Of a stretch of DNA of 64,000 nucleotides, positions 1-64,000 are shown one piece after another. The translations under genes were made by a program, and so were the position numbers. Location: positions 15,629 through 79,628 of the forward strand of contig JAERMQ010000018.1 of the NCBI GenBank assembly GCA_016844745.1, in the 5' to 3' direction. The stretch comes from Ignavibacteria bacterium. GTDB lineage: Bacteria; Bacteroidota; Ignavibacteria; Kapaibacteriales; UBA2268. The notes under the pieces are model-generated. The model saw only the letters and a list, made by a program, of their open reading frames with translations, was not told where the DNA came from and did no database searches. How positions within the stretch are numbered: position 1 is the stretch's first letter; every line of letters begins with the position of its first letter.

Positions 1-497
1 CCGGGTAAATCAATTTGATAATTTTATCAGCGGAAGTATTTCTTTTAACGGGATTTTTACAGACAGCGACCGGGATCAATTAGGCTTTGCCTTCAGCTAT
101 GCACACAATTCATATTTATTTAGAACGGAACGGGAGCAAAAGGGATTAAACACTGATGATTTTGAAAAGATATATGAGCTTACTTATAAATATCTTATAA
201 CAGCAAATATTGGAATTCAACCTGATATACAATATATAATTTCACCGAGTAAATTGGAATATCCGGCTAAGCCGCTAATTTTTGGTGTAAGACTTATTTT
301 AATGTTTTGAGATATACAATTAAAGTTTCAGACTTCGATTCCGTGTAATCAAATAATCCGTTAAATCCGTGATTCGGACTTTTCAATAGGTTTATTCAAT
401 CCAATTTGATATTTTTGCATGAATCGTATCATTTAGCAATTGCTCAAATTTCTTAATATGAGCATTTAATTTTTGACAAAACAATTATAGGAAAATT

Positions 498-2405
498 ATG
501 ACCAGTTCCTTAAAAATTATTTATGAAAAACTAACCGAATTAAAGAAAACAAAACCCGGTACTAATTATCAAATACCATCTCTTTGGATGAAACCGTTGA
601 GTACATCAAATAATCCGGTAATTATTCCAGTCGAACCTTTCGATTTTTTTCGTAATAGTATTGATTATATTGTAAATAATAGTAGCCAGTTAATTCAAAA
701 AAAAACTCATCCTTCCATTATCTATAATATGTTCGTTCGCCATGCTACTGCTTTTGACCATAACGGTGATGGGAAAATAAATATACCTTATGATGAATCC
801 GGCTTGCGTGAAACCGGCACTTTCCTGAAAGCCATAGCATTGCTGCCTTATATAAAATGGCTTGGAGCAGATGTTTTATATCTTCTTCCAATTACATCGA
901 TCGGAATTGGTAACAGAAAGGGGAGTCTTGGTTCGCCGTATGCAATTCGCAACCCGTTTAAATTGGATGAAAATTTATCAGAGCCTGCTTTAGGATTGGA
1001 TTGCCATACTCAATTCAAAGCTTTTGTTGAAGCGGCTCATTTGTTAGGAATGAAAGTAGTGCTGGAATTTGTATTCCGTACTGCATCGATTGATAGTGAT
1101 TTAGCTTTGGAACATCCCGAATATTTTTATTGGATTAAATCCGAAATTAAAGACAGAAAGCCCGGAGAAACAGATGAATCAACTTATGGTTCACCTGTTT
1201 TGAAGGAAGAGGAATTAGTAAAAATTAAAGAAAAAATTGAAGCTAAAGACTTAACAAATCTCCCCAAACCTCATAAAATATTTCGCGAGATGTTCTGCGA
1301 ACCACCTTTGAAAGTCGAGAGAGTTAATAATGAAATTATTGCAGATGGCAAAAGGATACCATCAGCATTTGCAGATTGGCCCCCCGACGATATACAGCCC
1401 CCCTGGAGCGATGTAACCTACCTGAGGATGTACAAACATCCCGACTTCAATTATATAGCCTATAATACAATCAGGATGTACGACAAGAAGCTTTCTGCGA
1501 AAAAAAATAAAATTGAAAGCCTTTGGAATAGCATTTCAGATATTATCCCGCATTGGCAGAAAAATTTCCACATCGACGGCGTTATGATTGATATGGGTCA
1601 TGCACTCCCTCACGAACTTAGGGCTGAAATAGTTCGCAGGGCGCGTGCCAATAATAAAGACTTCATTTTTTGGGAGGAGAATTTCAATCTCGATATTAAG
1701 TCTATTAAAGAGGGCTATCAGGCTGTCGTAGGTTATTTAATTTTAGATAATCACGTGCATTGGAAAGTGCGAAATCTGCTATGGAGGCTTCATTTGGAAG
1801 GGATGCCTGTTCCTTTTTTTGCTTCGCCGGAAAATCACAATACTCCGCGGGCTGCAAGCAGACATGGTGGTGAATTATTCTCTGAATTTGCATTAGCTCT
1901 AAATATACTTCTTCCTGCGCCAACGTTTATTCATGCAGGTTTTGAGTTAGGGGAGACCTGTCCGGTAAATACCGGACTTGGATTCGAACCTGAAGATACT
2001 TCGAAATATCCTCAAGAACTATTGCCTCTATTTTCTGAGGCTGCTCTTTGTTGGGGAAATGACACAGGACTAACATTGAGAATTAGGAAATTATTGGAGT
2101 TAAAAAAGCAGTATTTTTCATGCGATTCAGAATTCTTGCCGGAGGATATTATAGTGCTTGAATCAAAAGATGAATACTTGATTGCATTTATTAGAAAGGT
2201 GGAAGCATCTCAATATTTATTTTTAGGTAGTATGGATGCTGATAGGCGTATTGAGACCTATGTTGAATTACCAAATCATTTTTTAAAGCTTGAAAATGTG
2301 GTTGATAATGAAAAATTGGAAATTAATGAGGGCAAATTGGATGTGCGTTTTGAGCCGTTTGAGTATAGGATTTACGCAATTAAAATAGATTATGATTTAA
2401 GATAA
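498..2405 (+). CDS. alpha-amylase family glycosyl hydrolase (GH13-like; possibly GlgE/maltosyltransferase-like)
   Basis: 635-aa ORF. GH13-like regions: 'GVMIDMGHALPHE' resembles the GFRxDxxxH region II, plus 'FIFWEENF' and the 'GSPYAIRNPF' motif. No signal peptide seen. Confidence 0.5.
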   Translation: MTSSLKIIYEKLTELKKTKPGTNYQIPSLWMKPLSTSNNPVIIPVEPFDFFRNSIDYIVNNSSQLIQKKTHPSIIYNMFVRHATAFDHNGDGKINIPYDESGLRETGTFLKAIALLPYIKWLGADVLYLLPITSIGIGNRKGSLGSPYAIRNPFKLDENLSEPALGLDCHTQFKAFVEAAHLLGMKVVLEFVFRTASIDSDLALEHPEYFYWIKSEIKDRKPGETDESTYGSPVLKEEELVKIKEKIEAKDLTNLPKPHKIFREMFCEPPLKVERVNNEIIADGKRIPSAFADWPPDDIQPPWSDVTYLRMYKHPDFNYIAYNTIRMYDKKLSAKKNKIESLWNSISDIIPHWQKNFHIDGVMIDMGHALPHELRAEIVRRARANNKDFIFWEENFNLDIKSIKEGYQAVVGYLILDNHVHWKVRNLLWRLHLEGMPVPFFASPENHNTPRAASRHGGELFSEFALALNILLPAPTFIHAGFELGETCPVNTGLGFEPEDTSKYPQELLPLFSEAALCWGNDTGLTLRIRKLLELKKQYFSCDSEFLPEDIIVLESKDEYLIAFIRKVEASQYLFLGSMDADRRIETYVELPNHFLKLENVVDNEKLEINEGKLDVRFEPFEYRIYAIKIDYDLR

Positions 2406-2408
2406 AAC

Positions 2409-2603
2409 TTAATTGTTAAAAGATTTAGGTAATCCCAATTGTTTTAATATTAATAGCACAATTGTATTTTTGATTTCGTTATGACTTGGAACAGCGGCTT
2501 TTGAACCATTCATTGGATTTGAATATATATCGTGATTTGCACCATACCTATGAAGATAACAACCTTTTGATTCTAATATCCTAATTAATTCTTTTCGTTT
2601 CAA
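2409..2603 (-). CDS. hicA: HicA family type II toxin (mRNA interferase)
   Basis: 64 aa: 'MKRKELIRILESKGCYLHRYGANHDIY...ILKQLGL', typical of HicA/YcfA. Overlaps the upstream partner by 4 nt. Confidence 0.8.
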   Translation of the reverse strand: MKRKELIRILESKGCYLHRYGANHDIYSNPMNGSKAAVPSHNEIKNTIVLLILKQLGLPKSFNN

Positions 2604-2806
2604 ATTTCAACCTGGATTTCCATATAATTTTTGTCTTCTTGCTCCAAAGAATCATCATCAAGTTTGAGAAGATAATACACCTCTTTAATGTTTGAAACCA
2701 ATTGGTCTAATGTTTCAGCCTGAGAAAAGACACCAGGTACTTCAATTAATTTCCCGACAAAGTAATTATCATCCATCCAATATTCTAAAGTAAAGTTTCT
2801 ATTCAT
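2600..2806 (-). CDS. hicB: HicB family antitoxin (UPF0150)
   Basis: 68 aa: 'VPGVFSQAETLDQLVSNIKEV' resembles HicB N-terminal domains. Adjacent to and overlapping hicA, the usual toxin-antitoxin gene layout. Confidence 0.65.
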   Translation of the reverse strand: MNRNFTLEYWMDDNYFVGKLIEVPGVFSQAETLDQLVSNIKEVYYLLKLDDDSLEQEDKNYMEIQVEI

Positions 2807-2976
2807 TCTATAAATTCCTATTTTAAATAATAAATGAAATTTTCTTTTATATATTTTATTTGGAACTTCTTTACAAATATATTTTTTGGAATTATATCCT
2901 CATTTCTTCTTTGTCGAATCGGATAAATTAACTAATTTTGTAAGTTTATGAAATATTTATAATAGAAGGTATATTA

Positions 2977-3297
2977 ATGACAACTTTTCTTCCAACACTT
3001 TTCTTATTCATGCCTCCCGGCGGCGGTCAGCAAGGCGGCGGCGGTTCGATGGTTTCAATGCTTGTTTTAATCGGCGGTATGTTTTTAATCATGTACTTTT
3101 TAATGATTCGCCCGCAGCAGAAGCGCCAGAAAGAACATAAGTTAATGCTCGAATCGGTAAAAAAAGGCGATAAAATTATTACAACTTCCGGTATTCACGG
3201 AACGGTCACTGATATGGATGATAAAACTTTCGAATTGCAGGTTTCCGATAGTACCAAGATGCGTTTCGAAAAGCACGCCATTGCCGGTAAGAAGTAA
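2977..3297 (+). CDS. yajC: preprotein translocase subunit YajC
   Basis: 106 aa with a single TM and 'MIRPQQKRQKEH...KGDKIITTSGIHGTVTDMDD', which matches the YajC family signature. Confidence 0.9.
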   Translation: MTTFLPTLFLFMPPGGGQQGGGGSMVSMLVLIGGMFLIMYFLMIRPQQKRQKEHKLMLESVKKGDKIITTSGIHGTVTDMDDKTFELQVSDSTKMRFEKHAIAGKK

Positions 3298-3327
3298 TAT
3301 TAATTTGTCAGAAAATGCCTACAATCA

Positions 3328-3357
3328 TAAATCAACCATAGGGTTAACCCTATGGTT
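3328..3357. repeat. perfect 28-bp palindrome TCAACCATAGGGTTAACCCTATGGTTGA (terminator-like hairpin); second copy at 51389-51418
   Basis: Read directly in the sequence. Sits just downstream of the yajC stop. The same palindrome recurs between convergent genes near 51.4 kb. Confidence 0.7.
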
Positions 3358-3438
3358 GAAGAGTTTATGCTTGATTTTTTCAAACAAATCTGGTTCTTAA
3401 AAAAAACTCTTCCTTTATTTTTTAGGTAATTATACATC

Positions 3439-4437
3439 ATGCAAGCAAGGACGTTAATCTCTCAATTTTTTCCTTATAGATTATTAAGGAAAATCTCACG
3501 GTCGCGGCTTGCCATGCCACTTTATCACCTTGTTAGCAATCAGACGCCTCCTCATGTCAGGCATTTACATATTGTAAAATCCGAACATGAATTTATTTCA
3601 GAATTGGATTTTTTTCTTAAGGAACACTCTCCAATCGGACTTCAGGACTTAATTGATTATATCATTAATGGCAGGCAGCTTCCTGAACATGCACTATTTC
3701 TATCATTCGATGACGGCTACCGGGAATGTTTCGATATTATCCGACCTATTCTTTTAAAAAAAGGAATCCCGGCAACATTCTTTCTGACAACAGATTTCCT
3801 GGATAATAAAAAGCTGGGATACAAGTGCAAACAGAGCGTTTTAAAAGAAAGTTATTTGATGTTATCAGGAGATAAAGAAATTAATCTGCTTCTTTCCTCA
3901 ATAGGCTTGAATTCGGGTGATTTCAGCAAGGCTGTCGATGCGTTGGAATATCATCATCAAGACAAAATAGATGAATTAGCAGAAATATTAGGAATTGATT
4001 TTAATGGATATTTAGCTCAATCAAAACCGTATCTTGACTCGACACAAGTCGAGCAAATGTTAGAAGAAGGATTTACAATCGGTGCTCATTCGGAAGACCA
4101 TCCGGTATTTGAGAATATTTCAATAAATGAACAAATCCGGCAAACCGAAAACAGTATTAAGTTTTTGGAAGAAAGATTCAAAATCAAATACAGAACATTT
4201 GCTTTTCCATTCTATGATAACGGAGTGGGAAGGAAATTTTTTGATGAAGCATCAAGCCGGCATCTTTTTGATATTTCCTTCGGAACGGCAGGGCTGATGG
4301 ACGACGATATACCAAACAATCTGCAAAGAGTTTGGATGGAAGCAACATCTCAAACAGCAAAAAATATTTTCAAGGAGAAATATTTGACAAAATTTGTTAA
4401 ATTACAAATTCATAAGAATATTATACACAGATTATGA
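3439..4437 (+). CDS. polysaccharide deacetylase family protein (NodB homology)
   Basis: 'LSFDDGYRECFDIIRPILLKKGIPATFFLTTDFL' is the NodB-type motif; 'GAHSEDHP' also present. Confidence 0.75.
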   Translation: MQARTLISQFFPYRLLRKISRSRLAMPLYHLVSNQTPPHVRHLHIVKSEHEFISELDFFLKEHSPIGLQDLIDYIINGRQLPEHALFLSFDDGYRECFDIIRPILLKKGIPATFFLTTDFLDNKKLGYKCKQSVLKESYLMLSGDKEINLLLSSIGLNSGDFSKAVDALEYHHQDKIDELAEILGIDFNGYLAQSKPYLDSTQVEQMLEEGFTIGAHSEDHPVFENISINEQIRQTENSIKFLEERFKIKYRTFAFPFYDNGVGRKFFDEASSRHLFDISFGTAGLMDDDIPNNLQRVWMEATSQTAKNIFKEKYLTKFVKLQIHKNIIHRL

Positions 4438-4455
4438 AAGAATAGGATTAGTGTT

Positions 4456-5652
4456 ATGAATACTATCGAAGAAGCATTAAAAGAACTTGCAGACGGAAAA
4501 ATGATAATCGTAATGGACGACGAAGACCGGGAAAATGAAGGCGATTTAATTATGGCATCCGAACTTTGCACACCGGAAACTGTAAATTTTATGTCAACAA
4601 AAGGTAGAGGACTAATTTGCGTGGCAATTACTACGGAAAGGGCTAAGGAACTGGATTTGGATGTAATGGTACATAATAATTCAGCTATACATGACACTAA
4701 ATTTACTGTTTCGGTTGATTATCTTCATGGAACGAAAACGGGTATTTCTGCTTTTGACCGCGCTGCCACAATTCGCGCTCTTGTTGATAAAGATACCAAA
4801 CCTGAGGATTTAGGACGCCCCGGGCATATTTTTCCTCTTATTGCCGTAGAAGAAGGTGTACTTCGTCGCACCGGTCATACTGAAGCGGCTGCCGACCTTA
4901 TGCGCCTTGCCGGTCTGAAACCTTGTGGTGTTCTTTGCGAAATCATTAAGGATGACGGTGAAATGGCAAGACTACCGGAGTTAATGATATTTGCCATGGA
5001 ATACGGCATGAAAATTATTACGGTAGCTGATTTAATCGCATATAGAAAACGTCGCGAATGTCTTGTTAAATGCGTTGCCACAGCAAACATCCCCAGTTCA
5101 TTCGGTGCCTTTGAAATTAAAGTTTATACTAATATTGTAGATGGCAAAGAGCATGTTGCATTAGTGAAAGGAGTATGGGAATCGGAGGAATCCGTTTTAG
5201 TGCGTGTTCATTCCGAATGTCTTACCGGGGATGTATTCGGTTCATTGCGATGCGATTGTGGCTCTCAACTTCATGCTGCTATGAAAAAAATCGAAAAGGA
5301 AGGCAAAGGGGTTTTGCTATACATGAGACAGGAGGGAAGAGATATTGGCTTAATCAATAAGGTGAAAGCTTATGCATTGCAGGAAAAAGGAATGGATACC
5401 GTTGAAGCGAACCTTGAGTTGGGTTTTGAACCGGACCCGCGGGACTATGGGATCGGAGCTCAAATATTATTCGAATTGGGGGTGAGGAAGATGAAACTTA
5501 TGACAAATAATCCGAAGAAGCGAGTAGGACTCGAAAGCTACGGTTTGGAAGTTACAGAAAGAGTACCGATAGAAGTGGAATCGAATGTCAATAATGCAGA
5601 ATATTTAAAAACAAAAAAATCAAAATTGGGACATTTATTGCATAATTTATAA
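4456..5652 (+). CDS. ribBA: bifunctional 3,4-dihydroxy-2-butanone-4-phosphate synthase / GTP cyclohydrolase II
   Basis: N-terminal 'DDEDRENEGDLIMASE' (RibB) and C-terminal 'RVHSECLTGDVFGSLRCDCGSQL' (RibA zinc site); 398 aa. Confidence 0.95.
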   Translation: MNTIEEALKELADGKMIIVMDDEDRENEGDLIMASELCTPETVNFMSTKGRGLICVAITTERAKELDLDVMVHNNSAIHDTKFTVSVDYLHGTKTGISAFDRAATIRALVDKDTKPEDLGRPGHIFPLIAVEEGVLRRTGHTEAAADLMRLAGLKPCGVLCEIIKDDGEMARLPELMIFAMEYGMKIITVADLIAYRKRRECLVKCVATANIPSSFGAFEIKVYTNIVDGKEHVALVKGVWESEESVLVRVHSECLTGDVFGSLRCDCGSQLHAAMKKIEKEGKGVLLYMRQEGRDIGLINKVKAYALQEKGMDTVEANLELGFEPDPRDYGIGAQILFELGVRKMKLMTNNPKKRVGLESYGLEVTERVPIEVESNVNNAEYLKTKKSKLGHLLHNL

Positions 5653-5687
5653 ATTTTGATTATTTTGCATTTTGTAAGAGGAAAAAA

Positions 5688-5728
5688 TAAAGCCGATGTG
5701 GAAATTGGCTTTATTTTTTTTATTTTTT
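5688..5728 (+). terminator. rho-independent terminator after ribBA
   Basis: Stem AAAGCC...GGCTTT with a 12-nt loop, followed by ATTTTTTTTATTTTTT. Confidence 0.5.
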
Positions 5729-5757
5729 GAACTAACATTTTCGCAACGGAGAATCAA

Positions 5758-6231
5758 ATGACAGACGTTGTTTACATGACTAAAGAAACCGTAATGGAAC
5801 TTGAAAAAGAGTTGCATGAATTGAAAGTTAAAGGTCGTAGGGAAATGGCACAAAAAATTGCTGATGCCCGTTCCCATGGTGATTTATCTGAAAACGCTGA
5901 TTATGATGCCGCAAAAGAAGCTCAACAAATGCTTGAAAGAAAAATTGCCAAAATTGAAACTACTCTTTCTAAAGTTCAAATAATTAGACCGGAAGAATTC
6001 CCAAGTGATAAAATTTATATCTTATCAAAAATTAAAATAAAAAATATAAATACAGGCGGATTTTTGGAATATATAATGGTTAGCGCAGAAGAAGCCGATT
6101 ACGAAAAGAATAAATTATCAGTTACTTCCCCGATTGGTAAGGCATTGATGGGAAAAAAAATTGGTGATAAAGTACAGGTAAAGGTTCCTGCCGGACTGAT
6201 TGACTATGAAGTAATTGAAATAGGAAAATAA
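5758..6231 (+). CDS. greA: transcription elongation factor GreA
   Basis: 157 aa: 'HGDLSENADYDAAKEAQ' coiled-coil N-terminal domain plus a C-terminal FKBP-like domain. Confidence 0.9.
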   Translation: MTDVVYMTKETVMELEKELHELKVKGRREMAQKIADARSHGDLSENADYDAAKEAQQMLERKIAKIETTLSKVQIIRPEEFPSDKIYILSKIKIKNINTGGFLEYIMVSAEEADYEKNKLSVTSPIGKALMGKKIGDKVQVKVPAGLIDYEVIEIGK

Positions 6232-6310
6232 TTTTTTATTACAATTATTTTGGCTTTTTTGAATCAATATGATTGGATACAATTTAATAAAGCGATGTTC
6301 TATTAATTCA

Positions 6311-6400
6311 TATTTTATTGTCATTCTGAACTTGTTTCAGAATCCAAAATCTTTAAAAATCAAGAAGATAGATTCTGAAACAAGTTCAGAATGACAATTT
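6311..6400. mobile_element. small MITE-like hairpin element (27-bp inverted arms TTGTCATTCTGAACTTGTTTCAGAATC)
   Basis: Near-perfect inverted repeat read directly. Its termini match the AATGTCATTCTGAAC ends of larger elements at 23.6 and 57.9 kb. Confidence 0.6.
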
Positions 6401-6427
6401 TTAGAACTACTCTAAAGGGAGACAGTC

Positions 6428-6802
6428 ATGGGATTAATTTTTATAGATGCTTCTTTAAAAAACAACAAAAAGCATAAAGAAATAAATATGTTAGTTGATA
6501 GCGGTGCGAGCTATTCCCTGATAACCCAAAAAAACTGGCAGGAATTAGGACTAAAACCAAAAAGGGAAATGGAATTTGTAATGGCAGATGGCTCCCGAAT
6601 CAGTCGAAAAATTTCCGAATGTTTTATTGAAATTCCGTTTTTAAAATCCGAAGGTCATTCTCCTGTCATACTGGGTGAGGATGGTGACGATGAAAATTTA
6701 CTTGGAGCCGTCACTTTAGAAATATTCGGATTAGTTTTAGACCCTTTGAACCGAACCATTAAGCCTATGAAGGCAATGCTGGCAAAATTAATTAAGAATT
6801 AA
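6428..6802 (+). CDS. retropepsin-like aspartic protease (clan AA, single-domain)
   Basis: 124 aa containing the 'LVDSGASYSLI' D-S/T-G-A catalytic motif of retroviral-type aspartyl proteases. Confidence 0.7.
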   Translation: MGLIFIDASLKNNKKHKEINMLVDSGASYSLITQKNWQELGLKPKREMEFVMADGSRISRKISECFIEIPFLKSEGHSPVILGEDGDDENLLGAVTLEIFGLVLDPLNRTIKPMKAMLAKLIKN

Positions 6803-6980
6803 GAATTAAGAATTAAAAATTAGGGAATTATTGGAACAAATCATGAAAATCACCGTATTAACGCAAATGCACGGCTCCAATTGGAACTTTTTCTAAGGCA
6901 ATTAAAGCAACCGCTGATTGGTTTACTACATTCCCAAAGTGACTGAATGCTATGGATGCGATAATTATTATTAAACTCAA

Positions 6981-7583
6981 ATGGAAAAAAAATTCTTCAT
7001 AATAATTTTTGTTTTTTTCTGCAATCATACGTTTTATTTAAATTTGTATTCTCAATCCGAACGTAATCTCGATAGTATGAAAAAACAATTTTTCTTTATG
7101 GATACTGTTGCGACACAGCAGGATACTATAAGAAAAGCTGATACATCAACAAAATTTACAATGAAAAAATCACCGATTACTGCAATTTTGCTTTCATTAG
7201 CTTTGCCTGGTGCAGGACAAATATATACCGGAAATTATTGGAAAGCTCCAATTTTTATAGCAGGTTCGGGTGCTTTAGTTTATGCTGCGATTTTCAATAA
7301 TAATAAATATAAAAATTACCAGAATTTGTATGATGGTGTAGTTGGTAAAGGTGGTTCATCAAGTTTAGACTCTATGTATTATAAACTCTATAAAGAATTC
7401 TACCGTGATAATCGCGACCGTAGTTTATTTTATCTTGGATGCGTCTATACATTATGTATCATTGATGCTTATGTAGGCGCTCATCTTTATGATTTCACAG
7501 TCAGCGATGATATAACCATGCAGTTAATCCCTAATTTGAATGGTGGATTGTCGGTCTCAATAAGTATGATTTTGAATAGATAG
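6981..7583 (+). CDS. DUF5683-like membrane protein
   Basis: 'LSLALPGAGQIYTGNYWKAP' is typical of the Bacteroidota DUF5683 family. The true start is probably internal (MKKQFF... or MKKSPI...). Confidence 0.5.
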   Translation: MEKKFFIIIFVFFCNHTFYLNLYSQSERNLDSMKKQFFFMDTVATQQDTIRKADTSTKFTMKKSPITAILLSLALPGAGQIYTGNYWKAPIFIAGSGALVYAAIFNNNKYKNYQNLYDGVVGKGGSSSLDSMYYKLYKEFYRDNRDRSLFYLGCVYTLCIIDAYVGAHLYDFTVSDDITMQLIPNLNGGLSVSISMILNR

Positions 7584-7745
7584 GATTTAATTAAGAATTA
7601 CTAATTACTAATTACAAAATTGGCTGAATTAGGATTTATAGGATTAAAAGATTAAAAATTGTCTGAACTATGATTTATAGGATTAAAGGATTATAGGATT
7701 TAGAATACTATACTTTTTATAAACCCTTTATTCATAATTCATAAT

Positions 7746-8684
7746 TTATAATTGTTTTAACGAACCTTGTACTATTCTCGGAATTGACGAAAAATCTTTG
7801 AAGAATACGCAAATGAAGCCTTTTGAAGAAAAGATTTTTTCAATATCATGCGCCATCCCAAATCCGATTTCAAGAAAAAATGTACCGGTTGGTTTTAATA
7901 ATTCCGGAAAAATATCGGCATATCTTTTATAAAATGTAAGACCATCAAACTCATCGGTAAGCGCTGAACGCGGCTCCCAGTCTTTCACTACTTTATCGAG
8001 AAGAGTATAATCATTTAGATTTATATAAGGTGGATTGGAAATAATTATATCGAAACCAGACTCAGCAGGGAGGTTATTGAGTATATCACAATTTTCAAAA
8101 TTTACATTGCTCAATCCATGAAATGCAGCATTGGATTTTGCAATTTCCAAAGCTGAATCCGAATTATCAATTGCCCGGACAGTAACGGATGGTCTTTCTT
8201 TTGCTATCGTAAGTGCGATACAACCTGAACCGGTGCCAATATCAAGAATTTTAGCAATATCATTTTCGATTGAATCAATTGCAATTTTACATAACAACTC
8301 AGTCTCAGGGCGGGGAATCAACACACCCGGTTTGATTTTGAAATCGTAACCAAGGAAATTTACTTTTCCTAAGATATATTGCAAAGGCTCGCCACTGCAG
8401 CGTCTTTCAGTTAGTTCATAAAAATTTTGCGCTTCTTTCCCGGTTAATATTCTGTCGAATTTGGAATACAACCCGATTTTTTTTAATTGAAGAATGTGGC
8501 ATAGAATTAATTCCGCATTCAGTCTTGGAGATTCAACTTTATTATTGGTTAATTGAATAGTACCCCAATCCAAAAGTTCTTTTATTGAATTACGATGATA
8601 CATTGCAAATTTTAGCTTATTGAATTTATTTATATTTAAGACATTCAGTTTGGAAGGGAATTCCTGCATTCGCTGGAATGACAT
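7746..8684 (-). CDS. prmC: release factor glutamine methyltransferase PrmC (HemK)
   Basis: 'IISNPPYI' NPPY motif and 'DIGTGSGCIA' SAM-binding motif. The true start is likely the internal M before 'YHRNSIKELLDWG'. Confidence 0.85.
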   Translation of the reverse strand: MSFQRMQEFPSKLNVLNINKFNKLKFAMYHRNSIKELLDWGTIQLTNNKVESPRLNAELILCHILQLKKIGLYSKFDRILTGKEAQNFYELTERRCSGEPLQYILGKVNFLGYDFKIKPGVLIPRPETELLCKIAIDSIENDIAKILDIGTGSGCIALTIAKERPSVTVRAIDNSDSALEIAKSNAAFHGLSNVNFENCDILNNLPAESGFDIIISNPPYINLNDYTLLDKVVKDWEPRSALTDEFDGLTFYKRYADIFPELLKPTGTFFLEIGFGMAHDIEKIFSSKGFICVFFKDFSSIPRIVQGSLKQL

Positions 8685-8705
8685 TTATTTTAATTAAACT
8701 GAATA

Positions 8706-8741
8706 ATTTATAATTCGTAATTCGTAATTCGTAATTCGTAA
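8706..8741. repeat. heptanucleotide tandem repeat (TAATTCG) x5
   Basis: Read directly: 'taattcgtaattcgtaattcgtaattcgtaatt', between the prmC 5' end and the tRNA. Confidence 0.8.
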
Positions 8742-8750
8742 TTGATTTTG

Positions 8751-8824
8751 TCGGGATGAGAGGATTTGAACCTCCGTCCCCTTGGTCCCGAACCAAGTGC
8801 GCTACCGGGCTGCGCTACATCCCG
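8751..8824 (-). tRNA. tRNA-Pro (anticodon CGG)
   Basis: The reverse complement folds as a cloverleaf. Acceptor CGGGATG/CATCCCG, D-arm GCGC/GCGC, anticodon stem CTTGG/CCAAG with loop TTCGGGA, T-arm GGAGG-TTCAAAT-CCTCT; 74 nt. Confidence 0.85.
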
Positions 8825-8938
8825 AATACCCGTTTGTATTGTATTTTCCAATCACAAAGACTACAAATTTACGAAATTATTTTAATCCTTACAAATGACA
8901 GTTCAGTTGGATTGGCATTACATTAAGATAAAATTTTT

Positions 8939-9451
8939 CTATTTAGATTTGAAAGCACTAAAGAAATAGAAAATAACAGTTCCAAATACCATAATTAGCG
9001 ATAACGGAAGAAACCACCACCCAAGCCCGGAAGTCTTTCCCAAAGCTGTCATACAGGAAAGAATGTTAATTAAAATGAAAATGATAATAATTATTAATTT
9101 CAGGAACCGGATTAGTTTTGTGGCTACCGTATATTGCTTTAAAAGGTTATCAGGTGTAATTTCAACGGGATAGTTAAATTTATGCGGATATTTATTTAGT
9201 ATGGTCAATCCAATAAAAAGAATTGTTCCTATCAGGGGAAGAAGGAAAATAGTTAACTTAGTACCATAGTCATCCGGATTGCCTGCGGCATTGAAATGAA
9301 TCGGGATTGTATCGGGAAGGAGCCTGTAATAATAAATTGTTAATCCCCATAAAATAATCAGCGAGACACGGGCTAACGTTTCAACAAGTCTATCCGATTC
9401 AGAAAGAATGATTTCTATTTTTGGTCTGTCCATATTTATATCCTTATACAA
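8939..9451 (-). CDS. integral membrane protein (DUF1648/SdpI-like)
   Basis: 170 aa with several TM helices. Overlaps the moeA stop, so it is the last gene of the molybdoenzyme operon. Confidence 0.4.
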   Translation of the reverse strand: MYKDINMDRPKIEIILSESDRLVETLARVSLIILWGLTIYYYRLLPDTIPIHFNAAGNPDDYGTKLTIFLLPLIGTILFIGLTILNKYPHKFNYPVEITPDNLLKQYTVATKLIRFLKLIIIIIFILINILSCMTALGKTSGLGWWFLPLSLIMVFGTVIFYFFSAFKSK

Positions 9452-10644
9452 TCTACAATTGAACCGGACTTAATTTCTGTTAACTCTTCAGGAAACATTA
9501 CCATGCAATTGGATTGGCTCAATGTGTACATATTACCGGATGATTGAGTACCTGCCTTTCTGACAAAGTACCTGTCTAAAGCAAAAACGTATTCGTAATA
9601 TCCCATAATGAAATGAAGTTTGTTATCTTTTTTATTTAAGTCTTCAACTATTTCTGCCGTAAAATGGAATTCAGATGCTTTACCATATATATATTTAATT
9701 GAAGGTTTTATAAATATATTAAAATTTACAAAAGATGAGAGTGGATTGCCGGGTAGTCCGAATATATATTTTTTGATGCCGTCTTGCTCAATTATTGAGA
9801 ACAGGAAAGGTTTGCCCGGTTTAATATTAACTCTCCAGAATATTGTTTTAGCTCCCAATTCCTTCAATACATCTTTCAGGTAATCATGTTGCCCGACTGA
9901 TACACCTCCTGTTGTAATTATAACTTCGGCTTTGCTTTCCAGGATTTTTCTGAATGTATTTGCTATTGATTGTTTATCGTCCTTAATTAATCCAAAATTA
10001 ATTGGTTTTATACCGCAATCTTTGATTAAAGATATTATTGAATATAGATTGGTTGCCCGAATTTGAGCATTTTCAGGTTTATTATCAATATCTACAAGTT
10101 CATCACCGGTTGAAATCACTGCTATTCTCAAAGGTTTCTTAACTTTCACTTTCCTTTGTCCGCAAGCGGCTAAAATTGGAATATGTTTTGTTTCAATTAA
10201 AGTACCGGATTTCACAGCCAAAATGCCTATAGGAAGGTCATTACCCATTTCTCTAATATGCTCACCGAATTCCACATGAGCATTATCATTTAGTATTACA
10301 ATATCATTTTGCAGTTCGGCATTTTCTACCGGTATGATTGTATCAGCTCCAATTGGTAATTTTGCGCCTGTCATAATAGAAACAGTTGTAGATTCATCGA
10401 TTGTGAATTCCGATTCGCTTCCGGCGGTTAACTGCCCAATAAGCCTCCATTTCCTGATTTCGGGATTGTATTTGATTGCATATCCATCCATTGCAGAATT
10501 GTCAAACGGAGGGAGGTTAATATCCGGGAAAATATCTTCTGATAAAACATAACCAACGGAATCTTCGAGAGGAACAGAAATATTGGTAATTACGGGCTTG
10601 AATTCCGTTCGCAATAAATCCAGTGCTTCTTTATAAGAAATCAT
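9436..10644 (-). CDS. moeA: molybdopterin molybdotransferase MoeA
   Basis: 402 aa: 'PPFDNSAMDGYA' and 'GGVSVGQHDY' are MoeA/gephyrin motifs. Confidence 0.85.
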   Translation of the reverse strand: MISYKEALDLLRTEFKPVITNISVPLEDSVGYVLSEDIFPDINLPPFDNSAMDGYAIKYNPEIRKWRLIGQLTAGSESEFTIDESTTVSIMTGAKLPIGADTIIPVENAELQNDIVILNDNAHVEFGEHIREMGNDLPIGILAVKSGTLIETKHIPILAACGQRKVKVKKPLRIAVISTGDELVDIDNKPENAQIRATNLYSIISLIKDCGIKPINFGLIKDDKQSIANTFRKILESKAEVIITTGGVSVGQHDYLKDVLKELGAKTIFWRVNIKPGKPFLFSIIEQDGIKKYIFGLPGNPLSSFVNFNIFIKPSIKYIYGKASEFHFTAEIVEDLNKKDNKLHFIMGYYEYVFALDRYFVRKAGTQSSGNMYTLSQSNCMVMFPEELTEIKSGSIVDCIRI

Positions 10645-10781
10645 ATATAAACCCCATCAGGAAAAATTATCAGGTAAATTATGATTAGGAAAAGTTTTCA
10701 ATGGTCAACTGTGAATTGTTTAAGGTTCATTAATAAAATCATGGTAATCCTTAAATCAAGTAAATCAGGGTTCAGACGATT

Positions 10782-11219
10782 TCAATATTCAGTCTTTATT
10801 TCATCATCAACAAATATAAGTCCGCCTTTAATCACTTTGGCAAAAATTCCCTCACGGGGCATAACGCAATCTCCGACAGCATTGTATATAGCACATCTCG
10901 AGTGACATTCTTTTCCTATTTGGGTGATTTCAATTTCCACATCCTTACCAATTTTTACGTGAGAGCCAATTTTTAATTGAAGCAGGTCTATGCCTAAGGT
11001 AGTAAGGTTTTCCGCAAAAATTCCAGGTATTAAATCTACCAAGCCTATTGCTTTCATTTTATTAATACTCTCCATGGCAAGTAAACTAATCTGACGGTGC
11101 CATTCCCCTGCATGAGCGTCGTCTTTAATACCGAAATTTTCGATTAACTCGGCGGAATCTACGTTTGATTTTGGTATTCCTTTTTTTGTACTAATGGAGA
11201 TAGCTTTTAGAGTGCTCAT
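10782..11219 (-). CDS. MOSC domain-containing protein
   Basis: 145 aa: 'GIKDDAHAGEWHRQISL' resembles the MOSC (MoCo sulfurase C-terminal) beta-barrel fold. Confidence 0.55.
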   Translation of the reverse strand: MSTLKAISISTKKGIPKSNVDSAELIENFGIKDDAHAGEWHRQISLLAMESINKMKAIGLVDLIPGIFAENLTTLGIDLLQLKIGSHVKIGKDVEIEITQIGKECHSRCAIYNAVGDCVMPREGIFAKVIKGGLIFVDDEIKTEY

Positions 11220-11221
11220 AA

Positions 11222-12226
11222 TTAGCCTCCTATCTCAATCATGTCATTATTTTCAAAATGAGCTAATTCGCTAACTTCCGGATGATGCAGTTCTTTTCCC
11301 AGCAAATAAATTTTAATCACATTAGAAATTTCAGTATCGGATAGACTGCTATCGAGCAGCTTCTTGATGTCAAGAGATTTATTTTTTAATGAGAATAAGC
11401 AAAGCTTCATTTTTCCTTCGGAGGTGATACGCAAACGGTTGCAATCGCCGCAAAAATGCTCGCTAATCGAAGAAATGAAACCAATTGAATAGTCAGAATC
11501 ATTTACCCTGTAATATTTGGCAACATCATTTGAAGTCCCGTTTAAAGTGAGCTTGTATTGCTTTGAGATTACATCTAACATTTCGATGTAACTTACGAAA
11601 TTATCCTCATTCCATTTGTTCATGCTGAAAGGCATATATTCAATAAAACGAATGGGAATAGTACGTTCAATACCGAATTTAACAAAATCCAACAACTCAC
11701 TAAAATTATTTTGCTTCATAACAACACAATTAATTTTGGGTTTCAGGTTCGGTTCCCTGATAACATAATCAATAGAATCTATTATTTTTCCAAGGTTGTT
11801 ATTACCTGTAATTTTGGTAAAGTTAAGAGCATTTAACGAATCCAGACTTATATTGATACTTGTAAATCCGGTTTTACTAAGAAGCGGGGCTTTTTCCTTT
11901 AGATTCGACCCGTTAGTTGTTATCCCTAACCGGGCATTATAGTTTTTATTTAATTCGTGAAGTTCGGTAACGAGAATATCAAAATCTTTTCTAATCAAAG
12001 GCTCACCGCCGGTCAACCTGATTTTGGTTATACCGTTTTGAAGAAAAATCTTTGTCAAGAGCAAAATTTCATCAACTGATAACTGATTCGTACCGTTCGA
12101 AGGTAAAATTTTATGGACCGGATTGCAATAAACACAGGAGAAATTACAATTATCCGTAATGGATAATCTCAGGTAATCATGCTGTCTGCCGTATTTATCG
12201 ATAAATTTCATATCGTTTTTTATCAC
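11222..12226 (-). CDS. moaA: GTP 3',8-cyclase MoaA (radical SAM)
   Basis: 'CNFSCVYCNP' radical-SAM cluster and 'GGEPLIRKD'; a C-terminal cluster is also present. 334 aa. Confidence 0.9.
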   Translation of the reverse strand: MIKNDMKFIDKYGRQHDYLRLSITDNCNFSCVYCNPVHKILPSNGTNQLSVDEILLLTKIFLQNGITKIRLTGGEPLIRKDFDILVTELHELNKNYNARLGITTNGSNLKEKAPLLSKTGFTSINISLDSLNALNFTKITGNNNLGKIIDSIDYVIREPNLKPKINCVVMKQNNFSELLDFVKFGIERTIPIRFIEYMPFSMNKWNEDNFVSYIEMLDVISKQYKLTLNGTSNDVAKYYRVNDSDYSIGFISSISEHFCGDCNRLRITSEGKMKLCLFSLKNKSLDIKKLLDSSLSDTEISNVIKIYLLGKELHHPEVSELAHFENNDMIEIGG

Positions 12227-12585
12227 TAATCTTTTTTATTTTCTATTACATCATCCACCCAACTTAAGGCAGCCATCATAGAGGGTAATCCAATTGTAGG
12301 AAGCGATAATAATACAGCATGACGAATTTCTTCGGGCGAACAACCTGCTTTCAATGCCTTTCGTGTATGGGAATGAACAGCGCCTTCGAGTCTTGCTCCG
12401 ACCGATATTGAAAGTTTGATTAAAGCCCTTGTTTTGTCATCGAGAGGACCGGCTTTATGAGCTGCATCGCCCATTGCCTCATAAGATTTTGCCACATCGG
12501 GATAATCTTCCGTGAATTTTACATAACGTTTTGGAATAGCCATTATTCGTTTCCTTTTTATTATTAAAAAAGCCCTGTATTGCAT
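12226..12585 (-). CDS. carboxymuconolactone decarboxylase/AhpD-like family protein
   Basis: 119 aa, small all-helical CMD-family pattern ('HTRKALKAGCSPEEIRHAV'). Confidence 0.5.
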   Translation of the reverse strand: MQYRAFLIIKRKRIMAIPKRYVKFTEDYPDVAKSYEAMGDAAHKAGPLDDKTRALIKLSISVGARLEGAVHSHTRKALKAGCSPEEIRHAVLLSLPTIGLPSMMAALSWVDDVIENKKD

Positions 12586-12715
12586 ATAATACAGAGCTGC
12601 GATTGATTCAGTCTATACTCCTTTGCAAATTCGGCAGGCATAGCTGTTTCCGGCTGTACCCTATCGGCTTCAAACCATGTCCGTAGATTTAGGTTGTGAA
12701 GCTCGGAGTTTTATT

Positions 12716-13363
12716 TTAGTTATTACTTATTTTATTATTTATAACCAAATTTAAATTTACAATTATATGATTTAATAATTTTCCTAAATTACAATAAAAT
12801 TCACTTGAAGAATTTTCTATGATTACATTAGCGAAAATTTGAACCCAACTACTAAAATAATTATGATAAAAATTAAATATTATTAAATCAATTAGTTCAG
12901 ACCTATTATAATCACTGATGCTTAAAACTTCATGTTTATTAAAAAATAGGAAATATAAGAATTCTAATTCAGCTATTATATGGTCGGGTAAATCTTTAAA
13001 AGTATTGTTAATTGATAAATCAGCATGGTCATAAATATTCATCACTTGAATTGTTGAATCTCCCATTAATTTACAATCTTCCAAATAATATGAACCATAA
13101 GGAGGCGCAATTACTTTAAAAGGTCCTACAAACAATCTTGCATATTCTACCATTAAATTTTCATTTGGATTTTCAATCAACTGAGATTTCAATTTTTTAA
13201 AAATTTCACCGGTAACAGGTGTGAGTTCCATGAAAGAAATCTCATTTTTTAAAATAAAAATATCGGACAGAAGAAATTCTCTGTTTGGAAATGAGAATAA
13301 ATTCGATAGAACTGAAAATATCAGCTCAATCCTTTTTATTTCGTCAATATTCTTATTCATCAT
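12716..13363 (-). CDS. TorD/DmsD-family redox-enzyme maturation chaperone
   Basis: '[23 protein letters not shown]' is the hallmark of TorD-like chaperones that bind Tat signals of molybdoenzymes. Confidence 0.7.
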
Positions 13364-14151
13364 ACTTTTTGTGTTTCGTACTCTCTAATGTAATAAACAT
13401 TAGGTTTTGTTCCGGGTTCTCCGCTTGAAAGGAAGTCACCTTTATTATTTTTTAGTTGTTTAATGGGATATTTTGCAATCAATTTACTTACTTCACTGTT
13501 GGGGTCATCAAAATCACCAACTGTCCTTGCCCGTGCCGGGCATGAAGCAACACAGTACGGTTCCATGCTGTCTTTCCTTCTATGGTCGCAAAGAATACAC
13601 TTTTCCGTAATATTTGATTTTCGAACGGGTTGATAATCCGAATGTTCGTAAATATTGGCATTAGGAGGAATATTTCCTACTTTTTTTGCAATTTCATCAC
13701 CAGATGCAGTACACCCTGCAATTACTTCTTTTTTATCTCTCCAAAATGGATGTACGGTAAATTCAGTATAGCTAATTACACTATATTGGTCTTTTATTTC
13801 AGTAATGTCTCTGTCGAAGCTGTAAGGGCAAGCATTTTGACACAATCTGCAGCCAATGCATCTTGAGTCATTGTGTAAAGTCAAACCATCAGGCGACTTA
13901 AACATAGCCTTAACTGGAGTAACAGGACAGATGGCAACGCATGGCGCATCGGTGCAATGATTACAAAGAACCGGTAATAATTGATACTTTGTATTTGGGA
14001 ATTGACCCTGGGTAGTGATATGATAATCTGCCCAATTGAATGTTTGGGTAGCTGATCTGTTCATAGTGTTATTTTCGGTTTTACATGCAATAGCACAAGC
14101 TCCACAACCAACGCACTTATGCAGATCTATTACCATTCCAAATCTTGACAT
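13360..14151 (-). CDS. 4Fe-4S ferredoxin-type electron-transfer subunit (DmsB/PsrB-like)
   Basis: Four CxxCxxCxxxCP-type clusters, beginning '[18 protein letters not shown]'. Confidence 0.85.
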
Positions 14152-14177
14152 ATTTTTCTCCTTTTAATATTTTTAAA

Positions 14178-17057
14178 TTATTTTGCTACTACTAATTTTA
14201 CGGCATTTCTCATACCATTTGCTTCGATATTGCAGATATACATTCCACTTTCCAGAATTGATGTATCGATTCTAAGTGTATGGCTTCCAGCTTCTAACAT
14301 GCCATTTGCGATAGTTGTAACTGCTTTACCGTTGGTATTGAACACTCGAATTTTGACGTTCGAAGCAATAGTTAATGTAAAATTGATTGTAGAATAATCT
14401 TTTGCCGGATTGGGATAAATATTGCCCATTATTAAATTGCTTGGTGATGTAGAATTATTTTCAACTATTCCGGTTGTTGCTTTTTCGATTTTAACGCCAA
14501 AGAAGCCACCGTTTCTACAAGTAGAACCGGAAAATCTTTCGTATTCGTCCGGAATAACGTCATTATTGTTCCCACCTCTTGGTGTACCTTTGCTAAAGTC
14601 AAGCGATGCAATTTTACCATAATATTTATGACCTTGTCCATAGGCTTTGGCAACTGTTCCTTCGCGTACTCCTTCCCATAATTTTGCTTTAACTTCGATA
14701 CTGCCGGTTAGTGATGAAATTTTTACCAAATCACCATCTTTAATACCAAGTTTTGCTCCATCTTTAGGATTCAATTTAATAACATCATCCCATGACTCAT
14801 CCCCAGTATCAACTTTATGGAACTCATGATACCAAGCAATATTTGCACTTCTTCCTTCTCTGTTTAATTTTGATTTATAATCAACAAATTCAAACGGGTA
14901 ATCCTTGATATCGCCTTTTCTCATTGGTGGCTCATAATGAGGAACAAATGCCAGTTCGCCTTGTGCAATATAATTATTTGAAGTCATAATATCGTCTATT
15001 GTTGTGGTGTATTTGGTTGCATGTTCGCCTAACACTTTTTTCAAAGTCTCGCTATAAAATTCGAATTTTTTTGTGACAGTACCAAAAGCACCCCAGGTTT
15101 TTTTGTAAGTATATTTGGATGACGATACAATTCCAATCTCTTTAAATTTTTCCCAACCACCTATAGTGTCATAAGCAGGTTTGGATTTTATTTTTGTTGC
15201 AATCTCTGCAAATTCTTCTGCTGTTGTTGGCAAGGCACTTGATTCCGGATCTTTAAATTCTTTTGATAAATAATCATAGAAGTTAGAAAATCCTTTAACT
15301 TTCAATTTTTCTGCAAGTAACCACATAATTTCATTTTCATCTGCTTTTTCATCCCATATTTTCTTAACAATTGGTTGTTGAATTGAATGGAAAGAATATA
15401 AATTAGCAAAGTCATCGCTTGAAGACCATTTTTGTGTAGCAGGATGAGCGGCAGGCAAAACTATATCAGCAAAATGAGTCATTTCTGATGCATTGGTAGT
15501 TATGTGAGCAAAAAATGGAAGCTTTGATAATGCTTCATCCCATCTCTGACCTTGCGTTCCTGAAAAATTGAAGTTACACCAATAACCAATACAAACTTTA
15601 ATATCATAAGGATCCGATTTTATTAACGCATTTGCCACATTATTTGTTACAACTCCACCACCTGATTTACCGCTTGCCATTGCGGGCATATTTTTTGTAC
15701 CTCTTTGGTCAATTTTCTTCTTTGCTGCTCCATCTTTTGCAATTTGGTCAATATAATTAGCATCGCTTGGGAATGAACCTAATGTAACTTTCCCATTTCT
15801 AAGTGTTCCACCTTCATTGTCAATAGAGCCTAATAGACCATTTAAAGCATGTATTGCCATTGAGATGTATGCACCTCTTGGACTCATAACAGGTCCGGGT
15901 CCTAACCACACGCAAGTATTAGGGGCGGCAGCACCCATACCTTTGGCTATTCTAATTATTTGTTCTTTAGGTATTAATGTGATTTTTTCTGCCCAATCCG
16001 GTGTTTTATCTTTTAATTCTAAATTCCACCATTTTACTAACCCACTTGTTTGTGTTTCAGTAAACGAAGATTCATCCACATTCTGACCTGCAACGAAAAG
16101 ATTAGTTCCCCCGTTGAAAGTACCAACAAATTCCTTCGACCACAGACCTTCAGTTAGAATTACATGAGCTAAGGCAGAAGCTAATGCCCCGTCTTCACCC
16201 GGTTTAATTGGAACCCATTCATGTGATTTTACAGCCGAAGCGCTCATTCTTGGGTCAACAGTTACTACAGTTGCCTGGTCTAAAACTGTTCCCATTTTAT
16301 TTATAACATTAGGTATTTGACGATTAGAGCTTAAAGGATCCGATCCCCAAAGAACCAGATATTTTGTTTTCAATAAATCGTAATCACGATAACCCCATAA
16401 ACCTTCAGTATAATATGGTCCAAATTTTTCGGCTTCAGCACACATAGCACTATGTGAAATATAATTAGGAGTACCGAATATTTTTGGTAAATATGTATAT
16501 GGAAAATCAGTCTGCCCTGTTGAATACCTACCTCTCAATAGCATAAATTTTTGAGGTTCATTTGCTGCACGTAGTTCCATCATTTTTGTCGCAATTGTAT
16601 CCAAAGCTTCGTCCCAAGTTATAGGTACAAATCCTGGATTTTCGTTTACACCTTTTTTGGGATTTGTTCTTTTCATAGGAACTTTAACTCTGTCAGGATC
16701 ATATAGTTCCATAATCTGAAGATGTCCTTTGGGACAGCAATAACCTTCATTTGATTTGGATAATTGATTTCCTCTAACTTTGACAACCCTCCCGTTTTGA
16801 ACAAAAAATTCTATTGCGCACCAAGTAGTGCATCCCTGACAAGTAGAAGGTACCCACTTACCTTCATAAGCAAGTAACTTGTCTTTCCCATCACCTTTTT
16901 TTTCAAAAGCTTTGAGTATTGGTGGTGTGGACAAAGCAATAGCTATACCAGCTCCCGTCAATGCAGAAGTTTTAATAAAACTTCTTCTGCTTGAGATAAG
17001 ATTGCTATCCAAGATAGTCTTGTTCTCTAAGGAATCGATTCTTGATTCATTTTGCAT
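14178..17057 (-). CDS. molybdopterin (DMSO-reductase family) oxidoreductase catalytic subunit with Tat signal peptide and T9SS C-terminal sorting domain
   Basis: N-terminal 'SRRSFIKTSALTGAGIAIALS' twin-arginine signal. A C-x2-C-x3-C-x27-C FeS motif and MopB-like body. The last ~85 aa ('IYPNPAKDYSTINF...VFNTNGKAV...AGSHTL...SGMYICNIEANG...KLVVAK') match the type-A T9SS C-terminal domain. Confidence 0.8.
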   Translation of the reverse strand: MQNESRIDSLENKTILDSNLISSRRSFIKTSALTGAGIAIALSTPPILKAFEKKGDGKDKLLAYEGKWVPSTCQGCTTWCAIEFFVQNGRVVKVRGNQLSKSNEGYCCPKGHLQIMELYDPDRVKVPMKRTNPKKGVNENPGFVPITWDEALDTIATKMMELRAANEPQKFMLLRGRYSTGQTDFPYTYLPKIFGTPNYISHSAMCAEAEKFGPYYTEGLWGYRDYDLLKTKYLVLWGSDPLSSNRQIPNVINKMGTVLDQATVVTVDPRMSASAVKSHEWVPIKPGEDGALASALAHVILTEGLWSKEFVGTFNGGTNLFVAGQNVDESSFTETQTSGLVKWWNLELKDKTPDWAEKITLIPKEQIIRIAKGMGAAAPNTCVWLGPGPVMSPRGAYISMAIHALNGLLGSIDNEGGTLRNGKVTLGSFPSDANYIDQIAKDGAAKKKIDQRGTKNMPAMASGKSGGGVVTNNVANALIKSDPYDIKVCIGYWCNFNFSGTQGQRWDEALSKLPFFAHITTNASEMTHFADIVLPAAHPATQKWSSSDDFANLYSFHSIQQPIVKKIWDEKADENEIMWLLAEKLKVKGFSNFYDYLSKEFKDPESSALPTTAEEFAEIATKIKSKPAYDTIGGWEKFKEIGIVSSSKYTYKKTWGAFGTVTKKFEFYSETLKKVLGEHATKYTTTIDDIMTSNNYIAQGELAFVPHYEPPMRKGDIKDYPFEFVDYKSKLNREGRSANIAWYHEFHKVDTGDESWDDVIKLNPKDGAKLGIKDGDLVKISSLTGSIEVKAKLWEGVREGTVAKAYGQGHKYYGKIASLDFSKGTPRGGNNNDVIPDEYERFSGSTCRNGGFFGVKIEKATTGIVENNSTSPSNLIMGNIYPNPAKDYSTINFTLTIASNVKIRVFNTNGKAVTTIANGMLEAGSHTLRIDTSILESGMYICNIEANGMRNAVKLVVAK

Positions 17058-17518
17058 ATACTTACTCCATTTGTAACATTAGATTTATTTATTCCTATTG
17101 TATTTTTAATACTTATCGAACTCTTAGACTTTCTTGCAAAAATTCTTAATTCCTCTGCCTATTCTTTTTGCTAATTATCTTTTTTTATTATATCAAGAAC
17201 ACAAATTATATTACACAAAAAACTTATTGCAAGTTTAATTTTTTTTTTAATTAAAAAAGAAAAAAAAAATTTTTGTAATAATGTGTGGGTATAAATACTT
17301 GCAGAAAGTTTTTCCTGCGGATTCAGAAATCTCCCGAATCAATAAGGGAAGGGATTACTGCATCCTCATAAATGACAGTTTTTAGAACTACCCTTTAAAA
17401 ATTAATTTCAAATATTTTGAGACTTTTTTGCCTTTATTGTGTCTATATAGGTCTGGAATGTGTAAATTTGAAAAAAGTGATTTGGAATATAGATTTTTCA
17501 ACAAACTGAGAAGAAATC

Positions 17519-20425
17519 ATGAAAAAGATTTACTTAATCGTTACCCTCCTGATGGTTATGGCAGCCGAATCCGAAGCGGACTGGAAATTAATTAATCCAT
17601 CGAAAACAGCCTCGAATTTAGTTGCAATTTCATTTACCGATTCTCTTTACGGTTGGGCTGCCGGCGAAGAAGGCACTATTCTTTTTACTTCGGATGGAGG
17701 AGTATCATGGGAATTGCAGAACTCCAATTGGGGAACATTAATAACTTCAATTAAAACTTTAAACAGGAAAAAAGTTTTTGCTATTAGTGACCACACAATA
17801 TTAAAAACTACCAATGGCGGTAAAAATTGGGAATGGGAATTATTCCCTAATGTAATTACAAATCTATATTTCATTAACGATAGTATAGGTTTTATTGAAG
17901 GTAACAAATTATTCCGTACCCAAAATGGAGGTAAAACTTGGGAAGATACCGAACTATTATCTGCTTCTTATGATAACCTAAGCTTCATTGATGAAAATAC
18001 GGGTTTTTACTATTATGCCAATCAAGTAAACAAAACATTCGATAAAGGTAAAAGTTGGTCGTTTTACCCGATTCCCAATAAAAAAAATGTTAGTTATGTT
18101 CGGTTCATTAATGAGAACAATGCATTTGCTATTATTGATAGGACAATTGGTAAAACCACGGATGGTGGGAGAAATTGGCAAAGTATTTATAGTCATTATA
18201 ATGCTTTTTATTCGTTACAGATAATCAATAAAAAGTTAATAAATCTTATAATAGCCGGAGGGCTTTTTATAAAAAGTACGGATGACGGTAAAAATTGGAT
18301 TGTTAAAAAAGTTGGTACTAACTTTCAGCCTAAAAATATTTTCTTTCTCGATAGCCTTCATGGCTGGATTTGCGGAAATGCAGGCTTAATTTATTCTACA
18401 ACCGATGGCGGGGAATCTTGGACTAAACTAACAAAAGGAGTAAGGGAAACTGTCCTTTCATTACATTTTTTCAATAAGGAAAGGGGAATTCTATTTGGGA
18501 ATAATGGTGCTATTATTGAAACTACCGACGGTGGCATTAGTTGGAATGAAAATTCTACAATAACTGACCAAAGAATTCTTTGCAATGATTTTATTAATGA
18601 TAAAATTGGTTGGATTGGTGGTGATAAAGGATTTTTGAATAAAACAACTGACCAAGGAAAATTGTGGTCAACAATAAAAATAGATTCTACTTTATCAATT
18701 GGAGAAATGCATTTCATTGATAATAGTCTCGGTTGGGTCCGTACTTATTATAATATTTACAGAATAGATTCAGGTAGTCCTAATCTGACTCAAATGAATA
18801 TAATTTTTAATAAAGATTTATTTGCCTCAGCTATTCTTTCACGTGGCGTGTATTTGGTTGGAGGAGCGCAGGGTTCATTATTGAAATCCAACGATTCGGG
18901 GAAAACCTGGTTCACAATAAATTCGGGTATAAAAAATAAAATTAAACAAATCAAAGTTTTTAATAATCTGTCATGGTATTTATTAACTGATTCGAATCAA
19001 ATTTATAAAACAACCGATGGCGGCAATTCATGGAATTCATTGCTTATAAATTCAAATAAAGTCGTTAATTATATTAACTTTTCCAATGAGCAAAATGGAT
19101 GGGCTGTTGGTATGGGAGGCAACATTTTGAAAACCACTGATGGCGGCATAAATTGGACAAGCAAACAAGCCAATACTTCAAACAGATTAAATTCGATAAA
19201 TTTTAATACTGCTTCCACAGGATATATTGCCGGATATGGTGGCGCATTGTTTGCCACAACAGATGGAGGTGAGAACTGGAAATTTATTGATTTAAAAGTT
19301 ATTGAAAATATGACAGATATTTTTTTCATAGACACAAAAACAGGATGGATTATCGGTGAAGAAGCTTTTATGAGGAAAACAACCGATGGCGGCTCTTCAT
19401 GGCAAGAAATTGTTTGCGGTGAAAGAAGTCATTTGACGCATATTATCTTTTTTGATACTAAAAACGGGATTTTATCTTCATCAATTGGAAATTTTTGGAT
19501 TACGACCGACGGCGGAGATAATTGGAATCCTTATGGAAGCGGTACAAATAAGTCTATAAACTCATTTTCCTTTTCTGACTCTCAAAATGGAATATATGCA
19601 GGTAATAATGGTAATATTTACAGTACAATTAACGGTGGAAAATCGTGGTCAATAATTAACTCAAGTAAAAATTTGCTACAAGTAATTAGGTTCGGATTTT
19701 TTGATAAACGAAATGGATGGATTTTGGGTAATAGCGGACAATTTTTTGTTACTTTTGATGGAGGCTCTTTTTGGAGCTATCGTTCCAGTTTGCCAAAGAC
19801 AATCAATAACTTATTTATTATTGATAATTACAATTTTTATGGTGTAGGAGATTCGGGAGCTATTGTCAAATCTACTGACGGAGGTATTTCATGGAAATCC
19901 TTAAACACCGGAATATCGAATAAACTAAAATCCGTTCGGTTCTTTGATTTGAATACTGGGATTTGCGTCAGCGAAAGCGGTCAGGTTATTAAAACCACCG
20001 ATGGAGGCTCGTCCTGGAATAAACTCCCAATGAATAAGAATTTAGCTTCATATCAGTTGTATTATTTTATTGTTGATACCGCAACTTGTTACGGTGCAGG
20101 TATCAACGGTTATATTTTCAAATATTCAACACAGTACCAATCCGCAGTGTTCGAGCCACTCACGGCAGGTTTTCCAACATCGATTTTTGTTTATCCGAAT
20201 CCAAGTTCGGGGTTCTTGACTATAAGATTATCAAATGAATCCGAAGACATCAAAAATGTTAAAATAGCCACACCTGATGGGAGATTAATACTTAACCAAG
20301 ACGGCAACAATTCAAATGAAATGAATCTTGATTTGAGCAATACAAATTTATCGAATGGTATGTATTATGCTAGAATTATTACAACCGATAGAACATATTT
20401 TTGCCCGGTTATTAATGTAAAATAA
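17519..20425 (+). CDS. BNR/Asp-box (Ycf48-like) beta-propeller repeat protein with T9SS C-terminal domain
   Basis: More than 15 'T[TN]DGG.[SN]W' repeats; C-terminal 'VYPNPSSGFLTIRL...GMYYARIIT' T9SS sorting domain. Confidence 0.7.
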   Translation: MKKIYLIVTLLMVMAAESEADWKLINPSKTASNLVAISFTDSLYGWAAGEEGTILFTSDGGVSWELQNSNWGTLITSIKTLNRKKVFAISDHTILKTTNGGKNWEWELFPNVITNLYFINDSIGFIEGNKLFRTQNGGKTWEDTELLSASYDNLSFIDENTGFYYYANQVNKTFDKGKSWSFYPIPNKKNVSYVRFINENNAFAIIDRTIGKTTDGGRNWQSIYSHYNAFYSLQIINKKLINLIIAGGLFIKSTDDGKNWIVKKVGTNFQPKNIFFLDSLHGWICGNAGLIYSTTDGGESWTKLTKGVRETVLSLHFFNKERGILFGNNGAIIETTDGGISWNENSTITDQRILCNDFINDKIGWIGGDKGFLNKTTDQGKLWSTIKIDSTLSIGEMHFIDNSLGWVRTYYNIYRIDSGSPNLTQMNIIFNKDLFASAILSRGVYLVGGAQGSLLKSNDSGKTWFTINSGIKNKIKQIKVFNNLSWYLLTDSNQIYKTTDGGNSWNSLLINSNKVVNYINFSNEQNGWAVGMGGNILKTTDGGINWTSKQANTSNRLNSINFNTASTGYIAGYGGALFATTDGGENWKFIDLKVIENMTDIFFIDTKTGWIIGEEAFMRKTTDGGSSWQEIVCGERSHLTHIIFFDTKNGILSSSIGNFWITTDGGDNWNPYGSGTNKSINSFSFSDSQNGIYAGNNGNIYSTINGGKSWSIINSSKNLLQVIRFGFFDKRNGWILGNSGQFFVTFDGGSFWSYRSSLPKTINNLFIIDNYNFYGVGDSGAIVKSTDGGISWKSLNTGISNKLKSVRFFDLNTGICVSESGQVIKTTDGGSSWNKLPMNKNLASYQLYYFIVDTATCYGAGINGYIFKYSTQYQSAVFEPLTAGFPTSIFVYPNPSSGFLTIRLSNESEDIKNVKIATPDGRLILNQDGNNSNEMNLDLSNTNLSNGMYYARIITTDRTYFCPVINVK

Positions 20426-20486
20426 TGAGTTGATATAAAAAATTTTATTAATTTAGAATCGGGTAATTAATAAGTATGGTGATGAA

Positions 20487-21560
20487 ATGAAAATAATTTT
20501 TATTCTAATTCTGTTTTACTCTTCGAGCGCATTTGCTTCTTTAGAAAAGAGCATAATTATAGACCATAAATCCGCCTCTCAATTCGAAAAAATTCCCACT
20601 GAATTTCTATCTGCAACTATTAATTTAAAACACATGTTCAGGCATGCTTCTGTTGGTACTACAATAGACGGCGGGTTGAATTGTCTGCAAGGAACGAAAA
20701 ATAACTGCAAACAATATCCACAATATAAATATGACAGGCGGGCATGGCAGTGCCAGCCAAGGGGCAATTCCGGCTGGTTCGGTAAAGTCGATGATTTTGT
20801 CACTCAAGTTACAGCACAAGAAGAAAATTTTGATATATTTTCATTTAAATATTGCTATCTCGATGGATTAGACCAGGTTGCAGAGCCATGCGGCGGCTAT
20901 CCATCAAAGCCTGATAAAATCAAGAAAGCATGGGATTACCTGAAAGATAATATGTTAACGGTTGAAAATAAATATCCCCAGAAAGTATTTGTATGGTGGA
21001 CTATTCCATTGACTCAAATCGGGCAGTATTGCACTGATGAGTTGAATAAACTTATCCGTGATTATTGCAAAGAAAACAAAAAAATACTATTCGATTTAGC
21101 CGATATTGAGTGCCACGACACAACAGGTGCAATCGTCAAAAATGAACAGGGATTGGAAAAAGCATTCAAACCTTATTGCGGCGAACAAAAACCTGATGCT
21201 GCCGCTTGTCATCCGAACGATTTTGGAGCTTCAATTATTTCGAAAGCATTCTGGGTAATGATGGCTCAAATTGCAGGCTGGGAGCCGGGTATAACATATA
21301 CTAAAGAATTTGATGAAGATAGTAACACTGATATTATTATTTCTCCCAATCCGGTTTCCGATTATTTAGAAATAAGACTCAATTCGATTGCAATTGGAAC
21401 TCAAATTAATGAGATAAGAATTATAAATAGTCTTGGTGAATGTATGAAAAAACAAATCCTATCCGTATCATCAATTCAAAGACTTTCGGTATCAGAATTG
21501 AATACCGGTATATATTTCATTAATATTGGTAACCAAACTTTTAAATTCGTAAAATTATAA
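20487..21560 (+). CDS. secreted hypothetical protein with T9SS C-terminal domain
   Basis: Signal peptide, Cys-rich body, and C-terminal 'ISPNPVSDYLEIRL...GIYFINI' domain. Confidence 0.5.
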   Translation: MKIIFILILFYSSSAFASLEKSIIIDHKSASQFEKIPTEFLSATINLKHMFRHASVGTTIDGGLNCLQGTKNNCKQYPQYKYDRRAWQCQPRGNSGWFGKVDDFVTQVTAQEENFDIFSFKYCYLDGLDQVAEPCGGYPSKPDKIKKAWDYLKDNMLTVENKYPQKVFVWWTIPLTQIGQYCTDELNKLIRDYCKENKKILFDLADIECHDTTGAIVKNEQGLEKAFKPYCGEQKPDAAACHPNDFGASIISKAFWVMMAQIAGWEPGITYTKEFDEDSNTDIIISPNPVSDYLEIRLNSIAIGTQINEIRIINSLGECMKKQILSVSSIQRLSVSELNTGIYFINIGNQTFKFVKL

Positions 21561-21582
21561 GTATTTGTGATACCGAATTTAC

Positions 21583-22125
21583 TTACTTTAGCATTATCGT
21601 CGTAATACAAGACCTGCTGTCATTATAAGTAGGGATTATTTCCTGTCCGGATTTATTATCATACGTTATTTTCAACTCAATATTTTTATTTCTGGTCAAC
21701 CATAACTCGATAAATCCATGCTTCAATGAAGTAATATTTCCATCAAAATAAGTGATGGAGATATTGTCTTTGTCTTTTGCTGTTATCTTGAATTCTTTTT
21801 CGTTGATTTCACCGGTGCAGCTCGATGGATAATGAGTAGAACATTCGTGAGTTTTGTTGATATATGGCGCTATTGCTATATACATTAAGCTATCAGGCAA
21901 AGATTTGCTTGTTTTCCTGCCATCGGGGAATTCAAATTTTACTTCATTCGTTGTTATAAGCGATGTGATTTTCGGGGCTGAATCACGCCATTCGTTAGCC
22001 AATGCTATCGCCTGCTTAGCTTCAAGATTAGCAAGGGCATCGTAATAGCTATTATAATTTGGGTCGGTTGAATTTGAACAGCCGAATATTCCAATTACAC
22101 ATAAGATGATAGGAATGATTTTCAT
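21583..22125 (-). CDS. lipoprotein, unknown function
   Basis: Signal sequence 'ILCVIGIFGCSNS' contains a lipobox. Confidence 0.45.
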   Translation of the reverse strand: MKIIPIILCVIGIFGCSNSTDPNYNSYYDALANLEAKQAIALANEWRDSAPKITSLITTNEVKFEFPDGRKTSKSLPDSLMYIAIAPYINKTHECSTHYPSSCTGEINEKEFKITAKDKDNISITYFDGNITSLKHGFIELWLTRNKNIELKITYDNKSGQEIIPTYNDSRSCITTIMLK

Positions 22126-22225
22126 TATTTCTCCATTAACAAATTGTCTGAACCTTGATTTACAAATTGTCTGAACCTTGATTTACCTGATTAAATGATT
22201 AATATAATTTATATTTTTTTAACTC

Positions 22226-22260
22226 AAAATTTAGTAATTAGTAATTAGTAATTAGTAATT
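22226..22260. repeat. heptanucleotide tandem repeat (TAATTAG) x4
   Basis: Read directly in the sequence. Confidence 0.8.
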
Positions 22261-22280
22261 CTTTCATTAACCATTGACCA

Positions 22281-23576
22281 TTATTTCCTGTAGTGACAGC
22301 ATTTCGGTAATTTATTATAAACCGAGTCTTCCGCTTGAAATTTATCATTGTCGTGTCCAACTGCGGCTATTGATTTTTCAATCCCGCTAATATCAGGCGA
22401 ATTATCCTTGTAGAATATCGTCAGCATCTTGGTTTCGGAATCCCAATCCGATTCTTCAACGTTTTTGAAATCATTGGTTACTTTTTCAATACGGGCTTTG
22501 CACATCTCGCAGTTGCCGGAAATTTTAATTTTCGATGTTAATAGATTTGGGTCATGAATAATTGGCTTTTCTTTGGGAGTTTCCATAGATTCTTCATCCC
22601 CGGAAAAGTTAAAGCTCTTTGAAATCCCTGCCTGTATCGAAAATTTATTGGTTAATTGTTCGCTGTTTACATTTTTATAAATAGGATAGTTAAACTGTGC
22701 GGAAATAATCCATTCCCTTGCTAAAGTATAATTTAGTTGCGGAGATAAAAATGCTATTAGTCCCCCGGATGCATTGATAAAAGAGTAGGAAGAGTATAAT
22801 TGAGTTACTTTATCCTTTGTGCTATTAAGTACTTTATCGCGTATTTCGAATCGTATTTGCAGACGTCCGGCGAGTTCATCTGTCATTTGATAAGCGCCCA
22901 ATAAGGACAAATTATATAGATTACCGTATTTATACATGGTATTGGATGTTTCGATGAACTGGGAAAGTTCAAATGAATTTATTGAATAAACTGAGAACCC
23001 ACTATTTCCAAACCTGTTCGAAAGCATGATTCCCATATTAATTTTATAATTTCCCGATGATGGCTGCAAATCAATTGGCAATTCAACACCATTATACACC
23101 TGATTGAATTCACCAACTGGGATGGTTACCTTAAAAAACTGAACAAAATTGAATTCTTTATTATCACTTTGATAAGTATCATAACTTGCACCGAGGTTCA
23201 AATCTCCGAAACCTGTAGCAATTTTCTCATATCCATATCTTGAGGATTCGGGATTGACGAATTTTTGGGTTTTATTTAAAAAATAACCGATATCTGCTAA
23301 TATCCTCAATTTATTTGACAATCCGAATGATAAAGCCAGGTAAGAGAAATTAAAATCAGTTTCGATATACTTTGTATCAAGTTTTTCCGTACCGTTGTAA
23401 TACATATCTGAATTTGAGTAAACATGTGATATGGAGACCCCTAAAACGTTTTCCCCAAATTCCGTTATTGAACTGTTCGAACTGACGGGATTACCGGCAG
23501 CGCAGCATTGAGCATTGGATTTACTATGAATTGCAAAAATTAGTAAAGCTAAAATAATATATTGTTTTGATTTCAT
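22281..23576 (-). CDS. outer-membrane beta-barrel-like protein with C-terminal HMA-like (GxCxxC) metal-binding domain
   Basis: Signal peptide and a beta-rich aromatic-ended body. The C-terminal ~80 aa carry 'ISGNCEMCKARIEK', resembling the heavy-metal-associated (CopZ-like) fold. Confidence 0.45.
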   Translation of the reverse strand: MKSKQYIILALLIFAIHSKSNAQCCAAGNPVSSNSSITEFGENVLGVSISHVYSNSDMYYNGTEKLDTKYIETDFNFSYLALSFGLSNKLRILADIGYFLNKTQKFVNPESSRYGYEKIATGFGDLNLGASYDTYQSDNKEFNFVQFFKVTIPVGEFNQVYNGVELPIDLQPSSGNYKINMGIMLSNRFGNSGFSVYSINSFELSQFIETSNTMYKYGNLYNLSLLGAYQMTDELAGRLQIRFEIRDKVLNSTKDKVTQLYSSYSFINASGGLIAFLSPQLNYTLAREWIISAQFNYPIYKNVNSEQLTNKFSIQAGISKSFNFSGDEESMETPKEKPIIHDPNLLTSKIKISGNCEMCKARIEKVTNDFKNVEESDWDSETKMLTIFYKDNSPDISGIEKSIAAVGHDNDKFQAEDSVYNKLPKCCHYRK

Positions 23577-23640
23577 GTTTCGATTCTTAATAATGATAAA
23601 TTGTTAATATGACAATAACATGGACTCATAGAAGCTCAAT

Positions 23641-23950
23641 CAAAAATTAAGAAGAAAGTCATTCTGAATCCCAAAATAATGTAACTAATAAAAATATGCA
23701 ATAACAAATTCAAGAGAAACCCCCTAACCCCCTTTGAAAAAGGGGGAATTTATTATTCTTTTCTACTTCTATATTCTATTTCCATGTTCTACTTCTATAA
23801 CCGGGGGTTAGGGGGTTTCTCAATGTTGAAATTGTTGCCATTATTTTGAATCAAGAAAAATCTGTCATTGGTAACGAAGTGAAGAATCAATAAGCGATAT
23901 TGGGACTGGATTCTTCACTTCGTTACCAATGACATTCTTCCATATTGTCA
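23641..23950. mobile_element. composite MITE-like palindromic element (AATGTCATTCTGAA terminus + CCCTAACCC/GGGTTAGGG hairpin + GAAGTGAAGAATC nested palindrome)
   Basis: About 85% identical to the element at 57866-58135. Nested inverted repeats read directly. Confidence 0.6.
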
Positions 23951-23994
23951 TTTTCATTCATTTTCTTTAGCTGTAATGACAAAATTATTTTCAA

Positions 23995-24672
23995 TCACTT
24001 AACAGTCATTTGAATGGAATCTGAAAAACTTCCTTTTTCATTTGAAACCGTACATTTTATAGTTTTCGTTCCAACACAATTCTGTGGTGCAGAATAGGTA
24101 ATTTTCGTATTATCCGATTCATTGACGGTAATATCACCGCAATCGACTACCTTCCAGGCATATTTCAGATTCCCGCCTATTGCATAGCAAACGATATTTG
24201 CTTTTTCGGCAGAGCCGGATTGAATTTCAGTTTTATCAGATTCGATTGTAATTATCTCCGGCTGCTTAATTACTTCCAGTATTGTTACCGTTATGCTTTT
24301 AGAAACAGAACCTTTGCTGTTCGATACGGTGCAGGTGATTATTTTATCACCAACACAACAAGCAGCACCTGTGTAACTTACTTTTGACCGCTCATTATTC
24401 AAAGGTACCAAATCGCCCAAATCGACTTGCCAGACAAATTTCAGATTGCCTCCCGAAGCATTACATGTAATTATTGCTTCGTCCATACCACCATATAATA
24501 TCTGGGTTTTATTGGCATCAATACTTTTTATGGATGGTGCGGTTTCAGGCTCGTTACCCGTAGGACCGTCGTTTTTTTGGCATCCGGATAATATTACCAT
24601 AAATAATATTATTTGTAAGTTCAGTAATATTTGTTTTAATTTCATAATCTTTCTCATTTTTATTATCATCAT
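23995..24672 (-). CDS. lipoprotein with two tandem Ig-like repeat domains
   Basis: 'LSGCQKN' lipobox. Internal duplication ('ITCNASGGNLKFVWQV' / 'IVCYAIGGNLKYAWKV'). Confidence 0.4.
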   Translation of the reverse strand: MMIIKMRKIMKLKQILLNLQIILFMVILSGCQKNDGPTGNEPETAPSIKSIDANKTQILYGGMDEAIITCNASGGNLKFVWQVDLGDLVPLNNERSKVSYTGAACCVGDKIITCTVSNSKGSVSKSITVTILEVIKQPEIITIESDKTEIQSGSAEKANIVCYAIGGNLKYAWKVVDCGDITVNESDNTKITYSAPQNCVGTKTIKCTVSNEKGSFSDSIQMTVK

Positions 24673-24699
24673 TACAAAGATATTTTTTTCAACTCAATC

Positions 24700-24895
24700 A
24701 AGATGATTGAGCTAAAATTTTTTTCGATATTAAAAGAATGACAATCATCCGTTCAATCAAGATGATTGAACTACTAATTTATTAATATTAAAAGTAGGAC
24801 AATCATCCCTGATTGTCAAATCATCCCTGATTGTCAAATCATCCCTGATTGTCAAATCATCCCTGATTGTCAAATCATCCCTGATTGAAATTAGT
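24700..24895. repeat. tandem repeat array: 2 x ~55-bp units containing palindrome TCAATCAAGATGATTGA, then 4.5 x 18-bp GTCAAATCATCCCTGATT
   Basis: Read directly. Lies between two minus-strand genes. Confidence 0.8.
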
Positions 24896-25651
24896 CTATT
24901 TTATTATATAAAAACTCATGGAAACCGGCATTCCGTCAAACTCCGTTAAGATATAATAAACGCCGGATGATAAATCGCTTATGTCCAGATTAAATTCATT
25001 CGAAGTTATTGCAATATCTTTGCAAAGACTGCCATCCAATGCTAAAATTCTAAAATATTTCGGTAATGATGCAGATAACCTAACTGCAAGTTCACGATTA
25101 TTACGAACATCAATCGATATTGGAATCATTCTGTTTTCGGTTACATCGGAAGTTTTCGCAAGGAAGAAATAGGCGCCTTTTGCTAATTCGGATACTTGAA
25201 TTACAACATTGTTCTCATCCAATGTATGCAATAAATTTCCAGGCCAGCAACCGCCCGCACCTTGCGAACCTAATTGGTCTATATCAAAGACTTTGCCGCA
25301 ATTATTGCATCTTAAATTAGTGCCGCTTTGAGAGTACCCCTTATGATAAGGGTAACATACGTCACAAGCATTGAAACATGATTTGATATCGCCATTCGAA
25401 GCTTTTACCAAAATGTATTCCAAATCCTTGTATTGAGAGGGGGATGTTTTGTAAGCATATGAATAATGTTTTGCTGTTGTCGTTACATCCGATGCAGGTT
25501 GAGTGGCTACTTGGGCTATTGCTTTATTAGATTGTCCCAAGAGAGTCATTATTAGCAGAACAAAAATGGTTCTGCTAATAGCATTAAATAGAGCATTTTT
25601 AGTGTGTATGGTCAAAAATATTTGACCAAATATTGTAGGTGTATCTTTCAT
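24896..25651 (-). CDS. Cys-rich secreted protein with T9SS C-terminal domain
   Basis: CxxC pairs ('CFNACDVCYP', 'CNNCGKVF') and C-terminal 'GVYYILTEFDGMPVSMSFYIIK'. Confidence 0.4.
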   Translation of the reverse strand: MKDTPTIFGQIFLTIHTKNALFNAISRTIFVLLIMTLLGQSNKAIAQVATQPASDVTTTAKHYSYAYKTSPSQYKDLEYILVKASNGDIKSCFNACDVCYPYHKGYSQSGTNLRCNNCGKVFDIDQLGSQGAGGCWPGNLLHTLDENNVVIQVSELAKGAYFFLAKTSDVTENRMIPISIDVRNNRELAVRLSASLPKYFRILALDGSLCKDIAITSNEFNLDISDLSSGVYYILTEFDGMPVSMSFYIIK

Positions 25652-25758
25652 TTTATTTTACTCCTAAATTATAAAAAAACTATTATACAATTAACTTATT
25701 AAAATAAATAAAATATTTTAATTTTCCAAACAATAAAGTTAGTTTTAATTAAATAATT

Positions 25759-27324
25759 TTATTTAATACTAAACCCATGTTTTTTTAAATTCTGTTTTGC
25801 CACTTCGAGTGTGACCTCTTTTAATTTCATTTCACACAAAGGGCATTTCCCAGGCTTATCCGAAATAACATTCCAATCCATCGGGTCCTGGAATACTTTG
25901 CCGTCTTTGTTTTTATCAATTCTTTCCAAATCGACTACGCCCTTCCTGACGATTGAACCCTCCGGGGTTCCCGATTGATTTTGCTTATTGCTTGTTTCAC
26001 CTAATGATGACTGACTGCTCTTATTCTTTTCGGGTAATGGGTTTAGGGTATTGGGTTTAGGATTAGGAGGATTGGGTTGGGACTCAACCTTAGCATTTAA
26101 TCCCGCTTCTGTAGGCATACCGGTTTTCAACTGGCTTTCCGAGTCAATCAGATAACCGCCTGTTACTGCTATCTCATCATTCTCATCGATTCCCGACAAT
26201 AGCTGATATTGTGCATTAATTTTCATTCCGATTTTAACTTCCCTCGGTTCGAAAATTCCATCTCCGGTTTTTAGCCAAACGATATTTTTCTTACCTGTAA
26301 ATAAAATCGCATCTGCAGGAACGACCAATCCGGTACCAAAGCTGCGTTCGAAAACAGTTTCCCCGAACATTTGAGGTTTCAATTTTCCATTGAAATTCGA
26401 GAACTCGCATCTTATTTTTATCGTCCTGGTTTGGGCATTTAATACAGGATAAATATACGTTACTTTGCCGGTAAAAATTTCTCCGGGATAAGACTGAATC
26501 GTTAATTTCACCTGACTCCCCAATGATATTGTATTCAAATCCTGCTGATTGATTTCAGCGATATTCCATAGCATGGATAAATCTGCAACATCATAGAGAG
26601 TAGTTCCTTCATTGAAGTACATTCCTTCCTGGACTTTCTTCTCTATTACGATGCCGGAAATAGGGGAGTGGTACTTGATTGTTAATTGTGCTTCCTTAGC
26701 TTGTTCCAACTCTTTAATTTGAGCTTCCGTAAAACCGAAGAGCTTCAATTTTTTTATAGCCGAATTCAAAGTAGTATTCATCCCACTTCCGGAATTCAAA
26801 GCTAAGAGGAAATCGTTTTGAGCCTGAACCAAATCAGGGCTAAATACCTCGAATAAAGGCTGACCGGCATTGATAAAATCACCTGTTTGAGCCACGAGCA
26901 GTTTTTCAATCCTGCCGTTGAATTTGGCAGAAATCACTTTCCTGTTTTGGTCGGCAAAGTCAAGGTAGCTATAAGCAGAAATCCTGTTTTTCAATTCTGC
27001 CTTTTGGATTCGAACAGTTGAAACATTTGCCAGGACAATTTTATTATCGGTCAGCTTGATCTGATTTTTAAGTTTTTCATCCATAGCGCTTTCATCGTCT
27101 GACATTTTGATAAGCTCCATTTCGCAGATGGGGCATACTCCCGGTCTGTCGGATTTTACTTGCGGGTGCATCGTGCATGTCCAGATATCCTTTTTCTCCG
27201 GTTTGGAAAGCTCATGCTGACCATCCTTTTTATGAAAATAGGTGTAATAGACAATGAAAGCACCACCGGCTATTAAAATGATAATCAGGGTGATTATTAA
27301 CAATTTTACTTTTGATTTTTTCAT
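25759..27324 (-). CDS. RND efflux membrane-fusion (periplasmic adaptor) protein, CusB-like, with N- and C-terminal heavy-metal-binding modules
   Basis: HlyD-like body, plus 'CTMHPQVKSDRPGVCPICEMEL' at the N-terminus and 'DKPGKCPLCEMKL' at the C-terminus. Confidence 0.75.
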   Translation of the reverse strand: MKKSKVKLLIITLIIILIAGGAFIVYYTYFHKKDGQHELSKPEKKDIWTCTMHPQVKSDRPGVCPICEMELIKMSDDESAMDEKLKNQIKLTDNKIVLANVSTVRIQKAELKNRISAYSYLDFADQNRKVISAKFNGRIEKLLVAQTGDFINAGQPLFEVFSPDLVQAQNDFLLALNSGSGMNTTLNSAIKKLKLFGFTEAQIKELEQAKEAQLTIKYHSPISGIVIEKKVQEGMYFNEGTTLYDVADLSMLWNIAEINQQDLNTISLGSQVKLTIQSYPGEIFTGKVTYIYPVLNAQTRTIKIRCEFSNFNGKLKPQMFGETVFERSFGTGLVVPADAILFTGKKNIVWLKTGDGIFEPREVKIGMKINAQYQLLSGIDENDEIAVTGGYLIDSESQLKTGMPTEAGLNAKVESQPNPPNPKPNTLNPLPEKNKSSQSSLGETSNKQNQSGTPEGSIVRKGVVDLERIDKNKDGKVFQDPMDWNVISDKPGKCPLCEMKLKEVTLEVAKQNLKKHGFSIK

Positions 27325-27378
27325 TTATTTCCTTATTATTTTGGTTTCTTACATTAATTTTTTTCATTATATAATTGG

Positions 27379-27482
27379 AGAAACCCCCTAACCCGGTTAT
27401 AGAAGTAGAACATAGAAGTAGAACATAGAAGTAGAAAAAAGAATAAGTTCCCCCTTTTTCAAAGGGGGTTAGGGGGTTTTTC
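27379..27482. repeat. CCCTAACCC...GGGTTAGGG hairpin repeat (inverted copy of the 23714-23822 module)
   Basis: The reverse complement of the 23.7-kb copy aligns base for base, including the internal GAAGTAGAACATA tandem motif. Confidence 0.7.
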
Positions 27483-27537
27483 CTTATCTTTGTTATTTTC
27501 AATTGCTTACTATTCCTATTTTAAGAATTTTCAATAT

Positions 27538-28914
27538 TTATTTATTAACTACTCTGCCGACCATCATTTCAATCTCAGCGATTGCCATTTGTTCGTCGGC
27601 TTGTGCCATATAATAATTCATTGATTGCATCAGTAACATTCTGTTTGCATCGATAATCATATTTATACTGGTTTGATTGTTTTGATATTGAGAAATTTGC
27701 GAACTTCTTGCCTGCTCGTAAAGTGGGATTACCTTCCCGGAATAAAGTATAATCAGTTCCCGTGACGTTTTCAACTTTAGCAAAGCTGTTTTAAGCATGA
27801 CATTCATTTCCCTCTGCATATCGTTCTTTTCCGCTTCAATGCTTTGAATATTAGCCAGCAGTTCCTGTTCTTTAGCTTCGTATTTTTCTTTAGTCCAGGG
27901 AGCAAATGGCAGTGTAATCGAAGCCATCAGGCTGTATCCGTAATCCGAACTCCCATCCCATTTACCCATGGATGAACCTGATTTAGCGGTCATGAGCATA
28001 CCCTGAGGCATTCTCATCACCATTGCCTGGAGCATCAGGTCAGGAATTTTGTCCTTGTTATTTGCAATAATCTCGAATTTATTCATTTCTGCCATCGTGT
28101 TCATTTTCTTAAGTGATGGATTATTGCCTGCTAAAATATTTTCCAATTCTTCCTGCTTATACTCAATATGAATGTTCGGTAATGCCTTGGATACCGATAA
28201 TTCCGGCGAATTTAAATCCCTGCCTAACAGCTTATTCATTTTAAATATTTCAGCTTCTTTCTGGTTGGATAAGATTAAAAGCTGGGTTTCATTGAATGCT
28301 ATTTCGCTTTTAATTGTGAAAATATCAGCCGGAGCGCTTTTATTTATTTCAAAAAGATTCGTCAATGAAGTCAGAAGCTGATTCAGCAATACGATGCCTT
28401 CTTGTTGAACCTCGATTTTACGTTCCAACATCCATATATTAAAGAAAATCATTTTAATATTACCTGTCAGATTAACCTTGTAAACATCAATGTTATCCCT
28501 GCTGATTTTAATATTTACTTTTTCTGCATCGGTCATAGCGCCGATTTTGCCTCCCAAATGGAACATCTGGGAAAAAGTTATATTCTGCGAAATAGGCTCA
28601 TTCAGCCAGTTGAGAGTATTGAATGGAACTTGTGATAATTCGAAACCTACGGTCGGAGCAGGATATGAATTTATTGATTTTGCGCGTTCCTCCGATGCTC
28701 TTACCTTTAAATCCAAAGACTTTAAATATGGATTATTGACCAGAGCCTCCTTTATTAGTGAATCCACAGATTGGGAAAAGACATTATTGAAACAGAAAAA
28801 GCATAAAATAATGAGCAAATTCCTAAAAATAGTTTTAACTTTAAAATTCGTAATTCGTAATTCGTAATTCGTAATTAAAAATTTGTAATTCATAATTGAT
28901 AATTCATAATTCAT
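27538..28914 (-). CDS. outer-membrane efflux protein (TolC/CusC-like)
   Basis: TolC-like two-repeat helical/beta architecture. The start was chosen at the ATG 5 nt after the cusA stop. The N-terminal 25 aa are encoded by heptamer repeats. Confidence 0.65.
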   Translation of the reverse strand: MNYELSIMNYKFLITNYELRITNFKVKTIFRNLLIILCFFCFNNVFSQSVDSLIKEALVNNPYLKSLDLKVRASEERAKSINSYPAPTVGFELSQVPFNTLNWLNEPISQNITFSQMFHLGGKIGAMTDAEKVNIKISRDNIDVYKVNLTGNIKMIFFNIWMLERKIEVQQEGIVLLNQLLTSLTNLFEINKSAPADIFTIKSEIAFNETQLLILSNQKEAEIFKMNKLLGRDLNSPELSVSKALPNIHIEYKQEELENILAGNNPSLKKMNTMAEMNKFEIIANNKDKIPDLMLQAMVMRMPQGMLMTAKSGSSMGKWDGSSDYGYSLMASITLPFAPWTKEKYEAKEQELLANIQSIEAEKNDMQREMNVMLKTALLKLKTSRELIILYSGKVIPLYEQARSSQISQYQNNQTSINMIIDANRMLLMQSMNYYMAQADEQMAIAEIEMMVGRVVNK

Positions 28915-28925
28915 AATTTCTATTC
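28845..28925. repeat. heptanucleotide tandem repeats (TAATTCG x4 then TAATTCA/TGATAAT variants)
   Basis: Read directly. Overlaps the first ~25 codons of the TolC-like ORF. Confidence 0.8.
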
Positions 28926-31900
28926 CCCTTCCTTCATCCAGCCTGACATTTTGGATAATTCCAGTTTTCCTTTTTTCAGCGCTCTTTCTTTCATAATAAC
29001 AAAGAGAATAGGAGTTACAACGAGAACATGAATAGCAGAAGTAAGCAAGCCTCCAATCATTGGCGCTGTAAGAGGTTTCATAACATCCGAGCCTGTGCCG
29101 GTTGACCACATAACAGGAACTAATCCAACTATAGCAACGAAAACGGTCATAAGTTTCGGTCTCAATCTCAGGACTGAACCTTCTACGGCAGCTTCGTAAA
29201 TATCTTCTTTTGTAATTTGATGTCTTGCTCCATCCACATGTCCTTTGATTCTTTTGTCTAAAGCTTCGTGAAGGTAAACCACCATCACAACACCGGTTTC
29301 AACAGCAACTCCATATAAAGCAATAAAGCCTACCCAAACAGCGACCGAAAAATTATATCCTAAAATATATATCATGTACATTCCACCGATTAATGCAAAA
29401 GGAACCGACAGCATTACTACTCCGGCTTCTTTATAATCATGCAAGGTGAAAAAGAGCAGAACATAAATTATAAGAAAAACGATAGGCATGATAATTTCAA
29501 TAGTTCGTTGAGCACGCACTTTGCTTTCGTATTGTCCGCTCCACAAATATGTATAACCTGTCGGAAGATTCAGACTATCGGTAATAACTTTCTTTGCATC
29601 TTCCATGACGCTTCCCATATCCCTTCCGCGGGTATTCATAAACACAATCGAGCGGAGCATAGCGCTTTCGCTGTTTATCATAGGAGCGCCGGTCGATACT
29701 GTAATATCTGCTAATTCATATAGCGGCAGGAAAATTTTAGCATTTGTCGATTGCGCTAAAAGACTCGCCGTATTTATATCCGAATTTGATATACTTGAGT
29801 TCTGCTCAGATGAACCCGTCATACTGCTCATGGAACCGGCTCCGGATGATTTTTTAGCTCCGCTGCCCATCGAACTCATCGAAGTAGCAGCCATTCCGGA
29901 TGATGAAGCAACCGGAACAATCAAACTTTTCAAATCTTCTATCGTATTCCGGACATCCCGCTCATATCTCATTCTTACCGGAAACCGCATCCTGCCTTGG
30001 AATACTACGCCAATATTCTCTCCGCCGATAGCCGTCTCAATAATATCCTGAACATCGCTGATATTAATTCCATACCGTGCAATAGATTCCGTCTTTAAAG
30101 CAATATCGAGATAATATCCGCTTTGTGTTCTTTCAGCTACTACATCGGCAGCGCCATGGACGTTTTGCAGTATTCTTTCAGCTTTTATGGCATAATATTC
30201 AAGAGTATCGAGATTGTCGCCGAATATTTTTAATCCGATATCCGTGCGTACTCCGGTTGATAGCATATTTATTCTATTGATTATCGGTTGAGTCCAACCG
30301 TTACGAACACCAGGTATTTGCAGCTTCCTGTCCAATTCTGCAACTATATCGTTTTTCTTAACTCCGGGGCGCCATTGATTCTTCGGTTTTAGTAATATTA
30401 TGGTTTCAATCATGCTAAGTGGTGCATTATCCGTTGCAGTCTCGGCTCTGCCTGCCTTGCCAAGCACATGAGAAACTTCGGGAATACTCATAATGATTTT
30501 ATCCTGAACGAGAAGAATCCTGTTTATCTCGGACATAGAAACGTTTGGCAAGGTAACCGGCATGTAGAGAATAGAGCCTTCATCCAACGGGGGCATAAAT
30601 TCCGAACCGGTTTTCATTATCATAGGTATTGTTATAAGTAATGCTACAACATTTAGAAAAAGAGTAATTTTTCTATGCTTCAGCACCCAATGAATAACCG
30701 GTTCATAGATTTTGATAAAGAACCTTGTTATTGGATTCTTCATTTCGGGGCGGAATTTACCTCTCATCAATAGTGTCATCAGCACCGGAATCAGTGTAAT
30801 TAACACAATCGCTGATGCAGCCAGGGTGAAAGTTTTTGTATAAGCAAGGGGTTTAAATAGTTTTCCTTCTTGTCCGGTTAGAAAAAAGACCGGCAGAAAT
30901 GAAACCAATATAATGAGTTCGGAGAAGAATATTGCCCTGCCGACCTGTTTGGCAGACATAATCGAGATTTTTGTATATTCCTCGCTTGTCAGATGTTCTT
31001 TTTGAGTTAATGCATGAGCTATATTCCGGTAGGCATTCTCGACCATGACAATCGAAGCATCGACTATTACTCCTATCGCCAGAATTATACCTCCCAAACT
31101 CATAATATTAGAAGTAACATTGAAGAGATGCATCAGGATAAAGGCTAATAAAACCGAAATGGGTATTTCGATAATTATACGTAAAATACTTCTGAAATGA
31201 AGAAGGAATAAAGCTACCATAATAGAAACAACGAGCGCTGCTTCCAATAATGCCTGCTCCAGAGTACCAACTGCTTCTTTGATTAAAGTGCTTCTGTCAT
31301 AAGAAGGGATGATATCCACGCCGGGGGGTAATCCCGGTTTTATTTCATTAATTCTTGATTTTACATCATCGATTACCTTACTTGCATTCTCTCCCTGCCT
31401 CATAACGACGATACCTCCGACAACTTGTCCTTTGCCGTTTTTTTCGAGAGAACCGCGCCTGATATCGCCGCCTAATTGTACTTTCGCAATATCTTTCAGC
31501 AGTACCGGAATTCCGTTCGGACCGGCTTTGATTGCAGCATTTTCCAAACTTTCTTTGTCCTGAATATATCCTTGCCCTCTTACGAAATACTCTGCATCAT
31601 TCAATTCCAATAATTTCCCGCCAACCTCATTATTGCTTCGCTGAATTGTATTGACAACATCGGAGGTCGAAACGTTGTAGCTTCTTAGCTTTGAAGGGTC
31701 GATATCAACCTGATATTGCCTTACGTAACCTCCTATGCTTGCTATTTCGGAAACTCCCGGAACGGATACTAATTTATATCTAATAAACCAATCCTGTAGA
31801 GTCCTCAATGTACCTAAATCATATCCTTTGCCTTCGACAGTGTACCAGTAAACATGCCCAACACCGGTTCCGTCCGGTCCTAAAACAGGAGTTACTCCGT

Positions 31901-32267
31901 TCGGGAGCGAAGATGAGATTGTTGCCAATCTTTCCAGCACTCTCGTTCTGGCAAAGTATATATCAACATTATCTTCAAAAATTACGAAAATAAAAGACAT
32001 CCCGAACATTGAAGAAGCCCTGACTGCCTTCACACCGGGCAATCCCTGCAAATTGGTAACTAAGGGATAAGTAACTTGCTGTTCGATTATGTCGGGCGAC
32101 CTTCCCATCCATTCTGTAAATATTATTACCTGATTCTCCGATAGGTCAGGAATTGCATCGATTGGGAGCGTCGCTACCGAATATATGCCAATACCTGTTA
32201 CAACGACATATAATAACAGGACAATGAATCTATTCTGAGCGCTCCATTCGATTAATTTTTCAATCAT
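28920..32267 (-). CDS. cusA: heavy-metal efflux RND pump, CusA/CzcA family
   Basis: 'DAIPDLSENQVIIFTEWMGRSPDIIEQQVTYPL' is diagnostic of the CusA/HME family; 12-TM architecture; 1115 aa. Confidence 0.9.
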   Translation of the reverse strand: MIEKLIEWSAQNRFIVLLLYVVVTGIGIYSVATLPIDAIPDLSENQVIIFTEWMGRSPDIIEQQVTYPLVTNLQGLPGVKAVRASSMFGMSFIFVIFEDNVDIYFARTRVLERLATISSSLPNGVTPVLGPDGTGVGHVYWYTVEGKGYDLGTLRTLQDWFIRYKLVSVPGVSEIASIGGYVRQYQVDIDPSKLRSYNVSTSDVVNTIQRSNNEVGGKLLELNDAEYFVRGQGYIQDKESLENAAIKAGPNGIPVLLKDIAKVQLGGDIRRGSLEKNGKGQVVGGIVVMRQGENASKVIDDVKSRINEIKPGLPPGVDIIPSYDRSTLIKEAVGTLEQALLEAALVVSIMVALFLLHFRSILRIIIEIPISVLLAFILMHLFNVTSNIMSLGGIILAIGVIVDASIVMVENAYRNIAHALTQKEHLTSEEYTKISIMSAKQVGRAIFFSELIILVSFLPVFFLTGQEGKLFKPLAYTKTFTLAASAIVLITLIPVLMTLLMRGKFRPEMKNPITRFFIKIYEPVIHWVLKHRKITLFLNVVALLITIPMIMKTGSEFMPPLDEGSILYMPVTLPNVSMSEINRILLVQDKIIMSIPEVSHVLGKAGRAETATDNAPLSMIETIILLKPKNQWRPGVKKNDIVAELDRKLQIPGVRNGWTQPIINRINMLSTGVRTDIGLKIFGDNLDTLEYYAIKAERILQNVHGAADVVAERTQSGYYLDIALKTESIARYGINISDVQDIIETAIGGENIGVVFQGRMRFPVRMRYERDVRNTIEDLKSLIVPVASSSGMAATSMSSMGSGAKKSSGAGSMSSMTGSSEQNSSISNSDINTASLLAQSTNAKIFLPLYELADITVSTGAPMINSESAMLRSIVFMNTRGRDMGSVMEDAKKVITDSLNLPTGYTYLWSGQYESKVRAQRTIEIIMPIVFLIIYVLLFFTLHDYKEAGVVMLSVPFALIGGMYMIYILGYNFSVAVWVGFIALYGVAVETGVVMVVYLHEALDKRIKGHVDGARHQITKEDIYEAAVEGSVLRLRPKLMTVFVAIVGLVPVMWSTGTGSDVMKPLTAPMIGGLLTSAIHVLVVTPILFVIMKERALKKGKLELSKMSGWMKEGE

Positions 32268-32439
32268 TTTTAACTTTCAATTTATTTTCCATTTTATTTC
32301 AACAAGAGATTCAAAAGCATTAAATTGAGTTCTTATTTATTTTGAATCAGTTTCCTATAAAATCAAATATATAGATTCATAAACAATATCAGCAGACAAC
32401 AAATTTTGAATTTATAGAACTAAATAATTTACCAATTAC

Positions 32440-32826
32440 TTATTTAACATCAATATCATTTTCTTTTAAATTTTTTATTGCCGCTAAATTCTTCACTTTT
32501 TCTAATTCCATACTACAAATAGGACAATTTCCGGGTTTGTCTGAAATTACATTCCAGTGCATCTGGTCTTGATAAACATACCCATCCTTATTAGTGTCAA
32601 TTGCATAGACATCAATTTTTCCTTTTTTGATTAAGGTTGTATCTCCTTCTTTAGCGTCTTTCAGACTATGGTCCGAATGGTCTGAACTCCCGGAGTGACC
32701 TGAGTGGTTTCCATGACCTTTCATACTACAGCACTGAGAATTCAGGCTTGAAATTGATAATGCAAAGATAATGATTATTCCTGCTATCAAAGGAATAATA
32801 ACTTGTTTGAAATCTACTTTGAGCAT
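32440..32826 (-). CDS. periplasmic His-rich metal-binding protein with heavy-metal-binding module (CusF-like chaperone role)
   Basis: Signal/TM, 'HGNHSGHSGSSDHSDHS', and 'HWNVISDKPGNCPICSMEL', the same module found at both ends of the CusB-like protein. Confidence 0.6.
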   Translation of the reverse strand: MLKVDFKQVIIPLIAGIIIIFALSISSLNSQCCSMKGHGNHSGHSGSSDHSDHSLKDAKEGDTTLIKKGKIDVYAIDTNKDGYVYQDQMHWNVISDKPGNCPICSMELEKVKNLAAIKNLKENDIDVK

Positions 32827-32839
32827 TTTGAAATCCTTT

Positions 32840-33496
32840 TTATTTGTTGATAAATATTTGCTTTTCTATCGAAATTGTTGGCGTTTTTAAAATAAGAAAA
32901 TAAACACCTGACGCTAATTCAGAACCATCGAATATAAGAAGATGCTTTCCTTCAATTTGAAGTTCATTAATTAATGATTTGACTAATAATCCTTTCATAT
33001 CGAAAACATTGATAATTACATTCTCACTCACTGGTAAATAATATTTTATCTCTGTATTTGATATAAAAGGATTTGGATTTGCTTGTAATGTTAAACCAAT
33101 AATACCAGAAGCATCATTAACATCGGCTATCGACTTTACCTGAATTTCGATAGGAACTGTTACCGGACCGTGATGTGGGTCGGTAACAATAATATTGGAC
33201 TTATAAGTACCGGATGAAAGTATAGTTGCATCAATCTTTAATACAATAAAAGCAGTGTCATTTATGTTAAGATTGCCGGAGACAGAGTTAAAACTAATCC
33301 AACTTTCGGAAGCGCTGATTTTATAACCCAAATTACCTGAAGGTCCCTGATTTGTTATATGAAAAATCATTGAGCTTTTTTGACCCGCAGGAACCGGAAT
33401 CACTAACTGGTTCGGATGTACGTTCAAACTTGCGAATGCACTTGTTGAGAATAATACAGTAAGTATAATAATTCCCATAAATTTAGCTGACGTCAT
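32840..33496 (-). CDS. secreted beta-sandwich protein with T9SS C-terminal domain
   Basis: Signal peptide; C-terminal 'ANPNPFISNTEIKYYLP...GVYFLILK'. Confidence 0.5.
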   Translation of the reverse strand: MTSAKFMGIIILTVLFSTSAFASLNVHPNQLVIPVPAGQKSSMIFHITNQGPSGNLGYKISASESWISFNSVSGNLNINDTAFIVLKIDATILSSGTYKSNIIVTDPHHGPVTVPIEIQVKSIADVNDASGIIGLTLQANPNPFISNTEIKYYLPVSENVIINVFDMKGLLVKSLINELQIEGKHLLIFDGSELASGVYFLILKTPTISIEKQIFINK

Positions 33497-33539
33497 AATT
33501 CTCCTGTTTTTATTTAAACATATCTACTTTATTATTTTT

Positions 33540-34610
33540 CTATTCGATTTTTAAGGGTAAATACATAGATACTTCTGCTCCTGATTCAATGTTCTTAGCT
33601 TCGACTTTCCCATTATGATATTCCATAATTAATCCTACTATAGCCAGGGAAAGTCCTAATCCCTCAGTATGGTGAAGAATATCATTAACTGTAAATAACT
33701 CAAATATCTGAGGTAAAACTTCTTCTGAGAAACCATTTCCTTTATCCTGAAAACAGAGAATAAAGTAATTACCTTCAATAGTTAAAATCACTTTAATTTC
33801 ACTTCCTTTGTCTGAAAATTTAATAGCATTATTCAAAATACTTTCAATTGAAAAAGCAATCAGGTTTTCATCTATTTCAACATAAATATTTTCAGCGATA
33901 AAATTTTTAGAGATATTTAAAATATTCGAACCATCCAACTCATTGAAATGTATAGTAACGTTATTAACAAAATCATCAAGATTAATTTTAACGGGTGATA
34001 AATTATGTTCCCTGAGTTTTAGTTTAGTAACCATAAGTGCTGTCTCTGAAAATTTGTTTAATCTTTTTGCCGAGTCAAATAAATGCTGTGCAATTTCTTT
34101 ATTATTTGTATTTTCAAGTTCAGTTAGAAGTATATTTGCGAGCCCCATAATACCATTAAGTGGTGTTTTTAATTCATGAGAAATTAAACTTAATATATCG
34201 CTTTTTGATTTACTTAGATGTTCAAGTTTCAAATTCGCATTAGTTAATGCTTCCGTTCTATCAATTACTTTTTGTTCGAGTGTTTTATTAAGTTCATTTA
34301 ATGTATTTTCCGATGATTTTAATTTATATTGCGTTCTATATAAAAATACCATACTGAATAAAAAAGAAATAATCAGAATATATAGTATTCTATGATAAAT
34401 TAGCATTTCAGGTATATTAAAAATTAATAAATCCAAGAAATTCATGTTTTGTGACATTTTGTCCTCAACCATCATCGGTTCAAGGATTGTTGCTAAAATC
34501 CAAACTATAGCCGAAACTAAAAGAATGATGGCTATCGTATTTTCTCTTATTTTTTTAAATTTCATTTTATTTCCTTTTCCTTGAGTTAAGCGTTTTTCTT
34601 GAAGTTCCAC
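33540..34610 (-). CDS. sensor histidine kinase
   Basis: N-terminal TMs, HisKA 'SHELKTPLNGIMG', and an HATPase_c region. Confidence 0.8.
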   Translation of the reverse strand: MELQEKRLTQGKGNKMKFKKIRENTIAIILLVSAIVWILATILEPMMVEDKMSQNMNFLDLLIFNIPEMLIYHRILYILIISFLFSMVFLYRTQYKLKSSENTLNELNKTLEQKVIDRTEALTNANLKLEHLSKSKSDILSLISHELKTPLNGIMGLANILLTELENTNNKEIAQHLFDSAKRLNKFSETALMVTKLKLREHNLSPVKINLDDFVNNVTIHFNELDGSNILNISKNFIAENIYVEIDENLIAFSIESILNNAIKFSDKGSEIKVILTIEGNYFILCFQDKGNGFSEEVLPQIFELFTVNDILHHTEGLGLSLAIVGLIMEYHNGKVEAKNIESGAEVSMYLPLKIE

Positions 34611-34701
34611 CTTGAATCTTCACATATTTCAAGAGTTCCTCTTATCTCAAGGATATATAAACCTGTTGGGTACAAACCGATAAGCAAGTTTATTTAAACA
34701 A

Positions 34702-36192
34702 TTATACCAATTGATATTGTAACATCATGCCATCATCCTCGTGTTCAAGATTGTGGCAATGAAAAACAAATACACCTTTTAATGTTGCAAATGAGATAAT
34801 GATTTTTACTGTTTCACGAGGCAAAACTAAAACGGTATCCTTAAAACCGTTTTCTGAAGCGGTCAACTGTCCCCTTCCTCCGGTTCTTTCCAACACCTGG
34901 AAATTCACTCCGTGCAAATGCATAGGATGAGGTTCATCGCCCTGTGAATTATCAAATACCCATATCTCTGTTGTATTTGCAGAAACAGTTTCATCTATCC
35001 TGTTTTTATCATATATTTTATTATTGATTCTATGAATACCTGTCATATTCATGCCACCGGTCATTTGCGGGGCATTAATAATAAAATTTCTTGTCTTTGA
35101 AGATGATGAAGGTAAAATAGCATTGACAGAAGAAAGCGAAGTCGGTACTTTAAAACTATCACTTACGATTTGTGATACTTTAAACTTCATAATCTTAAAC
35201 GTTTGTTTACCTTGAGCGCTACCACCGTTATCAAATATCCTGTTTTCCAAAAATATCTCTGTACCAGAGGTCAAGCCGGCAAAGTTTACCAGCACATCTA
35301 ATCTTTCTCCGGGAGCTAATAAAATACTTTTTACGGCTATAGGATTTCTTAACAGACCGCCATCATTTCCGATAATTATCATATCAGCATTATTACTTAA
35401 AGCAAGATTATAAATACGGGCATTTGAACCGTTTAATATTCTCAAGCGGTAAAATCTTGTTTCTACTTCACAATAAGGTGAGGCTTCTCCATTTACAATA
35501 ATTGTTTCACCCATATAACCCGACATTATTTCTCCCATAGAAGGATTATATGTAATACCTGATGCTGTAAGCCGCTTGTCCTGTATTACCAAAGGAATTT
35601 CATAATTACCTGACGGCAGATTTAAAGCAGCTTCTTCTGCATCGTTAATGATAAATAAACCTGCTAATCCCTGAAAAGCCTGTCTTGCAGTTGCTCCATC
35701 CGGGTGCGGATGATACCAGCATAGTCCTGCTCTTTGATTAATTATGAATTGGTAATTAAAACTACCTCCGGGATTTATAACAGCTTCCGGATGTCCATCC
35801 ATATTGGCAGGAATTTTTAATCCATGCCAGTGGATATTACTTTTTTCAGAAAGATTATTCTGAAAATTGATATTGGCATTAATTCCATTATTAACACGAA
35901 TTGTAGGTCCCAATATACCGTTTGCCTGGTAACCAAATACTGATTTATTGCTGCCATTAATATTTGCAGTTGTTGCCTGGGCTGTTAATGTTGTATTACC
36001 TGTTACTGTGTTTGGAATGGGGAGTAGCCTGCTGAAATTCCCTTCTGTTACAGGAACCGGTTGACTCCCCATATTCATATCACCGTTGTTCATCACGTTG
36101 CCGCATGATTCTAAAAAAGTGAACATAGAACTACCCACTAATACACTGCCTGCTCCCAGACCTGTGTTTTTTATAAATTCTCTTCGTTTCAT
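34702..36192 (-). CDS. multicopper oxidase (CueO/CopA-like), Tat-exported
   Basis: 'RREFIKNTGLGAGSV' Tat signal. 'HWHGL', 'HPMHLHG' and 'HCHNLEHEDDGMM' are the copper-ligand motifs. Confidence 0.85.
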   Translation of the reverse strand: MKRREFIKNTGLGAGSVLVGSSMFTFLESCGNVMNNGDMNMGSQPVPVTEGNFSRLLPIPNTVTGNTTLTAQATTANINGSNKSVFGYQANGILGPTIRVNNGINANINFQNNLSEKSNIHWHGLKIPANMDGHPEAVINPGGSFNYQFIINQRAGLCWYHPHPDGATARQAFQGLAGLFIINDAEEAALNLPSGNYEIPLVIQDKRLTASGITYNPSMGEIMSGYMGETIIVNGEASPYCEVETRFYRLRILNGSNARIYNLALSNNADMIIIGNDGGLLRNPIAVKSILLAPGERLDVLVNFAGLTSGTEIFLENRIFDNGGSAQGKQTFKIMKFKVSQIVSDSFKVPTSLSSVNAILPSSSSKTRNFIINAPQMTGGMNMTGIHRINNKIYDKNRIDETVSANTTEIWVFDNSQGDEPHPMHLHGVNFQVLERTGGRGQLTASENGFKDTVLVLPRETVKIIISFATLKGVFVFHCHNLEHEDDGMMLQYQLV

Positions 36193-36222
36193 ATATATAT
36201 TTTTATAGTGAATAATAAGTAA

Positions 36223-37194
36223 TTAATCATTGTCCCAATTATAGATACTAATGAAATACGCAATTATGGAATTAATATCCCTGCGCGTCAAATGGTATTC
36301 CCAGGAAGGCATCAATAGAGGCGGTGTAAAGGACTTAGAGTCTGCTTTTTGAACAACGGGCGCACCATTCAATATTTTTTGGGTGATTGAATTATATTGA
36401 GCATAAAACCTGCTGAAACTGGGGAAGGGGGGAGAATCGTTCAGCTTATCAAGGTCTACACCCCGCTCCAACAACTTGATTAAGCTGTCCGCTTCTTTCT
36501 TTTCCCCAATTTTAAGTTTTTTTGCTAACGTAATTAAATCAGGTATGGTTCTATTGACGTAATTCGGATTAAATACGCCACCGATACCGGATTGTCCATG
36601 GCATGTAAAGCATCCCTTATCAATGAAAAGAAGCTGCCCGCGCTTTATGAAAGAAATCGATGAACCCGCAGCTAATGCCGGATTAGGTGCGCAACAATCA
36701 GCACGAACAGTATCTGTAGATAACTTCTTAGCCAATTCTGTATTTTTTATTTGCTCATGGCTCAATACGACTATATTCCCCCGCATATAATTGTGGCAAT
36801 GTCCACAAAATGTAGTGCAGTAATATTCAAATTTACCGGTTACTTTCGGTGTAAATGGAACATCATAGTAGTGACCTGCTTCCACAACGATAGGTCCAAA
36901 GCCTATTTCCGGTGCATAAAAAGTATGTGTTACGTCGGCGCTTGTAAATCTGAAAATTACTTCTTCATCTTGTGTAAGAACTATATTGGCTCTTTTAAAA
37001 GTTTGACTCCCATTATTAGTGGCTGTGACTAAATCTTCAGTCCAGATTCCTTGCGAAGCTAAACCGGTAAGATGTATAACTCTTTTCTTAGTAAGGTTCA
37101 TCCATGGAGCATTTAATGAAATAGCTAATGGCGTTCCAATCAGAATAATTATTACGACAGCGCCGGCAAATATTTCTTTGAACTTGTTTTTCAT
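36223..37194 (-). CDS. CuA-type cupredoxin domain fused to a c-type cytochrome domain (CoxB-like)
   Basis: 'HTF...CTTFCGHCHNYM' fits the CuA C-x3-C-G-x2-H-x2-M pattern. 'CFTCHG' is a heme c site. N-terminal TM. Confidence 0.6.
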   Translation of the reverse strand: MKNKFKEIFAGAVVIIILIGTPLAISLNAPWMNLTKKRVIHLTGLASQGIWTEDLVTATNNGSQTFKRANIVLTQDEEVIFRFTSADVTHTFYAPEIGFGPIVVEAGHYYDVPFTPKVTGKFEYYCTTFCGHCHNYMRGNIVVLSHEQIKNTELAKKLSTDTVRADCCAPNPALAAGSSISFIKRGQLLFIDKGCFTCHGQSGIGGVFNPNYVNRTIPDLITLAKKLKIGEKKEADSLIKLLERGVDLDKLNDSPPFPSFSRFYAQYNSITQKILNGAPVVQKADSKSFTPPLLMPSWEYHLTRRDINSIIAYFISIYNWDND

Positions 37195-37205
37195 TATTAT
37201 TTCCT

Positions 37206-38675
37206 TTATCCAATAAAAAATATTAAAAACGCCATTGTCACAAGCAAGGCAAAACCAGCCATAGGAATTAACCCCATGAGCGCTGCCTTATCTGTTTTAT
37301 ATAATCTAAAGCTAACAAAATAACCACGTGAAATAGCATAGCCTAATCCAACCACCAATAAAATTAACTGGACATAGCCTAAATATTCCGGCAGGAGAGG
37401 CTGCCACTTGAAATCCGCTGTTCCGAATAGATTCCATCCCCATCCGAGAGGGTCGGAAATTACAGAAATGATATATGAACCGTTTATGAACATCAAAGGA
37501 AAACTAAATGCTATCCATGCTAAAAGCCCCAGCGGTACCAAAATATATGAAAAACCTTTAAATATTTCCCTTACAGTTACCGAATCAACACCAGACATTC
37601 GTTTTGACAGATATGAGAACAGATAGAATACTCCCGGAACAATAATCAAAGCCGAAGACCATAATATTCCGGCATAAATGAAAAAGCCGCCCCATAAGCC
37701 TGATTCCGATGCATTAGCCCAATCTTTAACCGTTCCGTTTGTCCCCAATAGTATTACCGAATATGCCATAGCCAATGCAAGCATGATAAATCCTTTAAAG
37801 GACTCGTCGAGGCTTTTGATTTTCGTTTCGGATGCAAATGGTCGAACATTCAGAGCTATGTTATCATTCTTACATGATTTGACGCACTCCATGCACAAAC
37901 CGCAATAATTATTACGTTCCATATTTCCTATGTATTCGAACCACGGGCAAGCCCATCCATCCTCATTTCCGCGAATACATCCCTTATCTTTGCATTTTTT
38001 GCAAACATCTTTATCGCCGCTTCGCAATTCCATAGTCGATGCCATTGAATACAGGCTCAGAAATCCGCTTACCGGGCAAACATAACTGCAAAATACACGC
38101 TGCCGCCAAACTATTGCTAATAAAGTACCTAAAAGCAGCATAGTTCCAAGCACTACTGAAGTAACAAAGGGACGAGTGACCAATACTGCGCTGAATGTGC
38201 ATAATGTCAAGAAGCCAATATTTTGAATCCATATATTCGAAAGAAATTTAGGCCATTTCAGGTTAAATCCGAACATTTTGTTTCTTAAATTAAAAGTCTT
38301 GCCAATCCTCACCATGATTAATGCCATTCGCTGAAATAATTCGCCGAAGAATGGCAGCGGGCATACGGTACACCAGATACGTGATGCAAAGGGAACCATT
38401 ATTGCTATTAACAAAAACCACCACAAAATCCAAATAAATACAATAGCGATATTTCTATTTCCAACAGGTGTGCCTATTAATCCAGCTATGATTATTACAT
38501 AAAACACCAATAAATTCGGCAGGATAACTAAGAACTGGAAAGATCTTGCTTTCAATATTCTCTTAAGCAACGGACTTTTTTTCAATAAATCATGTTTATT
38601 GAATGAATGCTCCTGTTCCGGCAATTTTATTTCAACTGACGGTTGCTTTTCTATTTTATCATCATATATGTACAT
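37206..38675 (-). CDS. membrane polyferredoxin, NapH/MauN/NosR-C-terminal-like 4Fe-4S protein
   Basis: Multiple TMs with 'CTVCP' and 'CSYVCP' motifs and a C-terminal Cys cluster. Confidence 0.6.
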   Translation of the reverse strand: MYIYDDKIEKQPSVEIKLPEQEHSFNKHDLLKKSPLLKRILKARSFQFLVILPNLLVFYVIIIAGLIGTPVGNRNIAIVFIWILWWFLLIAIMVPFASRIWCTVCPLPFFGELFQRMALIMVRIGKTFNLRNKMFGFNLKWPKFLSNIWIQNIGFLTLCTFSAVLVTRPFVTSVVLGTMLLLGTLLAIVWRQRVFCSYVCPVSGFLSLYSMASTMELRSGDKDVCKKCKDKGCIRGNEDGWACPWFEYIGNMERNNYCGLCMECVKSCKNDNIALNVRPFASETKIKSLDESFKGFIMLALAMAYSVILLGTNGTVKDWANASESGLWGGFFIYAGILWSSALIIVPGVFYLFSYLSKRMSGVDSVTVREIFKGFSYILVPLGLLAWIAFSFPLMFINGSYIISVISDPLGWGWNLFGTADFKWQPLLPEYLGYVQLILLVVGLGYAISRGYFVSFRLYKTDKAALMGLIPMAGFALLVTMAFLIFFIG

Positions 38676-38711
38676 AGGCTTATTTACTTTTTATTTCTAA
38701 AGTGGTAATTT

Positions 38712-38812
38712 TTTTTAAAAACCCTCACCCTAACCCTCTCCCAGAGTGAGAGGGAATTATAAATTATTTTCCCTCTCCCTTTGGGAGAGGGTTAGGGTGA
38801 GGGTTCTATATT
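38712..38812. repeat. CCCTAACCC-family hairpin variant with covarying arms (CCCTCACCCTAACCCTCTCCC...GGGAGAGGGTTAGGGTGAGGG)
   Basis: Read directly; the arm substitutions are mirrored on the opposite arm. Confidence 0.7.
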
Positions 38813-38827
38813 TAAATTGATTCCTTT

Positions 38828-39337
38828 TCATGTTCTTGATTTCTTTGTTCTAAAATAAATCATACCTAACATTCCCAAAGCAAAACCAACCGTAGCGCCT
38901 AATCCTGCATTAAATAAAATATTCGGATTAACCAGCATTTCTCCCTGCATGAATGGGTGCATCGTACCGCAAGTGTGAGAGCAGCGGTAACGGAATTTGC
39001 CTCTTTTATTTGCTATGATAACTATTTCGCTTGTGTCCTTCCAATTGAATCCTTCTGATGGGTGTCGTATTTTAAAGGTTTTAAGATTGGCCGGAATTTC
39101 GGCATCCAAATCGTATCCTTCCAAATAGAAGCCATGCATAACATCCAAAGAAACTAATCTAATGTGCAAAGTATCGCCATGATTAACTTCGAATCTGTCC
39201 GGCTCGTAAGAGTATTGACGTGCTTTGACGACGATATCCCTTCTTATGGGTTTTGACGAACCACCACCGGAGACAAACCCGACAACACTTCCGAATATTG
39301 TTATTAGCAGAGGCAGAACTATATATTTTGATTTCAT
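38828..39337 (-). CDS. CuA-like cupredoxin domain protein with C-terminal TM anchor
   Basis: 'CSHTCGTMHPFM' fits C-x3-C-G-x2-H-x2-M. Confidence 0.5.
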   Translation of the reverse strand: MKSKYIVLPLLITIFGSVVGFVSGGGSSKPIRRDIVVKARQYSYEPDRFEVNHGDTLHIRLVSLDVMHGFYLEGYDLDAEIPANLKTFKIRHPSEGFNWKDTSEIVIIANKRGKFRYRCSHTCGTMHPFMQGEMLVNPNILFNAGLGATVGFALGMLGMIYFRTKKSRT

Positions 39338-39370
39338 ACTCTATTCTATTATTTTTTGAATTTCAATTTT

Positions 39371-39970
39371 CTACTTCGCCAATTTAAATACTACATCAAC
39401 CTTAGCGCCAGATACAGTAATTTCCTGAGCCGGACCCTTCAATTTCTCGTTCCATACTTTTAGGGTATATTTACCAGCAGGTACGTTTTTAATTGAAAAA
39501 TTCCCATCCTTATCAGTTGATGAAAAATATGGATTCTGCAATACGACAACGTAAGCCTCCATTTCAGGATGCACATTACACAGAATAACACTTCTGCAGC
39601 CTGTTTGCGAAAATTTATGAGAACGGATTTCTCCCTTTTTCCATGAACCGAGATTGAATTTGTCTGCACAGGCATCCGGTGAAAAAACGTTATGCAGAAC
39701 ATCGTCGTTATTTAAAAAATTGACTGTGGTACCAACCAGCACCGGCATCACTCTTGGAGTGAAGACCAGACTTTTTTGGTTCATTTCGGGATTCTTTGCG
39801 GGGGGCTTAAAATTGCCGTCTGCCTTCTCGATATAAACCACGCAATAGGCTTTATATTTTGTTTTATTAGCATCCGTTTCGATGTGTCCTTTGATTTCAC
39901 CGGCATACATATTAATGTATGCCGATAAAAACAAAAGAAGAATAATTTTATTTAAAATTCTGTTTTTCAT
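39371..39970 (-). CDS. secreted cupredoxin-like + CarboxypepD_reg-like domain protein
   Basis: H...C...'CNVHPEM' ligand-like spacing, plus 'DKDGNFSIKNVPAGKYTLKV'. Confidence 0.4.
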   Translation of the reverse strand: MKNRILNKIILLLFLSAYINMYAGEIKGHIETDANKTKYKAYCVVYIEKADGNFKPPAKNPEMNQKSLVFTPRVMPVLVGTTVNFLNNDDVLHNVFSPDACADKFNLGSWKKGEIRSHKFSQTGCRSVILCNVHPEMEAYVVVLQNPYFSSTDKDGNFSIKNVPAGKYTLKVWNEKLKGPAQEITVSGAKVDVVFKLAK

Positions 39971-39984
39971 TATTCACCAAATAA

Positions 39985-40377
39985 TTATTGAATAGTTATC
40001 GTAAAATCTTTCATACCCATTTCACCGGCGTGGTTATAGTTACATGCGAGTTTATACGTACCCATTTCCTTAAAGGTGTATTCGCATTTAAATACTCCTA
40101 TCGCTTGTTTGGTTGCCGTCAATTTTATTGGTGATTCAGTGCCTTTTGTTACTGTAACATCAACATCGGTAACATCAGCAGGAACCATATTATCCATAAT
40201 TTCAAAAACAAATGTTGTAGGAATGTTGGGGACTATCGGATTTGGAGTATAAGTCATCGTGACTTCTGTTGCATGGTCATTATCGGTACTATGGGATGTT
40301 TCGCCACATGATGTCAGGGTTATTGAAAACAGAATAACAAATGTTATTCCGATGGCTGAATTGATTGATATTTTCAT
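39985..40377 (-). CDS. lipoprotein (FixH/YtkA-like fold?)
   Basis: 'ITLTSCGE' lipobox. The ORF track extends to 40431, but MKISIN at 40377 gives a proper signal peptide. Confidence 0.4.
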   Translation of the reverse strand: MKISINSAIGITFVILFSITLTSCGETSHSTDNDHATEVTMTYTPNPIVPNIPTTFVFEIMDNMVPADVTDVDVTVTKGTESPIKLTATKQAIGVFKCEYTFKEMGTYKLACNYNHAGEMGMKDFTITIQ

Positions 40378-40425
40378 GGTTTTTCCTTTAATATTAAAAA
40401 AGTTATTTAAATTTTTATACCCTCG

Positions 40426-40481
40426 TGTCAAGAGTTTCTCTTGACATCCTTTTTTCGAGTCAAGAGGAACTCTTGACTCGA
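40426..40481. promoter_or_regulatory. tandem palindromes TGTCAAGAG-TTT-CTCTTGACA and GAGTCAAGAG-GAA-CTCTTGACTC (candidate operator); paralogous copy at 42235-42290
   Basis: Read directly. Both copies sit ~50-100 bp upstream of minus-strand redox genes. Confidence 0.5.
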
Positions 40482-40490
40482 GGTTTCCAT

Positions 40491-41780
40491 TTATAATGCG
40501 AAATCAAGTCCTATAAACAAATTAAACATGTCGGTTTTATTTGGATTAATTACAGTTTCTGCTTTTATTTTTACATTAGCTACGAGAAGCGAACTTATAT
40601 GTACCACTATTTGCTTCCCAGAAGGGAGAGTTTTCAGATTCGCCTGCTCGTAACGGACAATTCCTGCAAGCCACGGATAGAACATATATTGCGCTTCACC
40701 GAAAAACAAATTGTATTTCTGGGCATCTGCAGCGCCATCCGAGCCAAGTAATATTCCTCCGGTTACGCGCAGGCTACCCATAATAAAACTAATATCACTG
40801 CCTGCCCGGTAGAAATCATAATCTTCATTTGCAGATAATGTACCAATACCCTTATATCCGAAAGCGCCTAATGAGAAGGATGTTTCTTTCGAATTATCAA
40901 ATTTTTCCGCCGATGTAGTGTCATTTGTGGAAGTTCCGTCGAAAGCCAAGCCACCGAATTTATATGCTAATCTGCCATAAAAATCCCTGCTTGAATTCCT
41001 ATCTGCAGCAACACTATTTCCGTTTACTACACCAATAACGTAACGAAGCCGGCTATGTAAAACACCGCTGACCTCCGCTCCCAATTGAAACTGCTCGATT
41101 CCGAATGTTCCGGTGCCATGAGCATGTCCCGCAACAAATTTATCTCCCATCGATGGGGAGTATGTATTCATCGCATAGGCAGCCTCTGTTAAACTACGGT
41201 GAAATGTAGCGAATGGGACTATTTCAGGGATAAACTGACCCACTTTCAGATATAGGGCTTTCTCCGGCAGCCAGTCTGTCAATAGGTTATCGAACTTCAT
41301 AAAGAAATTATCAATACTGCCGGTCTCGCCGTTTTCGAATAGATGAGCTCCAATCCAAAATGATAAATCCTTACCTAATACGCCAGCGGCTAAAATTTGT
41401 AGAGCAGGCATACCGAATTGGGATGTAGTTTGACCGGACGAATCATCAGTAGATACTGTGAATGCCGACCTTCCACGAAGTGAGAAAGGAGCTGTGCCGG
41501 GGATTGAATTTGGCCAGACCGCATCGGGCCACACTCTTTTATATGCTTCCGCACCCATTGGAACAGGTTTTTCTTTGACATTTTCTTCATCGTCAACCGG
41601 AAATTGATAACCGTTAATCCTGAAGGATTCGCCAAAGGAATTCAATTGCGGATATACTGTATGGCAGGTAACACAGCTTGTCTGGTATTTTCGTGCAAAG
41701 GCCGGATTTGCATAAGAAGTTTGATTAATCAGTAAAGTCCAGATTAATACAACAAACGCTGCAATAATTATTTTTTTCAT
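40491..41780 (-). CDS. fused monoheme cytochrome c / outer-membrane beta-barrel (Cyc2-like)
   Basis: Signal peptide followed directly by 'CVTCH', then ~400 aa of alternating beta-strand-like sequence ending in an aromatic residue. Confidence 0.5.
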   Translation of the reverse strand: MKKIIIAAFVVLIWTLLINQTSYANPAFARKYQTSCVTCHTVYPQLNSFGESFRINGYQFPVDDEENVKEKPVPMGAEAYKRVWPDAVWPNSIPGTAPFSLRGRSAFTVSTDDSSGQTTSQFGMPALQILAAGVLGKDLSFWIGAHLFENGETGSIDNFFMKFDNLLTDWLPEKALYLKVGQFIPEIVPFATFHRSLTEAAYAMNTYSPSMGDKFVAGHAHGTGTFGIEQFQLGAEVSGVLHSRLRYVIGVVNGNSVAADRNSSRDFYGRLAYKFGGLAFDGTSTNDTTSAEKFDNSKETSFSLGAFGYKGIGTLSANEDYDFYRAGSDISFIMGSLRVTGGILLGSDGAADAQKYNLFFGEAQYMFYPWLAGIVRYEQANLKTLPSGKQIVVHISSLLVANVKIKAETVINPNKTDMFNLFIGLDFAL

Positions 41781-41799
41781 ATATATTCTCTGCTTTATA

Positions 41800-42189
41800 T
41801 TAATTATTTTTACTTCCCTGATTTCTCCAGGCTTTTATTTTTGCAATATCACAATCATCGCTGATATAATTACTCATATTGCCAAATCTGATGCTGTTAT
41901 AAAGTTTACCGGATACCGAATTGATTTTGATATTCTCATAACCATCAAGATTAACACCTCCGTATTGACTGGTATTGTTGTGGCAAGTTTTACATCTTTC
42001 ATCTATGATTGGTTTGATAAAATCCTTAAAGGAAACTTTGTTAGTATCACAAGATAGTTTAATCTCCGGAGCTATACCTACGGCATATTGGTCGTTTTCG
42101 CAGGATAGTAATCCGACAACAATGATTAATAGGAGCCAAACAAATCCTCTAAAAGGAATAGTAATTATTCCATGAAATGGTATTTTCAT
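41800..42189 (-). CDS. monoheme c-type cytochrome
   Basis: 'CKTCH'; N-terminal TM/signal. Confidence 0.6.
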   Translation of the reverse strand: MKIPFHGIITIPFRGFVWLLLIIVVGLLSCENDQYAVGIAPEIKLSCDTNKVSFKDFIKPIIDERCKTCHNNTSQYGGVNLDGYENIKINSVSGKLYNSIRFGNMSNYISDDCDIAKIKAWRNQGSKNN

Positions 42190-42353
42190 GACTTTGTCCT
42201 CAAATTTAATAATTATTTTAAAGGTTTTTACCTTGTGTCAAGAGTTCCTCTTGACACTTATTGATTAGTCAAGAGCAGCACTTAACTCGATGATAACAGG
42301 TAAATCGCCCTACATTAAGGTTTTATTTTTAAAAGGATATTTTGCTAAGAATT

Positions 42354-42977
42354 TTAGCAATAGATATTTGAAGGGATGTCGCTATCGCTCCCTTCGTCGG
42401 AGGTAAAATGAATGAAGGATATTATGCCTGATATTGGTTCTTTAAGTGGGTATTGAACCTTCTTAAAGGCAATATTAACAGGTTTATAATTATATAATAA
42501 ATGAGAGAGAACAAAATCGGAATAGGAAAAATGATTAGAAGAAATCAGTTTAAAATGAGATATTGAATTAAATGATGATTTGATTTTGAATTTAAGAAAG
42601 GAATCTTTGCAACATGTAGAATTGTCCTTACCAAAATTAATACTTTTGGAACAACTTGATTTTTTAGAAATATTATCTTTTTTAATCAATTTGGATTTTT
42701 TCTTTATACATGAACCACAATTAAACATGGATTTCTTTCCTGTTTTAGATTTTGAATATTGGGAACTGCTGCCGGATTTTTTTGATTGTTCAATTATACG
42801 ATGTGAACTGCAACATGAATATTCATTATTCTTATGGGAATCAAAAAAAGATATATGCGTTGTTCCATTATGCTTGCATTGGTGTATGGAAACATTCACG
42901 CCCAGAGCCGATATTGGAAATATCGCCATTAAAAACGCTGCTGTTATATATCTTATTTTTCTTATCATACCAAACAA
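42354..42977 (-). CDS. secreted Cys/Lys/Ser-rich low-complexity protein
   Basis: Signal peptide; CC/CxxC pairs within a K/S-rich sequence. Confidence 0.3.
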   Translation of the reverse strand: MFGMIRKIRYITAAFLMAIFPISALGVNVSIHQCKHNGTTHISFFDSHKNNEYSCCSSHRIIEQSKKSGSSSQYSKSKTGKKSMFNCGSCIKKKSKLIKKDNISKKSSCSKSINFGKDNSTCCKDSFLKFKIKSSFNSISHFKLISSNHFSYSDFVLSHLLYNYKPVNIAFKKVQYPLKEPISGIISFIHFTSDEGSDSDIPSNIYC

Positions 42978-43083
42978 ATAACTTTTTTCGTTTACCTTAA
43001 ACGTCCAAATTTAAGAATTATTTTATTGAGTTCCACAAAAAATATAAATACTTTTAGATTATACAAATTTGTTGTTGTTACTA

Positions 43084-44205
43084 CTAAAAATTCATTTTAA
43101 TATTGAATCCTATTTCATTGCTTATATAATTGAAAATACTACTATTTGATGAATTATCAAGATATTGATAATTTAAAGACAGTTTTGTGGCGGTGAAAAC
43201 AAGAAATTGATTATTAAAAACCTTTTCGATATTTAATCCAAAACCATAACTGTTATCTTGCATTTTAACAACATCATTATCATAGCTGAAATCAAAATTG
43301 TAGTTATAATTTTTATCAAAATAAAATCCGCTCAATTGTACTTTATACTCATTATCAAAAAAATGAGTCAGTGTAGCAATGGTTTCCCTGCTTTCGTAAC
43401 TATATGGGTCATCATAAATTTCTTTGTCGAATATTAAGTTTGGATTAAAAGCTGCTTTGATTGCGTTTGAAGAACCTATATTCCAGCTTTGAGAATACAT
43501 AAGACTTAATCCGGTTTTATCAGCCAAAGATTGTCCGACTTTAATATTTGCTGTAAGCTGACTGGCAGTCTCAGACTGATTTTTAGAAAATTTCTGATTG
43601 GAAAAAGAAAATAATTTTCCGGTATAGTTCTTATAACCGAGATTAAGTTCGGAATTAATGCTTGTATTAGTTTCTAAGAATTGTTGAAATCCAATAAATG
43701 CAACCTGGTCGGAAAATGACAGACTTTGAGAATAATAATAATTCTTGTAAATCCCTCTGTAACCAATTCTCCCAATTGAAGATTCTGAAAAATTATTTGA
43801 AAGTGTGCTCAAAACAGATAATGAGAAATTGTTGTATCCGGTCAGGTCACCGGAATTCAAACCAATCCCTAAATATGGTAAGAAACTGAGATTCATCGTA
43901 CCATCCTTATCCAAATCGGTGGTATATGCAAATTGAAAGAAATTATCAGAAACAGATGAATTTGATAATTGAGGAAGAAGTGAATAATTCCCCATAAAAT
44001 TAAAACCAAAGTCAGAACCTGATATATTATTCGATAATTTAATATTGATGGAATGATTTGTCAACGGATTAGAGCCGGCAAAATGAAACGGATTCTCAAT
44101 ATAACTGTTATTAAGACTTACAGAGCCTTTGATTTCGGCATTTGCGCGAATACTAATAAAAACAATTGTGAAAATGACAATTAAATAATTTATTTTCTTT
44201 TTCAT
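43084..44205 (-). CDS. outer-membrane beta-barrel-like protein, unknown function
   Basis: Signal peptide 'IRANA' and an S/N/Y-rich beta-like body ending in F. Confidence 0.4.
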   Translation of the reverse strand: MKKKINYLIVIFTIVFISIRANAEIKGSVSLNNSYIENPFHFAGSNPLTNHSINIKLSNNISGSDFGFNFMGNYSLLPQLSNSSVSDNFFQFAYTTDLDKDGTMNLSFLPYLGIGLNSGDLTGYNNFSLSVLSTLSNNFSESSIGRIGYRGIYKNYYYSQSLSFSDQVAFIGFQQFLETNTSINSELNLGYKNYTGKLFSFSNQKFSKNQSETASQLTANIKVGQSLADKTGLSLMYSQSWNIGSSNAIKAAFNPNLIFDKEIYDDPYSYESRETIATLTHFFDNEYKVQLSGFYFDKNYNYNFDFSYDNDVVKMQDNSYGFGLNIEKVFNNQFLVFTATKLSLNYQYLDNSSNSSIFNYISNEIGFNIKMNF

Positions 44206-44278
44206 GATTACACCAAAAAAAATAATTTTATAAAAAGAACACCGGATGAGGCAATACTCATCCGATGTTTTGTGAATA

Positions 44279-44758
44279 TTACTTTCCCTGAACTGTTGGC
44301 AAAGTCATTGTAGTTCTTTGTTTTGGATTATCGCAAACCCCGTCTCCATCAGCATCGATAAAGTTTGGTTTATTATTACCCTGATTTCTCATTCCTGAAC
44401 CGGTTGTTCCTGTTGTAAAATTATCGCAAACACCATCACCATCGGCATCGATGAAATTTGGTTTATTTTTACCCTGATTTCTCATTCCTGCACCTGTTTT
44501 CCCGGTTGCATTATTATCGCAAATCCCATCACCATTTGCATCGATGAAATTTTTACCGTTCATCCCATTTCTACCCAAACCGGCTCCTGCGGTACCTGTT
44601 GGATTGTTATCGCAGATTCCGTCTCCATTTGCATCGATGAACCTCGCTCCTTTAGAAGCAGCCATTTTACCCTTTCCATGTGGCTGGGCAATTGATATTG
44701 AATTCGATATTACCATTGTTACAACAAACAATGCAATTATTCCAATTAATTTCTTCAT
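44279..44758 (-). CDS. secreted repeat protein: 4 x 'NFIDA[ND]GDG[IV]CDN' (Excalibur/EF-hand-like Ca-binding motif)
   Basis: Signal peptide; four near-identical ~23-aa repeats. Confidence 0.6.
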   Translation of the reverse strand: MKKLIGIIALFVVTMVISNSISIAQPHGKGKMAASKGARFIDANGDGICDNNPTGTAGAGLGRNGMNGKNFIDANGDGICDNNATGKTGAGMRNQGKNKPNFIDADGDGVCDNFTTGTTGSGMRNQGNNKPNFIDADGDGVCDNPKQRTTMTLPTVQGK

Positions 44759-44984
44759 TTTAAAATTCCTTTAAATGTTATAAAAATTTATTTCAAATTA
44801 TGGCGCCAAGTAAATTATACACATGAACTGTGCCAAAGATGTAAATAATTGCATTATAAGGAATTAACGAAATTTTTTGAAATTGATAAATATTGAAAAA
44901 CGACAATTTTGTCGTTAAATAAAGCAAATTTGTTGTAAATATTAAATTTATTTTCAGGAGAAAAGAATTAAGCCTTATTTCAGT

Positions 44985-45125
44985 ATCTCAAACCAATTTT
45001 CTGGTCGTTCGACTGATGCTTCAATAGCCTTTTTTAATTTATCCTTGAATTTCCAGCATGTCATCTGCCGCAGTGAAAGCCGTCTTGCAAACTCATAAGA
45101 AGAAATTTCTGAATCCGAAGTATTT
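44985..45125 (-). mobile_element. remnant of IS1595-family transposase N-terminal region (direct repeat of 49660-49800)
   Basis: About 100 bp are ~99% identical to the 3' part of the 49638-50051 ORF. Confidence 0.7.
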
Positions 45126-45143
45126 AAATATTTTTAAAAAATT

Positions 45144-48100
45144 CTATTTCCTGAAATAATTTGTCTTAAAATACAGAACAAATGAAGATATGAAAAATGT
45201 TAGTATAAAGATTGAAATAAGAATCAGAATATCAATCTCAAGGACAAAAGGAAAATATCCATGCTGCAGCAGCTTTCCGGATTTATCAAAAGTGGGGAAG
45301 TAGCAAGGATAAATCATATTGTAATAGGGGACAATAAACTTATGAAATGGGGATTCAAAATCGACGGTTTTTGAAACCAGATTTACCATAGATTCCAATG
45401 ACCATCGAGATATCGTACAATCCGATATAACCCTCAGGAAATGGTTCATTGAACCAATATGCTTAAAAATACCGGCAAAGATTATCTGAGGAATTAAAAT
45501 TAATGGTAAAAAAGAAATTGCAAATTCAATACTGCTTGCTAAAGAAGAAATACAAAGCCCTATTCCTCCTGCTATAACTGATGTAAGGAGAAGAATTAAA
45601 AAAATATAAATAATATCAGCGGGAAGCATTGGAATAAATAAAAAAAGAACAATTAAAAAAGTTATGATTTGCAGAACCGAAATAATGACTAATGAAACAA
45701 ATTTCGAGCTTATATAATTCATAACCTTGAGTGTATATCTATGTTCCCTGATGAAAATAGCTCTTTCAATCACAACATCTTTTACAGAGTTAGTCATACC
45801 TATCCAAATAAAAGATAAAATCATAATAAACAAAAGGTAGAGCAATTTCTGGGCATGCTCTTTATAACCTGTATCTCCGGTGAAGATGATTTTTTTCTGA
45901 TATGAACCATCGAACCATGAGTATTTCTTATTCTCGACTGTATATTGATATTTTTTAATTTGATTGAAAAATTTATTTTTATCAAATATAGGATTCGTGA
46001 AAGCCAGCACCGAAGACTTTCCGAATAATTTGTATTGCCTGAATAATGAGTCATCCTCTTGAGATTTTTTTCTTCTGTCAGGGAGTATTTTTTCCGTCCA
46101 TAATTTTACTTTCTGGGAATCTTCCAGGGCGTTCCAATCATTGACCGAAACTTGCTTATCGGGGTAATTCAAAATATAATAGAAGCTATTTGTTTTGTTT
46201 TGCGGGGAAAGTTTCATTAAATCAATTAACTTTTCCTTGCCAAGTTGCTTCTCGGAGATTACTAATTTATAATTTCCTGCTTTGATTGGAAAGTAGAGTT
46301 CATTGCCTGATTCCAGTTCCTGTTTGGATATTTGATAAGGTCCGATAACAGAATAATAATTTGAGTCGGGATTGTCGGTCGCCGAAGATTGAGAATATAA
46401 AAACAGGGTTTTTGAAGTCAGGTTCCCGATTTTAATATCTTTGCTGAAAGGCGGCAGATACCTTGAGGTTGATGGTCTGGAATAATTTTCAAGTCTTACA
46501 AATTCTTCTTCCGGCTTAAGGTCGGCGAACCGGCTGCCGTCCTGAATAATTCCGGAAAAAATCATACCTAAGAATAGAGCTATAATTGGAGCCTGAAATA
46601 TCAACAGGAATAATGTAATGATATTATTGAATTTCAACTTAAAATTTCTGAAAATCAAAGTTTTAATTTGGGTAATATTCGAAAATTTTTCAAAAACCGG
46701 TTTTACGATTTGAGCCGCTAAATTTGCAATCGATTGAGCTAATTTCTGGTGCGGATGATGAATATAAAACTCATAAGATTCGGATTCAAGGTACTGTTTT
46801 TTCCAATATTCCGGTGGCTGCGATTCCAATGCTTCCAAAATATAAACAGCAGGATTCATATTTGCATCATATTTAATATTGGAATTTTTTTCAAAAAAAT
46901 CTACCGAACGTTTCACAGAGCCAAAATATGCAATTTCACCTTTTTTTGTCAGGATTAGTATTTTATGGAATTTGCTGAAGATTTTTTTCGAAGGTTGGTG
47001 TATAGTTAAAAAAATTGTATTCCCTACATTACTGATTTTAGTAAGCAGATTGATTAACTTTTCGGAATCGGCAGAAGAAAGTCCGGAAGTAGGTTCGTCT
47101 AAAAATAAAATCGATGGGTCGCTCAATAGCTCTATAGCCAAGTTCACTCTTTTTCTTTGACCGCCCGATAAAGCCCCCCGCTTATTCATATCGCCAATTT
47201 TTTTATTTTTTATTTGAAATGAATAAGTGCCGTCTTCGTGCAATTCAGAGAGGTCAAGGCTGATTAGAACATTATCGATAACAGATTCAATATTATGGGT
47301 AGTCAGGTGTGGTAATCTTAGTTTAGCAGCATATATCAGGCACTGTTCAACAGTTAAATCAGGAAAGAGGATATCGTCCTGAGGCAGATAGGCGGTCGAA
47401 AACCTGAAATGGTAGGGATTTTTTGTAATATTGATGTTATTATACAATAAATTCCCACTAATAGATTTATCATTGATTTTATCCACACCTGATAGAATTT
47501 TCAACAAAGTTGATTTGCCTGCTCCACTTGGACCCATTATTCCAACTATTTCTCCTGCGCCGACAGAGAGCGAAATATTATTTAATAATGGAATCGTATG
47601 CCATGAAAAAGGAAATTTGAAATTTTTGATTTTCTTTGAAATATTTAATGCGTCTAACCTGATTTTTCCTTTTATGTGTTGAATATGGATTATCGCTTTT
47701 TCTTCTTTAAGATTGATGGTCAAAATAAAATCACCGAATATCACCGGTTGATTGTAAGAAATCTCGGCTTCCTTTATTTTTTTATTATCAAGGAAAGTTC
47801 CGTAATAAGAATCGCAATCTTCAATACGAAAATTATCGTTATCGAGTTTTCTTATTTGAATATGTTTGTAAGAAATTTTTTCACTAATCAGCACAATATC
47901 ACAATTGGACTGCCCGATAGTTACTTCTTCTTTGCTGAAATCATCGAAAACAAATTCAAGTGGAAATTTCTCAGTTACAAAAAAAGTGTCGTTATCTTTA
48001 AGGAAATCCGGAATAAGGCTTAAATCTAATTTCACATCTTCGATAACTATACTGTCGTTTTCATCTATTAATTTATAATCACCTAAGGAAAGTTTGAATC

Positions 48101-48653
48101 CGTTGATAAATATTGGAACTGGGCTTCTATAACTATTGACAAACCGGGGATAGCTACAGAAAAAATTCCCTTTGCAATTAATAATAGATGCATAAATTTC
48201 TTTTTTATTTAGTTCGGGAAGAATAATTTCGGAATCCTGGGAATTACCAACTTTGAATTCTTCCGATATATCGAAATCAATTATTAAATTGATTTTAACA
48301 TCTAAATTAAAAAGAGGAGCAATTTTAGGATGATTAAAGTCTAAAATGATATCTTTTATTTTGACCCAATCGGCAATAGAAATGATTTCCTTTTTAGTAA
48401 CAATCCTTCTATTGGTTTCAATATCATGGGAATTTTCGTCTAAATTAATAAGTTCATATTGTTGACTTTCAGGGTTATACGTTATAACGGCAGCAAATTC
48501 GGGGATATCCTGCCTGTTAATTTTAATATTACAATAACCTGAACTTCCAATCCAGGTGGTAAAAGTCTCATTGAAATATTGCAGTTTACAATGAGGACAT
48601 TTTTTACTTACGATATGCTCAATTGTTTCATGGCATTTCGGACAAACAAACAT
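45144..48653 (-). CDS. zinc-ribbon + FHA-domain + ABC ATPase + ABC-2 permease fusion (Rv1747-like FHA-regulated ABC exporter)
   Basis: 'CPKCH...CPHC' ribbon; canonical FHA ('GQSNCDIVL...HIQI...GTFLDN'); Walker A 'GPSGAGKST', 'LSGGQRKR' and 'LFLDEPTSGL'; C-terminal 6-TM ABC-2 domain. Confidence 0.75.
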   Translation of the reverse strand: MFVCPKCHETIEHIVSKKCPHCKLQYFNETFTTWIGSSGYCNIKINRQDIPEFAAVITYNPESQQYELINLDENSHDIETNRRIVTKKEIISIADWVKIKDIILDFNHPKIAPLFNLDVKINLIIDFDISEEFKVGNSQDSEIILPELNKKEIYASIINCKGNFFCSYPRFVNSYRSPVPIFINGFKLSLGDYKLIDENDSIVIEDVKLDLSLIPDFLKDNDTFFVTEKFPLEFVFDDFSKEEVTIGQSNCDIVLISEKISYKHIQIRKLDNDNFRIEDCDSYYGTFLDNKKIKEAEISYNQPVIFGDFILTINLKEEKAIIHIQHIKGKIRLDALNISKKIKNFKFPFSWHTIPLLNNISLSVGAGEIVGIMGPSGAGKSTLLKILSGVDKINDKSISGNLLYNNINITKNPYHFRFSTAYLPQDDILFPDLTVEQCLIYAAKLRLPHLTTHNIESVIDNVLISLDLSELHEDGTYSFQIKNKKIGDMNKRGALSGGQRKRVNLAIELLSDPSILFLDEPTSGLSSADSEKLINLLTKISNVGNTIFLTIHQPSKKIFSKFHKILILTKKGEIAYFGSVKRSVDFFEKNSNIKYDANMNPAVYILEALESQPPEYWKKQYLESESYEFYIHHPHQKLAQSIANLAAQIVKPVFEKFSNITQIKTLIFRNFKLKFNNIITLFLLIFQAPIIALFLGMIFSGIIQDGSRFADLKPEEEFVRLENYSRPSTSRYLPPFSKDIKIGNLTSKTLFLYSQSSATDNPDSNYYSVIGPYQISKQELESGNELYFPIKAGNYKLVISEKQLGKEKLIDLMKLSPQNKTNSFYYILNYPDKQVSVNDWNALEDSQKVKLWTEKILPDRRKKSQEDDSLFRQYKLFGKSSVLAFTNPIFDKNKFFNQIKKYQYTVENKKYSWFDGSYQKKIIFTGDTGYKEHAQKLLYLLFIMILSFIWIGMTNSVKDVVIERAIFIREHRYTLKVMNYISSKFVSLVIISVLQIITFLIVLFLFIPMLPADIIYIFLILLLTSVIAGGIGLCISSLASSIEFAISFLPLILIPQIIFAGIFKHIGSMNHFLRVISDCTISRWSLESMVNLVSKTVDFESPFHKFIVPYYNMIYPCYFPTFDKSGKLLQHGYFPFVLEIDILILISIFILTFFISSFVLYFKTNYFRK

Positions 48654-48676
48654 AGACCTCTTTTGTTATTTAACCT

Positions 48677-49456
48677 TTAATCACAATCAACTTTTGTATA
48701 ATTTTTTATAATCTCATCAATACCCAGTTCCATAAATCCTTCCGGTTTTTTCTTATCTATATATTCATAATCAAATTTCAAGTTGATTTTGACAGTATTG
48801 GGCAGGTCTGAATGTGAAAAAATTAGCTTAAATCCGCTTCTTTTAGCAAGGTCATTATCAATAATAATATTTCCTTTGAGGACTAATACACCTCCTAAAG
48901 TTTCTATAGTACCCTCGAGTACTTTAGGTTCGCTTGTGACACCGAAGGATACTATGTCCATCCCTTTTTCTTTATAAGTTTTCAGTTTTTTCAAGGCAAA
49001 TTTGATATTCTGGTATTTCTTTTCAACAACTCCTGATTTCAGGATTTTCGCATAACCCCTTAATACCATTGGAAAAAGAGTATTGTTTATATTGGTTTCA
49101 ACACAATATTCCTTTTTGATAATATTAGCAGTAATTAATGCAGTTGGGTCGGACCAATAAGATACTTTGAATATTCCTTTATTGCTTTGCGAGTAAAAGG
49201 ATTCGTAAATTCCGTTCTTGAAGAATTGTCTGTATATTTTTCCCTTATCGATAAATTGTTCGTTAGCAGAAACTTCGAAATTATGAACAATGAACTTCAT
49301 TTCGTCTTTATAAATTGCATTTTCTTTAACTTTTACCTTATAATCAGAAACATCTTTAGGATTTAAATAATCCTTAAGTTTCAAGGACTGGGAAAATATT
49401 ATTCCGAAGCTGAGGAAACAAATAATTAAAGTGCCGATAAAATAATTTTTTTTCAT
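48677..49456 (-). CDS. secreted hypothetical protein (co-transcribed upstream of the FHA-ABC gene)
   Basis: Signal peptide; 24-bp gap to the downstream gene. Confidence 0.35.
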   Translation of the reverse strand: MKKNYFIGTLIICFLSFGIIFSQSLKLKDYLNPKDVSDYKVKVKENAIYKDEMKFIVHNFEVSANEQFIDKGKIYRQFFKNGIYESFYSQSNKGIFKVSYWSDPTALITANIIKKEYCVETNINNTLFPMVLRGYAKILKSGVVEKKYQNIKFALKKLKTYKEKGMDIVSFGVTSEPKVLEGTIETLGGVLVLKGNIIIDNDLAKRSGFKLIFSHSDLPNTVKINLKFDYEYIDKKKPEGFMELGIDEIIKNYTKVDCD

Positions 49457-49637
49457 AACGTTAAATCTTTTTTATGTTCATAATAATTTAATTTTCAAAA
49501 TCATAAAATTACTTTTAATTAAAACTACAAAATAATATTATAAAATGCAAAAAAAATGAAGTTTCTGTTTACACTTAGTTGCTGGGTATTCAAAAATGTT
49601 ATTTCAAGGAATTGGATTGAGAGAATTGAAGACAAGT

Positions 49638-50051
49638 TTACTTCAGAATCTCAATCCAATTAGCTGCGCTTTCGCCCGATGCTTCAATAGCCTTTTTTAA
49701 TTTATCCTTGAATTTCCAGCATGTCATCTGTCGCAGTGAAAGCCGTCTTGCAAACTCATAAGAAGAAATTTCATCATTGCCTTTGCATACGCTATAAGCA
49801 ATATAGAAAGCCTTACTAATCGAAAATCTGCAATGATGGAAAATTGTACCGGCAGTTGCCGACTCTTCCTTTTTGCATTTGGTACACCTTCTTGAGAAAT
49901 GAGTTTTCCCAGGGCAGCTATTTGTGTTGCCGCATTTTTTGCAAGTAAATCCGGCTGACCACTTCAAATCAGCCAAAAATTCATAACATGCCAAATCGCT
50001 TGTAAACAGGCTTTCTATTTGAGCTTGAGTTAATTCTTTATAAAATATCAT
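49638..50051 (-). CDS. IS1595-family transposase, N-terminal zinc-ribbon/HTH fragment only (no DDE domain)
   Basis: 'CKKCGNT...CPGKTHFSRRCTKCKKEESATAGTIFHHCRFSISKAF' matches the IS1595 N-terminal domain. Truncated at 137 aa. Confidence 0.6.
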   Translation of the reverse strand: MIFYKELTQAQIESLFTSDLACYEFLADLKWSAGFTCKKCGNTNSCPGKTHFSRRCTKCKKEESATAGTIFHHCRFSISKAFYIAYSVCKGNDEISSYEFARRLSLRQMTCWKFKDKLKKAIEASGESAANWIEILK

Positions 50052-50089
50052 TGCAATTCAAAAATACGAATATAATCTTTAATTAAACA

Positions 50090-50185
50090 AGAAAAACCCC
50101 CTAACCCCGGTTTTAGTAGTAGAACAGGGAAGTAGAAATAGAAGTAGAAAAATTCCCACTTTTTCAAAGGCGGTTAGGGATTTTT
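50090..50185. repeat. CCCTAACCC...GGTTAGGG hairpin repeat copy
   Basis: Read directly; shares the internal GTAGAA tandem motif. Confidence 0.7.
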
Positions 50186-50303
50186 CTTGTTTAATAATTT
50201 CAATGATAAAAAAATATTTACAATAAAAGTGATACTTATACGATTTAATAATTAACAAATATGTAATTTTGAAAAATATTTATTTGATAAATGAAAGGAA
50301 GTA

Positions 50304-50546
50304 ATGGAAAACAACTGTAAAATTGAAGAGGGCCCAAAAAATTTTAAGGATAGAATAAAATCCTGCGCTTTTCGCAAGACATTAATAGGGATTGTTTTAG
50401 GTGGATTAGGAGGTTTCCTGTATTATTATTTTATCGGCTGCTCCACCGGAAGCTGCGGTATTGCAAGCAATCCTTACTATAGTACCCTCTGGGGAAGTTT
50501 ATTCGGGTTTCTGATTGTTAAAAGCCCATGTCGAAAATGCAATTAA
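50304..50546 (+). CDS. small membrane protein with CxxxxC pairs (unknown)
   Basis: 80 aa, one TM, 'CSTGSCGI'. Located upstream of the TlpA-like gene. Confidence 0.35.
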   Translation: MENNCKIEEGPKNFKDRIKSCAFRKTLIGIVLGGLGGFLYYYFIGCSTGSCGIASNPYYSTLWGSLFGFLIVKSPCRKCN

Positions 50547-50588
50547 TATTAACTTAAATATTACTAAAAAATAATTAAAAGGAAAATA

Positions 50589-51194
50589 ATGAAAATCTAT
50601 AAAAATGGAATCATTTTATTAACATTAATGTCATTTTCAATGTTTTACTCCTGCTCGAAAAACGAGGATGCTCAGGATAAAAATAAACCGAATGTTGAGC
50701 AGAATAGCGCATCAACAGGCAAGTCATCGGTTTTTCCGGTCATCAAGGTCGATGCACCAATAGGTAAACAAGCAGCTAATTTTTCTTGGAAAGAAGATAA
50801 TCAGGCTGTCAATTTTGCGGAATTTACCAAAGGAAAATTTGTATTCCTGAACTTCTGGGGAACATGGTGCCCGCCATGCAGGAGGGAAATTCCGGATATT
50901 GTGCAACTTGCAGCAGAGATGAAAAATAAAAACCTTGTAGTTATTGGAGTTGCTTTGGAACGAGTAAATACAGTTGAAGAAGCAATAGATGTAGTTTCCA
51001 GGTTTTCCAGTAGTAATAATATGGGCTACACTAACGTTATAGCTACACAACAATTAACTGAAGCTTTCGGTGGTATTGAGTCGGTTCCAACTACCTTTCT
51101 CATCGATGATAAAGGAATGATTGCTCAAGTTATTCAGGGCTCCCAGAGTAAAGAGGCATTCATGACAGAAATAAATAAAATGATGAAAAAGTAA
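50589..51194 (+). CDS. TlpA/ResA-like thiol:disulfide oxidoreductase lipoprotein (thioredoxin fold)
   Basis: 'FWGTWCPPCRRE' and an 'FYSC' lipobox. Confidence 0.8.
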   Translation: MKIYKNGIILLTLMSFSMFYSCSKNEDAQDKNKPNVEQNSASTGKSSVFPVIKVDAPIGKQAANFSWKEDNQAVNFAEFTKGKFVFLNFWGTWCPPCRREIPDIVQLAAEMKNKNLVVIGVALERVNTVEEAIDVVSRFSSSNNMGYTNVIATQQLTEAFGGIESVPTTFLIDDKGMIAQVIQGSQSKEAFMTEINKMMKK

Positions 51195-51212
51195 AATCAT
51201 TATAAGAGACAT

Positions 51213-51300
51213 CTGAAAATTGTCTTTCGTAAGCGAAGTGAAGAATCCGGGAACCGCATTGGGACTGGATTCTTCACTTCGTTCAGAATGACATTCTTCT
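51213..51300. repeat. MITE-family nested palindrome (GAAGTGAAGAATCC...GGATTCTTCACTTCG + TTCAGAATGACATTC terminus)
   Basis: Read directly; homologous to 23870-23950. Confidence 0.65.
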
Positions 51301-51454
51301 TGGCTTTTGAGACAACCTCACTTTTTATATTAAACTCATCCATGTTAGTTTCCAATAGGGAATACAAATGAACTTTTAGTCAGAAAATAAATCAACCATA
51401 TGGTTAACCCTATGGTTGATGTAATATACAAATTCAATCATTTCTTATATCAGA

Positions 51455-52456
51455 TTATTTTACGATTTCATAGTTCTGACATTCAGACTCTTTCCAGGCA
51501 GATTTATTCTTAGCAATCATTGCATCATAGAATAATGCGTTACCGCCATAAGATATAGATTTTATATCATATCCCATTACTTTAAGGAATGCTGTAGCAT
51601 ATCCGGCAGTATGACCGGTATAGCAATAGATTGCACAGGTTTTATTTGTTGGGATTGTCTTCAAGAAATTAGCTAATTTAAAATCGGATTTTGGCACATA
51701 ATTAATTGCTCCCTGCAAATGACCGGGGTCTTTATAATCGGCAACCGTCCAATAAGCCATAATAAAATAATTGGCTAAATTACCAATAACGACATCTTGC
51801 TTGACTGATGGAAATCCGTCAATGAAAAGCTGTGCAATCCTTGCATCTAAGATTTCCTTGCCGATTGCTTTTCCTGTACTTAATGTTGGTAGCGAACCTA
51901 AAGCGGGTTTTGGAATTGAATCCTGCTTTAAATATGCCTGTCCGCCATTACCTACACCATTTGTCCATGTAGCTTTAAAATCCGAATGCCAGGAAGCCAT
52001 GCCGAACTTCATGCTGAATACATTTCCATATCCGGATAATCTGAGCAAACATGTAGAATAAGCAGCAGATTGACCTGAAAAACAGACCATATAAACTTTG
52101 GTATATTTTGTCATATCATTTGCCTTAAAATAATTCAGGATTTCTTTAAATTGAACATTTATAGCTCCTGCAATATGTCCTTTTGCGAAGGTTGCCGTAT
52201 CGCGAATATCCATTACGAAGTACTTCGCAGGGTCGGCAGTTATGTTTTGCTTGACTTCGGTAGTCGGCGCAATATTACTGCCGGTTACGTTAATATAGTC
52301 TCCGCCTGTACTTTCGAGATACTGGACAAGTATCTCGGATTCATTTACCTTTGTAGGTTCAGTTGAATTATCATCGCTGCAACCGATGAACATGAATACT
52401 ACCAACGAGAATAATAAAGCTAATAAAGCTTTTCGGTCATTAATTTTACAAATCAT
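51455..52456 (-). CDS. tandem rhodanese-domain sulfurtransferase lipoprotein
   Basis: Two rhodanese-like halves with Cys loops ('CFSGQSAAY' and 'CYTGHTAGY'); 'FIGC' lipobox. Confidence 0.65.
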   Translation of the reverse strand: MICKINDRKALLALLFSLVVFMFIGCSDDNSTEPTKVNESEILVQYLESTGGDYINVTGSNIAPTTEVKQNITADPAKYFVMDIRDTATFAKGHIAGAINVQFKEILNYFKANDMTKYTKVYMVCFSGQSAAYSTCLLRLSGYGNVFSMKFGMASWHSDFKATWTNGVGNGGQAYLKQDSIPKPALGSLPTLSTGKAIGKEILDARIAQLFIDGFPSVKQDVVIGNLANYFIMAYWTVADYKDPGHLQGAINYVPKSDFKLANFLKTIPTNKTCAIYCYTGHTAGYATAFLKVMGYDIKSISYGGNALFYDAMIAKNKSAWKESECQNYEIVK

Positions 52457-52536
52457 AAAATCTCCATATTTAAATTTAACATATATTGTGTATTAGAAAT
52501 TACTTATGTAAATACAACAAGTAATTCATAAATTTT

Positions 52537-53844
52537 CTATTTCAACCAACTTTGTGGTAATTTATCATCTACAGCAATTTTATTAGATGATGATTTTTCC
52601 CAATCAAATTTAAAATCAGACTGGAATAAATAGAATTGTTTGTTCCTAAATTCATTTCCATCATTAATAATATGACAAGCATCGTAACAGGGTTTTCCAT
52701 TCGCAACCTTTGTTCTGTCTGTCCATTTTAAAGTATTATGAGGTGTTGCATAATTATAAACAGGCAATGCATCGAAATTTGGTAAATTCGGTACACCATA
52801 CAGCACCCAGCTATCGGGAGCCATTAGAGTATGCCTAACTAAAGCAAATTTAAATTCCGGTTTGGCGTCCGGTATTGGATTCAATGCAATTTTAAAATCC
52901 TGATAAGATGCAATTCTGGCGCCATCTCCATTTATATGGCAGCTTCCGCAATTATTATAAGCCTGCGAATGGCAGGTATTGCAGCTAAATGAATTATAGT
53001 GTATTGAATGATACTGATTTTTTGACTCCAAGCCGGTATGACAATTCTTACACTTTGGCAGGTGCTCATACTTATATCTTTGTTCGATAAATTTCCCGGA
53101 GCCATGAATTTCATCTTTAGTATGGCAACTGACGCAGGTAAAGCCCGATTTACTTAAATGAACATCCGGCTGTGTCCCCGATGCCACTCCGAGAAATGCA
53201 TGTCCTCCCCGGGAAGTATGGCAACCGACACAGGTGTTAATCATATCCGGTTTCCCTGAAAAATCGTGACCATTCATAAGTCCGCCGCCTTGCGCTTTTG
53301 GTCTGTTCACATGACAATCGCCACAAGTAGATGCATGGCATTTCGCGCAGTTATATTCATATCCGTCTTTTACTTTCTGGGGAAGCTGCGTGAATTCAGT
53401 CGCATCCTTTAATCCCATCCTTAAGCAGACTTTTCTCTTTTGCCCCCAACCCATTTGATGAAGACTGTTGCTGTGGTTAAGAACTGCCGATTCATGGCAG
53501 CTTTTGCACTTTTCGGAGGCGAAATCTTTAGTCGGATGAGCAAGGAAATTTCCACTGTGGGCTTTATTCTTATCATCTGTGTTGCCAATACCATTATGAC
53601 ATCCAACGCAACCTATGGGATAATGCTTTGATTTTTTGAAAGACTCGTAGCCTACACCGCTAATAAAAACCCTGTCGAATGGTTCGTAATGAGGAGTTTC
53701 ACCACCACAGCTCGACCCTCCGCTACCGGTATCGGGGGTAAATACCTGCTTTAGGTGTGCATAATTAGTATGGCAGCCTTCACATGAAGCAACGGTCTTA
53801 TTATCGGGTTCTACAGGATTACCTGAATTGTTGCATCCTACCAA
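52537..53844 (-). CDS. multiheme c-type cytochrome (~10 CxxCH), lipoprotein; annotated from a TTG start because of an upstream in-frame TAA
   Basis: Ten or more CxxCH motifs. In the same frame upstream: ATG(53889)...TAA(53862-53860)...'LLILFLVGC'. Confidence 0.7.
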   Translation of the reverse strand: MVGCNNSGNPVEPDNKTVASCEGCHTNYAHLKQVFTPDTGSGGSSCGGETPHYEPFDRVFISGVGYESFKKSKHYPIGCVGCHNGIGNTDDKNKAHSGNFLAHPTKDFASEKCKSCHESAVLNHSNSLHQMGWGQKRKVCLRMGLKDATEFTQLPQKVKDGYEYNCAKCHASTCGDCHVNRPKAQGGGLMNGHDFSGKPDMINTCVGCHTSRGGHAFLGVASGTQPDVHLSKSGFTCVSCHTKDEIHGSGKFIEQRYKYEHLPKCKNCHTGLESKNQYHSIHYNSFSCNTCHSQAYNNCGSCHINGDGARIASYQDFKIALNPIPDAKPEFKFALVRHTLMAPDSWVLYGVPNLPNFDALPVYNYATPHNTLKWTDRTKVANGKPCYDACHIINDGNEFRNKQFYLFQSDFKFDWEKSSSNKIAVDDKLPQSWLK

Positions 53845-53903
53845 AAAAAGAATAAGTAATTAAATACTAAGAATTGATAGATTTTTCATTTAAACACCTA
53901 AAT

Positions 53904-54374
53904 TTAATTAATATGGTTCCTTGACCACGCAGTAAGGGAGTTCAATAGTTCTTCTATTGCCACCAATACCGAATCCCTCGCTTCCAATGGTATATGTTCT
54001 AATACTTTTTCATGTAATAACACATGCTGTTCGATTACTTGCTTTATAAATGGCTGCGCAGTTTCCGTGAGCCTGACTTTGATATTTCGTCTGTCGTTTA
54101 AATCTATTTCTCTTGAGATATAATTTTTCTTTTCCAATGAAGTTATAATTTGAGTTATCCTGCCGGAAGTTAATCCCATAATTTTTGCCAATTCTTTTAC
54201 GGAAAACAGGCATTCACAATCCAAAAACCTCATGCAGCGAAACTCGGCATTTGTCAATCCAAACAGTTTTGTGAAATATTGTTCCTTATCTTCACAGGCA
54301 CGAGCTAACAAAAATGTCAATTGAGCGAGTTTTGCAGCTTGTGCTAGCCTTTTTTCTTTTTTTTCTTTAGTCAT
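53904..54374 (-). CDS. MarR-family transcriptional regulator
   Basis: Winged-helix 'LTSGRITQIITSLEKKNYISR'. Confidence 0.75.
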   Translation of the reverse strand: MTKEKKEKRLAQAAKLAQLTFLLARACEDKEQYFTKLFGLTNAEFRCMRFLDCECLFSVKELAKIMGLTSGRITQIITSLEKKNYISREIDLNDRRNIKVRLTETAQPFIKQVIEQHVLLHEKVLEHIPLEARDSVLVAIEELLNSLTAWSRNHIN

Positions 54375-54617
54375 AATTAAATCTCAAAATAGTTAAACCT
54401 CTAAATAATTTAAGTTATAAATAATTTAAACTATAAATAATTTAGTCACTAAACTATTATTGCAAATTTAATAACAATTTTACTATTTTGCAAAGGATTT
54501 TTTTTTGTAAATATTTTGTGTAGAAATAAATATTGAGTTTGTTCTGTAAAATAATAACATGGCATTACTTCATTCGAGGTTGTGTGAAAAGTAAAAACAG
54601 TGATGAAAATAAGGATA

Positions 54618-54705
54618 ATGAAGAACCCCTCCCTAACCCTCCCCGAAGGGGAGGGAATTGATAAATAAGACCTCTCCTTCGGGGAGGGTTAGGGAGGGGT
54701 TCTTC
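54618..54705. repeat. CCCTAACCC-family hairpin variant (CCCCTCCCTAACCCTCCCCGAAGGGGAGGG...)
   Basis: Read directly; the arms covary. Confidence 0.7.
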
Positions 54706-54788
54706 ATTTAGTTAAATATTGAAGTAAATATGGTTTTCACACAGCCTAATTCACAGGTATGACAATTTTTAGAACATCCCAATAATTC

Positions 54789-56813
54789 TTGAATTTTCAA
54801 AGTATGACTATAAAACCAAATATAAAAACGATTCTTTTCGGTACCCTTATAATTGCTACACTCATATTTATTTTTGTTATCATTGAATATCTCGAAAGCC
54901 GCGGTGAGTTATTATCTTTGTTAAAAAAACAAGCAGGTAACCTGACCGAGTCATTATCCCTGAGTTTTGAGAATACGATTACAAGTAATATTGAAGCAGA
55001 AAACTTATTAACTGATAAACTTAATTCTGTAGCTTTTCTTGTTGCTCAATATCAATCACGGAACAAAAATATTGAACCGGAATTAAAAGAATTAGTAAGA
55101 GAATTTCAGGTTGACGGAATCAATATAGTAAATTCAAAAGGTGTTATACTATTTAGCACGATATGGGAGGAACCTCATGGACGGCTGGACGATGAATTGT
55201 TAACTCAACTGAAACCGATATTCGATGGAGATTATCAATGGTTGAACATGGGATTATTACCTGTAAAGCCTGATGAACGGCAGAAATATATTTTTGCAAG
55301 AATTGGTAAAGATAAAAATACTATTGTAATCATTTTCATCGATGCAGATAAGATATTACATTACAGGAAGAAATTCGGTATTGGTGCCCAGATTCGTCAG
55401 ATAGCAGATAATGATGATATTGAATACCTGTTGCTTCAGGATAAAGATGGAATTGTTTCGGCATCGAAAGGTATAGATGATATTTCATCGATAGAGTCCG
55501 ATACATTTGTCAGGGATGCATTTCAATCCGGAAGAATCAGCACCAGACTTATTGATTATAAAGACAAAAAGATTTTCGAGATAGCCAAAACCCTTATATT
55601 ACCGGACAATTCTATACTATTGCTTCGTTTAGCCCTTTCGACTGAAAATATCAGGGCGATACAACAACGCTCAATGAGAAGAGTTATAATTATAGGTATA
55701 GGAATTTTTATATTATTTTCAATTCTTTATGCATACATTATAATAAGAAAGGGATATTCCAGGCTCAAGGTCGAACACCGGAAGATTGTCAACCTTGCAG
55801 ATTTGGTTTTGGATAATATGGCAGATGCGGTAATAGCTGTAAACGGTGAAAAAATAATTCTATATTTCAATAATTCTGCATCCAGAATAACCGGTTTAGA
55901 ACCACTGGAAGTAATTGGTAAAAGTTATCAAAACGTTTTTTCAGGTTATAAACAAATCTTGTCTGTTCTTACAGGTGAGGGACCGGTTGTTAATCAGGAG
56001 CTTGAAATTATAAATTCCAAAAATGAAAAGATAACATTGGAAATTAGTATTTCAAATATTTTGAATGGAAATTTGGAACCTGAGCTTTCAATTATTATAT
56101 TCAAAGACCTAACTGAAAAAAAGCGGCTGAGAACTCAATTGGAAAGAAATGAAAAGCTTAGTGCAATGGGTGAGCTTGCTGCCGGTGTTGCACATGAAAT
56201 TAGAAACCCTCTTAATTCTATTAATATTATTGCTCAAAGGATTCAAAGAGAGTTCCAGCCAAAGGAAAAGAAAGATGATTTCGAAAAATTTATGCAAACT
56301 ATCCGTTCTGAGATTGTGAGAGTCAATAATATTGTCAAACAATTTTTAGAATTTTCCAAACCACAGAAATTGCTGATATCAAAAGAAAACGTCATTGGAA
56401 TAATTGAAGAATGTCAGGCTGTATTTGAGTCGGAAGCAAAATTGAATAATATTTTAATTATTAATGATTTTCCCGGTATTCCTTTATTATCTCTCGATAA
56501 AGGAAAAATGAAGCAGGTATTTATCAATTTATATAAAAACTCCATAGACTCTATTGGCTCCAACGGTTCTGTTAACAGCGCTCTTCAAATTCGGAACAAT
56601 TCTGTAGAAATTAAAATTGCAGATACAGGAAAAGGAATACCTGATGAATTAATATCAAAAGTATTTAACTTATATTTTACAACCAAACCTCATGGAACCG
56701 GGTTAGGTTTGAGTATTGTTCATCAAATAATAAGCGAACATAACGGAAGTATTAGTTTGACAAGCCAGGAAAATATCGGTACCGAAGTTATCATTAATTT
56801 ACCGGTTGAATAA
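54789..56813 (+). CDS. sensor histidine kinase (periplasmic sensor + PAS + HisKA + HATPase)
   Basis: Two TMs flank a ~270-aa sensor; 'AHEIRNPLNSI' and 'GTGLGLSIV'. Confidence 0.85.
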   Translation: MNFQSMTIKPNIKTILFGTLIIATLIFIFVIIEYLESRGELLSLLKKQAGNLTESLSLSFENTITSNIEAENLLTDKLNSVAFLVAQYQSRNKNIEPELKELVREFQVDGINIVNSKGVILFSTIWEEPHGRLDDELLTQLKPIFDGDYQWLNMGLLPVKPDERQKYIFARIGKDKNTIVIIFIDADKILHYRKKFGIGAQIRQIADNDDIEYLLLQDKDGIVSASKGIDDISSIESDTFVRDAFQSGRISTRLIDYKDKKIFEIAKTLILPDNSILLLRLALSTENIRAIQQRSMRRVIIIGIGIFILFSILYAYIIIRKGYSRLKVEHRKIVNLADLVLDNMADAVIAVNGEKIILYFNNSASRITGLEPLEVIGKSYQNVFSGYKQILSVLTGEGPVVNQELEIINSKNEKITLEISISNILNGNLEPELSIIIFKDLTEKKRLRTQLERNEKLSAMGELAAGVAHEIRNPLNSINIIAQRIQREFQPKEKKDDFEKFMQTIRSEIVRVNNIVKQFLEFSKPQKLLISKENVIGIIEECQAVFESEAKLNNILIINDFPGIPLLSLDKGKMKQVFINLYKNSIDSIGSNGSVNSALQIRNNSVEIKIADTGKGIPDELISKVFNLYFTTKPHGTGLGLSIVHQIISEHNGSISLTSQENIGTEVIINLPVE

Positions 56814-56942
56814 TACCGACAATTATTTCCTAAAAACCTACAAAATTGTCGTTAAAGAACTTTTATTAATTAATCTTAAATACCATTATTTTCTTCTATA
56901 TCAATAATTTATCTCTTTGGCATAACTTTTGAATATACTCTT

Positions 56943-57701
56943 TTGAAAATAATTATTAATTTATTAAGGTGTATTATGAAAAAATATTTCAGTTTTCTAT
57001 TTCTTTTGACATTAATTGCTTTATTTGTAAATGTTACAAATTCGTATTCTCAAAAGGGCAAAGGGCATGGACAATGCTGTGCTAAGGGTTCCGATGCAAC
57101 ATGTAAATTTGTCGATGCAAACGGCGATGGTAAATGCGACAATTTTGTCGATGCAAACGAAGACGGTAAATGTGATAATTGCAAAGGAAACGGTCAATGT
57201 ACCGGCACGGGTAATTGCAAAGGTAAAGGCAACGGAAATTGCAATGCAGCAGGAACCGGCAAAGGAAATTGCTGCAATTTTGTAGATGCCGACAACGACG
57301 GCAAGTGCGATAAATTTGTAGATGCGGATAACGACGGCAAGTGCGACCTTCGTGGCTCGAAGGGAAAAGGATGCGCCAAAGGAATGGGACATGGCAACAA
57401 AAATTGCAAATTCGGAACAAATAAATCGAATACTCAATCGAAATTTACAATTAACCAGAATGCTCCGAATCCGGTTAGTAATTTCACAAAATTATCATTC
57501 AATTTAAAAGAAACAAATAGTGTTAAGGTAGAACTATATGATAGTTACGGGAAAAAAGTAAAAGAAGTATTCGAAGGCAAGCTTCCGGCAGGGGATAATA
57601 CAGTAGATTTAAATACAACAGAAGTGACACCGGGTAATTATTTCTATACTGTTGAAGTAGCAGGTAAAGTGCAGTCAAAACAATTGATTATTTTAAAATA
57701 G
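56943..57701 (+). CDS. secreted repeat protein: 4 x 'FVDA[ND][NE]DGKCD[NK]' Ca-binding-like motifs + Gly/Lys/Cys-rich linker + T9SS C-terminal domain
   Basis: Repeats read directly. C-terminal 'APNPVSNFTKLSF...GNYFYTVEVAGK'. Confidence 0.6.
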   Translation: MKIIINLLRCIMKKYFSFLFLLTLIALFVNVTNSYSQKGKGHGQCCAKGSDATCKFVDANGDGKCDNFVDANEDGKCDNCKGNGQCTGTGNCKGKGNGNCNAAGTGKGNCCNFVDADNDGKCDKFVDADNDGKCDLRGSKGKGCAKGMGHGNKNCKFGTNKSNTQSKFTINQNAPNPVSNFTKLSFNLKETNSVKVELYDSYGKKVKEVFEGKLPAGDNTVDLNTTEVTPGNYFYTVEVAGKVQSKQLIILK

Positions 57702-57865
57702 AGAAAAAATTTTAAATGATATGTTTAGCTTACTATCATTAGAACCGGAAATAATACAATTTCCGGTTCTTTGTTTTTCTAAAGCTATAGTTAATTTAAT
57801 TAATGCTGGGGCTGTCTCATAAGTATAAATAGTTGTCTTTACTGCGAAAGAGGTTTCTGAAAAGT

Positions 57866-58135
57866 CAGGAAGAATGTCATTCTGAACTCTAAAATAATGG
57901 AATTAATAAAAATACACAATGACAAAATCAAGAGAAACCCCCTAACCCCCTTTGAAAAAGGGGGAATTGATTATCCCCCCTTTTTCAAAGGGGGTTAGGG
58001 GGTTTCTCAATGTTGAAGTAGTTACCATTATTTTGTATCAAGAAAAATCTGTCATTGGTAACTTGATTCAGAATCCATAAACCGCACTGGGAGTGGATTC
58101 TGAATCAAGTTCTGAATGACATTACATAATTTTTT
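57866..58135. mobile_element. composite MITE-like element with ~15-bp terminal inverted repeats AATGTCATTCTGAAC
   Basis: Left end 'gaatgtcattctgaac', right end 'gttctgaatgacatt'. Internal CCCTAACCC hairpin plus a nested palindrome. Homologous to 23641-23950. Confidence 0.65.
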
Positions 58136-58191
58136 ATTAACTTTGTTTTTTATATTTGAAATAACCTATAATATATGGGTACAAAAGTAAG

Positions 58192-59568
58192 TTGATGAAG
58201 AAATATAAAATATTATTGGTTGATGATGAGGAATCGCAAAGGGAGGCAATAAAAGGCTTTCTCGAGGTTGAGGGATATACTGTGTTCCCGGCATTTTCCC
58301 ATTCTGAAGCTATAAAGTTATTTCAGGTTCATGATTTGGATTTAGTTCTTACGGATTTCAGGTTACTTGATAAAACGGGTTTGGATGTACTTAAAGATGT
58401 AAAATCCATAAATCCATTAGTACCCGTAATTGTTATGACAGCATTCGGGACTATTGACAGCGCAGTTAATTTAATGAAACAAGGCGCTTTCGATTATCTT
58501 CAAAAGCCAATCGAGTTAGATGAGTTGCTTCTTTCAATACAGAAATGTGAAGAACTATCTTATCTGAAATCCGAAAATAAGCAGTTGAAAGAACTTTTAT
58601 CCGAAAAATTCTCATTCGAATCAATAATTTCCCAAAGCGGTGAGATGGAATCAATTCTTAGTATGGCAACCAGGGTAGCAAATTCAAAGGCAACCGTATT
58701 GGTCAGGGGAGAAAGCGGTACCGGCAAGGAATTGATTGCAAGAGCCATCCACTTTGCTTCCGATAGGAAAGATAAACCATTTATTGTTGTTAATTGTGCA
58801 GCAATGCCGGAAACATTATTTGAAAGCGAATTATTCGGTCATGAAAAAGGAGCTTTTACCGGCGCTGAGAGGCAAAGACTCGGGAAATTCGAATTAGCTT
58901 CTCAAGGTACATTATTTATCGATGAAGTTGGTGATATACCTGCTGCAATACAGGTCAAATTGCTCCGGGCGATTCAATTCGGTCAGTTTGAGCGGCTCGG
59001 TGGAAATAAAGTTATTAATACCGATGTTAGAATAATCACTGCTACTAACCGAAATCTTGAAGAAATGATTCGTAAAAATGAGTTCAGGGAAGATTTATAT
59101 TATAGATTCAATGTAGTACCGATTTTCATTCCTCCTTTGAGAGCTCGTAAAGTCGATATTCCCGTCCTGACAAATTATTTTATAAAAAAATATGCTGCTC
59201 AGAATGAAAAAGAAGTCAAATCAATATCAAAAGAAGCTATGAATGCCCTAATGAAATATGATTTCCCCGGTAATATTCGCGAGCTTGAGAATATGCTCCA
59301 AAGATCTGTGGTACTTACCCGGAATAATTTTATTTCAATAAATGATTTACCCAATCATATTACCGAACCTGCTTATTTTGAAAATAAAGACCTCGATTTG
59401 GAAAATCTCGAAATAGGCGATATGTCAAGAAAAGTTGAAGAGTTAGAGAAAGCGCTTATTGAATTGGCTCTGAAGAAAACCGGCGGCGTTCAGGTGAAAG
59501 CAGCCGAACTTCTGAATATCTCCGATAGGATGTTCAGGTATAAATTTAAAAAATATAAGGGTGGATAA
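58192..59568 (+). CDS. sigma-54-dependent response regulator (REC + AAA+ activator + Fis-type HTH), NtrC family
   Basis: 'LLVDDE...D' receiver, 'GESGTGKE', 'GAFTGA', the 'ESELFGHEKGAF' GAFTGA-loop region, and a C-terminal HTH. Confidence 0.9.
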   Translation: MMKKYKILLVDDEESQREAIKGFLEVEGYTVFPAFSHSEAIKLFQVHDLDLVLTDFRLLDKTGLDVLKDVKSINPLVPVIVMTAFGTIDSAVNLMKQGAFDYLQKPIELDELLLSIQKCEELSYLKSENKQLKELLSEKFSFESIISQSGEMESILSMATRVANSKATVLVRGESGTGKELIARAIHFASDRKDKPFIVVNCAAMPETLFESELFGHEKGAFTGAERQRLGKFELASQGTLFIDEVGDIPAAIQVKLLRAIQFGQFERLGGNKVINTDVRIITATNRNLEEMIRKNEFREDLYYRFNVVPIFIPPLRARKVDIPVLTNYFIKKYAAQNEKEVKSISKEAMNALMKYDFPGNIRELENMLQRSVVLTRNNFISINDLPNHITEPAYFENKDLDLENLEIGDMSRKVEELEKALIELALKKTGGVQVKAAELLNISDRMFRYKFKKYKGG

Positions 59569-59917
59569 AGTTATGAAAAGGTTTTTCCCAATCACCGGAA
59601 AAGTATTATTTATACTGATTTTGACTTTGGTCACATACGGTATAACCTATTCGCAATCCGGCAAATCAACCGGAATAGCAAAGAAGAATAAAAAGAAATC
59701 AGAAAAAGTTACCGATTCCTGCTATTCTAAATCCATAAATGATTCATGTATGCACTGGAAGGGAAATAAAGGATTTTGCAAGGATGGTAAACAACCATGC
59801 AGAATGAGGGACAAATTTATCGATAACGACAGCGATGGTATTAACGACGAACGATGTATGGGATTAGGATTGGGAAATAAACACAGAAAAGGAAAATGCT
59901 GTGAAAAGAAAAAATGA
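59561..59917 (+). CDS. small secreted Cys-rich protein with one 'FIDNDSDGINDERC' Ca-binding-like motif
   Basis: Signal peptide. Overlaps the response-regulator stop by 8 nt, implying translational coupling. Confidence 0.45.
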   Translation: MDKVMKRFFPITGKVLFILILTLVTYGITYSQSGKSTGIAKKNKKKSEKVTDSCYSKSINDSCMHWKGNKGFCKDGKQPCRMRDKFIDNDSDGINDERCMGLGLGNKHRKGKCCEKKK

Positions 59918-60270
59918 TTTTCTATTTTGTTAAAAATTTTACAACAAAAAATTATACAGAATTTAATTCTACAATTTAAAAAAATATAAAAACCTCCCAA
60001 AATAATCACACAAAAATGATTATTCAATGAAAGAAATATGAATTAATTTCAATAAGAAATTAACTTCAATTCACTTAAATCATTCTTTTTTCTTATTTTT
60101 TATTCTTCAATTAGAAAACAAATGAATTATTAGAATTAACTAATATATTATTAAGTATTATCTAATTTATATATTATCAATAACTTACAAGGTGAAATTA
60201 TTTTGTTATTAATTTCACAATCTATATTTTTGTATTGTTAAATTGTAGATTTTAAAATATAGGTAATAAA

Positions 60271-60723
60271 ATGAAAATACATAATGAAATTGAGATTGAT
60301 AATAATACACCACTGTATGCTATTGGTGTTGTTGCTCAATTATTGGATGTTTCAGTCCATGTAATCAGGATGTATGAAATGGAAGGTTTGATTATTCCTT
60401 TCAAAAAGGATTCCCGGCACCGGCTTTATTCAAATAATGATATAACCCGGCTTAAGTGTATTCGCAGTGGCATTAATGAACACAAACTTTCAATAGCTTC
60501 CATTAAAACACTTTATTCAATGATACCCTGCTGGAGTATTAAAAATTGTTCTCCCGAAGAAAGAAATGTATGCGAAGCATTTTCAGGTAGTAATTTGCCC
60601 TGTTGGAGTTATAAGCATAAAAATAATCTGTGCGAATTGCAGGAATGTAAGAATTGCGAAGTTTACACTAATCATACCAATTGTGAAAGTATTAAAGACT
60701 CAATAAAACTGGCAACGAGGTAA
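60271..60723 (+). CDS. MerR-family HTH regulator with Cys-rich C-terminal domain (9 Cys)
   Basis: 'YAIGVVAQLLDVSVHVIRMYEMEGLI' MerR HTH, and 'CWSIKNC...C...CWSYK...C...C..C...C'. Confidence 0.6.
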   Translation: MKIHNEIEIDNNTPLYAIGVVAQLLDVSVHVIRMYEMEGLIIPFKKDSRHRLYSNNDITRLKCIRSGINEHKLSIASIKTLYSMIPCWSIKNCSPEERNVCEAFSGSNLPCWSYKHKNNLCELQECKNCEVYTNHTNCESIKDSIKLATR

Positions 60724-60725
60724 AA

Positions 60726-62936
60726 ATGAATTCATTGTCAAGACGGAAATTCCTTCAAATCTCAGGCTCAACCTTTGCCGCAGCCTCTGCCATCGGAGCA
60801 TTGGGCTATGCTGCAAAAGGCTCGCTGGCACTTGCCGAAGAGAAGAAGGAATCCGGCATTAAAAAAATACCGACTTATTGTAATTTATGTTTTTGGAAAT
60901 GCGGCGCAATTGCCTGGCTGAAAGACGGTCAATTGTGGAAAATAACAGGCAATCCATTAGACCCTCTCAGTAACGGAAGATTATGCCCGAGAGGCACAGG
61001 CGGAATAGGAACCAATACAGATCCCAACAGGCTCAAAGCTCCACTAATTCGCACAAAGAAAAGGGGAGAGGATGCATGGAGTGTTGTAACATGGGACGAA
61101 GCTCTCAATTATATTGCCGGGAAATTAAATAAAATAAAGAGCGAGTTAGGTCCAGAATCAGTTGCTTTGTTTAGCCATGGAATAGGGGGAAATTTTATTA
61201 AACATACTTTCTTAGCTTACGGCACACCACACATCTTCGCACCATCCTATGCCCAATGCCGTGGACCCCGCGATGTGGGATTTGAACTAACATTTGGAGA
61301 AGGAATAGGTTCGCCTGAACGCACAGATATAAAAAATACAAGATGTATGGCTCTTATCGGCTCGCATTTAGGCGAAAACATGCATAATTCACAGGTTCAG
61401 GAATTGTCAGTTGCCGTTGATAATGGTGCTTCAATCATCGTTGTTGACCCACGGTTCTCAATCGTAGCAGGAAAAGCAAAATATTACCTGCCTATCAAGC
61501 CCGGAACCGATATGGCGTTATTATTAGCATGGGCTAATGTTATAATCAAAGAAAAAAAATATGATGTCGAATTTGTCGAGCTATATGGTTTGGGATTCGA
61601 GCAGTTCGCCGCTTCCGTAGCTCAATATACTCCGGAATGGGCATATACCGAAACAGGAATCGAACCACAACTAATTATTGAAACGGCGTTGGAATTGGCT
61701 CGCAATAAGCCAGCTTCTTTCATTCATCCGGGCAGACATACAACCTGGTATGGCGACGATACTCAAAGAAGCCGTACAATTGCTTTAGTCAATGCTTTGC
61801 TTGGTAACTGGAATCATAAAGGCGCCTTTTTCAAGCCTGTGAAGTTGAAAGTTCCGTCATATCCTTACCCTGATTATCCCGAATCGACAAGAGGCAGGGC
61901 TGATAATCCTGGCAAGAAATATCCCTGGGCGGGTGAAGACGAAGGATTGACGAACGGTATCCGTGAAGCTACAATAACTGGCAAGCCATATCCAATAAAG
62001 GCTTGGGTAACATACTCAACTAATTTAATTAATGCACTACCAAATCAACAGGAGACTATCAAGGCAATTCAGAATCTTGATTTAATGGTTGCAATTGATA
62101 TTTTGCCAAGTGAAATTGCAGGCTGGGCAGATGTTGTTCTTCCCGAAGCAACCTACTTAGAAAGATTCGATGATTTGCACAGTTCGCCATTTACGACCCC
62201 GTTTCTTGGAATTCGTCAGCCGGCAGTTAAACCACCGGAAGATCAAAAGCCAGGTTGGTGGATAGCAAAAAAATTAGCTGATAAATTAGGATTAGGTCAA
62301 TATTTCCCCTGGAAAGATATTGAAGAATATTTGAAATACAGAGTTGAAAGCGCAGGTTTATCTTATGATGAACTAAAAGAAAACGGTATTATTCTTGGTG
62401 AAAAATTGCCTAATTATGTAGAAGAAGGATTAGAGCAATCATTTCCCACACCAAGCGGAAAGGTTGAATTCTATTCACCTCAGTTAGAAGAAAAAGGATT
62501 TCCACCGATACCTGTATATACAAAACATGAGAATCCGCATGACGGTTATTTCAGACTGCTTTTCGGAAGAACGCCGGTTCATACATTCAGCTTCACCCAG
62601 TCAAATCCTATTCTTCAGGAAATGTTCGAAGAAAACGAAGTATGGATTAATGCCGATATTGCAAAATCATATAACCTTAAATCAGGAGATTACATCAAAC
62701 TAAAAAATCAGGATGGTGTTGTTTCAAACAAGCTGAAAGTCAGGGCAACTGAACGTATCCGAACTGATTGTGTCTATATGGTTCACGGATTCGGACATCA
62801 ATCTAAGGCTTTAAAGACAACATACAATAAAGGAGCAAATGATGCTCAATTAGTAACAAAATATAAAATTGACCCGATAATGGGCGGGACTGGGATGAAC
62901 GTGAATTTCGTTACATTTATTCAGGAGGGTGTATAA
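60726..62936 (+). CDS. molybdopterin oxidoreductase catalytic subunit, PsrA/PhsA/TtrA/ArrA-like (Tat-exported)
   Basis: 'RRKFLQISGSTFAAASAIG' Tat signal. C-x2-C-x3-C-x28-C cluster; 736 aa. Confidence 0.8.
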   Translation: MNSLSRRKFLQISGSTFAAASAIGALGYAAKGSLALAEEKKESGIKKIPTYCNLCFWKCGAIAWLKDGQLWKITGNPLDPLSNGRLCPRGTGGIGTNTDPNRLKAPLIRTKKRGEDAWSVVTWDEALNYIAGKLNKIKSELGPESVALFSHGIGGNFIKHTFLAYGTPHIFAPSYAQCRGPRDVGFELTFGEGIGSPERTDIKNTRCMALIGSHLGENMHNSQVQELSVAVDNGASIIVVDPRFSIVAGKAKYYLPIKPGTDMALLLAWANVIIKEKKYDVEFVELYGLGFEQFAASVAQYTPEWAYTETGIEPQLIIETALELARNKPASFIHPGRHTTWYGDDTQRSRTIALVNALLGNWNHKGAFFKPVKLKVPSYPYPDYPESTRGRADNPGKKYPWAGEDEGLTNGIREATITGKPYPIKAWVTYSTNLINALPNQQETIKAIQNLDLMVAIDILPSEIAGWADVVLPEATYLERFDDLHSSPFTTPFLGIRQPAVKPPEDQKPGWWIAKKLADKLGLGQYFPWKDIEEYLKYRVESAGLSYDELKENGIILGEKLPNYVEEGLEQSFPTPSGKVEFYSPQLEEKGFPPIPVYTKHENPHDGYFRLLFGRTPVHTFSFTQSNPILQEMFEENEVWINADIAKSYNLKSGDYIKLKNQDGVVSNKLKVRATERIRTDCVYMVHGFGHQSKALKTTYNKGANDAQLVTKYKIDPIMGGTGMNVNFVTFIQEGV

Positions 62937-63475
62937 TGGCTCGTTACGGAATGGCGATTGATACTAAAAAATGCGTTGGCTGCATGGATTGCGTCGTTGC
63001 CTGCAAAACGGAAAATAACGTACCGGAAGGCTACAACAGGGATTGGATAACGAATGAAACTGCTGGAAAATTCCCGGCATTGCGGCAGGAAATCAGGACG
63101 GAAAGATGCAACCAATGTGATAATCCACCCTGCGTTTATTGCTGCCCAACGGGAGCAAGTCATATTTCCGATACCGGAGGTATTGTTATGATAGATAAGA
63201 ATAAATGTATCGGATGTAAAGCATGTTTAGCGGCATGTCCCTATAATGCGAGGTTCGTTCATCCCGAAGGCTTCGCATCGAAATGCACTTTCTGCGAGCA
63301 AAGGGTTATTCAGGGAGAAAAGCCAGCCTGCGTTGAAGTATGTCCGACATATTGTATGAATTTCGGTGATTTGGACGACCCGCTAAGCATTGTAAGCCAG
63401 CTTATTTCGAAAAGACCAAATCATGCGTTGCTTCCTCCTGCCGGCACCAAACCACAAATATTTTATTTAACGTGA
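62936..63475 (+). CDS. 4Fe-4S electron-transfer subunit (PsrB/NrfC-like)
   Basis: 'KKCVGCMDCVVACKTENN' and three further Cys clusters. The start overlaps the catalytic-subunit stop. Confidence 0.85.
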   Translation: MARYGMAIDTKKCVGCMDCVVACKTENNVPEGYNRDWITNETAGKFPALRQEIRTERCNQCDNPPCVYCCPTGASHISDTGGIVMIDKNKCIGCKACLAACPYNARFVHPEGFASKCTFCEQRVIQGEKPACVEVCPTYCMNFGDLDDPLSIVSQLISKRPNHALLPPAGTKPQIFYLT

Positions 63476-63486
63476 GGAATCAAAAA

Positions 63487-64000
63487 TGCACGAATTATTA
63501 AATTCAAGACACAATCTGCAAATAGACCCTCAACTTCATATCTGGGGATGGGAAATTGCAGTATATTTATTCTTAGGCGGCTTGGTTGCAGGTATTATGA
63601 TTATTTCCGGTTATTTTATCTTTAAAGGAAGAGCAAAAAATACCGGCTGTTCCTGTCATAATACACCGTTTATAGCATTAATAGCAATCACATTAGGTAT
63701 GCTTGCATTATTCCTCGACCTGGAACATAAACTCTACTTCTGGAGGGTATATCTTAGCTTCAAGGTTACTTCGCCAATGTCCTGGGGAAGCTGGATTTTA
63801 TTATTGGTTTATCCGATTTTAGTATTCAATACTTTAATTAAACTGCCGCATTGGTTATCAAAGATTTTCCCAATACTTAAAAAATTATCAGAAAAAATCA
63901 ATAATAATTTATCATTAATAAAATTCGCAGGCTTGTTCAGTATGGTGATTGGAACAGCATTGGGAATGTACACCGGGATATTATTAAGCACATTATCGGC
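63487..64000 (+). CDS. NrfD/PsrC-family membrane quinol-oxidising anchor subunit (5' partial, runs off window)
   Basis: ATG at 63487 opens a hydrophobic multi-TM ORF ('WEIAVYLFLGGLVAGIMI...'). Absent from the ORF track because there is no stop codon inside the window. Confidence 0.65.

Follow-up and report, generated by a model that had tools for sequence, protein, structure and literature searches.

In iron-oxidizing bacteria, proteins of the Cyc2 family take electrons from dissolved iron. Detected through FeGenie, Cyc2 is a widely used marker gene for microbial iron oxidation, and 'iron-oxidation potential' is routinely reported from hits in Ignavibacteria, Bacteroidota, Zixibacteria, Acidobacteriota and Planctomycetota. 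Keffer et al. (2021; Chan laboratory) recognize Cyc2 by a signal peptide, a single CXXCH, the upstream motif AXPXFAR[Q/K][T/Y], which they call unique to Cyc2, and a PXL motif 4 residues past the CXXCH; members are at least 365 aa long, most of them at least 400, and their C-terminal part is a 16-strand porin structurally similar to OprP/OprO. The published Cyc2 data set of that study includes Ralstonia and Burkholderia proteins, and Cyc2PV-1 of Mariprofundus ferrooxydans was found biochemically to oxidize Fe(II), its potential being near +208 mV (Keffer et al., 2021). In the rus/pet chain of A. ferrooxidans, electrons pass from Cyc2 to the cupredoxin rusticyanin and from there to Cyc1/aa3 oxidase or to CycA1/bc1, and this chain therefore provides an experimental precedent for the transfer of electrons from Cyc2 to a cupredoxin. 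Cluster 3 Cyc2 proteins, to which Leptospirillum Cyt572 belongs, are the most obscure: their function has been called 'most uncertain' in the literature, and a metaproteome in which an Ignavibacteriaceae MAG with genes of this kind was abundant contained no Cyc2 peptides assigned to that MAG.

The gene described here lies in a stretch of 64,000 nucleotides from an Ignavibacteria bacterium (GCA_016844745.1, JAERMQ010000018.1:15629-79628), which we call the window (Table 1). A preliminary description of this stretch had proposed a Cyc2-like fused cytochrome c-porin within a copper/redox cluster. The reading frame opens 19 bp past the stop codon of the gene upstream, and on neither strand does a rival frame of more than 81 aa overlap it. 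Its 429-aa product is identical to the NCBI entry 'hypothetical protein HW421_1543, Ignavibacteria bacterium' and contains, as had been said, the peptide ARKYQTSCVTCHTVYP, which includes C36-V-T-C39-H40. Two finer points of the preliminary description need correction. The signal peptide and the single CxxCH are both there, but the second does not follow the first directly: about 11 residues, with AxPxFARKY among them, intervene. Likewise, the last residue, said to be aromatic, is Leu (...GLDFAL), with Phe at position -3; it is the family consensus that ends in Phe (52 of 78 homologues).

Table 1. Features of the Cyc2-like gene and its surroundings, in nucleotide positions of the window.
Feature	Position	Strand	Basis
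Cyc2-family fused monohaem cytochrome c-porin	40491..41780, stop codon included	-	429 aa, ATG start
Signal peptide MKKIIIAAFVVLIWTLLINQTSYA, aa 1-24	41709..41780	-	sequence judged by eye; helix at residues 2-17 in AF2 model
Cyc2 signature A24-N-P-A-F-A-R-K-Y32 + C36-V-T-C-H40 (nt 41661-41675) + P44-Q-L46	41643..41711	-	Keffer et al. 2021 motif
Conserved linker aa 47-98, NSFGESFRINGY ... KEKPV.MG.EAYKRVWPDAVWPNSIPGTAP	41487..41642	-	alignments
Predicted 16-strand porin-type beta-barrel, aa 99-429	40494..41486	-	DSSP strands of AF2 model + Foldseek
Long L3-position loop aa 184-231, H194 + G-H219-x-H221-G insertion	41088..41231	-	between strands 5 and 6
Monohaem cytochrome c, lipoprotein-type signal (LLSC), 129 aa	41800..42189	-	one CxxCH (CKTCH); first gene of array
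Sigma-70-like promoter, best match TTGACA-18-AATAAT	42212..42254	-	consensus match only; overlaps palindrome TCAAGAG-N3-CTCTTGA
Two tandem copies of palindrome TCAAGAG-N3-CTCTTGA	40428..40476	.	gap between Cyc2-like and YtkA-like genes
YtkA-like lipoprotein, putative periplasmic copper chaperone	39985..40431	-	Pfam YtkA E 5.4e-5, 24.2 bits vs 25.9 cutoff
Type-1 (blue) cupredoxin + CarboxypepD_reg beta-sandwich, secreted, 199 aa	39371..39970	-	Pfam Copper-bind, fn3_3, CarboxypepD_reg
Membrane-anchored CuA-type cupredoxin, C-x3-C-x3-H-x2-M: CSHTCGTMHPFM	38828..39337	-	Cupredoxin_1, COX2, NosZ C-terminal matches
NapH-like integral-membrane polyferredoxin, 489 aa	37206..38675	-	NapH/MauN TIGR02163 E 1e-6, Fer4_5; both below curated cutoffs
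CuA domain (CoxB-like, CTTFCGHCHNYM) fused to class I cytochrome c	36223..37194	-	Cytochrom_C above Pfam cutoff; CoxB TIGR02866 E 1e-15
CueO-like multicopper oxidase, Tat signal	34702..36192	-	Cu-oxidase domains E 1e-28; CueO NF008205 E 7e-99

The features by which Cyc2 is recognized are present in this protein. Its N-terminus, judged by eye, reads as a Sec signal peptide: KK forms the n-region, a hydrophobic core follows, and S-Y-A makes a cleavage-type site (small-x-small) before NPAF. The stretch A24-N-P-A-F-A-R-K-Y32 is followed by QTS and then by C36, the start of the only CxxCH in the 429 residues; P44-Q-L46 stands 4 residues past this motif, the length exceeds 365 aa, and the AF2 model predicts a 16-strand porin that is OprP/OprO-like by Foldseek. 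All the features of Keffer et al. (2021) that can be checked are thus found, which bears out the Cyc2 architecture first proposed. Compared through published features, the protein shares the motif, the PXL, the single haem, the length class and the predicted 16-strand porin with Cyc2PV-1 and with the Cluster 1 proteins of Gallionellaceae and Chlorobium. Cluster 1, however, is a tight clade of known iron oxidizers, and the host of the window protein is not such an organism.

The family spans at least 579 species genomes, and we compared 80 best loci, one per species genome, drawn from at least 10 phyla. Its relatives include proteins encoded in Marinifilum, Mariniphaga and Melioribacter MAGs. 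In these 80 genomes, each of the 78 homologues that were aligned carries one CxxCH, in the identical alignment column, and P26, F28, R30, K31, Y32, T34, C36, T38, C39 and H40 are 100% conserved. The Cyc2 signature residues are invariant in 24 close homologues, where the segment H40-T-V-Y-P44-Q-L46 keeps P44 without exception and L46 in at least 90% of sequences. Nowhere else in the protein is conservation as high as in this N-terminal haem segment.

For comparison with Cyc2 of other clades, FARQT-type proteins of Ralstonia, Paraburkholderia and Methylocystis were collected (tblastn, plasmids). Profile alignment with hhalign gave probabilities of 97.5-99.2% and E-values of 5e-12 to 3e-19 (at best, 99% and 3e-19), a score that comes mostly from about 55 N-terminal columns, the similarity of the barrels being weak; with broad profiles, the window protein and the three proteobacterial Cyc2-type proteins are co-linear from end to end. 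Two differences stand out. The motif here is FARKY...TSCxTCH and not FARQT, and query residues 63-94 were left unmatched, so that about 30 conserved linker residues have no counterpart in the proteobacterial proteins. Within the linker, G50, R54, G57, K69, G76, K81, P85, W89, P90 and P98 are invariant in the alignments of the 24 close homologues and in wider ones.

Could the protein instead be an ordinary porin, or another unrelated outer-membrane protein, with a chance CxxCH, or a soluble periplasmic cytochrome? Pfam and NCBIfam gave no match above cutoff (TrbB, at E 0.006, was sub-threshold), and the sole Pfam trace, which points to a porin, is PF07396 Porin_O_P, at 14.2 bits against a gathering cutoff of 20.9 (E 0.026, residues 108-185 only). 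PDB sequence searches with the single sequence or a profile found no meaningful match, hence no solved Cyc2-like structure, and the N-terminal segment is poorly modelled. All this would suit a chance motif, but the constancy of the CxxCH column in 78 of 78 homologues, amid the 15 most conserved residues of the protein, effectively refutes it, and the Cyc2-specific motif is complete. A soluble cytochrome is opposed by the barrel prediction and by a hydrophobic C-terminal end resembling a beta-signal. Moreover, the best homologues are haem-bearing fused proteins, with the haem segment conserved, and not soluble cytochromes or unrelated porins. We regard these alternatives as extremely improbable, and conclude with high confidence that the 429-aa protein is a Cyc2-family fused cytochrome-porin.

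The body of the protein is rich in beta-strands, as first described: the AF2 model (pTM 0.70) contains 16-17 strand elements between residues 99 and 428, or 16 strands if segments 118-122 and 126-135 are taken as one kinked strand. Foldseek returned 218 PDB matches at E up to 1e-3, the top 50 all being 16-strand porins or porin-derived. OmpF, OmpC and PorB matched at E of about 1e-11 to 1e-10 with TM 0.55-0.64, OprP (2o4v) at 5.9e-10 and OprO (4rjw) at 9.5e-10. A transmembrane beta-barrel is therefore predicted by the model and by its structural matches. OprP/OprO and OmpF/OmpC share the 16-strand barrel and a long loop at the L3 position with the window protein but are without a haem domain, and the structural identity is only 10-14%, with Porin_O_P below cutoff. 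The haem segment has pLDDT below 50 and the linker (aa 47-98) is also of low confidence, as expected because the haem domain was modelled without haem. Apart from H40, no His or Met that might serve as a distal haem ligand reaches 60% conservation across the family.

Electron transfer across the outer membrane by a haem protein inside a beta-barrel is also what MtrCAB, MtoAB and PioAB perform. Those systems, however, distribute the task over separate polypeptides, and their decahaem wire, in a barrel of 26 strands, can reach solids. The separate decahaem cytochrome and barrel of about 26 strands that characterize MtrAB/PioAB complexes have no equivalent here: one polypeptide, one haem and 16 predicted strands would therefore restrict the conduit to soluble species.

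One further feature of the barrel is peculiar to the relatives of the window protein. H146 in strand 3 forms, with H194, H219 and H221, a four-His cluster that is invariant in the 24 close homologues. Within the wider family the cluster is confined to the subclade of the window protein, where the GHxHG piece is an insertion, and most family members are without it.

The most constant neighbour of the Cyc2-like gene is a secreted type-1 cupredoxin fused to a CarboxypepD_reg domain. Of the 80 loci, 78 contain it, encoded on the strand of the Cyc2-like gene and in most cases immediately downstream; in the window, it is two genes downstream. In Calditrichota and Kapabacteria, taking the partner as the starting point confirmed the pairing. 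H93, C131, H134 and M137 of the partner do not vary among 26 sequences, and in a set of 79 their conservation is about 90%; they give the type-1 ligand set His...Cys-x2-His-x2-Met in a cupredoxin fold, and hence a predicted copper site. Pfam Copper-bind is just above threshold (21.8 bits, cutoff 21.2), and the partner model (pLDDT 93) best matches amicyanin, plastocyanin and pseudoazurin, with TM 0.7-0.8; JGI names the protein 'plastocyanin'. The pairing of a Cyc2-like gene with a type-1 cupredoxin/CarboxypepD_reg gene, seen in 78 of the 80 species genomes and so across 10 or more phyla, appears to be new: our literature search, which covered mainly papers outside subscription journals, found no report of it.

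Around the pair, the window encodes a set of electron-transfer proteins. The YtkA-like gene, which separates the two, probably starts at an internal ATG (MKISINS..., lipobox LTSC); in Kapabacteria, as in each of the 6 nearest loci, it stands at the same place. YtkA/CtaK has been implicated in CuA assembly in B. subtilis. The genes for a membrane-anchored CuA-type cupredoxin, a NapH-like polyferredoxin, putatively the link to the quinone pool, and a CuA-cytochrome c follow. Homologues of the CuA cupredoxin were found in 11 of the 80 loci, at the same position in Type A loci, and also in Kapabacteria, and those of the CuA-cytochrome c in 12 of 80, at the same position in Type A loci and in L085, where a 489-aa gene also stands at the NapH-like position. 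NapH-like orthologues 52-61% identical lie at the same operon position in seven loci (L001-L003, L010, L022, L024, L061). As a set, these three genes form a first module, present in 8-12 of the 80 loci. Many other genomes carry a second module in its place, composed of a GltD-like oxidoreductase, a Rieske/cytochrome b complex and an octahaem cytochrome; by Pfam, Rieske proteins recur in 30, cytochrome b in 29 and multihaem proteins in 31 of the 80 loci. It is also new that the pair, judging from gene content, appears wired to either of these two predicted quinone-pool modules.

The preliminary description had placed a periplasmic monohaem cytochrome c and cupredoxins next to the Cyc2-like gene, and all are found there. 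The monohaem cytochrome c, however, has only weak LIC11213 lipoprotein and PSCyt1 matches and no homologue in the 80 loci, and we rejected it as a conserved partner.

In FtrABCD, the ferrous-iron uptake system of Bordetella and Brucella, a periplasmic cupredoxin, there an oxidizer of Fe(II), is combined with a NapH-like membrane polyferredoxin as electron sink, a combination that resembles the one in the window. The loci studied offer two further likenesses: in Zixibacteria, a P19-type 'Iron_transport' protein is encoded between the Cyc2-like and cupredoxin genes, and an FtrD-like protein is encoded in the window. The two observations are a weak pointer to iron. No FTR1-type permease lies beside the Cyc2-like gene, and the system here begins at the outer membrane.

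The array continues, in the same direction, into genes of copper resistance. The multicopper oxidase gene begins 30 bp past the last module gene, and a histidine kinase, an HMBD protein and CusA/CusC/CusB come after it. One might suppose from this order that the Cyc2-like protein serves copper homeostasis, as an outer-membrane pore whose four-His cluster and haem would oxidize Cu(I) or pass it on, in concert with CusCBA efflux, the HMBD proteins and the oxidase of CueO type. HxH motifs are indeed typical of copper sites, and H146, H194, H219 and H221 co-occur in one subclade with the YtkA-like putative chaperone. The neighbourhood, however, is not conserved: the multicopper oxidase accompanies none of the homologues in the 80 loci, CusA 3, CusB 5 and CusC 1, and in Kapabacteria an operon of identical gene order is without the multicopper oxidase or Cus genes. 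Most family members are without the His cluster, and the module has three copper proteins of its own, so that cofactor supply explains both the chaperone and the nearby copper genes. We consider a copper-homeostasis role improbable, and rejected the CueO/Cus operon as the home of the Cyc2-like gene. Of the 'copper/redox cluster' first described, then, the cupredoxin, CuA and NapH-like genes belong to the system and the multicopper oxidase and Cus efflux genes do not share its conservation.

The palindrome TCAAGAG-N3-CTCTTGA occurs in 3 copies in the 64 kb, with 0 expected. It is absent from all the other loci fetched; we therefore discarded it as a family-wide regulatory site and regard it as a feature of this genome. 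Upstream, a sigma-54 two-component system is encoded.

How might these proteins work together? After export by Sec, haem would be attached at C36/C39/H40, and the C-terminal 330 residues would form the 16-strand porin-type barrel in the outer membrane. The haem segment (aa 25-98) may then sit at or in the periplasmic mouth of the barrel, where the single haem would be within electron-tunnelling reach of small redox-active solutes entering the pore from outside. In the periplasm, the likely partner is the type-1 blue-copper protein, which we infer to contact the Cyc2-like protein. From this cupredoxin, the route in the window would lead through the membrane-anchored CuA cupredoxin and the CuA-cytochrome c to the NapH-like polyferredoxin at the cytoplasmic membrane; in many other genomes, the Rieske/cytochrome b complex, with the GltD-like NAD(P)-linked subunit and the octahaem cytochrome, could take its place. 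The YtkA-like lipoprotein probably delivers copper to these centres. By analogy with characterized Cyc2, dissolved Fe(II) would most likely be oxidized at the cell surface, in a one-electron reaction with electrons moving inward.

The closest parallel to this proposal is the A. ferrooxidans chain. Both have an N-terminal monohaem cytochrome fused to a 16-strand OprP/OprO-like outer-membrane barrel, clustered genes, a cupredoxin as periplasmic acceptor and an onward link to a Rieske/cytochrome b complex and CuA-containing proteins. In contrast with A. ferrooxidans, the cupredoxin here is amicyanin/plastocyanin-like with a CarboxypepD_reg domain and not a rusticyanin, aa3 oxidase genes are absent, a NapH-like polyferredoxin replaces bc1 in this genome, and the hosts are neutrophilic FCB-group organisms and not acidophiles. 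A cupredoxin acceptor also departs from the neutrophilic Cluster 1 pathway, which is thought to use periplasmic cytochromes. With Cluster 3 the likeness is one of distribution: FeGenie surveys already report Cluster 3 genes in Ignavibacteria (Ignavibacteriales), Bacteroidota and Zixibacteria, as well as in Acidobacteriota, the same taxa that carry the family of the window protein, and the homologues on both sides are equally unannotated. Cyt572, however, comes from an acidophile, sits on a long branch and has an unusual haem, and the Cluster 3 surveys describe neither the cupredoxin partner nor the operon types found here.

The same hardware could also work in reverse, or on another substrate. 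Quinol or NAD(P)H would then be oxidized by the NapH-like protein or by the Rieske/cytochrome b-GltD complex, and electrons would run through CuA/cytochrome c and the blue-copper protein to the Cyc2 haem, to be passed to soluble, high-potential external oxidants such as chelated Fe(III), Mn(III/IV) species or humic quinones; the conduit might be outward or bidirectional, or might oxidize Mn(II) and not Fe(II). NapH-type proteins usually carry electrons outward from quinol, acting as quinol dehydrogenases that feed periplasmic acceptors, and it is this family that the polyferredoxin matches. Potentials of about +200 to +400 mV are typical of type-1 and CuA centres, however, and are easier to reconcile with electrons moving inward, from Fe(II) to a high-potential sink, than with the reduction of the usual low-potential Fe(III) minerals. 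No gene for a terminal oxidase accompanies the module: neither the scanned window ORFs nor the families found in at least 5 of the 80 loci include haem-copper oxidase subunit I. A downhill route from Fe(II) to O2 is therefore not encoded locally, which again suits outward flow. Ignavibacteria, moreover, are known iron reducers with both 'oxidation' and 'reduction' markers, and the A. ferrooxidans chain itself has been described as reversible. As to the substrate, neither He et al. (2017) nor Keffer et al. (2021) excludes roles other than with Fe(II), and a role for Cyc2 in Mn(II) oxidation has been proposed in Ca. Manganitrophus. Nevertheless, Fe(II) oxidase activity was found in all three Cyc2-family proteins tested biochemically. 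Reversed flow or another substrate is a credible reading, though an unlikely one. We favour, as the probable course, a Cyc2-family conduit that hands electrons to the cupredoxin and on to the membrane modules, with Fe(II) oxidized and electrons flowing inward; taken by itself, the assignment of Fe(II) as substrate, drawn from characterized relatives, is tentative, its chances being slightly below even.

A bolder reading, which we find rather doubtful, would go further. The FARKY-type proteins would be the outer-membrane end of a distinct and widespread two-component haem-copper conduit, with the cupredoxin/CarboxypepD_reg protein as its obligate partner, plugged into quinone-pool and NAD(P)-linked complexes; in the subclade of the window protein, the four-His site at the pore constriction and the YtkA-like chaperone would provide an extra copper (or iron) centre beside the haem. 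If this were true, heterotrophic FCB-group bacteria, Acidobacteriota, Planctomycetota and others would possess an unrecognized capacity for lithotrophy or extracellular respiration, and a haem-copper site would exist within an outer-membrane barrel.

The hundreds of carriers of this family are bacteria not known as iron oxidizers, and yet the pairing with the cupredoxin is almost constant. Together with either module, the pairing puts in place of a vague marker a defined chain of two small proteins that lends itself to testing. For annotators it carries a warning, as the neighbouring copper-resistance genes in the window are bystanders. The Acidithiobacillus logic, from Cyc2 to a cupredoxin to bc1, is thus no oddity of acidophiles, and may be a common solution across many phyla.

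The open reading frame that the preliminary description had reported for the candidate Cyc2 protein, 429 aa on the minus strand with an ATG start, was recovered in the ORF listing at exactly the same coordinates. Its start lies 19 bp beyond the stop codon of the preceding gene, no overlapping ORF exceeds 81 aa, and its product is identical to 'hypothetical protein HW421_1543', an NCBI entry from an Ignavibacteria MAG. The protein carries a Sec-type signal sequence and a sole CxxCH (C36-V-T-C-H40), as described, but the motif does not follow the signal directly: about 11 residues separate it from the predicted cleavage site. The remainder is beta-rich, again as described, but the sequence ends ...DFAL and not in the aromatic residue that had been claimed; Phe is the last residue in 52 of 78 relatives. 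The haem motif is more than a chance occurrence, because its flanking block is near-invariant and relatives hold a single CxxCH in the same column. Indeed, 24 aligned relatives, the most distant at 41% identity, show hardly any variation in the block I-P-A-F-A-R-K-Y-x-T-S-C-x-T-C-H...P-x-L-N-x-F-G-E-x-F-R-x-N-G, and no other part of the protein is as well conserved. All 78 aligned proteins, taken from 80 species genomes, have one CxxCH each at this column, and P26, F28, R30, K31, Y32, T34, C36, T38, C39 and H40 are 100% conserved.

In the definition of Keffer et al. (2021), a Cyc2 has a signal peptide and only one CXXCH, which is preceded by an AXPXFAR[Q/K][T/Y] motif 'unique to Cyc2' and has a PXL four residues past it; the protein is at least 365 aa long and forms a 16-strand porin that resembles OprO/OprP. 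Since the window protein reads A-N-P-A-F-A-R-K-Y-QTS-CVTCH-TVY-P-Q-L, all of the sequence features are present; with the barrel also predicted, the proposed Cyc2 architecture holds, and the protein very probably belongs to the Cyc2 family. As such proteins are routinely called Cyc2 in FeGenie-based surveys, it is a new, so far unannotated protein of a family already known. It had only a sub-threshold Porin_O_P match in Pfam, no meaningful match in NCBIfam and no match among PDB sequences by single-sequence or profile search. The anticipated barrel was predicted by AlphaFold2 at residues 99-428 (pTM 0.70, 24-sequence alignment as input), with 16 strands when 118-122 and 126-135 are counted as one kinked strand, and with a long loop (184-231) at the position of porin loop L3. 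Foldseek searches of the PDB with this model gave 218 matches at E up to 1e-3; the best 50 of the 218 are all 16-strand porins or porin-derived proteins (for example OmpF, OmpC, OmpK36 and PorB), and the matches include OprP (2o4v) and OprO (4rjw), templates also used for Cyc2PV-1 and A. ferrooxidans Cyc2. In the N-terminal haem segment the pLDDT is below 50, a level expected of a haem domain modelled without haem, and the placement of this segment against the barrel is thus tentative.

The family is large: more than 500 relatives were found in a large protein collection, at least 579 GTDB species genomes encode one, and a profile run exhaustively against 1.84 billion cluster representatives matched 368 of them at E up to 1e-30, 1,357 up to 1e-10 and 3,782 up to 1e-3. 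We compared this FARKY-type family (named, like the following, by the motif before the CXXCH) with FARQT-type proteins of Ralstonia, Paraburkholderia and Methylocystis, which are not the biochemically characterised Cyc2s; they were found by tblastn against plasmids and megaplasmids (for example NPLFARQTGLNCASCHTIYPELTPFG, 451 aa with a C-terminal Phe), and the Cyc2 data set of Keffer et al. included Ralstonia and Burkholderia sequences. Profile-to-sequence comparison with the proteobacterial proteins gave 97.5-98% probability (E 5e-12, 2e-13) over 54-58 N-terminal columns, and the 78-sequence profile matched the three proteins at 99.2% probability (E 3e-19), co-linearly over residues 2-429. 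Genuine Cyc2s from different clusters are themselves only 16-23% identical, so this similarity is at the expected level. Unlike the FARQT-type proteins, the window family has about 30 extra conserved residues (~aa 63-94, ...KEKPV.LG.EAYKRVWP.AVWP..IPG). Homologues from Bacteroidota, Acidobacteriota and Ignavibacteriales are assigned to Cluster 3 in published surveys; the function of this cluster is 'most uncertain' according to Keffer et al.

Features of the window discussed in the text
Feature	Position	Strand	Remark
Monohaem lipoprotein-type cytochrome c	41800-42189	-	first of array
Cyc2-like gene	40491-41780	-	second of array
YtkA-like lipoprotein	39985-40431	-	Pfam match just below threshold
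Secreted type-1 cupredoxin + CarboxypepD_reg protein (partner)	39371-39970	-	
Membrane-anchored CuA cupredoxin	38828-39337	-	
NapH-like polyferredoxin	37206-38675	-	
CuA domain fused to cytochrome c	36223-37194	-	
CueO-like multicopper oxidase	34702-36192	-	
Copper-homeostasis island	25759-36192	-	CueO-like oxidase, histidine kinase, T9SS-tailed BACON-like protein, HMBD protein, CusA, CusC, CusB
FtrD-like protein with T9SS tail	24896-25651		further downstream of copper island
Palindrome copies	42238-42254, 40428-40444, 40460-40476		
Terminator-like hairpin	38722-38752	-	12 pairs, then T-run
Cys/Ser/Lys-rich protein	42354-42977	-	~200 aa
Secreted repeat protein	44279-44758	-	159 aa
Cytochrome	52537-53844	-	435 aa, cytochrome c7-like (multihaem-type) Pfam match
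Molybdopterin oxidoreductase	14178-17057	-	959 aa; Fe4S4, Molybdopterin, Molydop_binding, C-terminal T9SS sorting domain
MoeA	9436-10644		near the 959-aa oxidoreductase
Second Mo oxidoreductase	60726-62936		
PAS histidine kinase	54789-56813	+	
Sigma-54 response regulator	58192-59568	+	

The genes from 42189 to about 25759 all lie on the minus strand with short gaps, and the reported neighbours, a monohaem cytochrome c and cupredoxins, are in place. CusB carries C-terminal HMBD repeats; the listed CusC ORF overlaps CusA by ~190 nt, so that the real CusC start is probably later. No haem-copper oxidase subunit I was found among the window ORFs scanned. The best sigma-70-like match on the minus strand stands just upstream of the first cytochrome gene, and its -35 element is overlapped by one of three copies of the palindrome TCAAGAG-N3-CTCTTGA (extended form GTGTCAAGAGnnnCTCTTGACAC; 0 expected in 64 kb); the remaining two form a tandem within the 59 bp that separate the Cyc2-like gene from the YtkA-like one. 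The palindrome may serve a local regulator as operator or fold into an RNA hairpin between cistrons. As a family feature it was rejected: it is absent from all 83 other loci compared and is thus genome-specific. The terminator-like hairpin, in the 152-bp gap between the CuA cupredoxin and NapH-like genes, suggests that the array is transcribed as two units or is subject to attenuation.

Upstream of the Cyc2-like gene, a Cys/Ser/Lys-rich protein with the motif NVS.H.CK..GT.H..FF and no family assignment is encoded in the window, its nearest relative (L001:9193-9873) and Kapabacteria (L085:3548-4129). The 159-aa protein has four FIDANGDGICDN-type repeats (DxDGDG.CD motif), has no Pfam match and may bind calcium or another metal. 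The 959-aa molybdoenzyme is predicted at the cell surface from its sorting domain.

The window's neighbours were compared with the ORFs of 80 Cyc2-like loci from different species, covering the FCB group, Zixibacteria, Nitrospinota, several 'Deltaproteobacteria', Acidobacteriota, Planctomycetota, Omnitrophota and Eisenbacteria. The cupredoxin/CarboxypepD_reg partner is encoded on the same strand in 78 of the 80, directly downstream or one small gene away in the large majority, and in at least two copies in ~33; a partnership with the Cyc2-like protein is likely. The three proteobacterial FARQT-type loci have no such cupredoxin within 4 kb, and c-type cytochrome genes lie instead near the two annotated ones. 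The upstream monohaem cytochrome c has no homologue at any of the 80 loci.

Unbiased clustering of all ORFs within 6 kb, with Pfam checks, revealed two recurrent operon types around this invariant pair. Type A adds a CuA cupredoxin, a NapH-like protein and a CuA-cytochrome c (window, L001-L003, L010, L022, L024, L061), and in the nearest relatives a YtkA-like gene lies inside the pair. Type B (~30 loci, for example L005:11479-17232 and L084:6740-12585) has a sigma-54 two-component system upstream of the pair, then a GltD-like FAD/FeS NAD(P)H oxidoreductase (~625 aa), a Rieske protein, a split cytochrome b and an octahaem cytochrome (~660 aa), a set resembling the Rieske/cytochrome b complexes of anammox bacteria that include an NAD(P) oxidoreductase subunit. 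Some loci have the pair and a kinase only. The window's own sigma-54 regulator, encoded elsewhere in the window, is of the same type as the systems upstream of the gene in other genomes. Reciprocally, starting from partner proteins of other lineages, we found a complete Type B operon on a Calditrichota contig and, in a Kapabacteria genome, a Type A operon in the window's order, without multicopper oxidase or Cus genes; the unannotated upstream genes (424 and 432 aa) carry AIPAFARKY..TSC.TCH...P.L. In Zixibacteria, a ~365-380-aa protein is encoded between the pair genes (L007:11268-12413, L016:8496-9590); the L007 protein has a P19-type 'Iron_transport' domain (PF10634), the L016 protein clusters with it, and a COX4_pro-cytochrome c fusion lies upstream in L007. 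The literature searched, which covered few subscription-journal papers, gave no description of the near-obligate partnership, of the Type A/B operons or of the subclade-specific histidine cluster discussed below.

The partner is named 'plastocyanin' by JGI and 'carboxypeptidase regulatory-like domain-containing protein' by NCBI. Four of its residues, H93, C131, H134 and M137, are invariant, the last three being spaced C-x2-H-x2-M as in amicyanin-type blue-copper sites; a further invariant pair, C101 and C125, may be joined in a disulfide. In a confident model (pLDDT 93, pTM 0.82), the cupredoxin domain resembles amicyanin, plastocyanin, pseudoazurin and a Nitrosopumilus cupredoxin (TM 0.7-0.8), and appears inserted between two parts of a predicted CarboxypepD_reg sandwich, which the first strand (aa 24-31, with invariant G28) and C-terminal aa 149-196 resemble.

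The adjoining multicopper oxidase and Cus genes, together with a striking four-histidine cluster in the Cyc2-like protein, could point to copper detoxification. However, no multicopper oxidase lies near any of the 80 homologues and Cus genes are rare there (CusA 3/80, CusB 5/80, CusC 1/80), and the module itself contains three copper proteins. [quoted passage not shown] Only in the window's subclade are the histidines (H146 on strand 3, H194, and G-H219-x-H221-G in the L3-position loop) invariant; GHxHG is inserted there, and all six loci with a YtkA-like gene belong to this subclade. The cluster may provide a distal haem ligand or a metal site in the lumen. Family-wide, the alignment has no conserved His or Met besides H40, hence no clear sixth haem ligand.

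The best-supported reading of the module is a trans-envelope electron chain: a haem in a narrow outer-membrane pore (the Cyc2-like protein) would exchange electrons with a periplasmic blue-copper carrier (the partner), and this with a membrane complex communicating with the quinone pool, in Type B probably also with NAD(P). Several points argue against certainty on Fe(II) and inward flow: the locus has no oxidase gene, proteins of the NapH type generally deliver electrons outward, the chain of A. ferrooxidans has been described as reversible, the field explicitly leaves non-Fe roles open, and the putative function of the FARKY-type subfamily is read from genes. The FtrD-like protein in the window and the P19-type protein of Zixibacteria each weakly support iron. 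The same logic is established for A. ferrooxidans, where Cyc2 passes electrons to rusticyanin, from which they go downhill to an oxidase or uphill via bc1; Fe(II) is oxidised by each of the three Cyc2 family members tested biochemically, and only soluble species can meet the lone haem of a 16-strand pore. On these grounds, Fe(II) oxidation with inward flow is the leading hypothesis for the module, with Fe(II) as a tentative substrate, slightly short of an even chance.

Follow-up and report, generated by a model that had tools for sequence, protein, structure and literature searches.

A probable recombination-driven insertion of a two-gene FHA-ABC exporter module at the 3' end of a conserved, transposase-like gene in an Ignavibacteria population

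How two genes, one of which encodes a presumed exporter, came to lie between direct repeats in an Ignavibacteria bacterium is the question raised by this locus. The preliminary description of the 64,000-nt stretch analysed here (the window) proposed that the repeats were derived from a truncated IS1595-family transposase gene, and that an insertion sequence (IS) had mediated the acquisition or duplication of the genes between them. Our analysis supports an acquisition at this position, because a contig from another assembly lacks the two genes, but not a role for an IS. The best overall explanation is probably a 4.66-kb insertion, driven by recombination, at the 3' end of a conserved gene, which is referred to as ORF137.

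The repeats were identified by blastn as a pair of 135 nt (44975-45109 and 49638-49772; 91.9% identity, E=5e-52) in the same orientation, with a start-to-start spacing of 4663 nt, and no third copy was found within the window by blastn or tblastn. Translation of the left copy yields the 47 C-terminal residues of the 137-aa ORF (83% amino acid identity, E=2e-21, tblastn). The copies form a mosaic: the core is identical at 92/93 positions, in agreement with the stretch of about 100 bp and about 99% identity described earlier at 45010-45110, whereas the stop-codon-proximal stretch is identical at only 32/42 (Fisher p=3e-5). Homology reaches as far as the stop codon at 44975, and the sequence beyond the repeat on either side shows chance-level identity (9/34, which is the value for the 34-nt junction, and 12/58). 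In orthologous ORF137 genes, core DNA identity is only 72-73/93, with an encoded protein that is almost invariant there, and the two core copies in this genome therefore have a recent common origin. The tail identity of 32/42 is nearer to the between-species level of 27-29/42 seen for orthologous tails. Tail B (ERPENW..EILK) is a normal tail for the ORF137 family, without decay. As described previously, exactly two ORFs, of 1169 and 259 aa, lie between the repeats (Table 1). The inserted unit would comprise, in order, tail A, the spacer, the 259-aa gene, the FHA-ABC gene, the 34-nt junction and a second copy of the 93-nt core; its GC content (30-35%) is no different from that of its surroundings. 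No similarity of the spacer to the left flank or to orthologous loci was found, nor was a terminator-like site found on its minus strand.

Table 1. Coordinates of the features at the insertion locus, in window positions
Feature	Position	Strand	Remarks
159-aa secreted repeat protein	44279..44758	-	Directly after ORF137 (tail B) in the empty-site-like contig
Left repeat	44975..45109	-	Apparent promoterless relic: last 44 codons and stop of the ORF137 gene
Left repeat, parts	core 45017-45109; tail B 44975-45016	-	Tail B encodes ...EASVERPENWFEILK and stop; family-typical
AT-rich junction, 34 nt	45110..45143	.	ABC stop codon to relic; one edge of the putative inserted segment
FHA-ABC gene, 1169-aa single-chain ABC half-transporter	45144..48653	-	Pfam, NCBIfam, orthologue alignment
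259-aa gene, N-terminal signal-peptide-like segment	48677..49456	-	Constant upstream partner of the FHA-ABC gene
181-nt spacer separating ORF137 from the 259-aa gene	49457..49637	.	Assigned to the inserted segment
Right repeat, inside ORF137	49638-49772	-	Core 49680-49772; tail A 49638-49679
ORF137, intact 137-aa Zn-ribbon and helical protein	49638..50051	-	Pfam PF12760, E=1.3e-7
DUF6132 membrane-protein gene, 80 aa	50304..50546	+	Pfam DUF6132; divergent from ORF137
Inserted unit, 4663 bp (one possible drawing)	45017..49679	-	Register within the core equivalent

ORF137 is a stand-alone protein in a family of more than 1600 short proteins (1618 relatives found), and PF12760 is the only domain that Pfam detected in ORF137. 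The best 120 of these relatives are 132-161 aa long, none longer, and 62-80% identical, and 41 of them have exactly 137 aa; by this measure, ORF137 is full length for its family and not truncated. The gene was recovered once per genome in 50/50 genomes. No further copy was found in the window, no extra fragment or second match in the 50 loci (up to 10 kb on each side), and no ORF137-derived 3' fragment in 54 other ORF137 loci (the 50 from genome contigs and L001-L004). The divergent DUF6132/ORF137 pairing is also present in L001-L004 and in the P0003 contig, and in L012, L014, L016, L017 and L019 the ORF137 orthologue has a DUF6132 homologue close upstream, so that this neighbour recurs in several relatives from two phyla. 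The DUF6132 gene is a conserved native neighbour that marks the ancestral-chromosome side of the locus; the gene downstream of ORF137 differs in each lineage seen. ORF137 was modelled by AF2 with a pLDDT of 72, and an ORF137-type module was also seen as the C-terminal domain of a 7TM receptor.

If ORF137 were a truncated IS1595 transposase, a composite-transposon-like capture or an IS-mediated duplication might have placed the two genes. ORF137 does carry the IS1595 zinc-ribbon domain, its residues 1-125 align with 38-41% identity to the N-terminal zinc-ribbon/helical region of genuine 300-aa IS1595 transposases (e.g., those of Chondrinema litorale plasmids, WP_284687978.1), and it matches positions 10-130 of a 344-position PHROG profile. 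An AT-rich inverted pair of 35 nt (71% complementary; 49489-49523 and 50244-50278) also flanks the gene. However, the homology is confined to the N-terminal third of the transposases, and ORF137 stops where their DDE catalytic domain would start; no such domain was found in it by Pfam or NCBIfam, and the IS1595 transposase model NF033547 matched with 24.7 bits against a 75-bit cutoff, over model positions 2-55 of 215. Neither a DDE transposase nor an intact IS was found anywhere in the window, and Pfam detected no transposase or integrase domain in the 48 scanned ORFs of at least 120 aa. The inverted pair, the only candidate for IS ends, is one of 28 similar pairs in 9.5 kb of AT-rich DNA and no better than the 27 other chance pairs; the similarity between the repeats begins mid-gene and ends exactly at the stop codon, not at IS ends. 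Given a full-length ORF137 without a DDE domain, recovered in single copy from 50 genomes and often beside a DUF6132 gene, IS1595-mediated placement was rejected and is barely credible. Sequence comparison shows ORF137 to be a conserved chromosomal gene that is only transposase-like, not an IS remnant, and suggests that its protein arose from the DNA-binding N-terminal part of IS1595 transposases, with the catalytic domain missing.

Evidence for the acquisition was obtained from a contig of an independent metagenome (L063; ENA contig k141_114569). This contig starts with 21 nt of the ORF137 body, equivalent to window 49793-49773, and is then 100% identical to window 45109-43626, namely the core (G variant), tail B, the 159-aa gene and part of a 373-aa gene; the ORF137 body is thus joined straight to tail B without the ABC module between them. 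Judged from these 21 terminal nt of a single short contig, L063 looks like an empty site, and the 4663-bp segment thus appears to have arrived as a polymorphic, duplicative insertion that provided ORF137 with a new tail. We interpret the left repeat as the original 3' end of ORF137, displaced by the insertion. Two further contigs (L064 and L065) are, like L063, 100% identical to the window across the 159-aa gene region, and tail A, the 259-aa gene and the ABC gene are also represented on contigs from the same three samples. One JGI contig terminates 1 nt inside the repeat edge.

The two inserted genes also occur together elsewhere. A homologue of the 259-aa gene lies directly upstream of the ABC orthologue in L005-L008 (59-62% amino acid identity), and the ABC orthologue is also present in L009. 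The flanks differ in all five of these loci, no ORF137 sequence was found in any of them, and DNA similarity between the modules is confined to the two coding regions, stopping at the ABC stop codon. The comparison of these sequences shows that the 259-aa and FHA-ABC genes form a conserved two-gene module. The module was not found in any of the 50 ORF137 loci from genome contigs (up to 10 kb on each side), no donor with an ORF137(tail A)-259-aa-ABC adjacency was found among these and the five module loci, and no match was found in viral contigs. For the 259-aa protein, no match was found in Pfam, NCBIfam, PADLOC, PHROG or PDB.

From these observations, the following history may be proposed. 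The ancestral order in this Ignavibacteria population would have been the divergent DUF6132 gene, ORF137 with the core and tail B, and the 159-aa gene. A DNA segment of 4.66 kb, carrying a foreign ORF137 tail (tail A), the spacer, the 259-aa gene and the FHA-ABC gene, would then have entered at the ORF137 3' end. In the process, recombination would have doubled a 93-nt stretch of coding sequence belonging to the recipient, either through homologous crossing-over within the conserved core plus an illegitimate join, or through Campbell-type integration of a circularised fragment. ORF137 would have remained intact with its last 13 codons replaced, two new genes would have been added in the same reading direction, and the original 3' end would have been displaced and remained as a dead fragment. 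The flanking repeats may allow RecA-type loss of the insert, so that forms with and without it would coexist. A mechanism of homologous plus illegitimate recombination is favoured from the anatomy of the locus, and Campbell-type or duplicative insertions by homologous recombination share the same anatomy.

Other histories were weighed against this insertion. The genome may once have held two complete ORF137 paralogues, one (copy A) preceding the ABC pair and another (copy B, with tail B) preceding the 159-aa gene; gene conversion would have homogenised the cores, an illegitimate deletion in the strain of the window would later have removed the 5' two-thirds of copy B, and L063 would come from a strain still holding copy B intact. 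With only 21 nt of ORF137 body, L063 cannot distinguish an empty site from a full second copy, and a mosaic of 92/93 and 32/42 is the expected look of a conversion tract ending at a variable tail. Nevertheless, the single recovery of ORF137 in each of the 50 genomes, with no second match within up to 10 kb on each side, speaks against two paralogues, at least three events (duplication or acquisition, conversion and deletion) would be needed instead of one, and gene conversion is inefficient between copies that are about 78% identical. We regard such a history as rather unlikely. The possibility that the metagenome-assembled contig mis-threads two strains or a collapsed repeat through the 93-nt core was also considered: the contig comes from a metagenome-assembled genome, sequences of this population in other assemblies are interrupted at the repeat or within it, and the occupied junction, i.e., the ABC gene, 34 nt and the core, was seen in the source contig only. 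Against such an error, a de Bruijn assembler should be incapable of creating the 45110-45143 junction sequence beside the core, so that the reads should contain an incomplete copy of ORF137 following the ABC gene; the G variant of the core, 41 nt from the junction, is tied to tail B in three other contigs, and a repeat of 93 nt would be shorter than typical reads. An artefact is accordingly judged extremely unlikely.

Integrative islands are known to enter the 3' ends of tRNA or protein genes while carrying a replacement 3' end, as do NBU1 in the tRNA-Leu gene of Bacteroides and P4-like islands. The insert may thus be imagined as a site-specific genomic islet with an attP copied from the ORF137 3' end, served by a tyrosine or serine recombinase that is encoded elsewhere or has since been lost. 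Much of the anatomy is that of a classic 3'-end island: direct repeats come from the target, ORF137 would have been kept intact by the incoming tail A while the original tail B was displaced, an empty-site-like contig (with 21 nt of ORF137 body) occurs in the same population, and contig ends fall at repeat landmarks, a hint of coexisting forms. Unlike such islands, however, the insert carries a cargo of only two genes and no integrase or other recombinase, and none was detected in any of the ORFs scanned in the 64-kb window; no tRNA gene was found nearby. The 3' fragment is absent from the 54 other ORF137 loci, so the site is not a recurrent att site reused in relatives, the five other loci place the module in unrelated contexts that lack ORF137, and viral contigs gave no match. 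A near-identical core of 93 nt is also long for an att core, and homologous recombination fits it better. Site-specific integration is thus considered improbable, and the recombination-driven insertion remains the preferred reading.

The cargo of this insertion was examined at the domain level. The 1169-aa protein begins with a zinc ribbon (residues 4-22), deduced from a CxxC...CxxC motif that is conserved in 9/10 orthologues, with no Pfam zinc-ribbon family reported at E<=0.01. Two beta-rich modules follow (about 30-110 and 120-215), which share an 'xGxSxxCxI' start, although hhalign gave a probability of only 11-25%. Pfam then detected FHA (244-307, E=6e-13), ABC_tran (357-523, E=9e-28; the ATPase extends to about 611) and ABC2_membrane (931-1091, E=2e-21; drawn as 908-1157), and between the ATPase and the membrane domain lie TM1 (about 680-700) and an extracytoplasmic domain of ~230 aa. 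The ABCG-like NCBIfam model TIGR00955 also matches (E=1.7e-78, below the model cutoff). The full-length AF2 model is poor (pLDDT 58.6, low confidence), and residues 171-231 are among its low-confidence parts. The fusion of zinc ribbon, FHA, ABC ATPase and ABC-2 permease proposed earlier was thus recovered, with one FHA domain detected rather than several. These features suggest a homodimerising ABC-2-type exporter.

Among 3660 database proteins that match the 1169-aa protein at E<=1e-20, FHA, ABC_tran and ABC2_membrane occur together in nearly all of the 120 listed, and fusions from Ignavibacteriota, Myxococcota, Acidobacteriota and Chloroflexota have the same domain order. Such fusions are annotated as 'FHA domain-containing protein / ABC-type multidrug transport system ATPase'. 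The ~1160-aa version with this N-terminus and the extracytoplasmic insert forms a small clade of 12 sequences (P0122-P0133; 45-81% identity), and alignments with more distant relatives cover only about 40% of the protein.

Rv1747 of Mycobacterium tuberculosis, to which the preliminary description had likened this protein, is an FHA-containing ABC exporter with two FHA domains that is regulated by the kinase PknF and encoded in an operon with pknF (PMC3138270, PMC3908365, PMC8339232). The likeness holds for the overall plan, i.e., an N-terminal FHA, an ABC ATPase and a C-terminal ABC-2/ABCG-like membrane domain in a single chain, which would be a half-transporter and presumably an exporter. It does not extend beyond this plan. 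Only one FHA domain is detectable by Pfam and, in a residue register set by alignment to GarA and other solved FHA domains, the pocket retains invariant His264, Ser282 and Gly285 and a nearly invariant Ser261 in 10 orthologues, whereas the canonical phosphothreonine (pThr)-binding Arg is Gln here (Q, L, K or H in the orthologues) and the canonical Asn is replaced by Y, F, N or T; the canonical set (Gly-Arg, Ser-x-x-His, Asn-Gly) is hence incomplete in these 10 sequences. A phmmer search of PDB with the N-terminal 330 residues (E<=1) returned other FHA domains such as that of GarA, and no chain named Rv1747. Unlike in the pknF operon, no kinase gene is adjacent: as noted earlier, the window holds no kinase partner, Pfam detecting Pkinase in none of the 48 ORFs scanned out of the 51 with 120 aa or more (homology assigns the remaining ones, at 60.3-63.5 kb, to MerR, molybdopterin and Fer4 proteins), and no Ser/Thr kinase is listed beside the orthologues in L005-L009. 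The protein further differs from Rv1747 in its added zinc ribbon, two beta-modules and ~230-aa extracytoplasmic domain, and its gene in having a constant 259-aa secreted partner. The zinc ribbon, the beta-modules and the single FHA fold of the cytoplasmic N-terminus probably serve to gate or localise transport by way of contacts with other proteins.

Gene gain by recombination, the process that we favour here, is an ordinary and already-known kind of event. That the 4.66-kb unit is instead a minimal mobile cassette without a recombinase, moving in and out of the ORF137 3' end, is very improbable. If this were true, the ORF137 protein, itself a DNA-binding protein derived from a transposase, might guide the movement, or a trans-acting recombinase might do so, and the coincidences of contig ends with repeat landmarks in three samples would represent coexisting occupied, empty and excised forms.

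In the source of the window, an Ignavibacteria MAG (GC content of the window, 35%), a direct repeat of 135 nt with 91.9% identity (E = 5e-52; spacing, 4663 nt) encloses exactly two genes, both of which lie on the minus strand, as does ORF137, the 137-aa reading frame that contains the right copy of the repeat. The preliminary description had proposed both the repeat and the two bracketed genes, and both were confirmed. The left copy corresponds to the last 47 codons, in frame, of a second ORF137 sequence whose 5' part is absent. HW421_1550 and HW421_1548 are 100% identical to ORF137 and to the ABC protein encoded between the repeats, respectively. Identity within the repeat was found to be a mosaic: 92/93 in the core and 32/42 in the final 42 nt including the stop codon (Fisher p = 3e-5), with chance-level identity just beyond the repeat on both flanks.

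Table. Positions of the repeat, the bracketed genes and neighbouring features
Feature	Position (strand)	Description
Moco (molybdenum cofactor) riboswitch	12602-12720 (-)	RF01055, 80 bits; upstream of MoaA, MOSC and MoeA genes
Molybdopterin oxidoreductase	14178-17057 (-)	959 aa; C-terminal Por_Secre_tail (type IX secretion sorting domain)
Copper/heavy-metal cluster	21583-44205	Large; directly downstream of the left repeat; CueP, CusB-like fusion protein with HMBD domains, outer-membrane factor, CusA-like RND pump, HMBD protein, histidine kinase, multicopper oxidase, cupredoxin-like proteins
Secreted protein	44279-44758 (-)	159 aa; four tandem 31-aa repeats, NFIDA[ND]GDG[IV]CDN, 93-nt period
Left repeat	44975-45109	
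Tail B	44975-45016	3' end of left copy
Core, left copy	45017-45109	
Start of contig L065	45108	1 nt inside repeat edge
FHA-ABC gene	45144-48653 (-)	1169-aa ABC fusion; N- to C-terminal: conserved CxxC-x11-CxxC zinc ribbon, two beta-rich modules, one Pfam FHA domain (244-307), ABC ATPase, first TM helix, beta-rich extracytoplasmic domain (~230 aa), ABC-2 membrane domain
259-aa gene	48677-49456 (-)	Signal-peptide-like N-terminus
ORF137	49638-50051 (-)	137 aa
Right repeat	49638-49772	Inside ORF137
Tail A	49638-49679	Present 3' end of ORF137
Start of contig L067	49730	First base past sole core mismatch
Start of contig L063	49793	21 nt upstream of repeat edge
DUF6132 gene	50304-50546 (+)	80 aa; small Cys-rich membrane protein

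Between species, the protein encoded by the ORF137 core is near-invariant, with DNA identity of only 72-73/93, and the tail shows 27-29/42 DNA identity. Against this background, the 92/93 core match inside one genome reflects recent duplication or conversion. Tails A and B differ almost as much from each other as orthologue tails do. The homologue P0002, among the closest tail-A-like sequences, ends in ...ESGESSKNWIEILK, and tail B of the fragment reads SVERPENWFEILK, compared with SGERPENWMEILK in the homologue P0010; tail B is a normal family variant and not a product of random decay.

A look-up of the 159-aa gene that follows the fragment identified contigs 100% identical to the left flank in three other assemblies. 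The ENA contig k141_114569 (L063) starts with 21 nt, AGCGTATGCAAAGGCAATGAT, which are the ORF137 body directly upstream of the right repeat (window 49793-49773), and the ABC junction sequence is absent there. These 21 nt are followed by the core (G variant), tail B and the 159-aa gene, into a 373-aa gene, so that ORF137 runs straight into tail B and the following gene without the ABC module in between, which is apparently the structure of an empty site. This evidence consists of 21 nt on one contig, and a complete second copy of ORF137 could be their source instead; only this MAG shows the occupied junction. The same three samples also contain contigs that carry tail A together with the 259-aa and ABC genes, in a sequence 100% identical to the window, and hence, the community seems to harbour occupied and empty arrangements side by side. 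The end of a JGI contig falls 1 nt inside the repeat edge, and another ENA contig begins with the base following the single core mismatch. Contig breaks at such landmarks may be assembly-graph branches, and the contig-end positions may reflect coexisting structural variants.

Acquisition of the cassette, as suggested in the preliminary description, is thus supported by the joining of ORF137 to tail B on L063, and the following history is proposed. The ancestral order would have been the DUF6132 gene, divergent from ORF137 (core plus tail B), then the 159-aa gene, the 373-aa gene and the copper-resistance cluster. A 4663-bp segment composed of tail A, a 181-nt spacer, the 259-aa gene, the FHA-ABC gene and 34 nt would have entered at the ORF137 3' end, duplicating 93 nt of the recipient core, either by homologous crossover in the conserved core with an illegitimate join or by Campbell-type integration of a circularised fragment. 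Recombination between the 93-nt repeats could in turn remove the insert and so keep the locus polymorphic. Insertion accounts for all features: both cores would be recipient sequence and hence 99% identical, tail A would have arrived with the insert and hence be divergent, ORF137 remains intact, and the old tail survives only as a dead fragment.

Several other origins were considered. A widespread intergenic repeat was rejected, since the repeat lies in coding sequence, keeps the reading frame and occurs at this locus only. No additional copies or ORF137 fragments were found in the window, and the core 38-mer had no match in genome_contigs, a database of genome contigs. IS-mediated acquisition or duplication, as previously proposed, was refuted, since neither the unit nor the window ORFs scanned encode a transposase or integrase and ORF137 is not an IS remnant. 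A single recombination event seems to us more likely than a dedicated mobile element because, besides the lack of such enzymes, no tRNA gene is nearby (Rfam and tRNA scans of the repeat region returned nothing) and 54 related ORF137 loci contained no repeat copies or ORF137 fragments, save a distant second homologue in L060. Viral contigs yielded no match to the junction sequence and nothing with the 259-aa protein. The GC profile showed no compositional island, the GC content of the insert being unremarkable, and no donor in which ORF137, the 259-aa gene and the ABC gene adjoin was found among the ORF137 loci of other genomes. PADLOC returned only generic ABC-ATPase matches, and therefore, a recognised defence system was also rejected.

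ORF137 had been described as a truncated IS1595-like transposase, an assignment that proved untenable. It contains the IS1595 zinc-ribbon domain PF12760 (E = 1.3e-7), and its residues 74-125 touch only positions 1-55 of the 215 in the NCBI IS1595 transposase model (24.7 bits; cutoff, 75). A database search returned 1618 relatives, the best 120 of which are 132-161 aa long (41 of exactly 137 aa), show 62-80% identity, and belong to Ignavibacteria, Kapabacteria and Bacteroidota, some on Mb-sized contigs. All family members share the end point and kind of tail (...NWIEILK). The 50 loci in genome_contigs came from 50 different assemblies, none of which shows another copy or fragment less than 10 kb away, and a divergent DUF6132 gene lies upstream of ORF137 in the window as well as in relatives from the two phyla. 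The IS1595 transposases of Chondrinema plasmids, which are 300 aa long, align with ORF137 over their first 125 residues only (38-40% identity), and the PHROGs search matched only a transposase-length profile, at positions 10-130 of 344. Domain content, family, copy number, neighbours and transposase comparison together indicate that ORF137 is a small protein derived from a transposase, complete and conserved, and that it most likely acts as a DNA-binding regulator. Its AF2 model (pLDDT 72) comprises an N-terminal helical pair, a zinc-ribbon beta unit and three to four C-terminal helices; Foldseek with this model retrieved generic zinc-ribbon proteins only, none at E<0.5, and PDB sequence searches with the ORF137 profile and the 259-aa protein gave no matches. 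Exact-product look-ups for ORF137 and the ABC protein returned no record, and a literature search on PF12760 found no functional study.

The DUF6132 gene is also divergent from, or closely upstream of, ORF137 in L001, L012, L014, L016, L017 and L019, loci spanning Ignavibacteria, Kapabacteria and one Bacteroidetes MAG, often with adjoining methyltransferase, radical-SAM and thioredoxin genes; this neighbourhood may be a pointer to the regulatory target. On Flammeovirga kamogawensis plasmid p1 (NZ_CP076130.1; L062 1061-2950), a 629-aa protein annotated "7TM diverse intracellular signaling domain" ends at its C-terminus in an ORF137-like module, with 41% identity across the whole 137 aa. Exapted DNA-binding output domains behave in this way, and the arrangement suggests that the IS1595-derived module serves membrane receptors as an output domain. 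Some stand-alone family members are mislabelled "LadS" by JGI.

The 259-aa and FHA-ABC genes are a conserved pair: they are adjacent in L005-L008 (59-62% and 58-67% aa identity), and L009 has the ABC gene at 81% identity. The flanks differ in each of these loci, with DNA similarity limited to the two coding regions. In L006 (4068-11504), L007 (348-7784) and L008 (1-5322), the pair directly follows a multihaem cytochrome c/4Fe-4S/NrfD-type membrane oxidoreductase operon with gaps of 12-15 nt, which hints at a functional link with a respiratory complex.

The layout of the ABC protein is based on Pfam, orthologue alignment and a low-confidence AF2 model (pLDDT 58.6 at full length, too poor for a fold search). 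The zinc ribbon previously noted at its N-terminus is suggested by the conserved CxxC-x11-CxxC motif, and the presence of FHA was confirmed, though as one Pfam-detected domain; hhalign among the three N-terminal modules was not significant. The protein matches the ABCG-like model TIGR00955 at E = 1.7e-78, which is below its cutoff. FHA-ABC-ABC2 fusions are common (3660 proteins at E<=1e-20, many phyla), and the ~1160-aa form is a small clade. Rv1747 of Mycobacterium tuberculosis, to which the protein had been likened, is an FHA-ABC exporter under phosphothreonine control (PMC3138270). The fusion architecture is shared; such control is unsupported here and the analogy is superficial. In alignments with solved FHA domains and among 10 orthologues, Ser-x-x-His and the Ser...Gly of the third motif are kept, whereas the phosphate-binding Arg is replaced by Q, L, K or H and the Asn position is Y, F, N or T. 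As the preliminary description stated, no Ser/Thr kinase is encoded in the window, and none is listed adjoining the orthologues. The protein is best described as a predicted ABC-2-type exporter with an FHA-fold regulatory or interaction module.

Elsewhere in the window, the 159-aa secreted protein had no Pfam family and only faint resemblance to a CglD gliding lipoprotein segment. Por_Secre_tail is an unusual export signal for a molybdoenzyme, and several neighbours of the 959-aa molybdopterin oxidoreductase also carry it.

Outside Actinobacteria, the FHA domain of an ABC-exporter fusion may be without a phosphothreonine pocket, and therefore, "kinase-regulated" should not be assumed. IS1595 zinc-ribbon-only proteins are labelled "transposase" in some sources and PF12760 serves transposase annotation in at least one survey, an annotation trap that ORF137 corrects: its family is widespread, conserved and stand-alone, and mobilome analyses that include it among mobile elements would be misled. 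The event at the locus, a gain of genes through recombination where a conserved gene ends, is well documented but of an ordinary kind, and opens no long-standing question. As a natural case of genes gained by duplicative insertion it is a clean one, in which the target gene was kept intact by the new C-terminal tail of the incoming DNA, with occupied and empty alleles apparently in one community.

Follow-up and report, generated by a model that had tools for sequence, protein, structure and literature searches.

What is an in-frame TAA doing inside the signal peptide of a multi-heme cytochrome c, and can the gene that carries it still yield a working protein? The locus lies on the minus strand of the window, by which we mean the whole stretch of 64,000 nucleotides that was analyzed, from an Ignavibacteria MAG. 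Reading from 53889, the letters are ATG (53889-53887) AAA AAT CTA TCA ATT CTT AGT ATT, then TAA (53862-53860), then TTA CTT ATT CTT TTT TTG GTA GGA TGC AAC AAT, in which the cysteine codon occupies 53835-53833. Translation from that ATG gives MKNLSILSI*LLILFLVGCNNSG, with the frame unbroken after the TAA up to the stop at 52537-52539, and the interrupted product begins MKNLSILSI*LLILFLVGCNN. Re-reading the letters confirmed the original prediction that the ATG at 53889 opens MKNLSILSI, that the TAA at 53862-53860 comes next, and that the same frame runs on into the cytochrome. The parts of the gene are as follows.

53895 to 53899, minus strand: Shine-Dalgarno-like AGGTG, 5 nt upstream of the ATG at 53889
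53863 to 53889, minus strand: MKNLSILSI, the first nine leader codons, which cover the n-region (K2) and the start of the h-region; a mini-ORF of nine codons as written
53860 to 53862, minus strand: TAA, leader codon 10, position -9 from the lipobox Cys
53833 to 53859, minus strand: LLILFLVGC, the second leader half, holding the remaining h-region and the lipobox L-V-G-C
52537 to 53832, minus strand: mature multi-heme c-type cytochrome, 431 amino acids after the Cys plus the stop, with no further lesion

The elements of a lipoprotein signal peptide of the signal peptidase II type are found on both sides of the stop. A charged n-region, M-K-N (K2), is present at the ATG at 53889, and the uncharged hydrophobic h-region, LSILSI-x-LLILF, is followed by L-V-G-C, which matches the lipobox pattern [LVI][ASTVI][GAS]C. 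The second leader half also holds a run of seven T residues (53843-53849) and the annotated TTG start (53844-53842). Leader and mature cytochrome are nonetheless not in one uninterrupted ORF, as the TAA stands at codon 10. A chance test covered every stop codon in the window, in all six frames (n = 7,603), with an N-half filter that called for an ATG, a K or R, and uncharged hydrophobic sequence in the nine-codon stretch upstream of the stop. Six stops passed this filter, two of them with internal stops, and a single stop of the 7,603, the one at 53862, had signal-peptide halves on both sides, with a downstream hydrophobic stretch and [GAS]-Cys. The position of the TAA inside signal-peptide-like sequence is not a matter of chance. 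A frameshift was considered as the cause of the interruption and rejected, since the reading frame of the ATG is sound both before and after the TAA and the other two upstream frames are full of stops.

Orthologs show what the leader looks like when it is whole. We fetched 164 orthologous loci and translated them upstream of the first heme motif, and wherever upstream DNA was available the leader is unbroken, with one exception, designated L035. Among about 128 distinct loci, the leader is built of a Met, a K or R, a hydrophobic stretch, and the lipobox Cys. The distance from Met to Cys is 16 to 34 amino acids in the 128 nonredundant loci (median, 22), and the rebuilt window leader, at 19 amino acids with the lipobox LVGC, falls within that range. 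The 26 homologs that were read directly open with M-K/R, a hydrophobic stretch, and [GSNA]-Cys, bar one shorter call that starts within the h-region. An alignment of 75 sequences showed the lipobox Cys, ten CXXCH motifs, one CX3CH motif, and a further cysteine, Cys43, to be invariant, and the window protein retains every residue that is invariant in that alignment. The original prediction had described the leader without its TAA as an ideal lipoprotein signal, a view backed by uninterrupted leaders both in the 75 aligned homologs and in the approximately 128 distinct loci. It had also named orthologs as a check on whether the gene might start downstream with a different signal peptide, and none of them does. 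Because the orthologs keep an uninterrupted leader and the invariant Cys, the comparison of sequences indicates that the TAA falls at codon 10 of what was ancestrally a whole lipoprotein signal peptide. Relative to intact orthologs, a disabling lesion is thus present, as it is in a pseudogene. The ancestral codon was most likely TTA (Leu), converted by a T-to-A change on the minus strand at 53861, because Leu is by far the commonest residue at position -9 among those that lie one substitution from TAA (among the 128 orthologs, L in 28, S in 3, Y in 1, and Q, K, or E in none).

The gene encodes a 10- or 11-heme lipoprotein cytochrome c, a member of a large uncharacterized family. We counted ten CXXCH motifs, in keeping with the roughly ten hemes first estimated, as well as one conserved CX3CH motif (CYDACH), and the additional invariant Cys43 lies outside any heme motif. 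Protein searching returned 947 homologs (E ≤ 1e-3), the nearest of which are 74 to 79% identical and about 450 amino acids long, or 15 to 20 amino acids longer than the 435-amino-acid ORF available in the window. The family occurs in Ignavibacteria, Kapabacteria, and Bacteroidales. Searching the PDB by sequence gave no homolog of the cytochrome, and NCBIfam holds no model for the family. Pfam matches were marginal, with Cytochrome_C7 barely over its cut-off and the MtrC/MtrF domain PF22113 below threshold (20.5 bits against a cut-off of 30). An AlphaFold model (pLDDT, 79; pTM, 0.80) yielded a sole structural match with Foldseek, to the octaheme tetrathionate reductase 1sp3 (prob, 0.72; TM, 0.23; E = 0.039; 19% identity). 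A literature search returned nothing on the cytochrome family, on sequencing run SRR13434397, or on the MAG, and PMC8258643 could not be linked to the MAG.

The genes on either side are both intact and on the same strand.

53904 to 54374, minus strand: MarR-family regulator gene, intact, immediately upstream (Pfam MarR, E = 1.4e-12)
51455 to 52456, minus strand: double-rhodanese lipoprotein gene, intact, immediately downstream (Pfam Rhodanese in two stretches)

From the stop codon of the MarR gene (53906-53904) to the ATG at 53889 is 14 nt, and the same spacing is found in the ortholog L003. MarR lies upstream in 7 of 143 family loci, the closest relatives L001 to L004 among them. The downstream arrangement is far more regular: of the orthologous loci with sufficient flanking DNA, all 139 have a double-rhodanese lipoprotein gene immediately after the cytochrome gene and on its strand. 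The rhodanese gene is an obligate partner of the cytochrome. A link of the cytochrome to sulfur compounds would be plausible on the strength of the rhodanese partner and the invariant Cys outside the heme motifs, and the pair (51455-53889, minus strand) could be an uncharacterized periplasmic sulfur-compound redox module. Some JGI records label the cytochrome itself as "thiosulfate/3-mercaptopyruvate sulfurtransferase." Two genes downstream of the operon, a 137-amino-acid ORF (49638-50051, minus strand) contains only the zinc-ribbon domain of an IS1595-type transposase and may be a mobile-element remnant.

We then consider what could be made from the gene as written. The ATG at 53889 has AGGTG placed before it, and 27 of the 50 gene starts in the window have a purine-rich motif of this kind ahead of them, at 3 to 16 nt and mostly at 4 to 9 nt. 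The longest conventional ORF starts instead at the TTG at 53844, runs for 435 amino acids from MVGC, and is identical to the GenBank protein annotated for the MAG, HW421_1553. That the ORF track can start the gene only at this TTG, with no signal peptide, had been said at the outset and proved right. One might suppose from the GenBank annotation that the gene works from a start downstream of the TAA, whether the TTG or a noncanonical codon, with a shorter or different route of export, and we give this almost no credence. The MVGC product, which is the only one to reach the heme domain, has neither an n-region nor an h-region, and as written the gene lacks the export signal of a multi-heme c-type cytochrome. 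A start at the ATT at 53853 would leave about five hydrophobic residues, against family leaders of 16 to 34 amino acids. An SD-like motif was searched for upstream of the TTG at 53844 and not found, and none of the orthologs begins in this way. Heme attachment to c-type cytochromes and the acylation of lipoproteins both occur after export, beyond the cytoplasmic membrane. Because the restart at TTG has no export signal and both of these steps depend on export, the gene as written is predicted to be null.

The ribosome might, on the other hand, pass the TAA. Programmed or leaky readthrough, or local recoding, would yield some full-length preprotein and might serve to keep expression low, and a circumstantial point in its favor is that the frame is maintained across the stop, with the two halves together making a normal leader. 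The codon itself, however, is the commonest terminator in the window, ending 34 of 50 genes, 13 of them in the same TAA-T context as the leader stop. Among the termination signals of E. coli, UAA-U is the most efficient and the least leaky. Not one of the approximately 128 distinct orthologous loci has a stop at the position of the window TAA, and the only other interrupted leader, that of L035, is cut at another codon and appears to stem from an error. A search for RNA structure at and after the TAA gave a 121-nt fold no better than shuffled sequences (z = +1.0), no Rfam element was detected near the TAA, and none of the other approximately 50 genes in the window has an in-frame stop. Reassignment of TAA was rejected on these counts of terminators and in-frame stops, and a suppressor tRNA was rejected as well, the only tRNA in the window being tRNA-Pro.

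Readthrough was one of three options in the original prediction, along with a sequencing error and a fresh nonsense mutation; the latter two are both live, and readthrough is disfavored because TAA-T is a normal context of the commonest terminator, the stop is unconserved, and no stimulatory structure accompanies it. We hold it to be extremely doubtful that the TAA is decoded to give full-length preprotein, and the specific case of a genuine TAA that is read through at a low level or conditionally suppressed is barely conceivable. Were that case true, this would be a lipoprotein signal peptide with a functional, regulated stop that throttles a costly 10- or 11-heme cytochrome. Recoding of the TAA is very unlikely, so that this is not a new kind of genetic decoding, and any functional bypass of the stop, by whatever means, is at most very improbable.

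There remain a real mutation and an error in the assembly. An error in the consensus or base call of the MAG would mean that the true codon is a sense codon, probably TTA, and that the cytochrome is an ordinary, intact, exported lipoprotein. We regard this as a serious possibility, somewhat short of an even chance. Several observations are in line with it: the 435 downstream codons are flawless, all invariant residues are kept, and the operon partner is intact. The TAA lies, moreover, in a low-complexity stretch of about 23% GC beside the T7 run, and short-read coverage tends to be poor in AT-rich stretches beside T runs. Logan contig L165, from an independent assembly, breaks off at 53833, only 27 nt past the TAA, and a break so close by suggests that this place is poorly covered or heterogeneous. 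There is also a precedent for an erroneous TAA in the leader of this very family. The ortholog L035, from a public TPA MAG, reads ATG AGA TAA within positions 193 to 204, where L094, a contig 99.2% identical to it, reads ATG AGA AAA (2953-2964). The two differ at 32 positions, about two-thirds of which are A/T transversions, and coverage of L035 is 5.7x. Because of this low coverage and the excess of A/T transversions relative to L094, the TAA in L035 looks like an assembly error.

An error load like that of L035 was not seen in the window assembly where it could be checked. The independent Logan contigs L165 and L166, from run SRR13434397, agree with the window at 4,087 of 4,087 positions, with no mismatches. 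Their junction, at 51281/51286, leaves a gap of 4 nt and does not coincide with the strain SNPs of an ENA contig (assembly ERZ27247315). That contig, from a 99.8%-identical strain, differs from the window by three SNPs, two of them transitions and one a transversion. The window contains no Ns and no other split gene among its approximately 50 genes; two same-frame neighbor pairs are distinct genes, and an overlap of CusA with OEP results from an over-extended GTG start. An assembly that is error-ridden in general was rejected for this window on the grounds that there is no other broken gene in 64 kb and no mismatch to the Logan contigs. Since the assembly is otherwise clean where it was checked, a random consensus error exactly at the TAA would be rare a priori.

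We looked widely for a second copy of the site. Exact look-ups of the 435-amino-acid product and of the MarR protein gave no independent copy, nor did an exact DNA pattern with NNN at the stop run against metagenome and genome collections, nor did cluster look-ups. Protein-guided locus searches gave no copy of the site either, the best relatives being 74 to 76% identical. Searching by way of the rhodanese gene and the thioredoxin-like neighbors found Logan and ENA contigs, all of which stop short of the TAA, and protein searches for same-species fragments with the N-terminus alone and with MarR found none.

Taking these lines together, we put at about even the chance that the TAA is a genuine nonsense allele of very recent origin, which would be fixed or the majority variant in the sampled population, and this is slightly favored over a consensus error. 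In favor of a real allele, the lesion is a single, isolated point change, and young single-lesion pseudogenes are common in bacterial genomes. Against a real allele stand the lack of any other decay in the gene and the intact state of the partner rhodanese gene, and a base-call error would look the same. If the allele is real, one substitution, most likely TTA (Leu) to TAA, would have created a stop at codon 10 of a 19-residue signal peptide, and the gene would be a newborn pseudogene. Ribosomes would start at the ATG at 53889, make MKNLSILSI, and terminate at a strong UAA-U. Any re-initiation at the TTG at 53844 would give MVGC and what follows without an export signal, and with heme attachment and acylation lying outside the cytoplasmic membrane, no functional protein would be expected.

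In practical terms, the GenBank model (435 amino acids, from TTG, beginning MVGC) should be flagged as disrupted or mis-called, and anyone who reconstructs the metabolism of this Ignavibacteria MAG should not count on a functional copy of the cytochrome before the reads are checked. The strict pairing with rhodanese, at 139 of 139 loci, may be worth more than the stop codon.

The window holds several other gene groups. A molybdopterin oxidoreductase catalytic subunit (14178-17057, minus strand) combines a twin-arginine signal (SRRSFIKTSAL) with a type IX secretion sorting domain (Por_Secre_tail) at its C-terminus, and from its sequence it is apparently a Tat-exported molybdoenzyme bound for the cell surface by the T9SS, an unusual combination. 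A 4Fe-4S subunit (13360-14151) and a NarJ-like chaperone (12716-13363) follow it. Directly downstream of this operon is a Moco riboswitch (12602-12720, minus strand; Rfam RF01055, 80 bits), and downstream of the riboswitch are moaA-like, MOSC, and moeA genes (9436-12226). A copper-handling cluster (21583-36192, minus strand) comprises a CueP-like protein, a CusB-like HlyD protein with heavy-metal-binding domains, an outer-membrane efflux protein, a CusA-like RND pump, an HMBD protein, a histidine kinase, and a multicopper oxidase, and several proteins neighboring it carry T9SS sorting domains. At 45144-48653 (minus strand), a protein of 1,169 amino acids fuses an FHA domain, an ABC ATPase, and an ABC-2 permease.

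Set beside known systems, the locus shares with programmed readthrough and reassignment an in-frame stop that is flanked on either side by sequence that looks coding. It differs from them in that the stop is unconserved and lies in a strong UAA-U context, that no stimulatory structure goes with it, and that TAA is a normal stop here. The cytochrome resembles the decaheme, lipobox-anchored MtrC and OmcA of Shewanella in its approximately ten CXXCH hemes, its N-terminal lipobox Cys, and export before heme attachment. It departs from MtrC and OmcA in that its match to PF22113 is sub-threshold, that a PDB search by sequence finds no homolog of it, and that the strict genomic partner of its family is a rhodanese gene, not a porin. 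Octaheme tetrathionate reductase, Otr (1sp3), is the sole Foldseek match of the AlphaFold model, but the similarity is very weak and the heme count differs, and we do not claim membership.

A newborn pseudogene and a one-base MAG error are both routine. Like the MAG consensus error seen on comparing L035 with L094, the window has a TAA in the AT-rich leader of this cytochrome family, and in the L035 case a near-identical assembly has a sense codon; L035, however, is a 5.7x contig riddled with A/T transversions, whereas the window is clean where it can be checked. Young bacterial nonsense pseudogenes are the other comparison. The window gene differs from them in being only a candidate pseudogene, and it is like them in having one early premature stop, intact orthologs, an otherwise undecayed ORF, and intact neighbors.

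Follow-up and report, generated by a model that had tools for sequence, protein, structure and literature searches.

Introduction

Knowledge of the BoxC/PIT/TM elements dates back to the 1990s. In Escherichia coli, BoxC is the same repeat as PIT (potential intrastrand triplex) and as the intrastrand triplex motif TM_ECO (Holder et al. 2015, PMC4666352). BoxC and PIT had been described earlier, by Bachellier et al. in the 1990s and by Hoyne and Maher (2000), and the same E. coli sequences were redescribed as HPGQ, a G-quadruplex (G4)/hairpin switch (Kaplan et al. 2016, PMC5100583). The TM_ECO pattern is CCCTCNCCC N3-6 GGGNGAGGG N3 GGGNGAGGG; in units of type A the second loop is TTA, and inverted pairs of units are frequent (PMC4666352). 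Only the isolated strand yielded a stable triplex; no triplex signal was obtained with double-stranded DNA, and DMS footprinting of E. coli in vivo revealed no protection (PMC4666352). From the literature reviewed by the same authors, RNA does not form triplexes of the purine motif (PMC4666352). Such units have been reported to block DNA polymerase in vitro and to mark unstable loci in E. coli. The ITxF class II G/C-rich motif is defined by three tracts with stems of 6-15 nt, at most one mismatch and loops of 1-6 nt.

Here we describe six palindromes from 64,000 nt of a contig of an Ignavibacteria bacterium with a G+C content of about 35%; this whole stretch is called the window. The palindromes are members of the already described BoxC/PIT/TM_ECO family; in the reading that we consider probable, they are constrained at the level of DNA and behave like REP repeats.

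Results

Six palindromes in the Ignavibacteria window

The six elements, which are sharp G+C outliers in the window, are palindromes combining CCCTAACCC and GGGTTAGGG arms. All six loci proposed in the initial annotation were present. When both strands of the window were searched, 11 occurrences of CCCTAACCC were counted, always inside the six loci, against 0.17 occurrences expected from dinucleotide-preserving shuffles, and none of 100 shuffles reached 11. All six loci are intergenic, three of them between tandem genes of the minus strand, one between tandem genes of the plus strand and two between divergent genes. The set shows no preferred orientation. Several of the proteins encoded in the window carry a type IX secretion C-terminal sorting domain. 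With a repeat finder the arms were found to be complementary over 50 nt (84%) at 38.7 kb, over 38 nt (97%) at 54.6 kb and over 36 nt (97%) at 57.9 kb, and the three full palindromes, folded as ssDNA, gave values of -41 to -47 kcal/mol with z-scores of -9.6 to -13.6. A triplex-motif finder set to stems of 7-12 nt, a first loop of 3-7 nt and a second loop of 2-5 nt reported 8 complete units in the window. They fall within five of the six loci, and 20 shuffled windows contained no such unit. Three of the six loci hold complete inverted pairs of units.

Elements A, B and D represent one composite (type I), consisting of a full unit, a 13-nt sequence repeated three times in tandem and a half unit. 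Element A (23714..23821) contains one complete unit on the minus strand (23717-23746), which reads CCCCCTTT TTC AAAGGGGG TTA GGGGGTTT, and an incomplete second copy (23802-23821) with only a G-tract, TTA and a G-tract; the C-stem of this second unit is replaced by the 13-nt x3 tandem repeat (23761-23799). Element B (27377..27483, about 105 nt) is element A inverted, with its complete unit on the plus strand (27450-27479) and a spacer (27399-27436) made of 2.9 copies of ATAGAAGTAGAAC, and it is located in the 213-nt spacer between an OEP gene and a cusB-like gene. The 27.4-kb copy had been annotated as the exact inverse of the 23.7-kb copy; the inverse orientation was borne out, but the two are 92% identical over 48 nt and 77% over 106 nt. 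Element D (50090..50185) is a decayed type I copy (CCCACTTTTTCAAAGGCGGTTAGGGATTTTT); a truncated IS1595 zinc-ribbon ORF lies 39 nt away. Its substitutions disrupt both the hairpin and the mirrored tract, and no complete unit was reported there by the finder. The design that had been ascribed to the six loci was confirmed, with the correction that the 50.1-kb copy is degenerate and has a right arm that reads GGTTAGGGA.

The remaining three elements are inverted pairs. Element C (38717..38806) is a pair of BoxC/TM_ECO-type units with a canonical G4 motif on each strand; its plus-strand unit (38771-38803) reads CCCTCTCCC TTT GGGAGAGGG TTA GGGTGAGGG and in its minus-strand unit (38724-38754) a stem of 7 bp closes a loop of 7 nt. 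Element E, the 54.6-kb copy (54617..54708), likewise carries a G4 motif on each strand. Its minus-strand unit (54626-54655) reads CCCTCCCC TTC GGGGAGGG TTA GGGAGGGG, the second half of the pair lies on the plus strand (54671-54699), and the element occupies a divergent spacer between a MarR gene and a PAS histidine kinase gene. Element F (type II; 57932..58008) is made of CCCCCTTT-type units on the minus (57935-57964) and plus (57975-58005) strands. A terminator-like hairpin (57741-57770) found 3' of the gene upstream of element F is separate from it. Element A is carried by a repeat of about 300 bp (23642..23940, plus strand) whose paralogue, at 57860-58127, holds element F.

The inner hairpins were read as CCCCCTTT-GAA-AAAGGGGG, CCCTCCCC-GAA-GGGGAGGG and CCCTCTC-CCAGAGT-GAGAGGG. 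The first of these is a re-reading of what had been taken for a 'CCCCC...GGGGG' hairpin, and the outer tract that belongs to it, GGGGGTTT, mirrors the hairpin with three T.A-T triplets. An example of a window unit as an oligonucleotide sequence is CCCCCTTTTTCAAAGGGGGTTAGGGGGTTT; a further oligonucleotide sequence of interest is CCCTCCCCTTCGGGGAGGGTTAGGGAGGGG. Three unit subtypes coexist in this one genome, and while some copies are near-identical, one is decayed.

Relationship to the BoxC family

The family was recognised through a full-text literature search with GGGTTAGGG. The TM_ECO pattern is matched exactly by the plus-strand unit at 38771-38803 and approached by its partner at 38724-38754, in which a 7-bp stem encloses a 7-nt loop, whereas the units of the other five loci lie outside the literal pattern. 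The triplet rules of the ITxF type (G.G-C, A.A-T and T.A-T in antiparallel register) are obeyed by 8 units of the window; the first loop of the unit at 38724-38754, with 7 nt, is above the 6-nt limit of ITxF, and the decayed 50.1-kb copy does not conform. As described for BoxC, the set in the window is intergenic, free of orientation bias and rich in inverted pairs. The resemblance to the telomere repeat that had been pointed out for the arms is incidental and is confined to the TTA loop between the G-tracts. True (CCCTAA)n arrays were seen only in some IMG/VR contigs and are unrelated to the elements.

In a blastn search, the 38.7-kb copy gave 14,924 hits, which were spread over 4,325 of the 5,426 complete E. 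coli genomes. Its half-units reached up to 97% identity over 36 nt, and the full inverted pair could be aligned, at 76.7% identity, with the wcaA-wzc spacer of one E. coli strain. The flanks of that spacer were common to only 6 E. coli genomes in a comparison of filled and empty sites. Sequences similar to the elements were also detected on 342 plasmid records, 108 of which are predicted to be conjugative, while carriage by phages was negligible (5 of 50,697 records).

Architecture of the unit across phyla

When a single genome of each species was scanned for the pattern CCCTAACCC(not A)(not A) N39-69 (not T)(not T)GGGTTAGGG, at least 111 loci matched. According to the record titles, the hosts among the listed matches include Alphaproteobacteria (Mesorhizobium, Azospirillum), Gammaproteobacteria, Bacteroidota and Nitrospirota as well as Chloroflexota, Planctomycetota, Cyanobacteria, Armatimonadota, Omnitrophota, Caldithrix and others. 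Nearly all of the listed matches had the same design, in which a variable outer tract is followed by CCCTAA and a hairpin beginning with that CCC; next come a RAY tail rich in purines and a spacer, and then a second hairpin with TTAGGG and another outer tract after it. Since the 111 listed elements were selected as inverted pairs of CCCTAACCC and GGGTTAGGG, the TTA loop and the pairing of these sequences were forced by the search. Past the CCC, the outer arms of the listed elements remained complementary for about 6-8 nt (66-84% at positions 1-6, compared to 34-52% in shuffled controls) and were at background by position 13. A hairpin was located immediately 3' of TAA in 191 of the 222 halves of the 111 listed elements and in 10 of 222 shuffled ones.

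The inner hairpins of the listed elements comprised 65 distinct 5' stems, with loops mostly of 3-4 nt. When the 126 unique hairpins were compared, positions 4-9 of the stem held C-G or T-A pairs and almost nothing else, with 88-98% Watson-Crick pairing; the 5' strand is homopyrimidine there and its partner homopurine, and past position 9-10 the orientation of the pairs is mixed. The pairs were counted in registers anchored on the structure, which took the place of an RNAalifold consensus. When RNAalifold was run on a MAFFT alignment of 40 units, the anchoring on TTA misregistered the C-stems of unequal length and the resulting consensus structure was meaningless. The initial annotation had proposed that arms and inner hairpins change in step between the copies of the window, and this was confirmed. 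It had also made its proposal dependent on covariation in a larger number of copies; the swapping of C-G and T-A pairs at positions 4-9 of 126 distinct hairpins provides abundant two-sided compensation, and the elements form a structured repeat family rather than a set of decayed duplicates of one sequence.

The tracts are bound by a second relation, which had been overlooked and for which no Watson-Crick secondary structure accounts: with TAA as the centre, the outer tract repeats the inner one in mirror image. The search left positions 4-9 free, except that it excluded A at inner positions 4-5, and over these positions of the listed elements (676 in all) the triplet rules of the purine motif were obeyed at 93.6%. 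Shuffling the outer tracts among loci reduced this value to 56.4% (sd 2.0, maximum 62.1%), and shifted registers gave 55-63%. The first position that is not C coincided in the inner and outer tracts of 114 of 124 unique halves, compared to 41.7 expected; none of 10,000 permutations reached 114, although the 111 listed elements are related sequences and the permutation figures overstate their independence.

The halves of an element disagree at 39 positions; at 32 of these the outer tract agrees with the inner tract of its own half and at only 7 with the opposite arm, and therefore the conserved unit is each half rather than the palindrome formed between the arms. Structure is indeed conserved, as had been claimed, but the arm-to-arm hairpin is not the unit under constraint. 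Among 33 further occurrences of CCCTAACCC outside the selected pairs, 25 had a hairpin directly after TAA, and in most of these 25 the outer tract was compatible with the mirror rule. Single units devoid of a partner arm were seen both in the output of the motif finder for the window and among these further occurrences.

The fold favoured by the mirrored tract

The interruptions of the inner tract are almost always A, and the outer positions that mirror them are T (71) or A (35). Both bases fit a purine motif built on the G-rich strand, which argues for a constraint on the G-rich strand of the DNA. A pyrimidine-motif triplex on the C-rich strand was considered and rejected, as the third tract has A at 71 of the 106 interruptions, where T would be needed, and only 35 fit. 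When 220 unique halves were classified, a triplex with 7 or more triplets was predicted for 130, and 92 were canonical G4 motifs (G3+ N1-7 G3+ N1-7 G3+ N1-7 G3+); 41 were compatible with the triplex only and 3 with the G4 only. In about 40% of the sampled halves the stem allowed 5 triplets or fewer or no hairpin was detected, which indicates that the triplex is not obligatory. Moreover, in view of the E. coli footprinting in vivo, in which no stable triplex was observed, any such fold must be transient.

The four G-runs, of the form G3-4 N1-3 G3 TTA G3 N1-3 G3-4, could instead form a G4 in competition with the hairpin, and this G4 would serve, in DNA or RNA, as a switch that regulates nearby promoters. 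Each strand of the copies at 38.7 and 54.6 kb does carry a canonical G4 motif (5 in the whole window, compared to 0.03 in shuffles), the 92 of 220 halves mentioned above show the same potential in other genomes, a K+/Mg2+-dependent switch has been documented by CD (Kaplan et al. 2016, PMC5100583), and divergent genes flank two of the six loci. The mirror symmetry of G-tracts also aids G4 formation, a caveat that attaches to the mirror rule itself. The G5-TTA-G5 units at 23.7, 27.4, 50.1 and 57.9 kb, however, contain no canonical G4 and yet retain the hairpin and the mirrored T-run, so that the G4 potential noticed earlier is matched by canonical motifs at two of the six loci and not at the other four. 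The excess of triplex-only over G4-only halves points the same way. A conserved C-rich partner, a strictly homopurine inner tract and the asymmetry between inner A and outer T are not needed for a G4, and both the distance to genes and the orientation are inconsistent in the window, as they are in E. coli (PMC4666352). We therefore consider a regulatory switch of this kind distinctly unlikely.

According to another proposal, which the initial annotation had raised in the form of a 3' UTR element or sRNA, the elements are structured RNAs (stabilisers of 3' UTRs, terminators or small RNAs) whose long hairpin is kept by compensatory mutation. The predicted hairpins are very stable, compensatory changes of pairs are seen, and the elements are intergenic and mostly placed between tandem or convergent genes; at the loci of lower G+C content among the listed matches they lie between tandem ORFs in 29 cases, convergent ORFs in 8 and divergent ORFs in 4. 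Against this stands the subfamily of elements A and B, which occurs in both orientations between neighbouring genes that are all on the minus strand. No U-run consistently follows the hairpins on their 3' side, and element F is preceded by its own separate terminator-like hairpin. The hits of a scan for intrinsic terminators were confined to sub-hairpins whose tails are AT-rich; they fell on either strand, in a number near that expected from shuffling. At the Rfam gathering threshold the window contained only a Moco riboswitch and a tRNA, both outside the elements, and the matches of the elements at the E-value threshold were to eukaryotic miRNA precursor families (23-41 bits, with cut-offs of 72-171 bits) and to one snoRNA family (23 bits). 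The mirrored third tract is not explained by Watson-Crick pairing of RNA, and it prevails where it conflicts with the pairing between arms. In published tests, E. coli units had neither promoter nor terminator activity (PMC4666352). A function as RNA is very improbable on these grounds, and we favour the purine-motif DNA triplex, which fits the sequence pattern better than either an RNA hairpin or a G4.

Repeat behaviour and distribution

The three type I copies (A, B and D), each of about 105 nt, share a mean identity of 83%, are embedded in unrelated flanks and occur in both orientations. The similarity ends at GAGAAAC/GTTTCTC, and no target-site duplication could be read from the sequence at the ends of these three copies. 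In the paralogous segment of about 300 bp that carries elements A and F, the element parts are identical at 56 of 58 positions (95-97%) and the flanks at 166 of 233 (70-72%). The greater likeness of the element parts suggests constraint or homogenisation.

The nearest relative that was compared, Ignavibacteria GWB2_35_12 (62% protein identity), has the same gene order cusA-OEP-cusB, with an OEP-cusB spacer of 71 nt free of any element, compared to the 213 nt that include element B here. Metagenome relatives retrieved by the histidine kinase were at best 32-36% identical, so that these 73 loci serve as background only, and no orthologous spacers were found among them. GGGTTAGGG was present in none of 76 loci fetched regardless of the motif, and no exact pair of filled and empty sites was found. 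It is from the distribution of the elements that we infer that they may be mobile. No protein family recurs beside the 111 listed elements except generic ABC ATPases. No Y1/HUH domain was found in the 64-kb window or as a recurrent neighbour of the 111 listed elements, and the only trace of a transposase in the window is the truncated IS1595 ORF beside the decayed element D.

In its appearance the whole set looks like a patchily distributed repeat of the REP/REPIN type that would be selfish or neutral, and the suggestion of a REP/BIME-like distribution in the initial annotation was apt. It is conceivable that the inverted pair with its spacer is what replicates, being copied via ssDNA by a single-copy HUH/Y1 (RAYT-like) or other enzyme encoded elsewhere that reads the hairpin together with the third strand. 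Such copying in trans agrees with the presence of the whole type I doublet, including the spacer of 13-nt tandem repeats, at three places with unrelated flanks, with the patchy distribution between relatives, and with the occurrence of singles, inverted pairs and clusters as in REP/BIME (in one locus, L103, 8 units lie within 650 bp); a constraint on the fold of ssDNA would also suit enzymes that act on ssDNA hairpins. Besides the negative search for a Y1/HUH gene in the window and beside the 111 listed elements, it is at odds with the lack of a conserved GTAG-like tetranucleotide, in place of which only a weak RAY was found after the hairpin. REP sequences co-vary each with its own RAYT, whereas the unit types seen here are shared by many phyla, and BoxC of E. 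coli is not known to be tied to a RAYT. We regard copying in trans as unlikely. An extension of it, that the unit is the folded-ssDNA recognition module of a REPIN-like system spread over more than 10 phyla, partly on conjugative plasmids, and copied in trans by an enzyme that reads the triplex, would be a long shot. If true, it would account for the recurrence of the TTA-turn design in E. coli, rhizobia, cyanobacteria, Nitrospirota, Bacteroidota and Ignavibacteria and for its absence from close relatives.

A classical MITE would explain differently why the arms change in step, as terminal inverted repeats which are both bound by the same DDE transposase. The elements are small (75-110 nt), intergenic and dispersed, with inverted arms and sharp ends (GAGAAAC...GTTTCTC), and the 50.1-kb copy adjoins the IS1595 ORF. 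A MITE of this kind is nevertheless most improbable, because the type I copies lack target-site duplications, units exist singly and the arms track their own half and not each other; moreover, no transposase recurs beside the 111 listed elements and no full-length IS with these ends is present in the window. Integron attC sites, which are defined by RYYYAAC...GTTRRRY cores, extrahelical bases, a single orientation and cassette arrays next to intI, were also considered. They were ruled out, as the copies are spaced 3-12 kb apart among ordinary operons, occur in both orientations and are near-perfect palindromes, and there is no integrase in the window.

Discussion

The module is one unit of 30-36 nt, consisting of a homopyrimidine C-rich stem, a loop of 3-4 nt, a homopurine G-rich stem, a TTA loop and a second G-rich tract that mirrors the first with G opposite G and T or A opposite A; two inverted units make up the long palindromes. 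The constraint probably acts on DNA and not on RNA. When the G-rich strand becomes transiently single-stranded, in replication, repair, transfer or transcription, the mirrored tract could join the hairpin as its third strand, giving a purine-motif intrastrand triplex, and the paired form could alternatively be extruded as a hairpin or cruciform. The elements themselves would behave as selfish or neutral repeats of the REP/REPIN type. Folding into a triplex in vivo, a selfish or mobile nature and the spread of copies are all suggested here by sequence comparison.

The elements do not constitute a new kind of system, and the additions made here are modest, namely the Ignavibacteria host, the composite variant and the dominance of the mirror rule within units. 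The family reaches beyond the Proteobacteria and the G+C-rich repeats of cyanobacteria and is dense in a member of the Ignavibacteria with low G+C content, in which three subtypes coexist. Across many phyla, as judged from the 111 listed elements, the conserved property is the logic of three mirrored tracts in each unit, not the palindrome. This logic speaks for folding of the G-rich DNA strand rather than for an RNA hairpin or a G4, narrows the demands on any model of function or mobility, and provides a simple rule for the annotation of such repeats.

The elements of the window share with REP/BIME/REPIN sequences that they are short, GC-rich imperfect palindromes present as singles, inverted doublets and clusters, that they are intergenic, genome-specific, patchy and of high copy number, and that the doublet is seemingly copied whole. 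Unlike REP/REPIN sequences, they lack a conserved 5' tetranucleotide of the GTAG type, had no RAYT gene with them in the 64-kb window, carry an additional mirrored tract, and have unit sequences that are the same across phyla and not lineage-specific. They are similar to bacterial MITEs (Correia/NEMIS, ERIC and RUP) in size, inverted arms, intergenic dispersal and folding into a long hairpin, but differ from them in having neither a target-site duplication nor a parent IS and in a constraint that operates within the halves and not between the ends. The 38.7- and 54.6-kb copies resemble HPGQ (Kaplan et al. 2016, PMC5100583) in being canonical G4 motifs with a C-rich partner, whereas most units of the window (G5-TTA-G5) are not canonical G4 motifs.

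The closest likeness is to BoxC of E. coli, with which the elements share the succession of C-stem, loop, G-stem, TTA and mirrored G-tract. Both are intergenic, free of strand bias, often arranged as inverted pairs and patchy among close relatives, and in both the stems are more conserved than the loops. The host, in contrast, is not a proteobacterium but a member of the Ignavibacteria (FCB group) with about 35% G+C, and five of the six loci have other stems (CCCCCTTT, CCCTCCCC) that are outside the literal TM_ECO pattern. Pairs in the window have the TTA loop in both units, whereas pairs in E. coli K-12 combine one TTA unit with one CCG unit. One subfamily of the window further differs from BoxC in that a half-unit is replaced by the 13-nt tandem repeat. 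The density of the elements is about 1 per 10 kb in the window, compared to 23 per 4.6 Mb in K-12.

A second palindromic repeat family and mosaics with TM elements

Besides the triplex-motif (TM) elements, we observed another palindromic repeat family in the window, with copies at 6317-6398, 23840-23945, 51234-51299 and 58045-58127. The outer arms of these palindromes read GTCATT(CTG/GGT)AAC...GTT(CAG/ACC)AATGAC, and GAATC/GATTC is found at the ends of the inner stems, which co-vary among the copies (GAAGTGAAGAATC, TTGATTCAGAATC, TTGTTTCAGAATC). Further occurrences of GTCATTCTGAA were located at 23658 and 57876; allowing at most one mismatch, this sequence occurs 7 times in the window versus 1.7 expected. 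TM elements A (23.7 kb) and F (57.9 kb) are each adjoined by one copy of the GTCATT...AATGAC palindrome, resulting in mosaics that resemble BIMEs.

A near-perfect palindrome of about 28 bp, TCAACCATAGGGTTAACCCTATGGTTGA, is present in two copies (3328-3359 and 51392-51423) that are approximately 94% alike. One copy is flanked by yajC and a polysaccharide deacetylase gene, and the other precedes a rhodanese gene; a dimeric regulator might use the palindrome as its operator.

Copper island, tandem repeats and molybdopterin oxidoreductase

Three of the six TM elements fall within a copper homeostasis island (about 21500-40500), which comprises genes for CueP, cusCBA-like RND efflux, HMBD proteins, a multicopper oxidase, and cupredoxin-like and YtkA-like proteins. 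Between two genes of this region a perfect 18-nt tandem repeat, AATCATCCCTGATTGTCA, is repeated 4.8 times (24801-24887), and a promoter scan detected the -35-like hexamer TTGTCA in every unit; a 59-nt repeat in two copies is present at 24694-24808. Intergenic heptanucleotide tandem repeats were found at 8711-8743, 28845-28918, 22231-22260, 7588-7615 and 6790-6822, with units related in sequence (TAATTCG, AATTCAT, TTAGTAA, TAATTAC and AATTAAG) and 4 to 10.6 copies per array.

At its end, a molybdopterin oxidoreductase of 959 aa (14178-17057, minus strand; domains Fe4S4, Molybdopterin and Molydop_binding) carries a C-terminal sorting domain of the type IX secretion system. Type IX export, as predicted from this domain, would be an unusual route for a cofactor-containing enzyme. 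Its gene is neighboured by a Moco riboswitch (12602-12720, minus strand, 80 bits) and Moco biosynthesis genes.

A possible IS remnant and the GC-skew minimum

The sole domain of a 137-aa ORF (49638-50051, minus strand) is an IS1595 transposase zinc-ribbon, and the ORF looks like what is left of an IS, or like a small gene that has been domesticated. A 152-nt stretch (49621-49772) covering the 3' end of the ORF and the sequence just downstream recurs with 88% identity about 4.7 kb away, at 44958-45109. Cumulative GC skew reaches its minimum at about 50000-54000 of the window, where gene orientation changes from mostly minus to mostly plus. The region could be an origin of replication or the boundary of an inversion; dnaA was not seen.

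Repeat arrays outside the window

Telomere-type arrays, with (CCCTAA)n facing (TTAGGG)n, were found in five short IMG/VR contigs labelled viral (L001, L008, L011, L019 and L021). These are true telomere-type repeats, unrelated to the bacterial TM elements, and they probably have a eukaryotic origin or represent linear-replicon ends. An Enterobacterales MAG locus (L103, 5616-6245) contains eight TM units in about 650 bp with alternating orientations, and shows both arrangements, with third strands central and with third strands outermost. These eight units belong to the family of the window's TM elements and form a BIME-like array.
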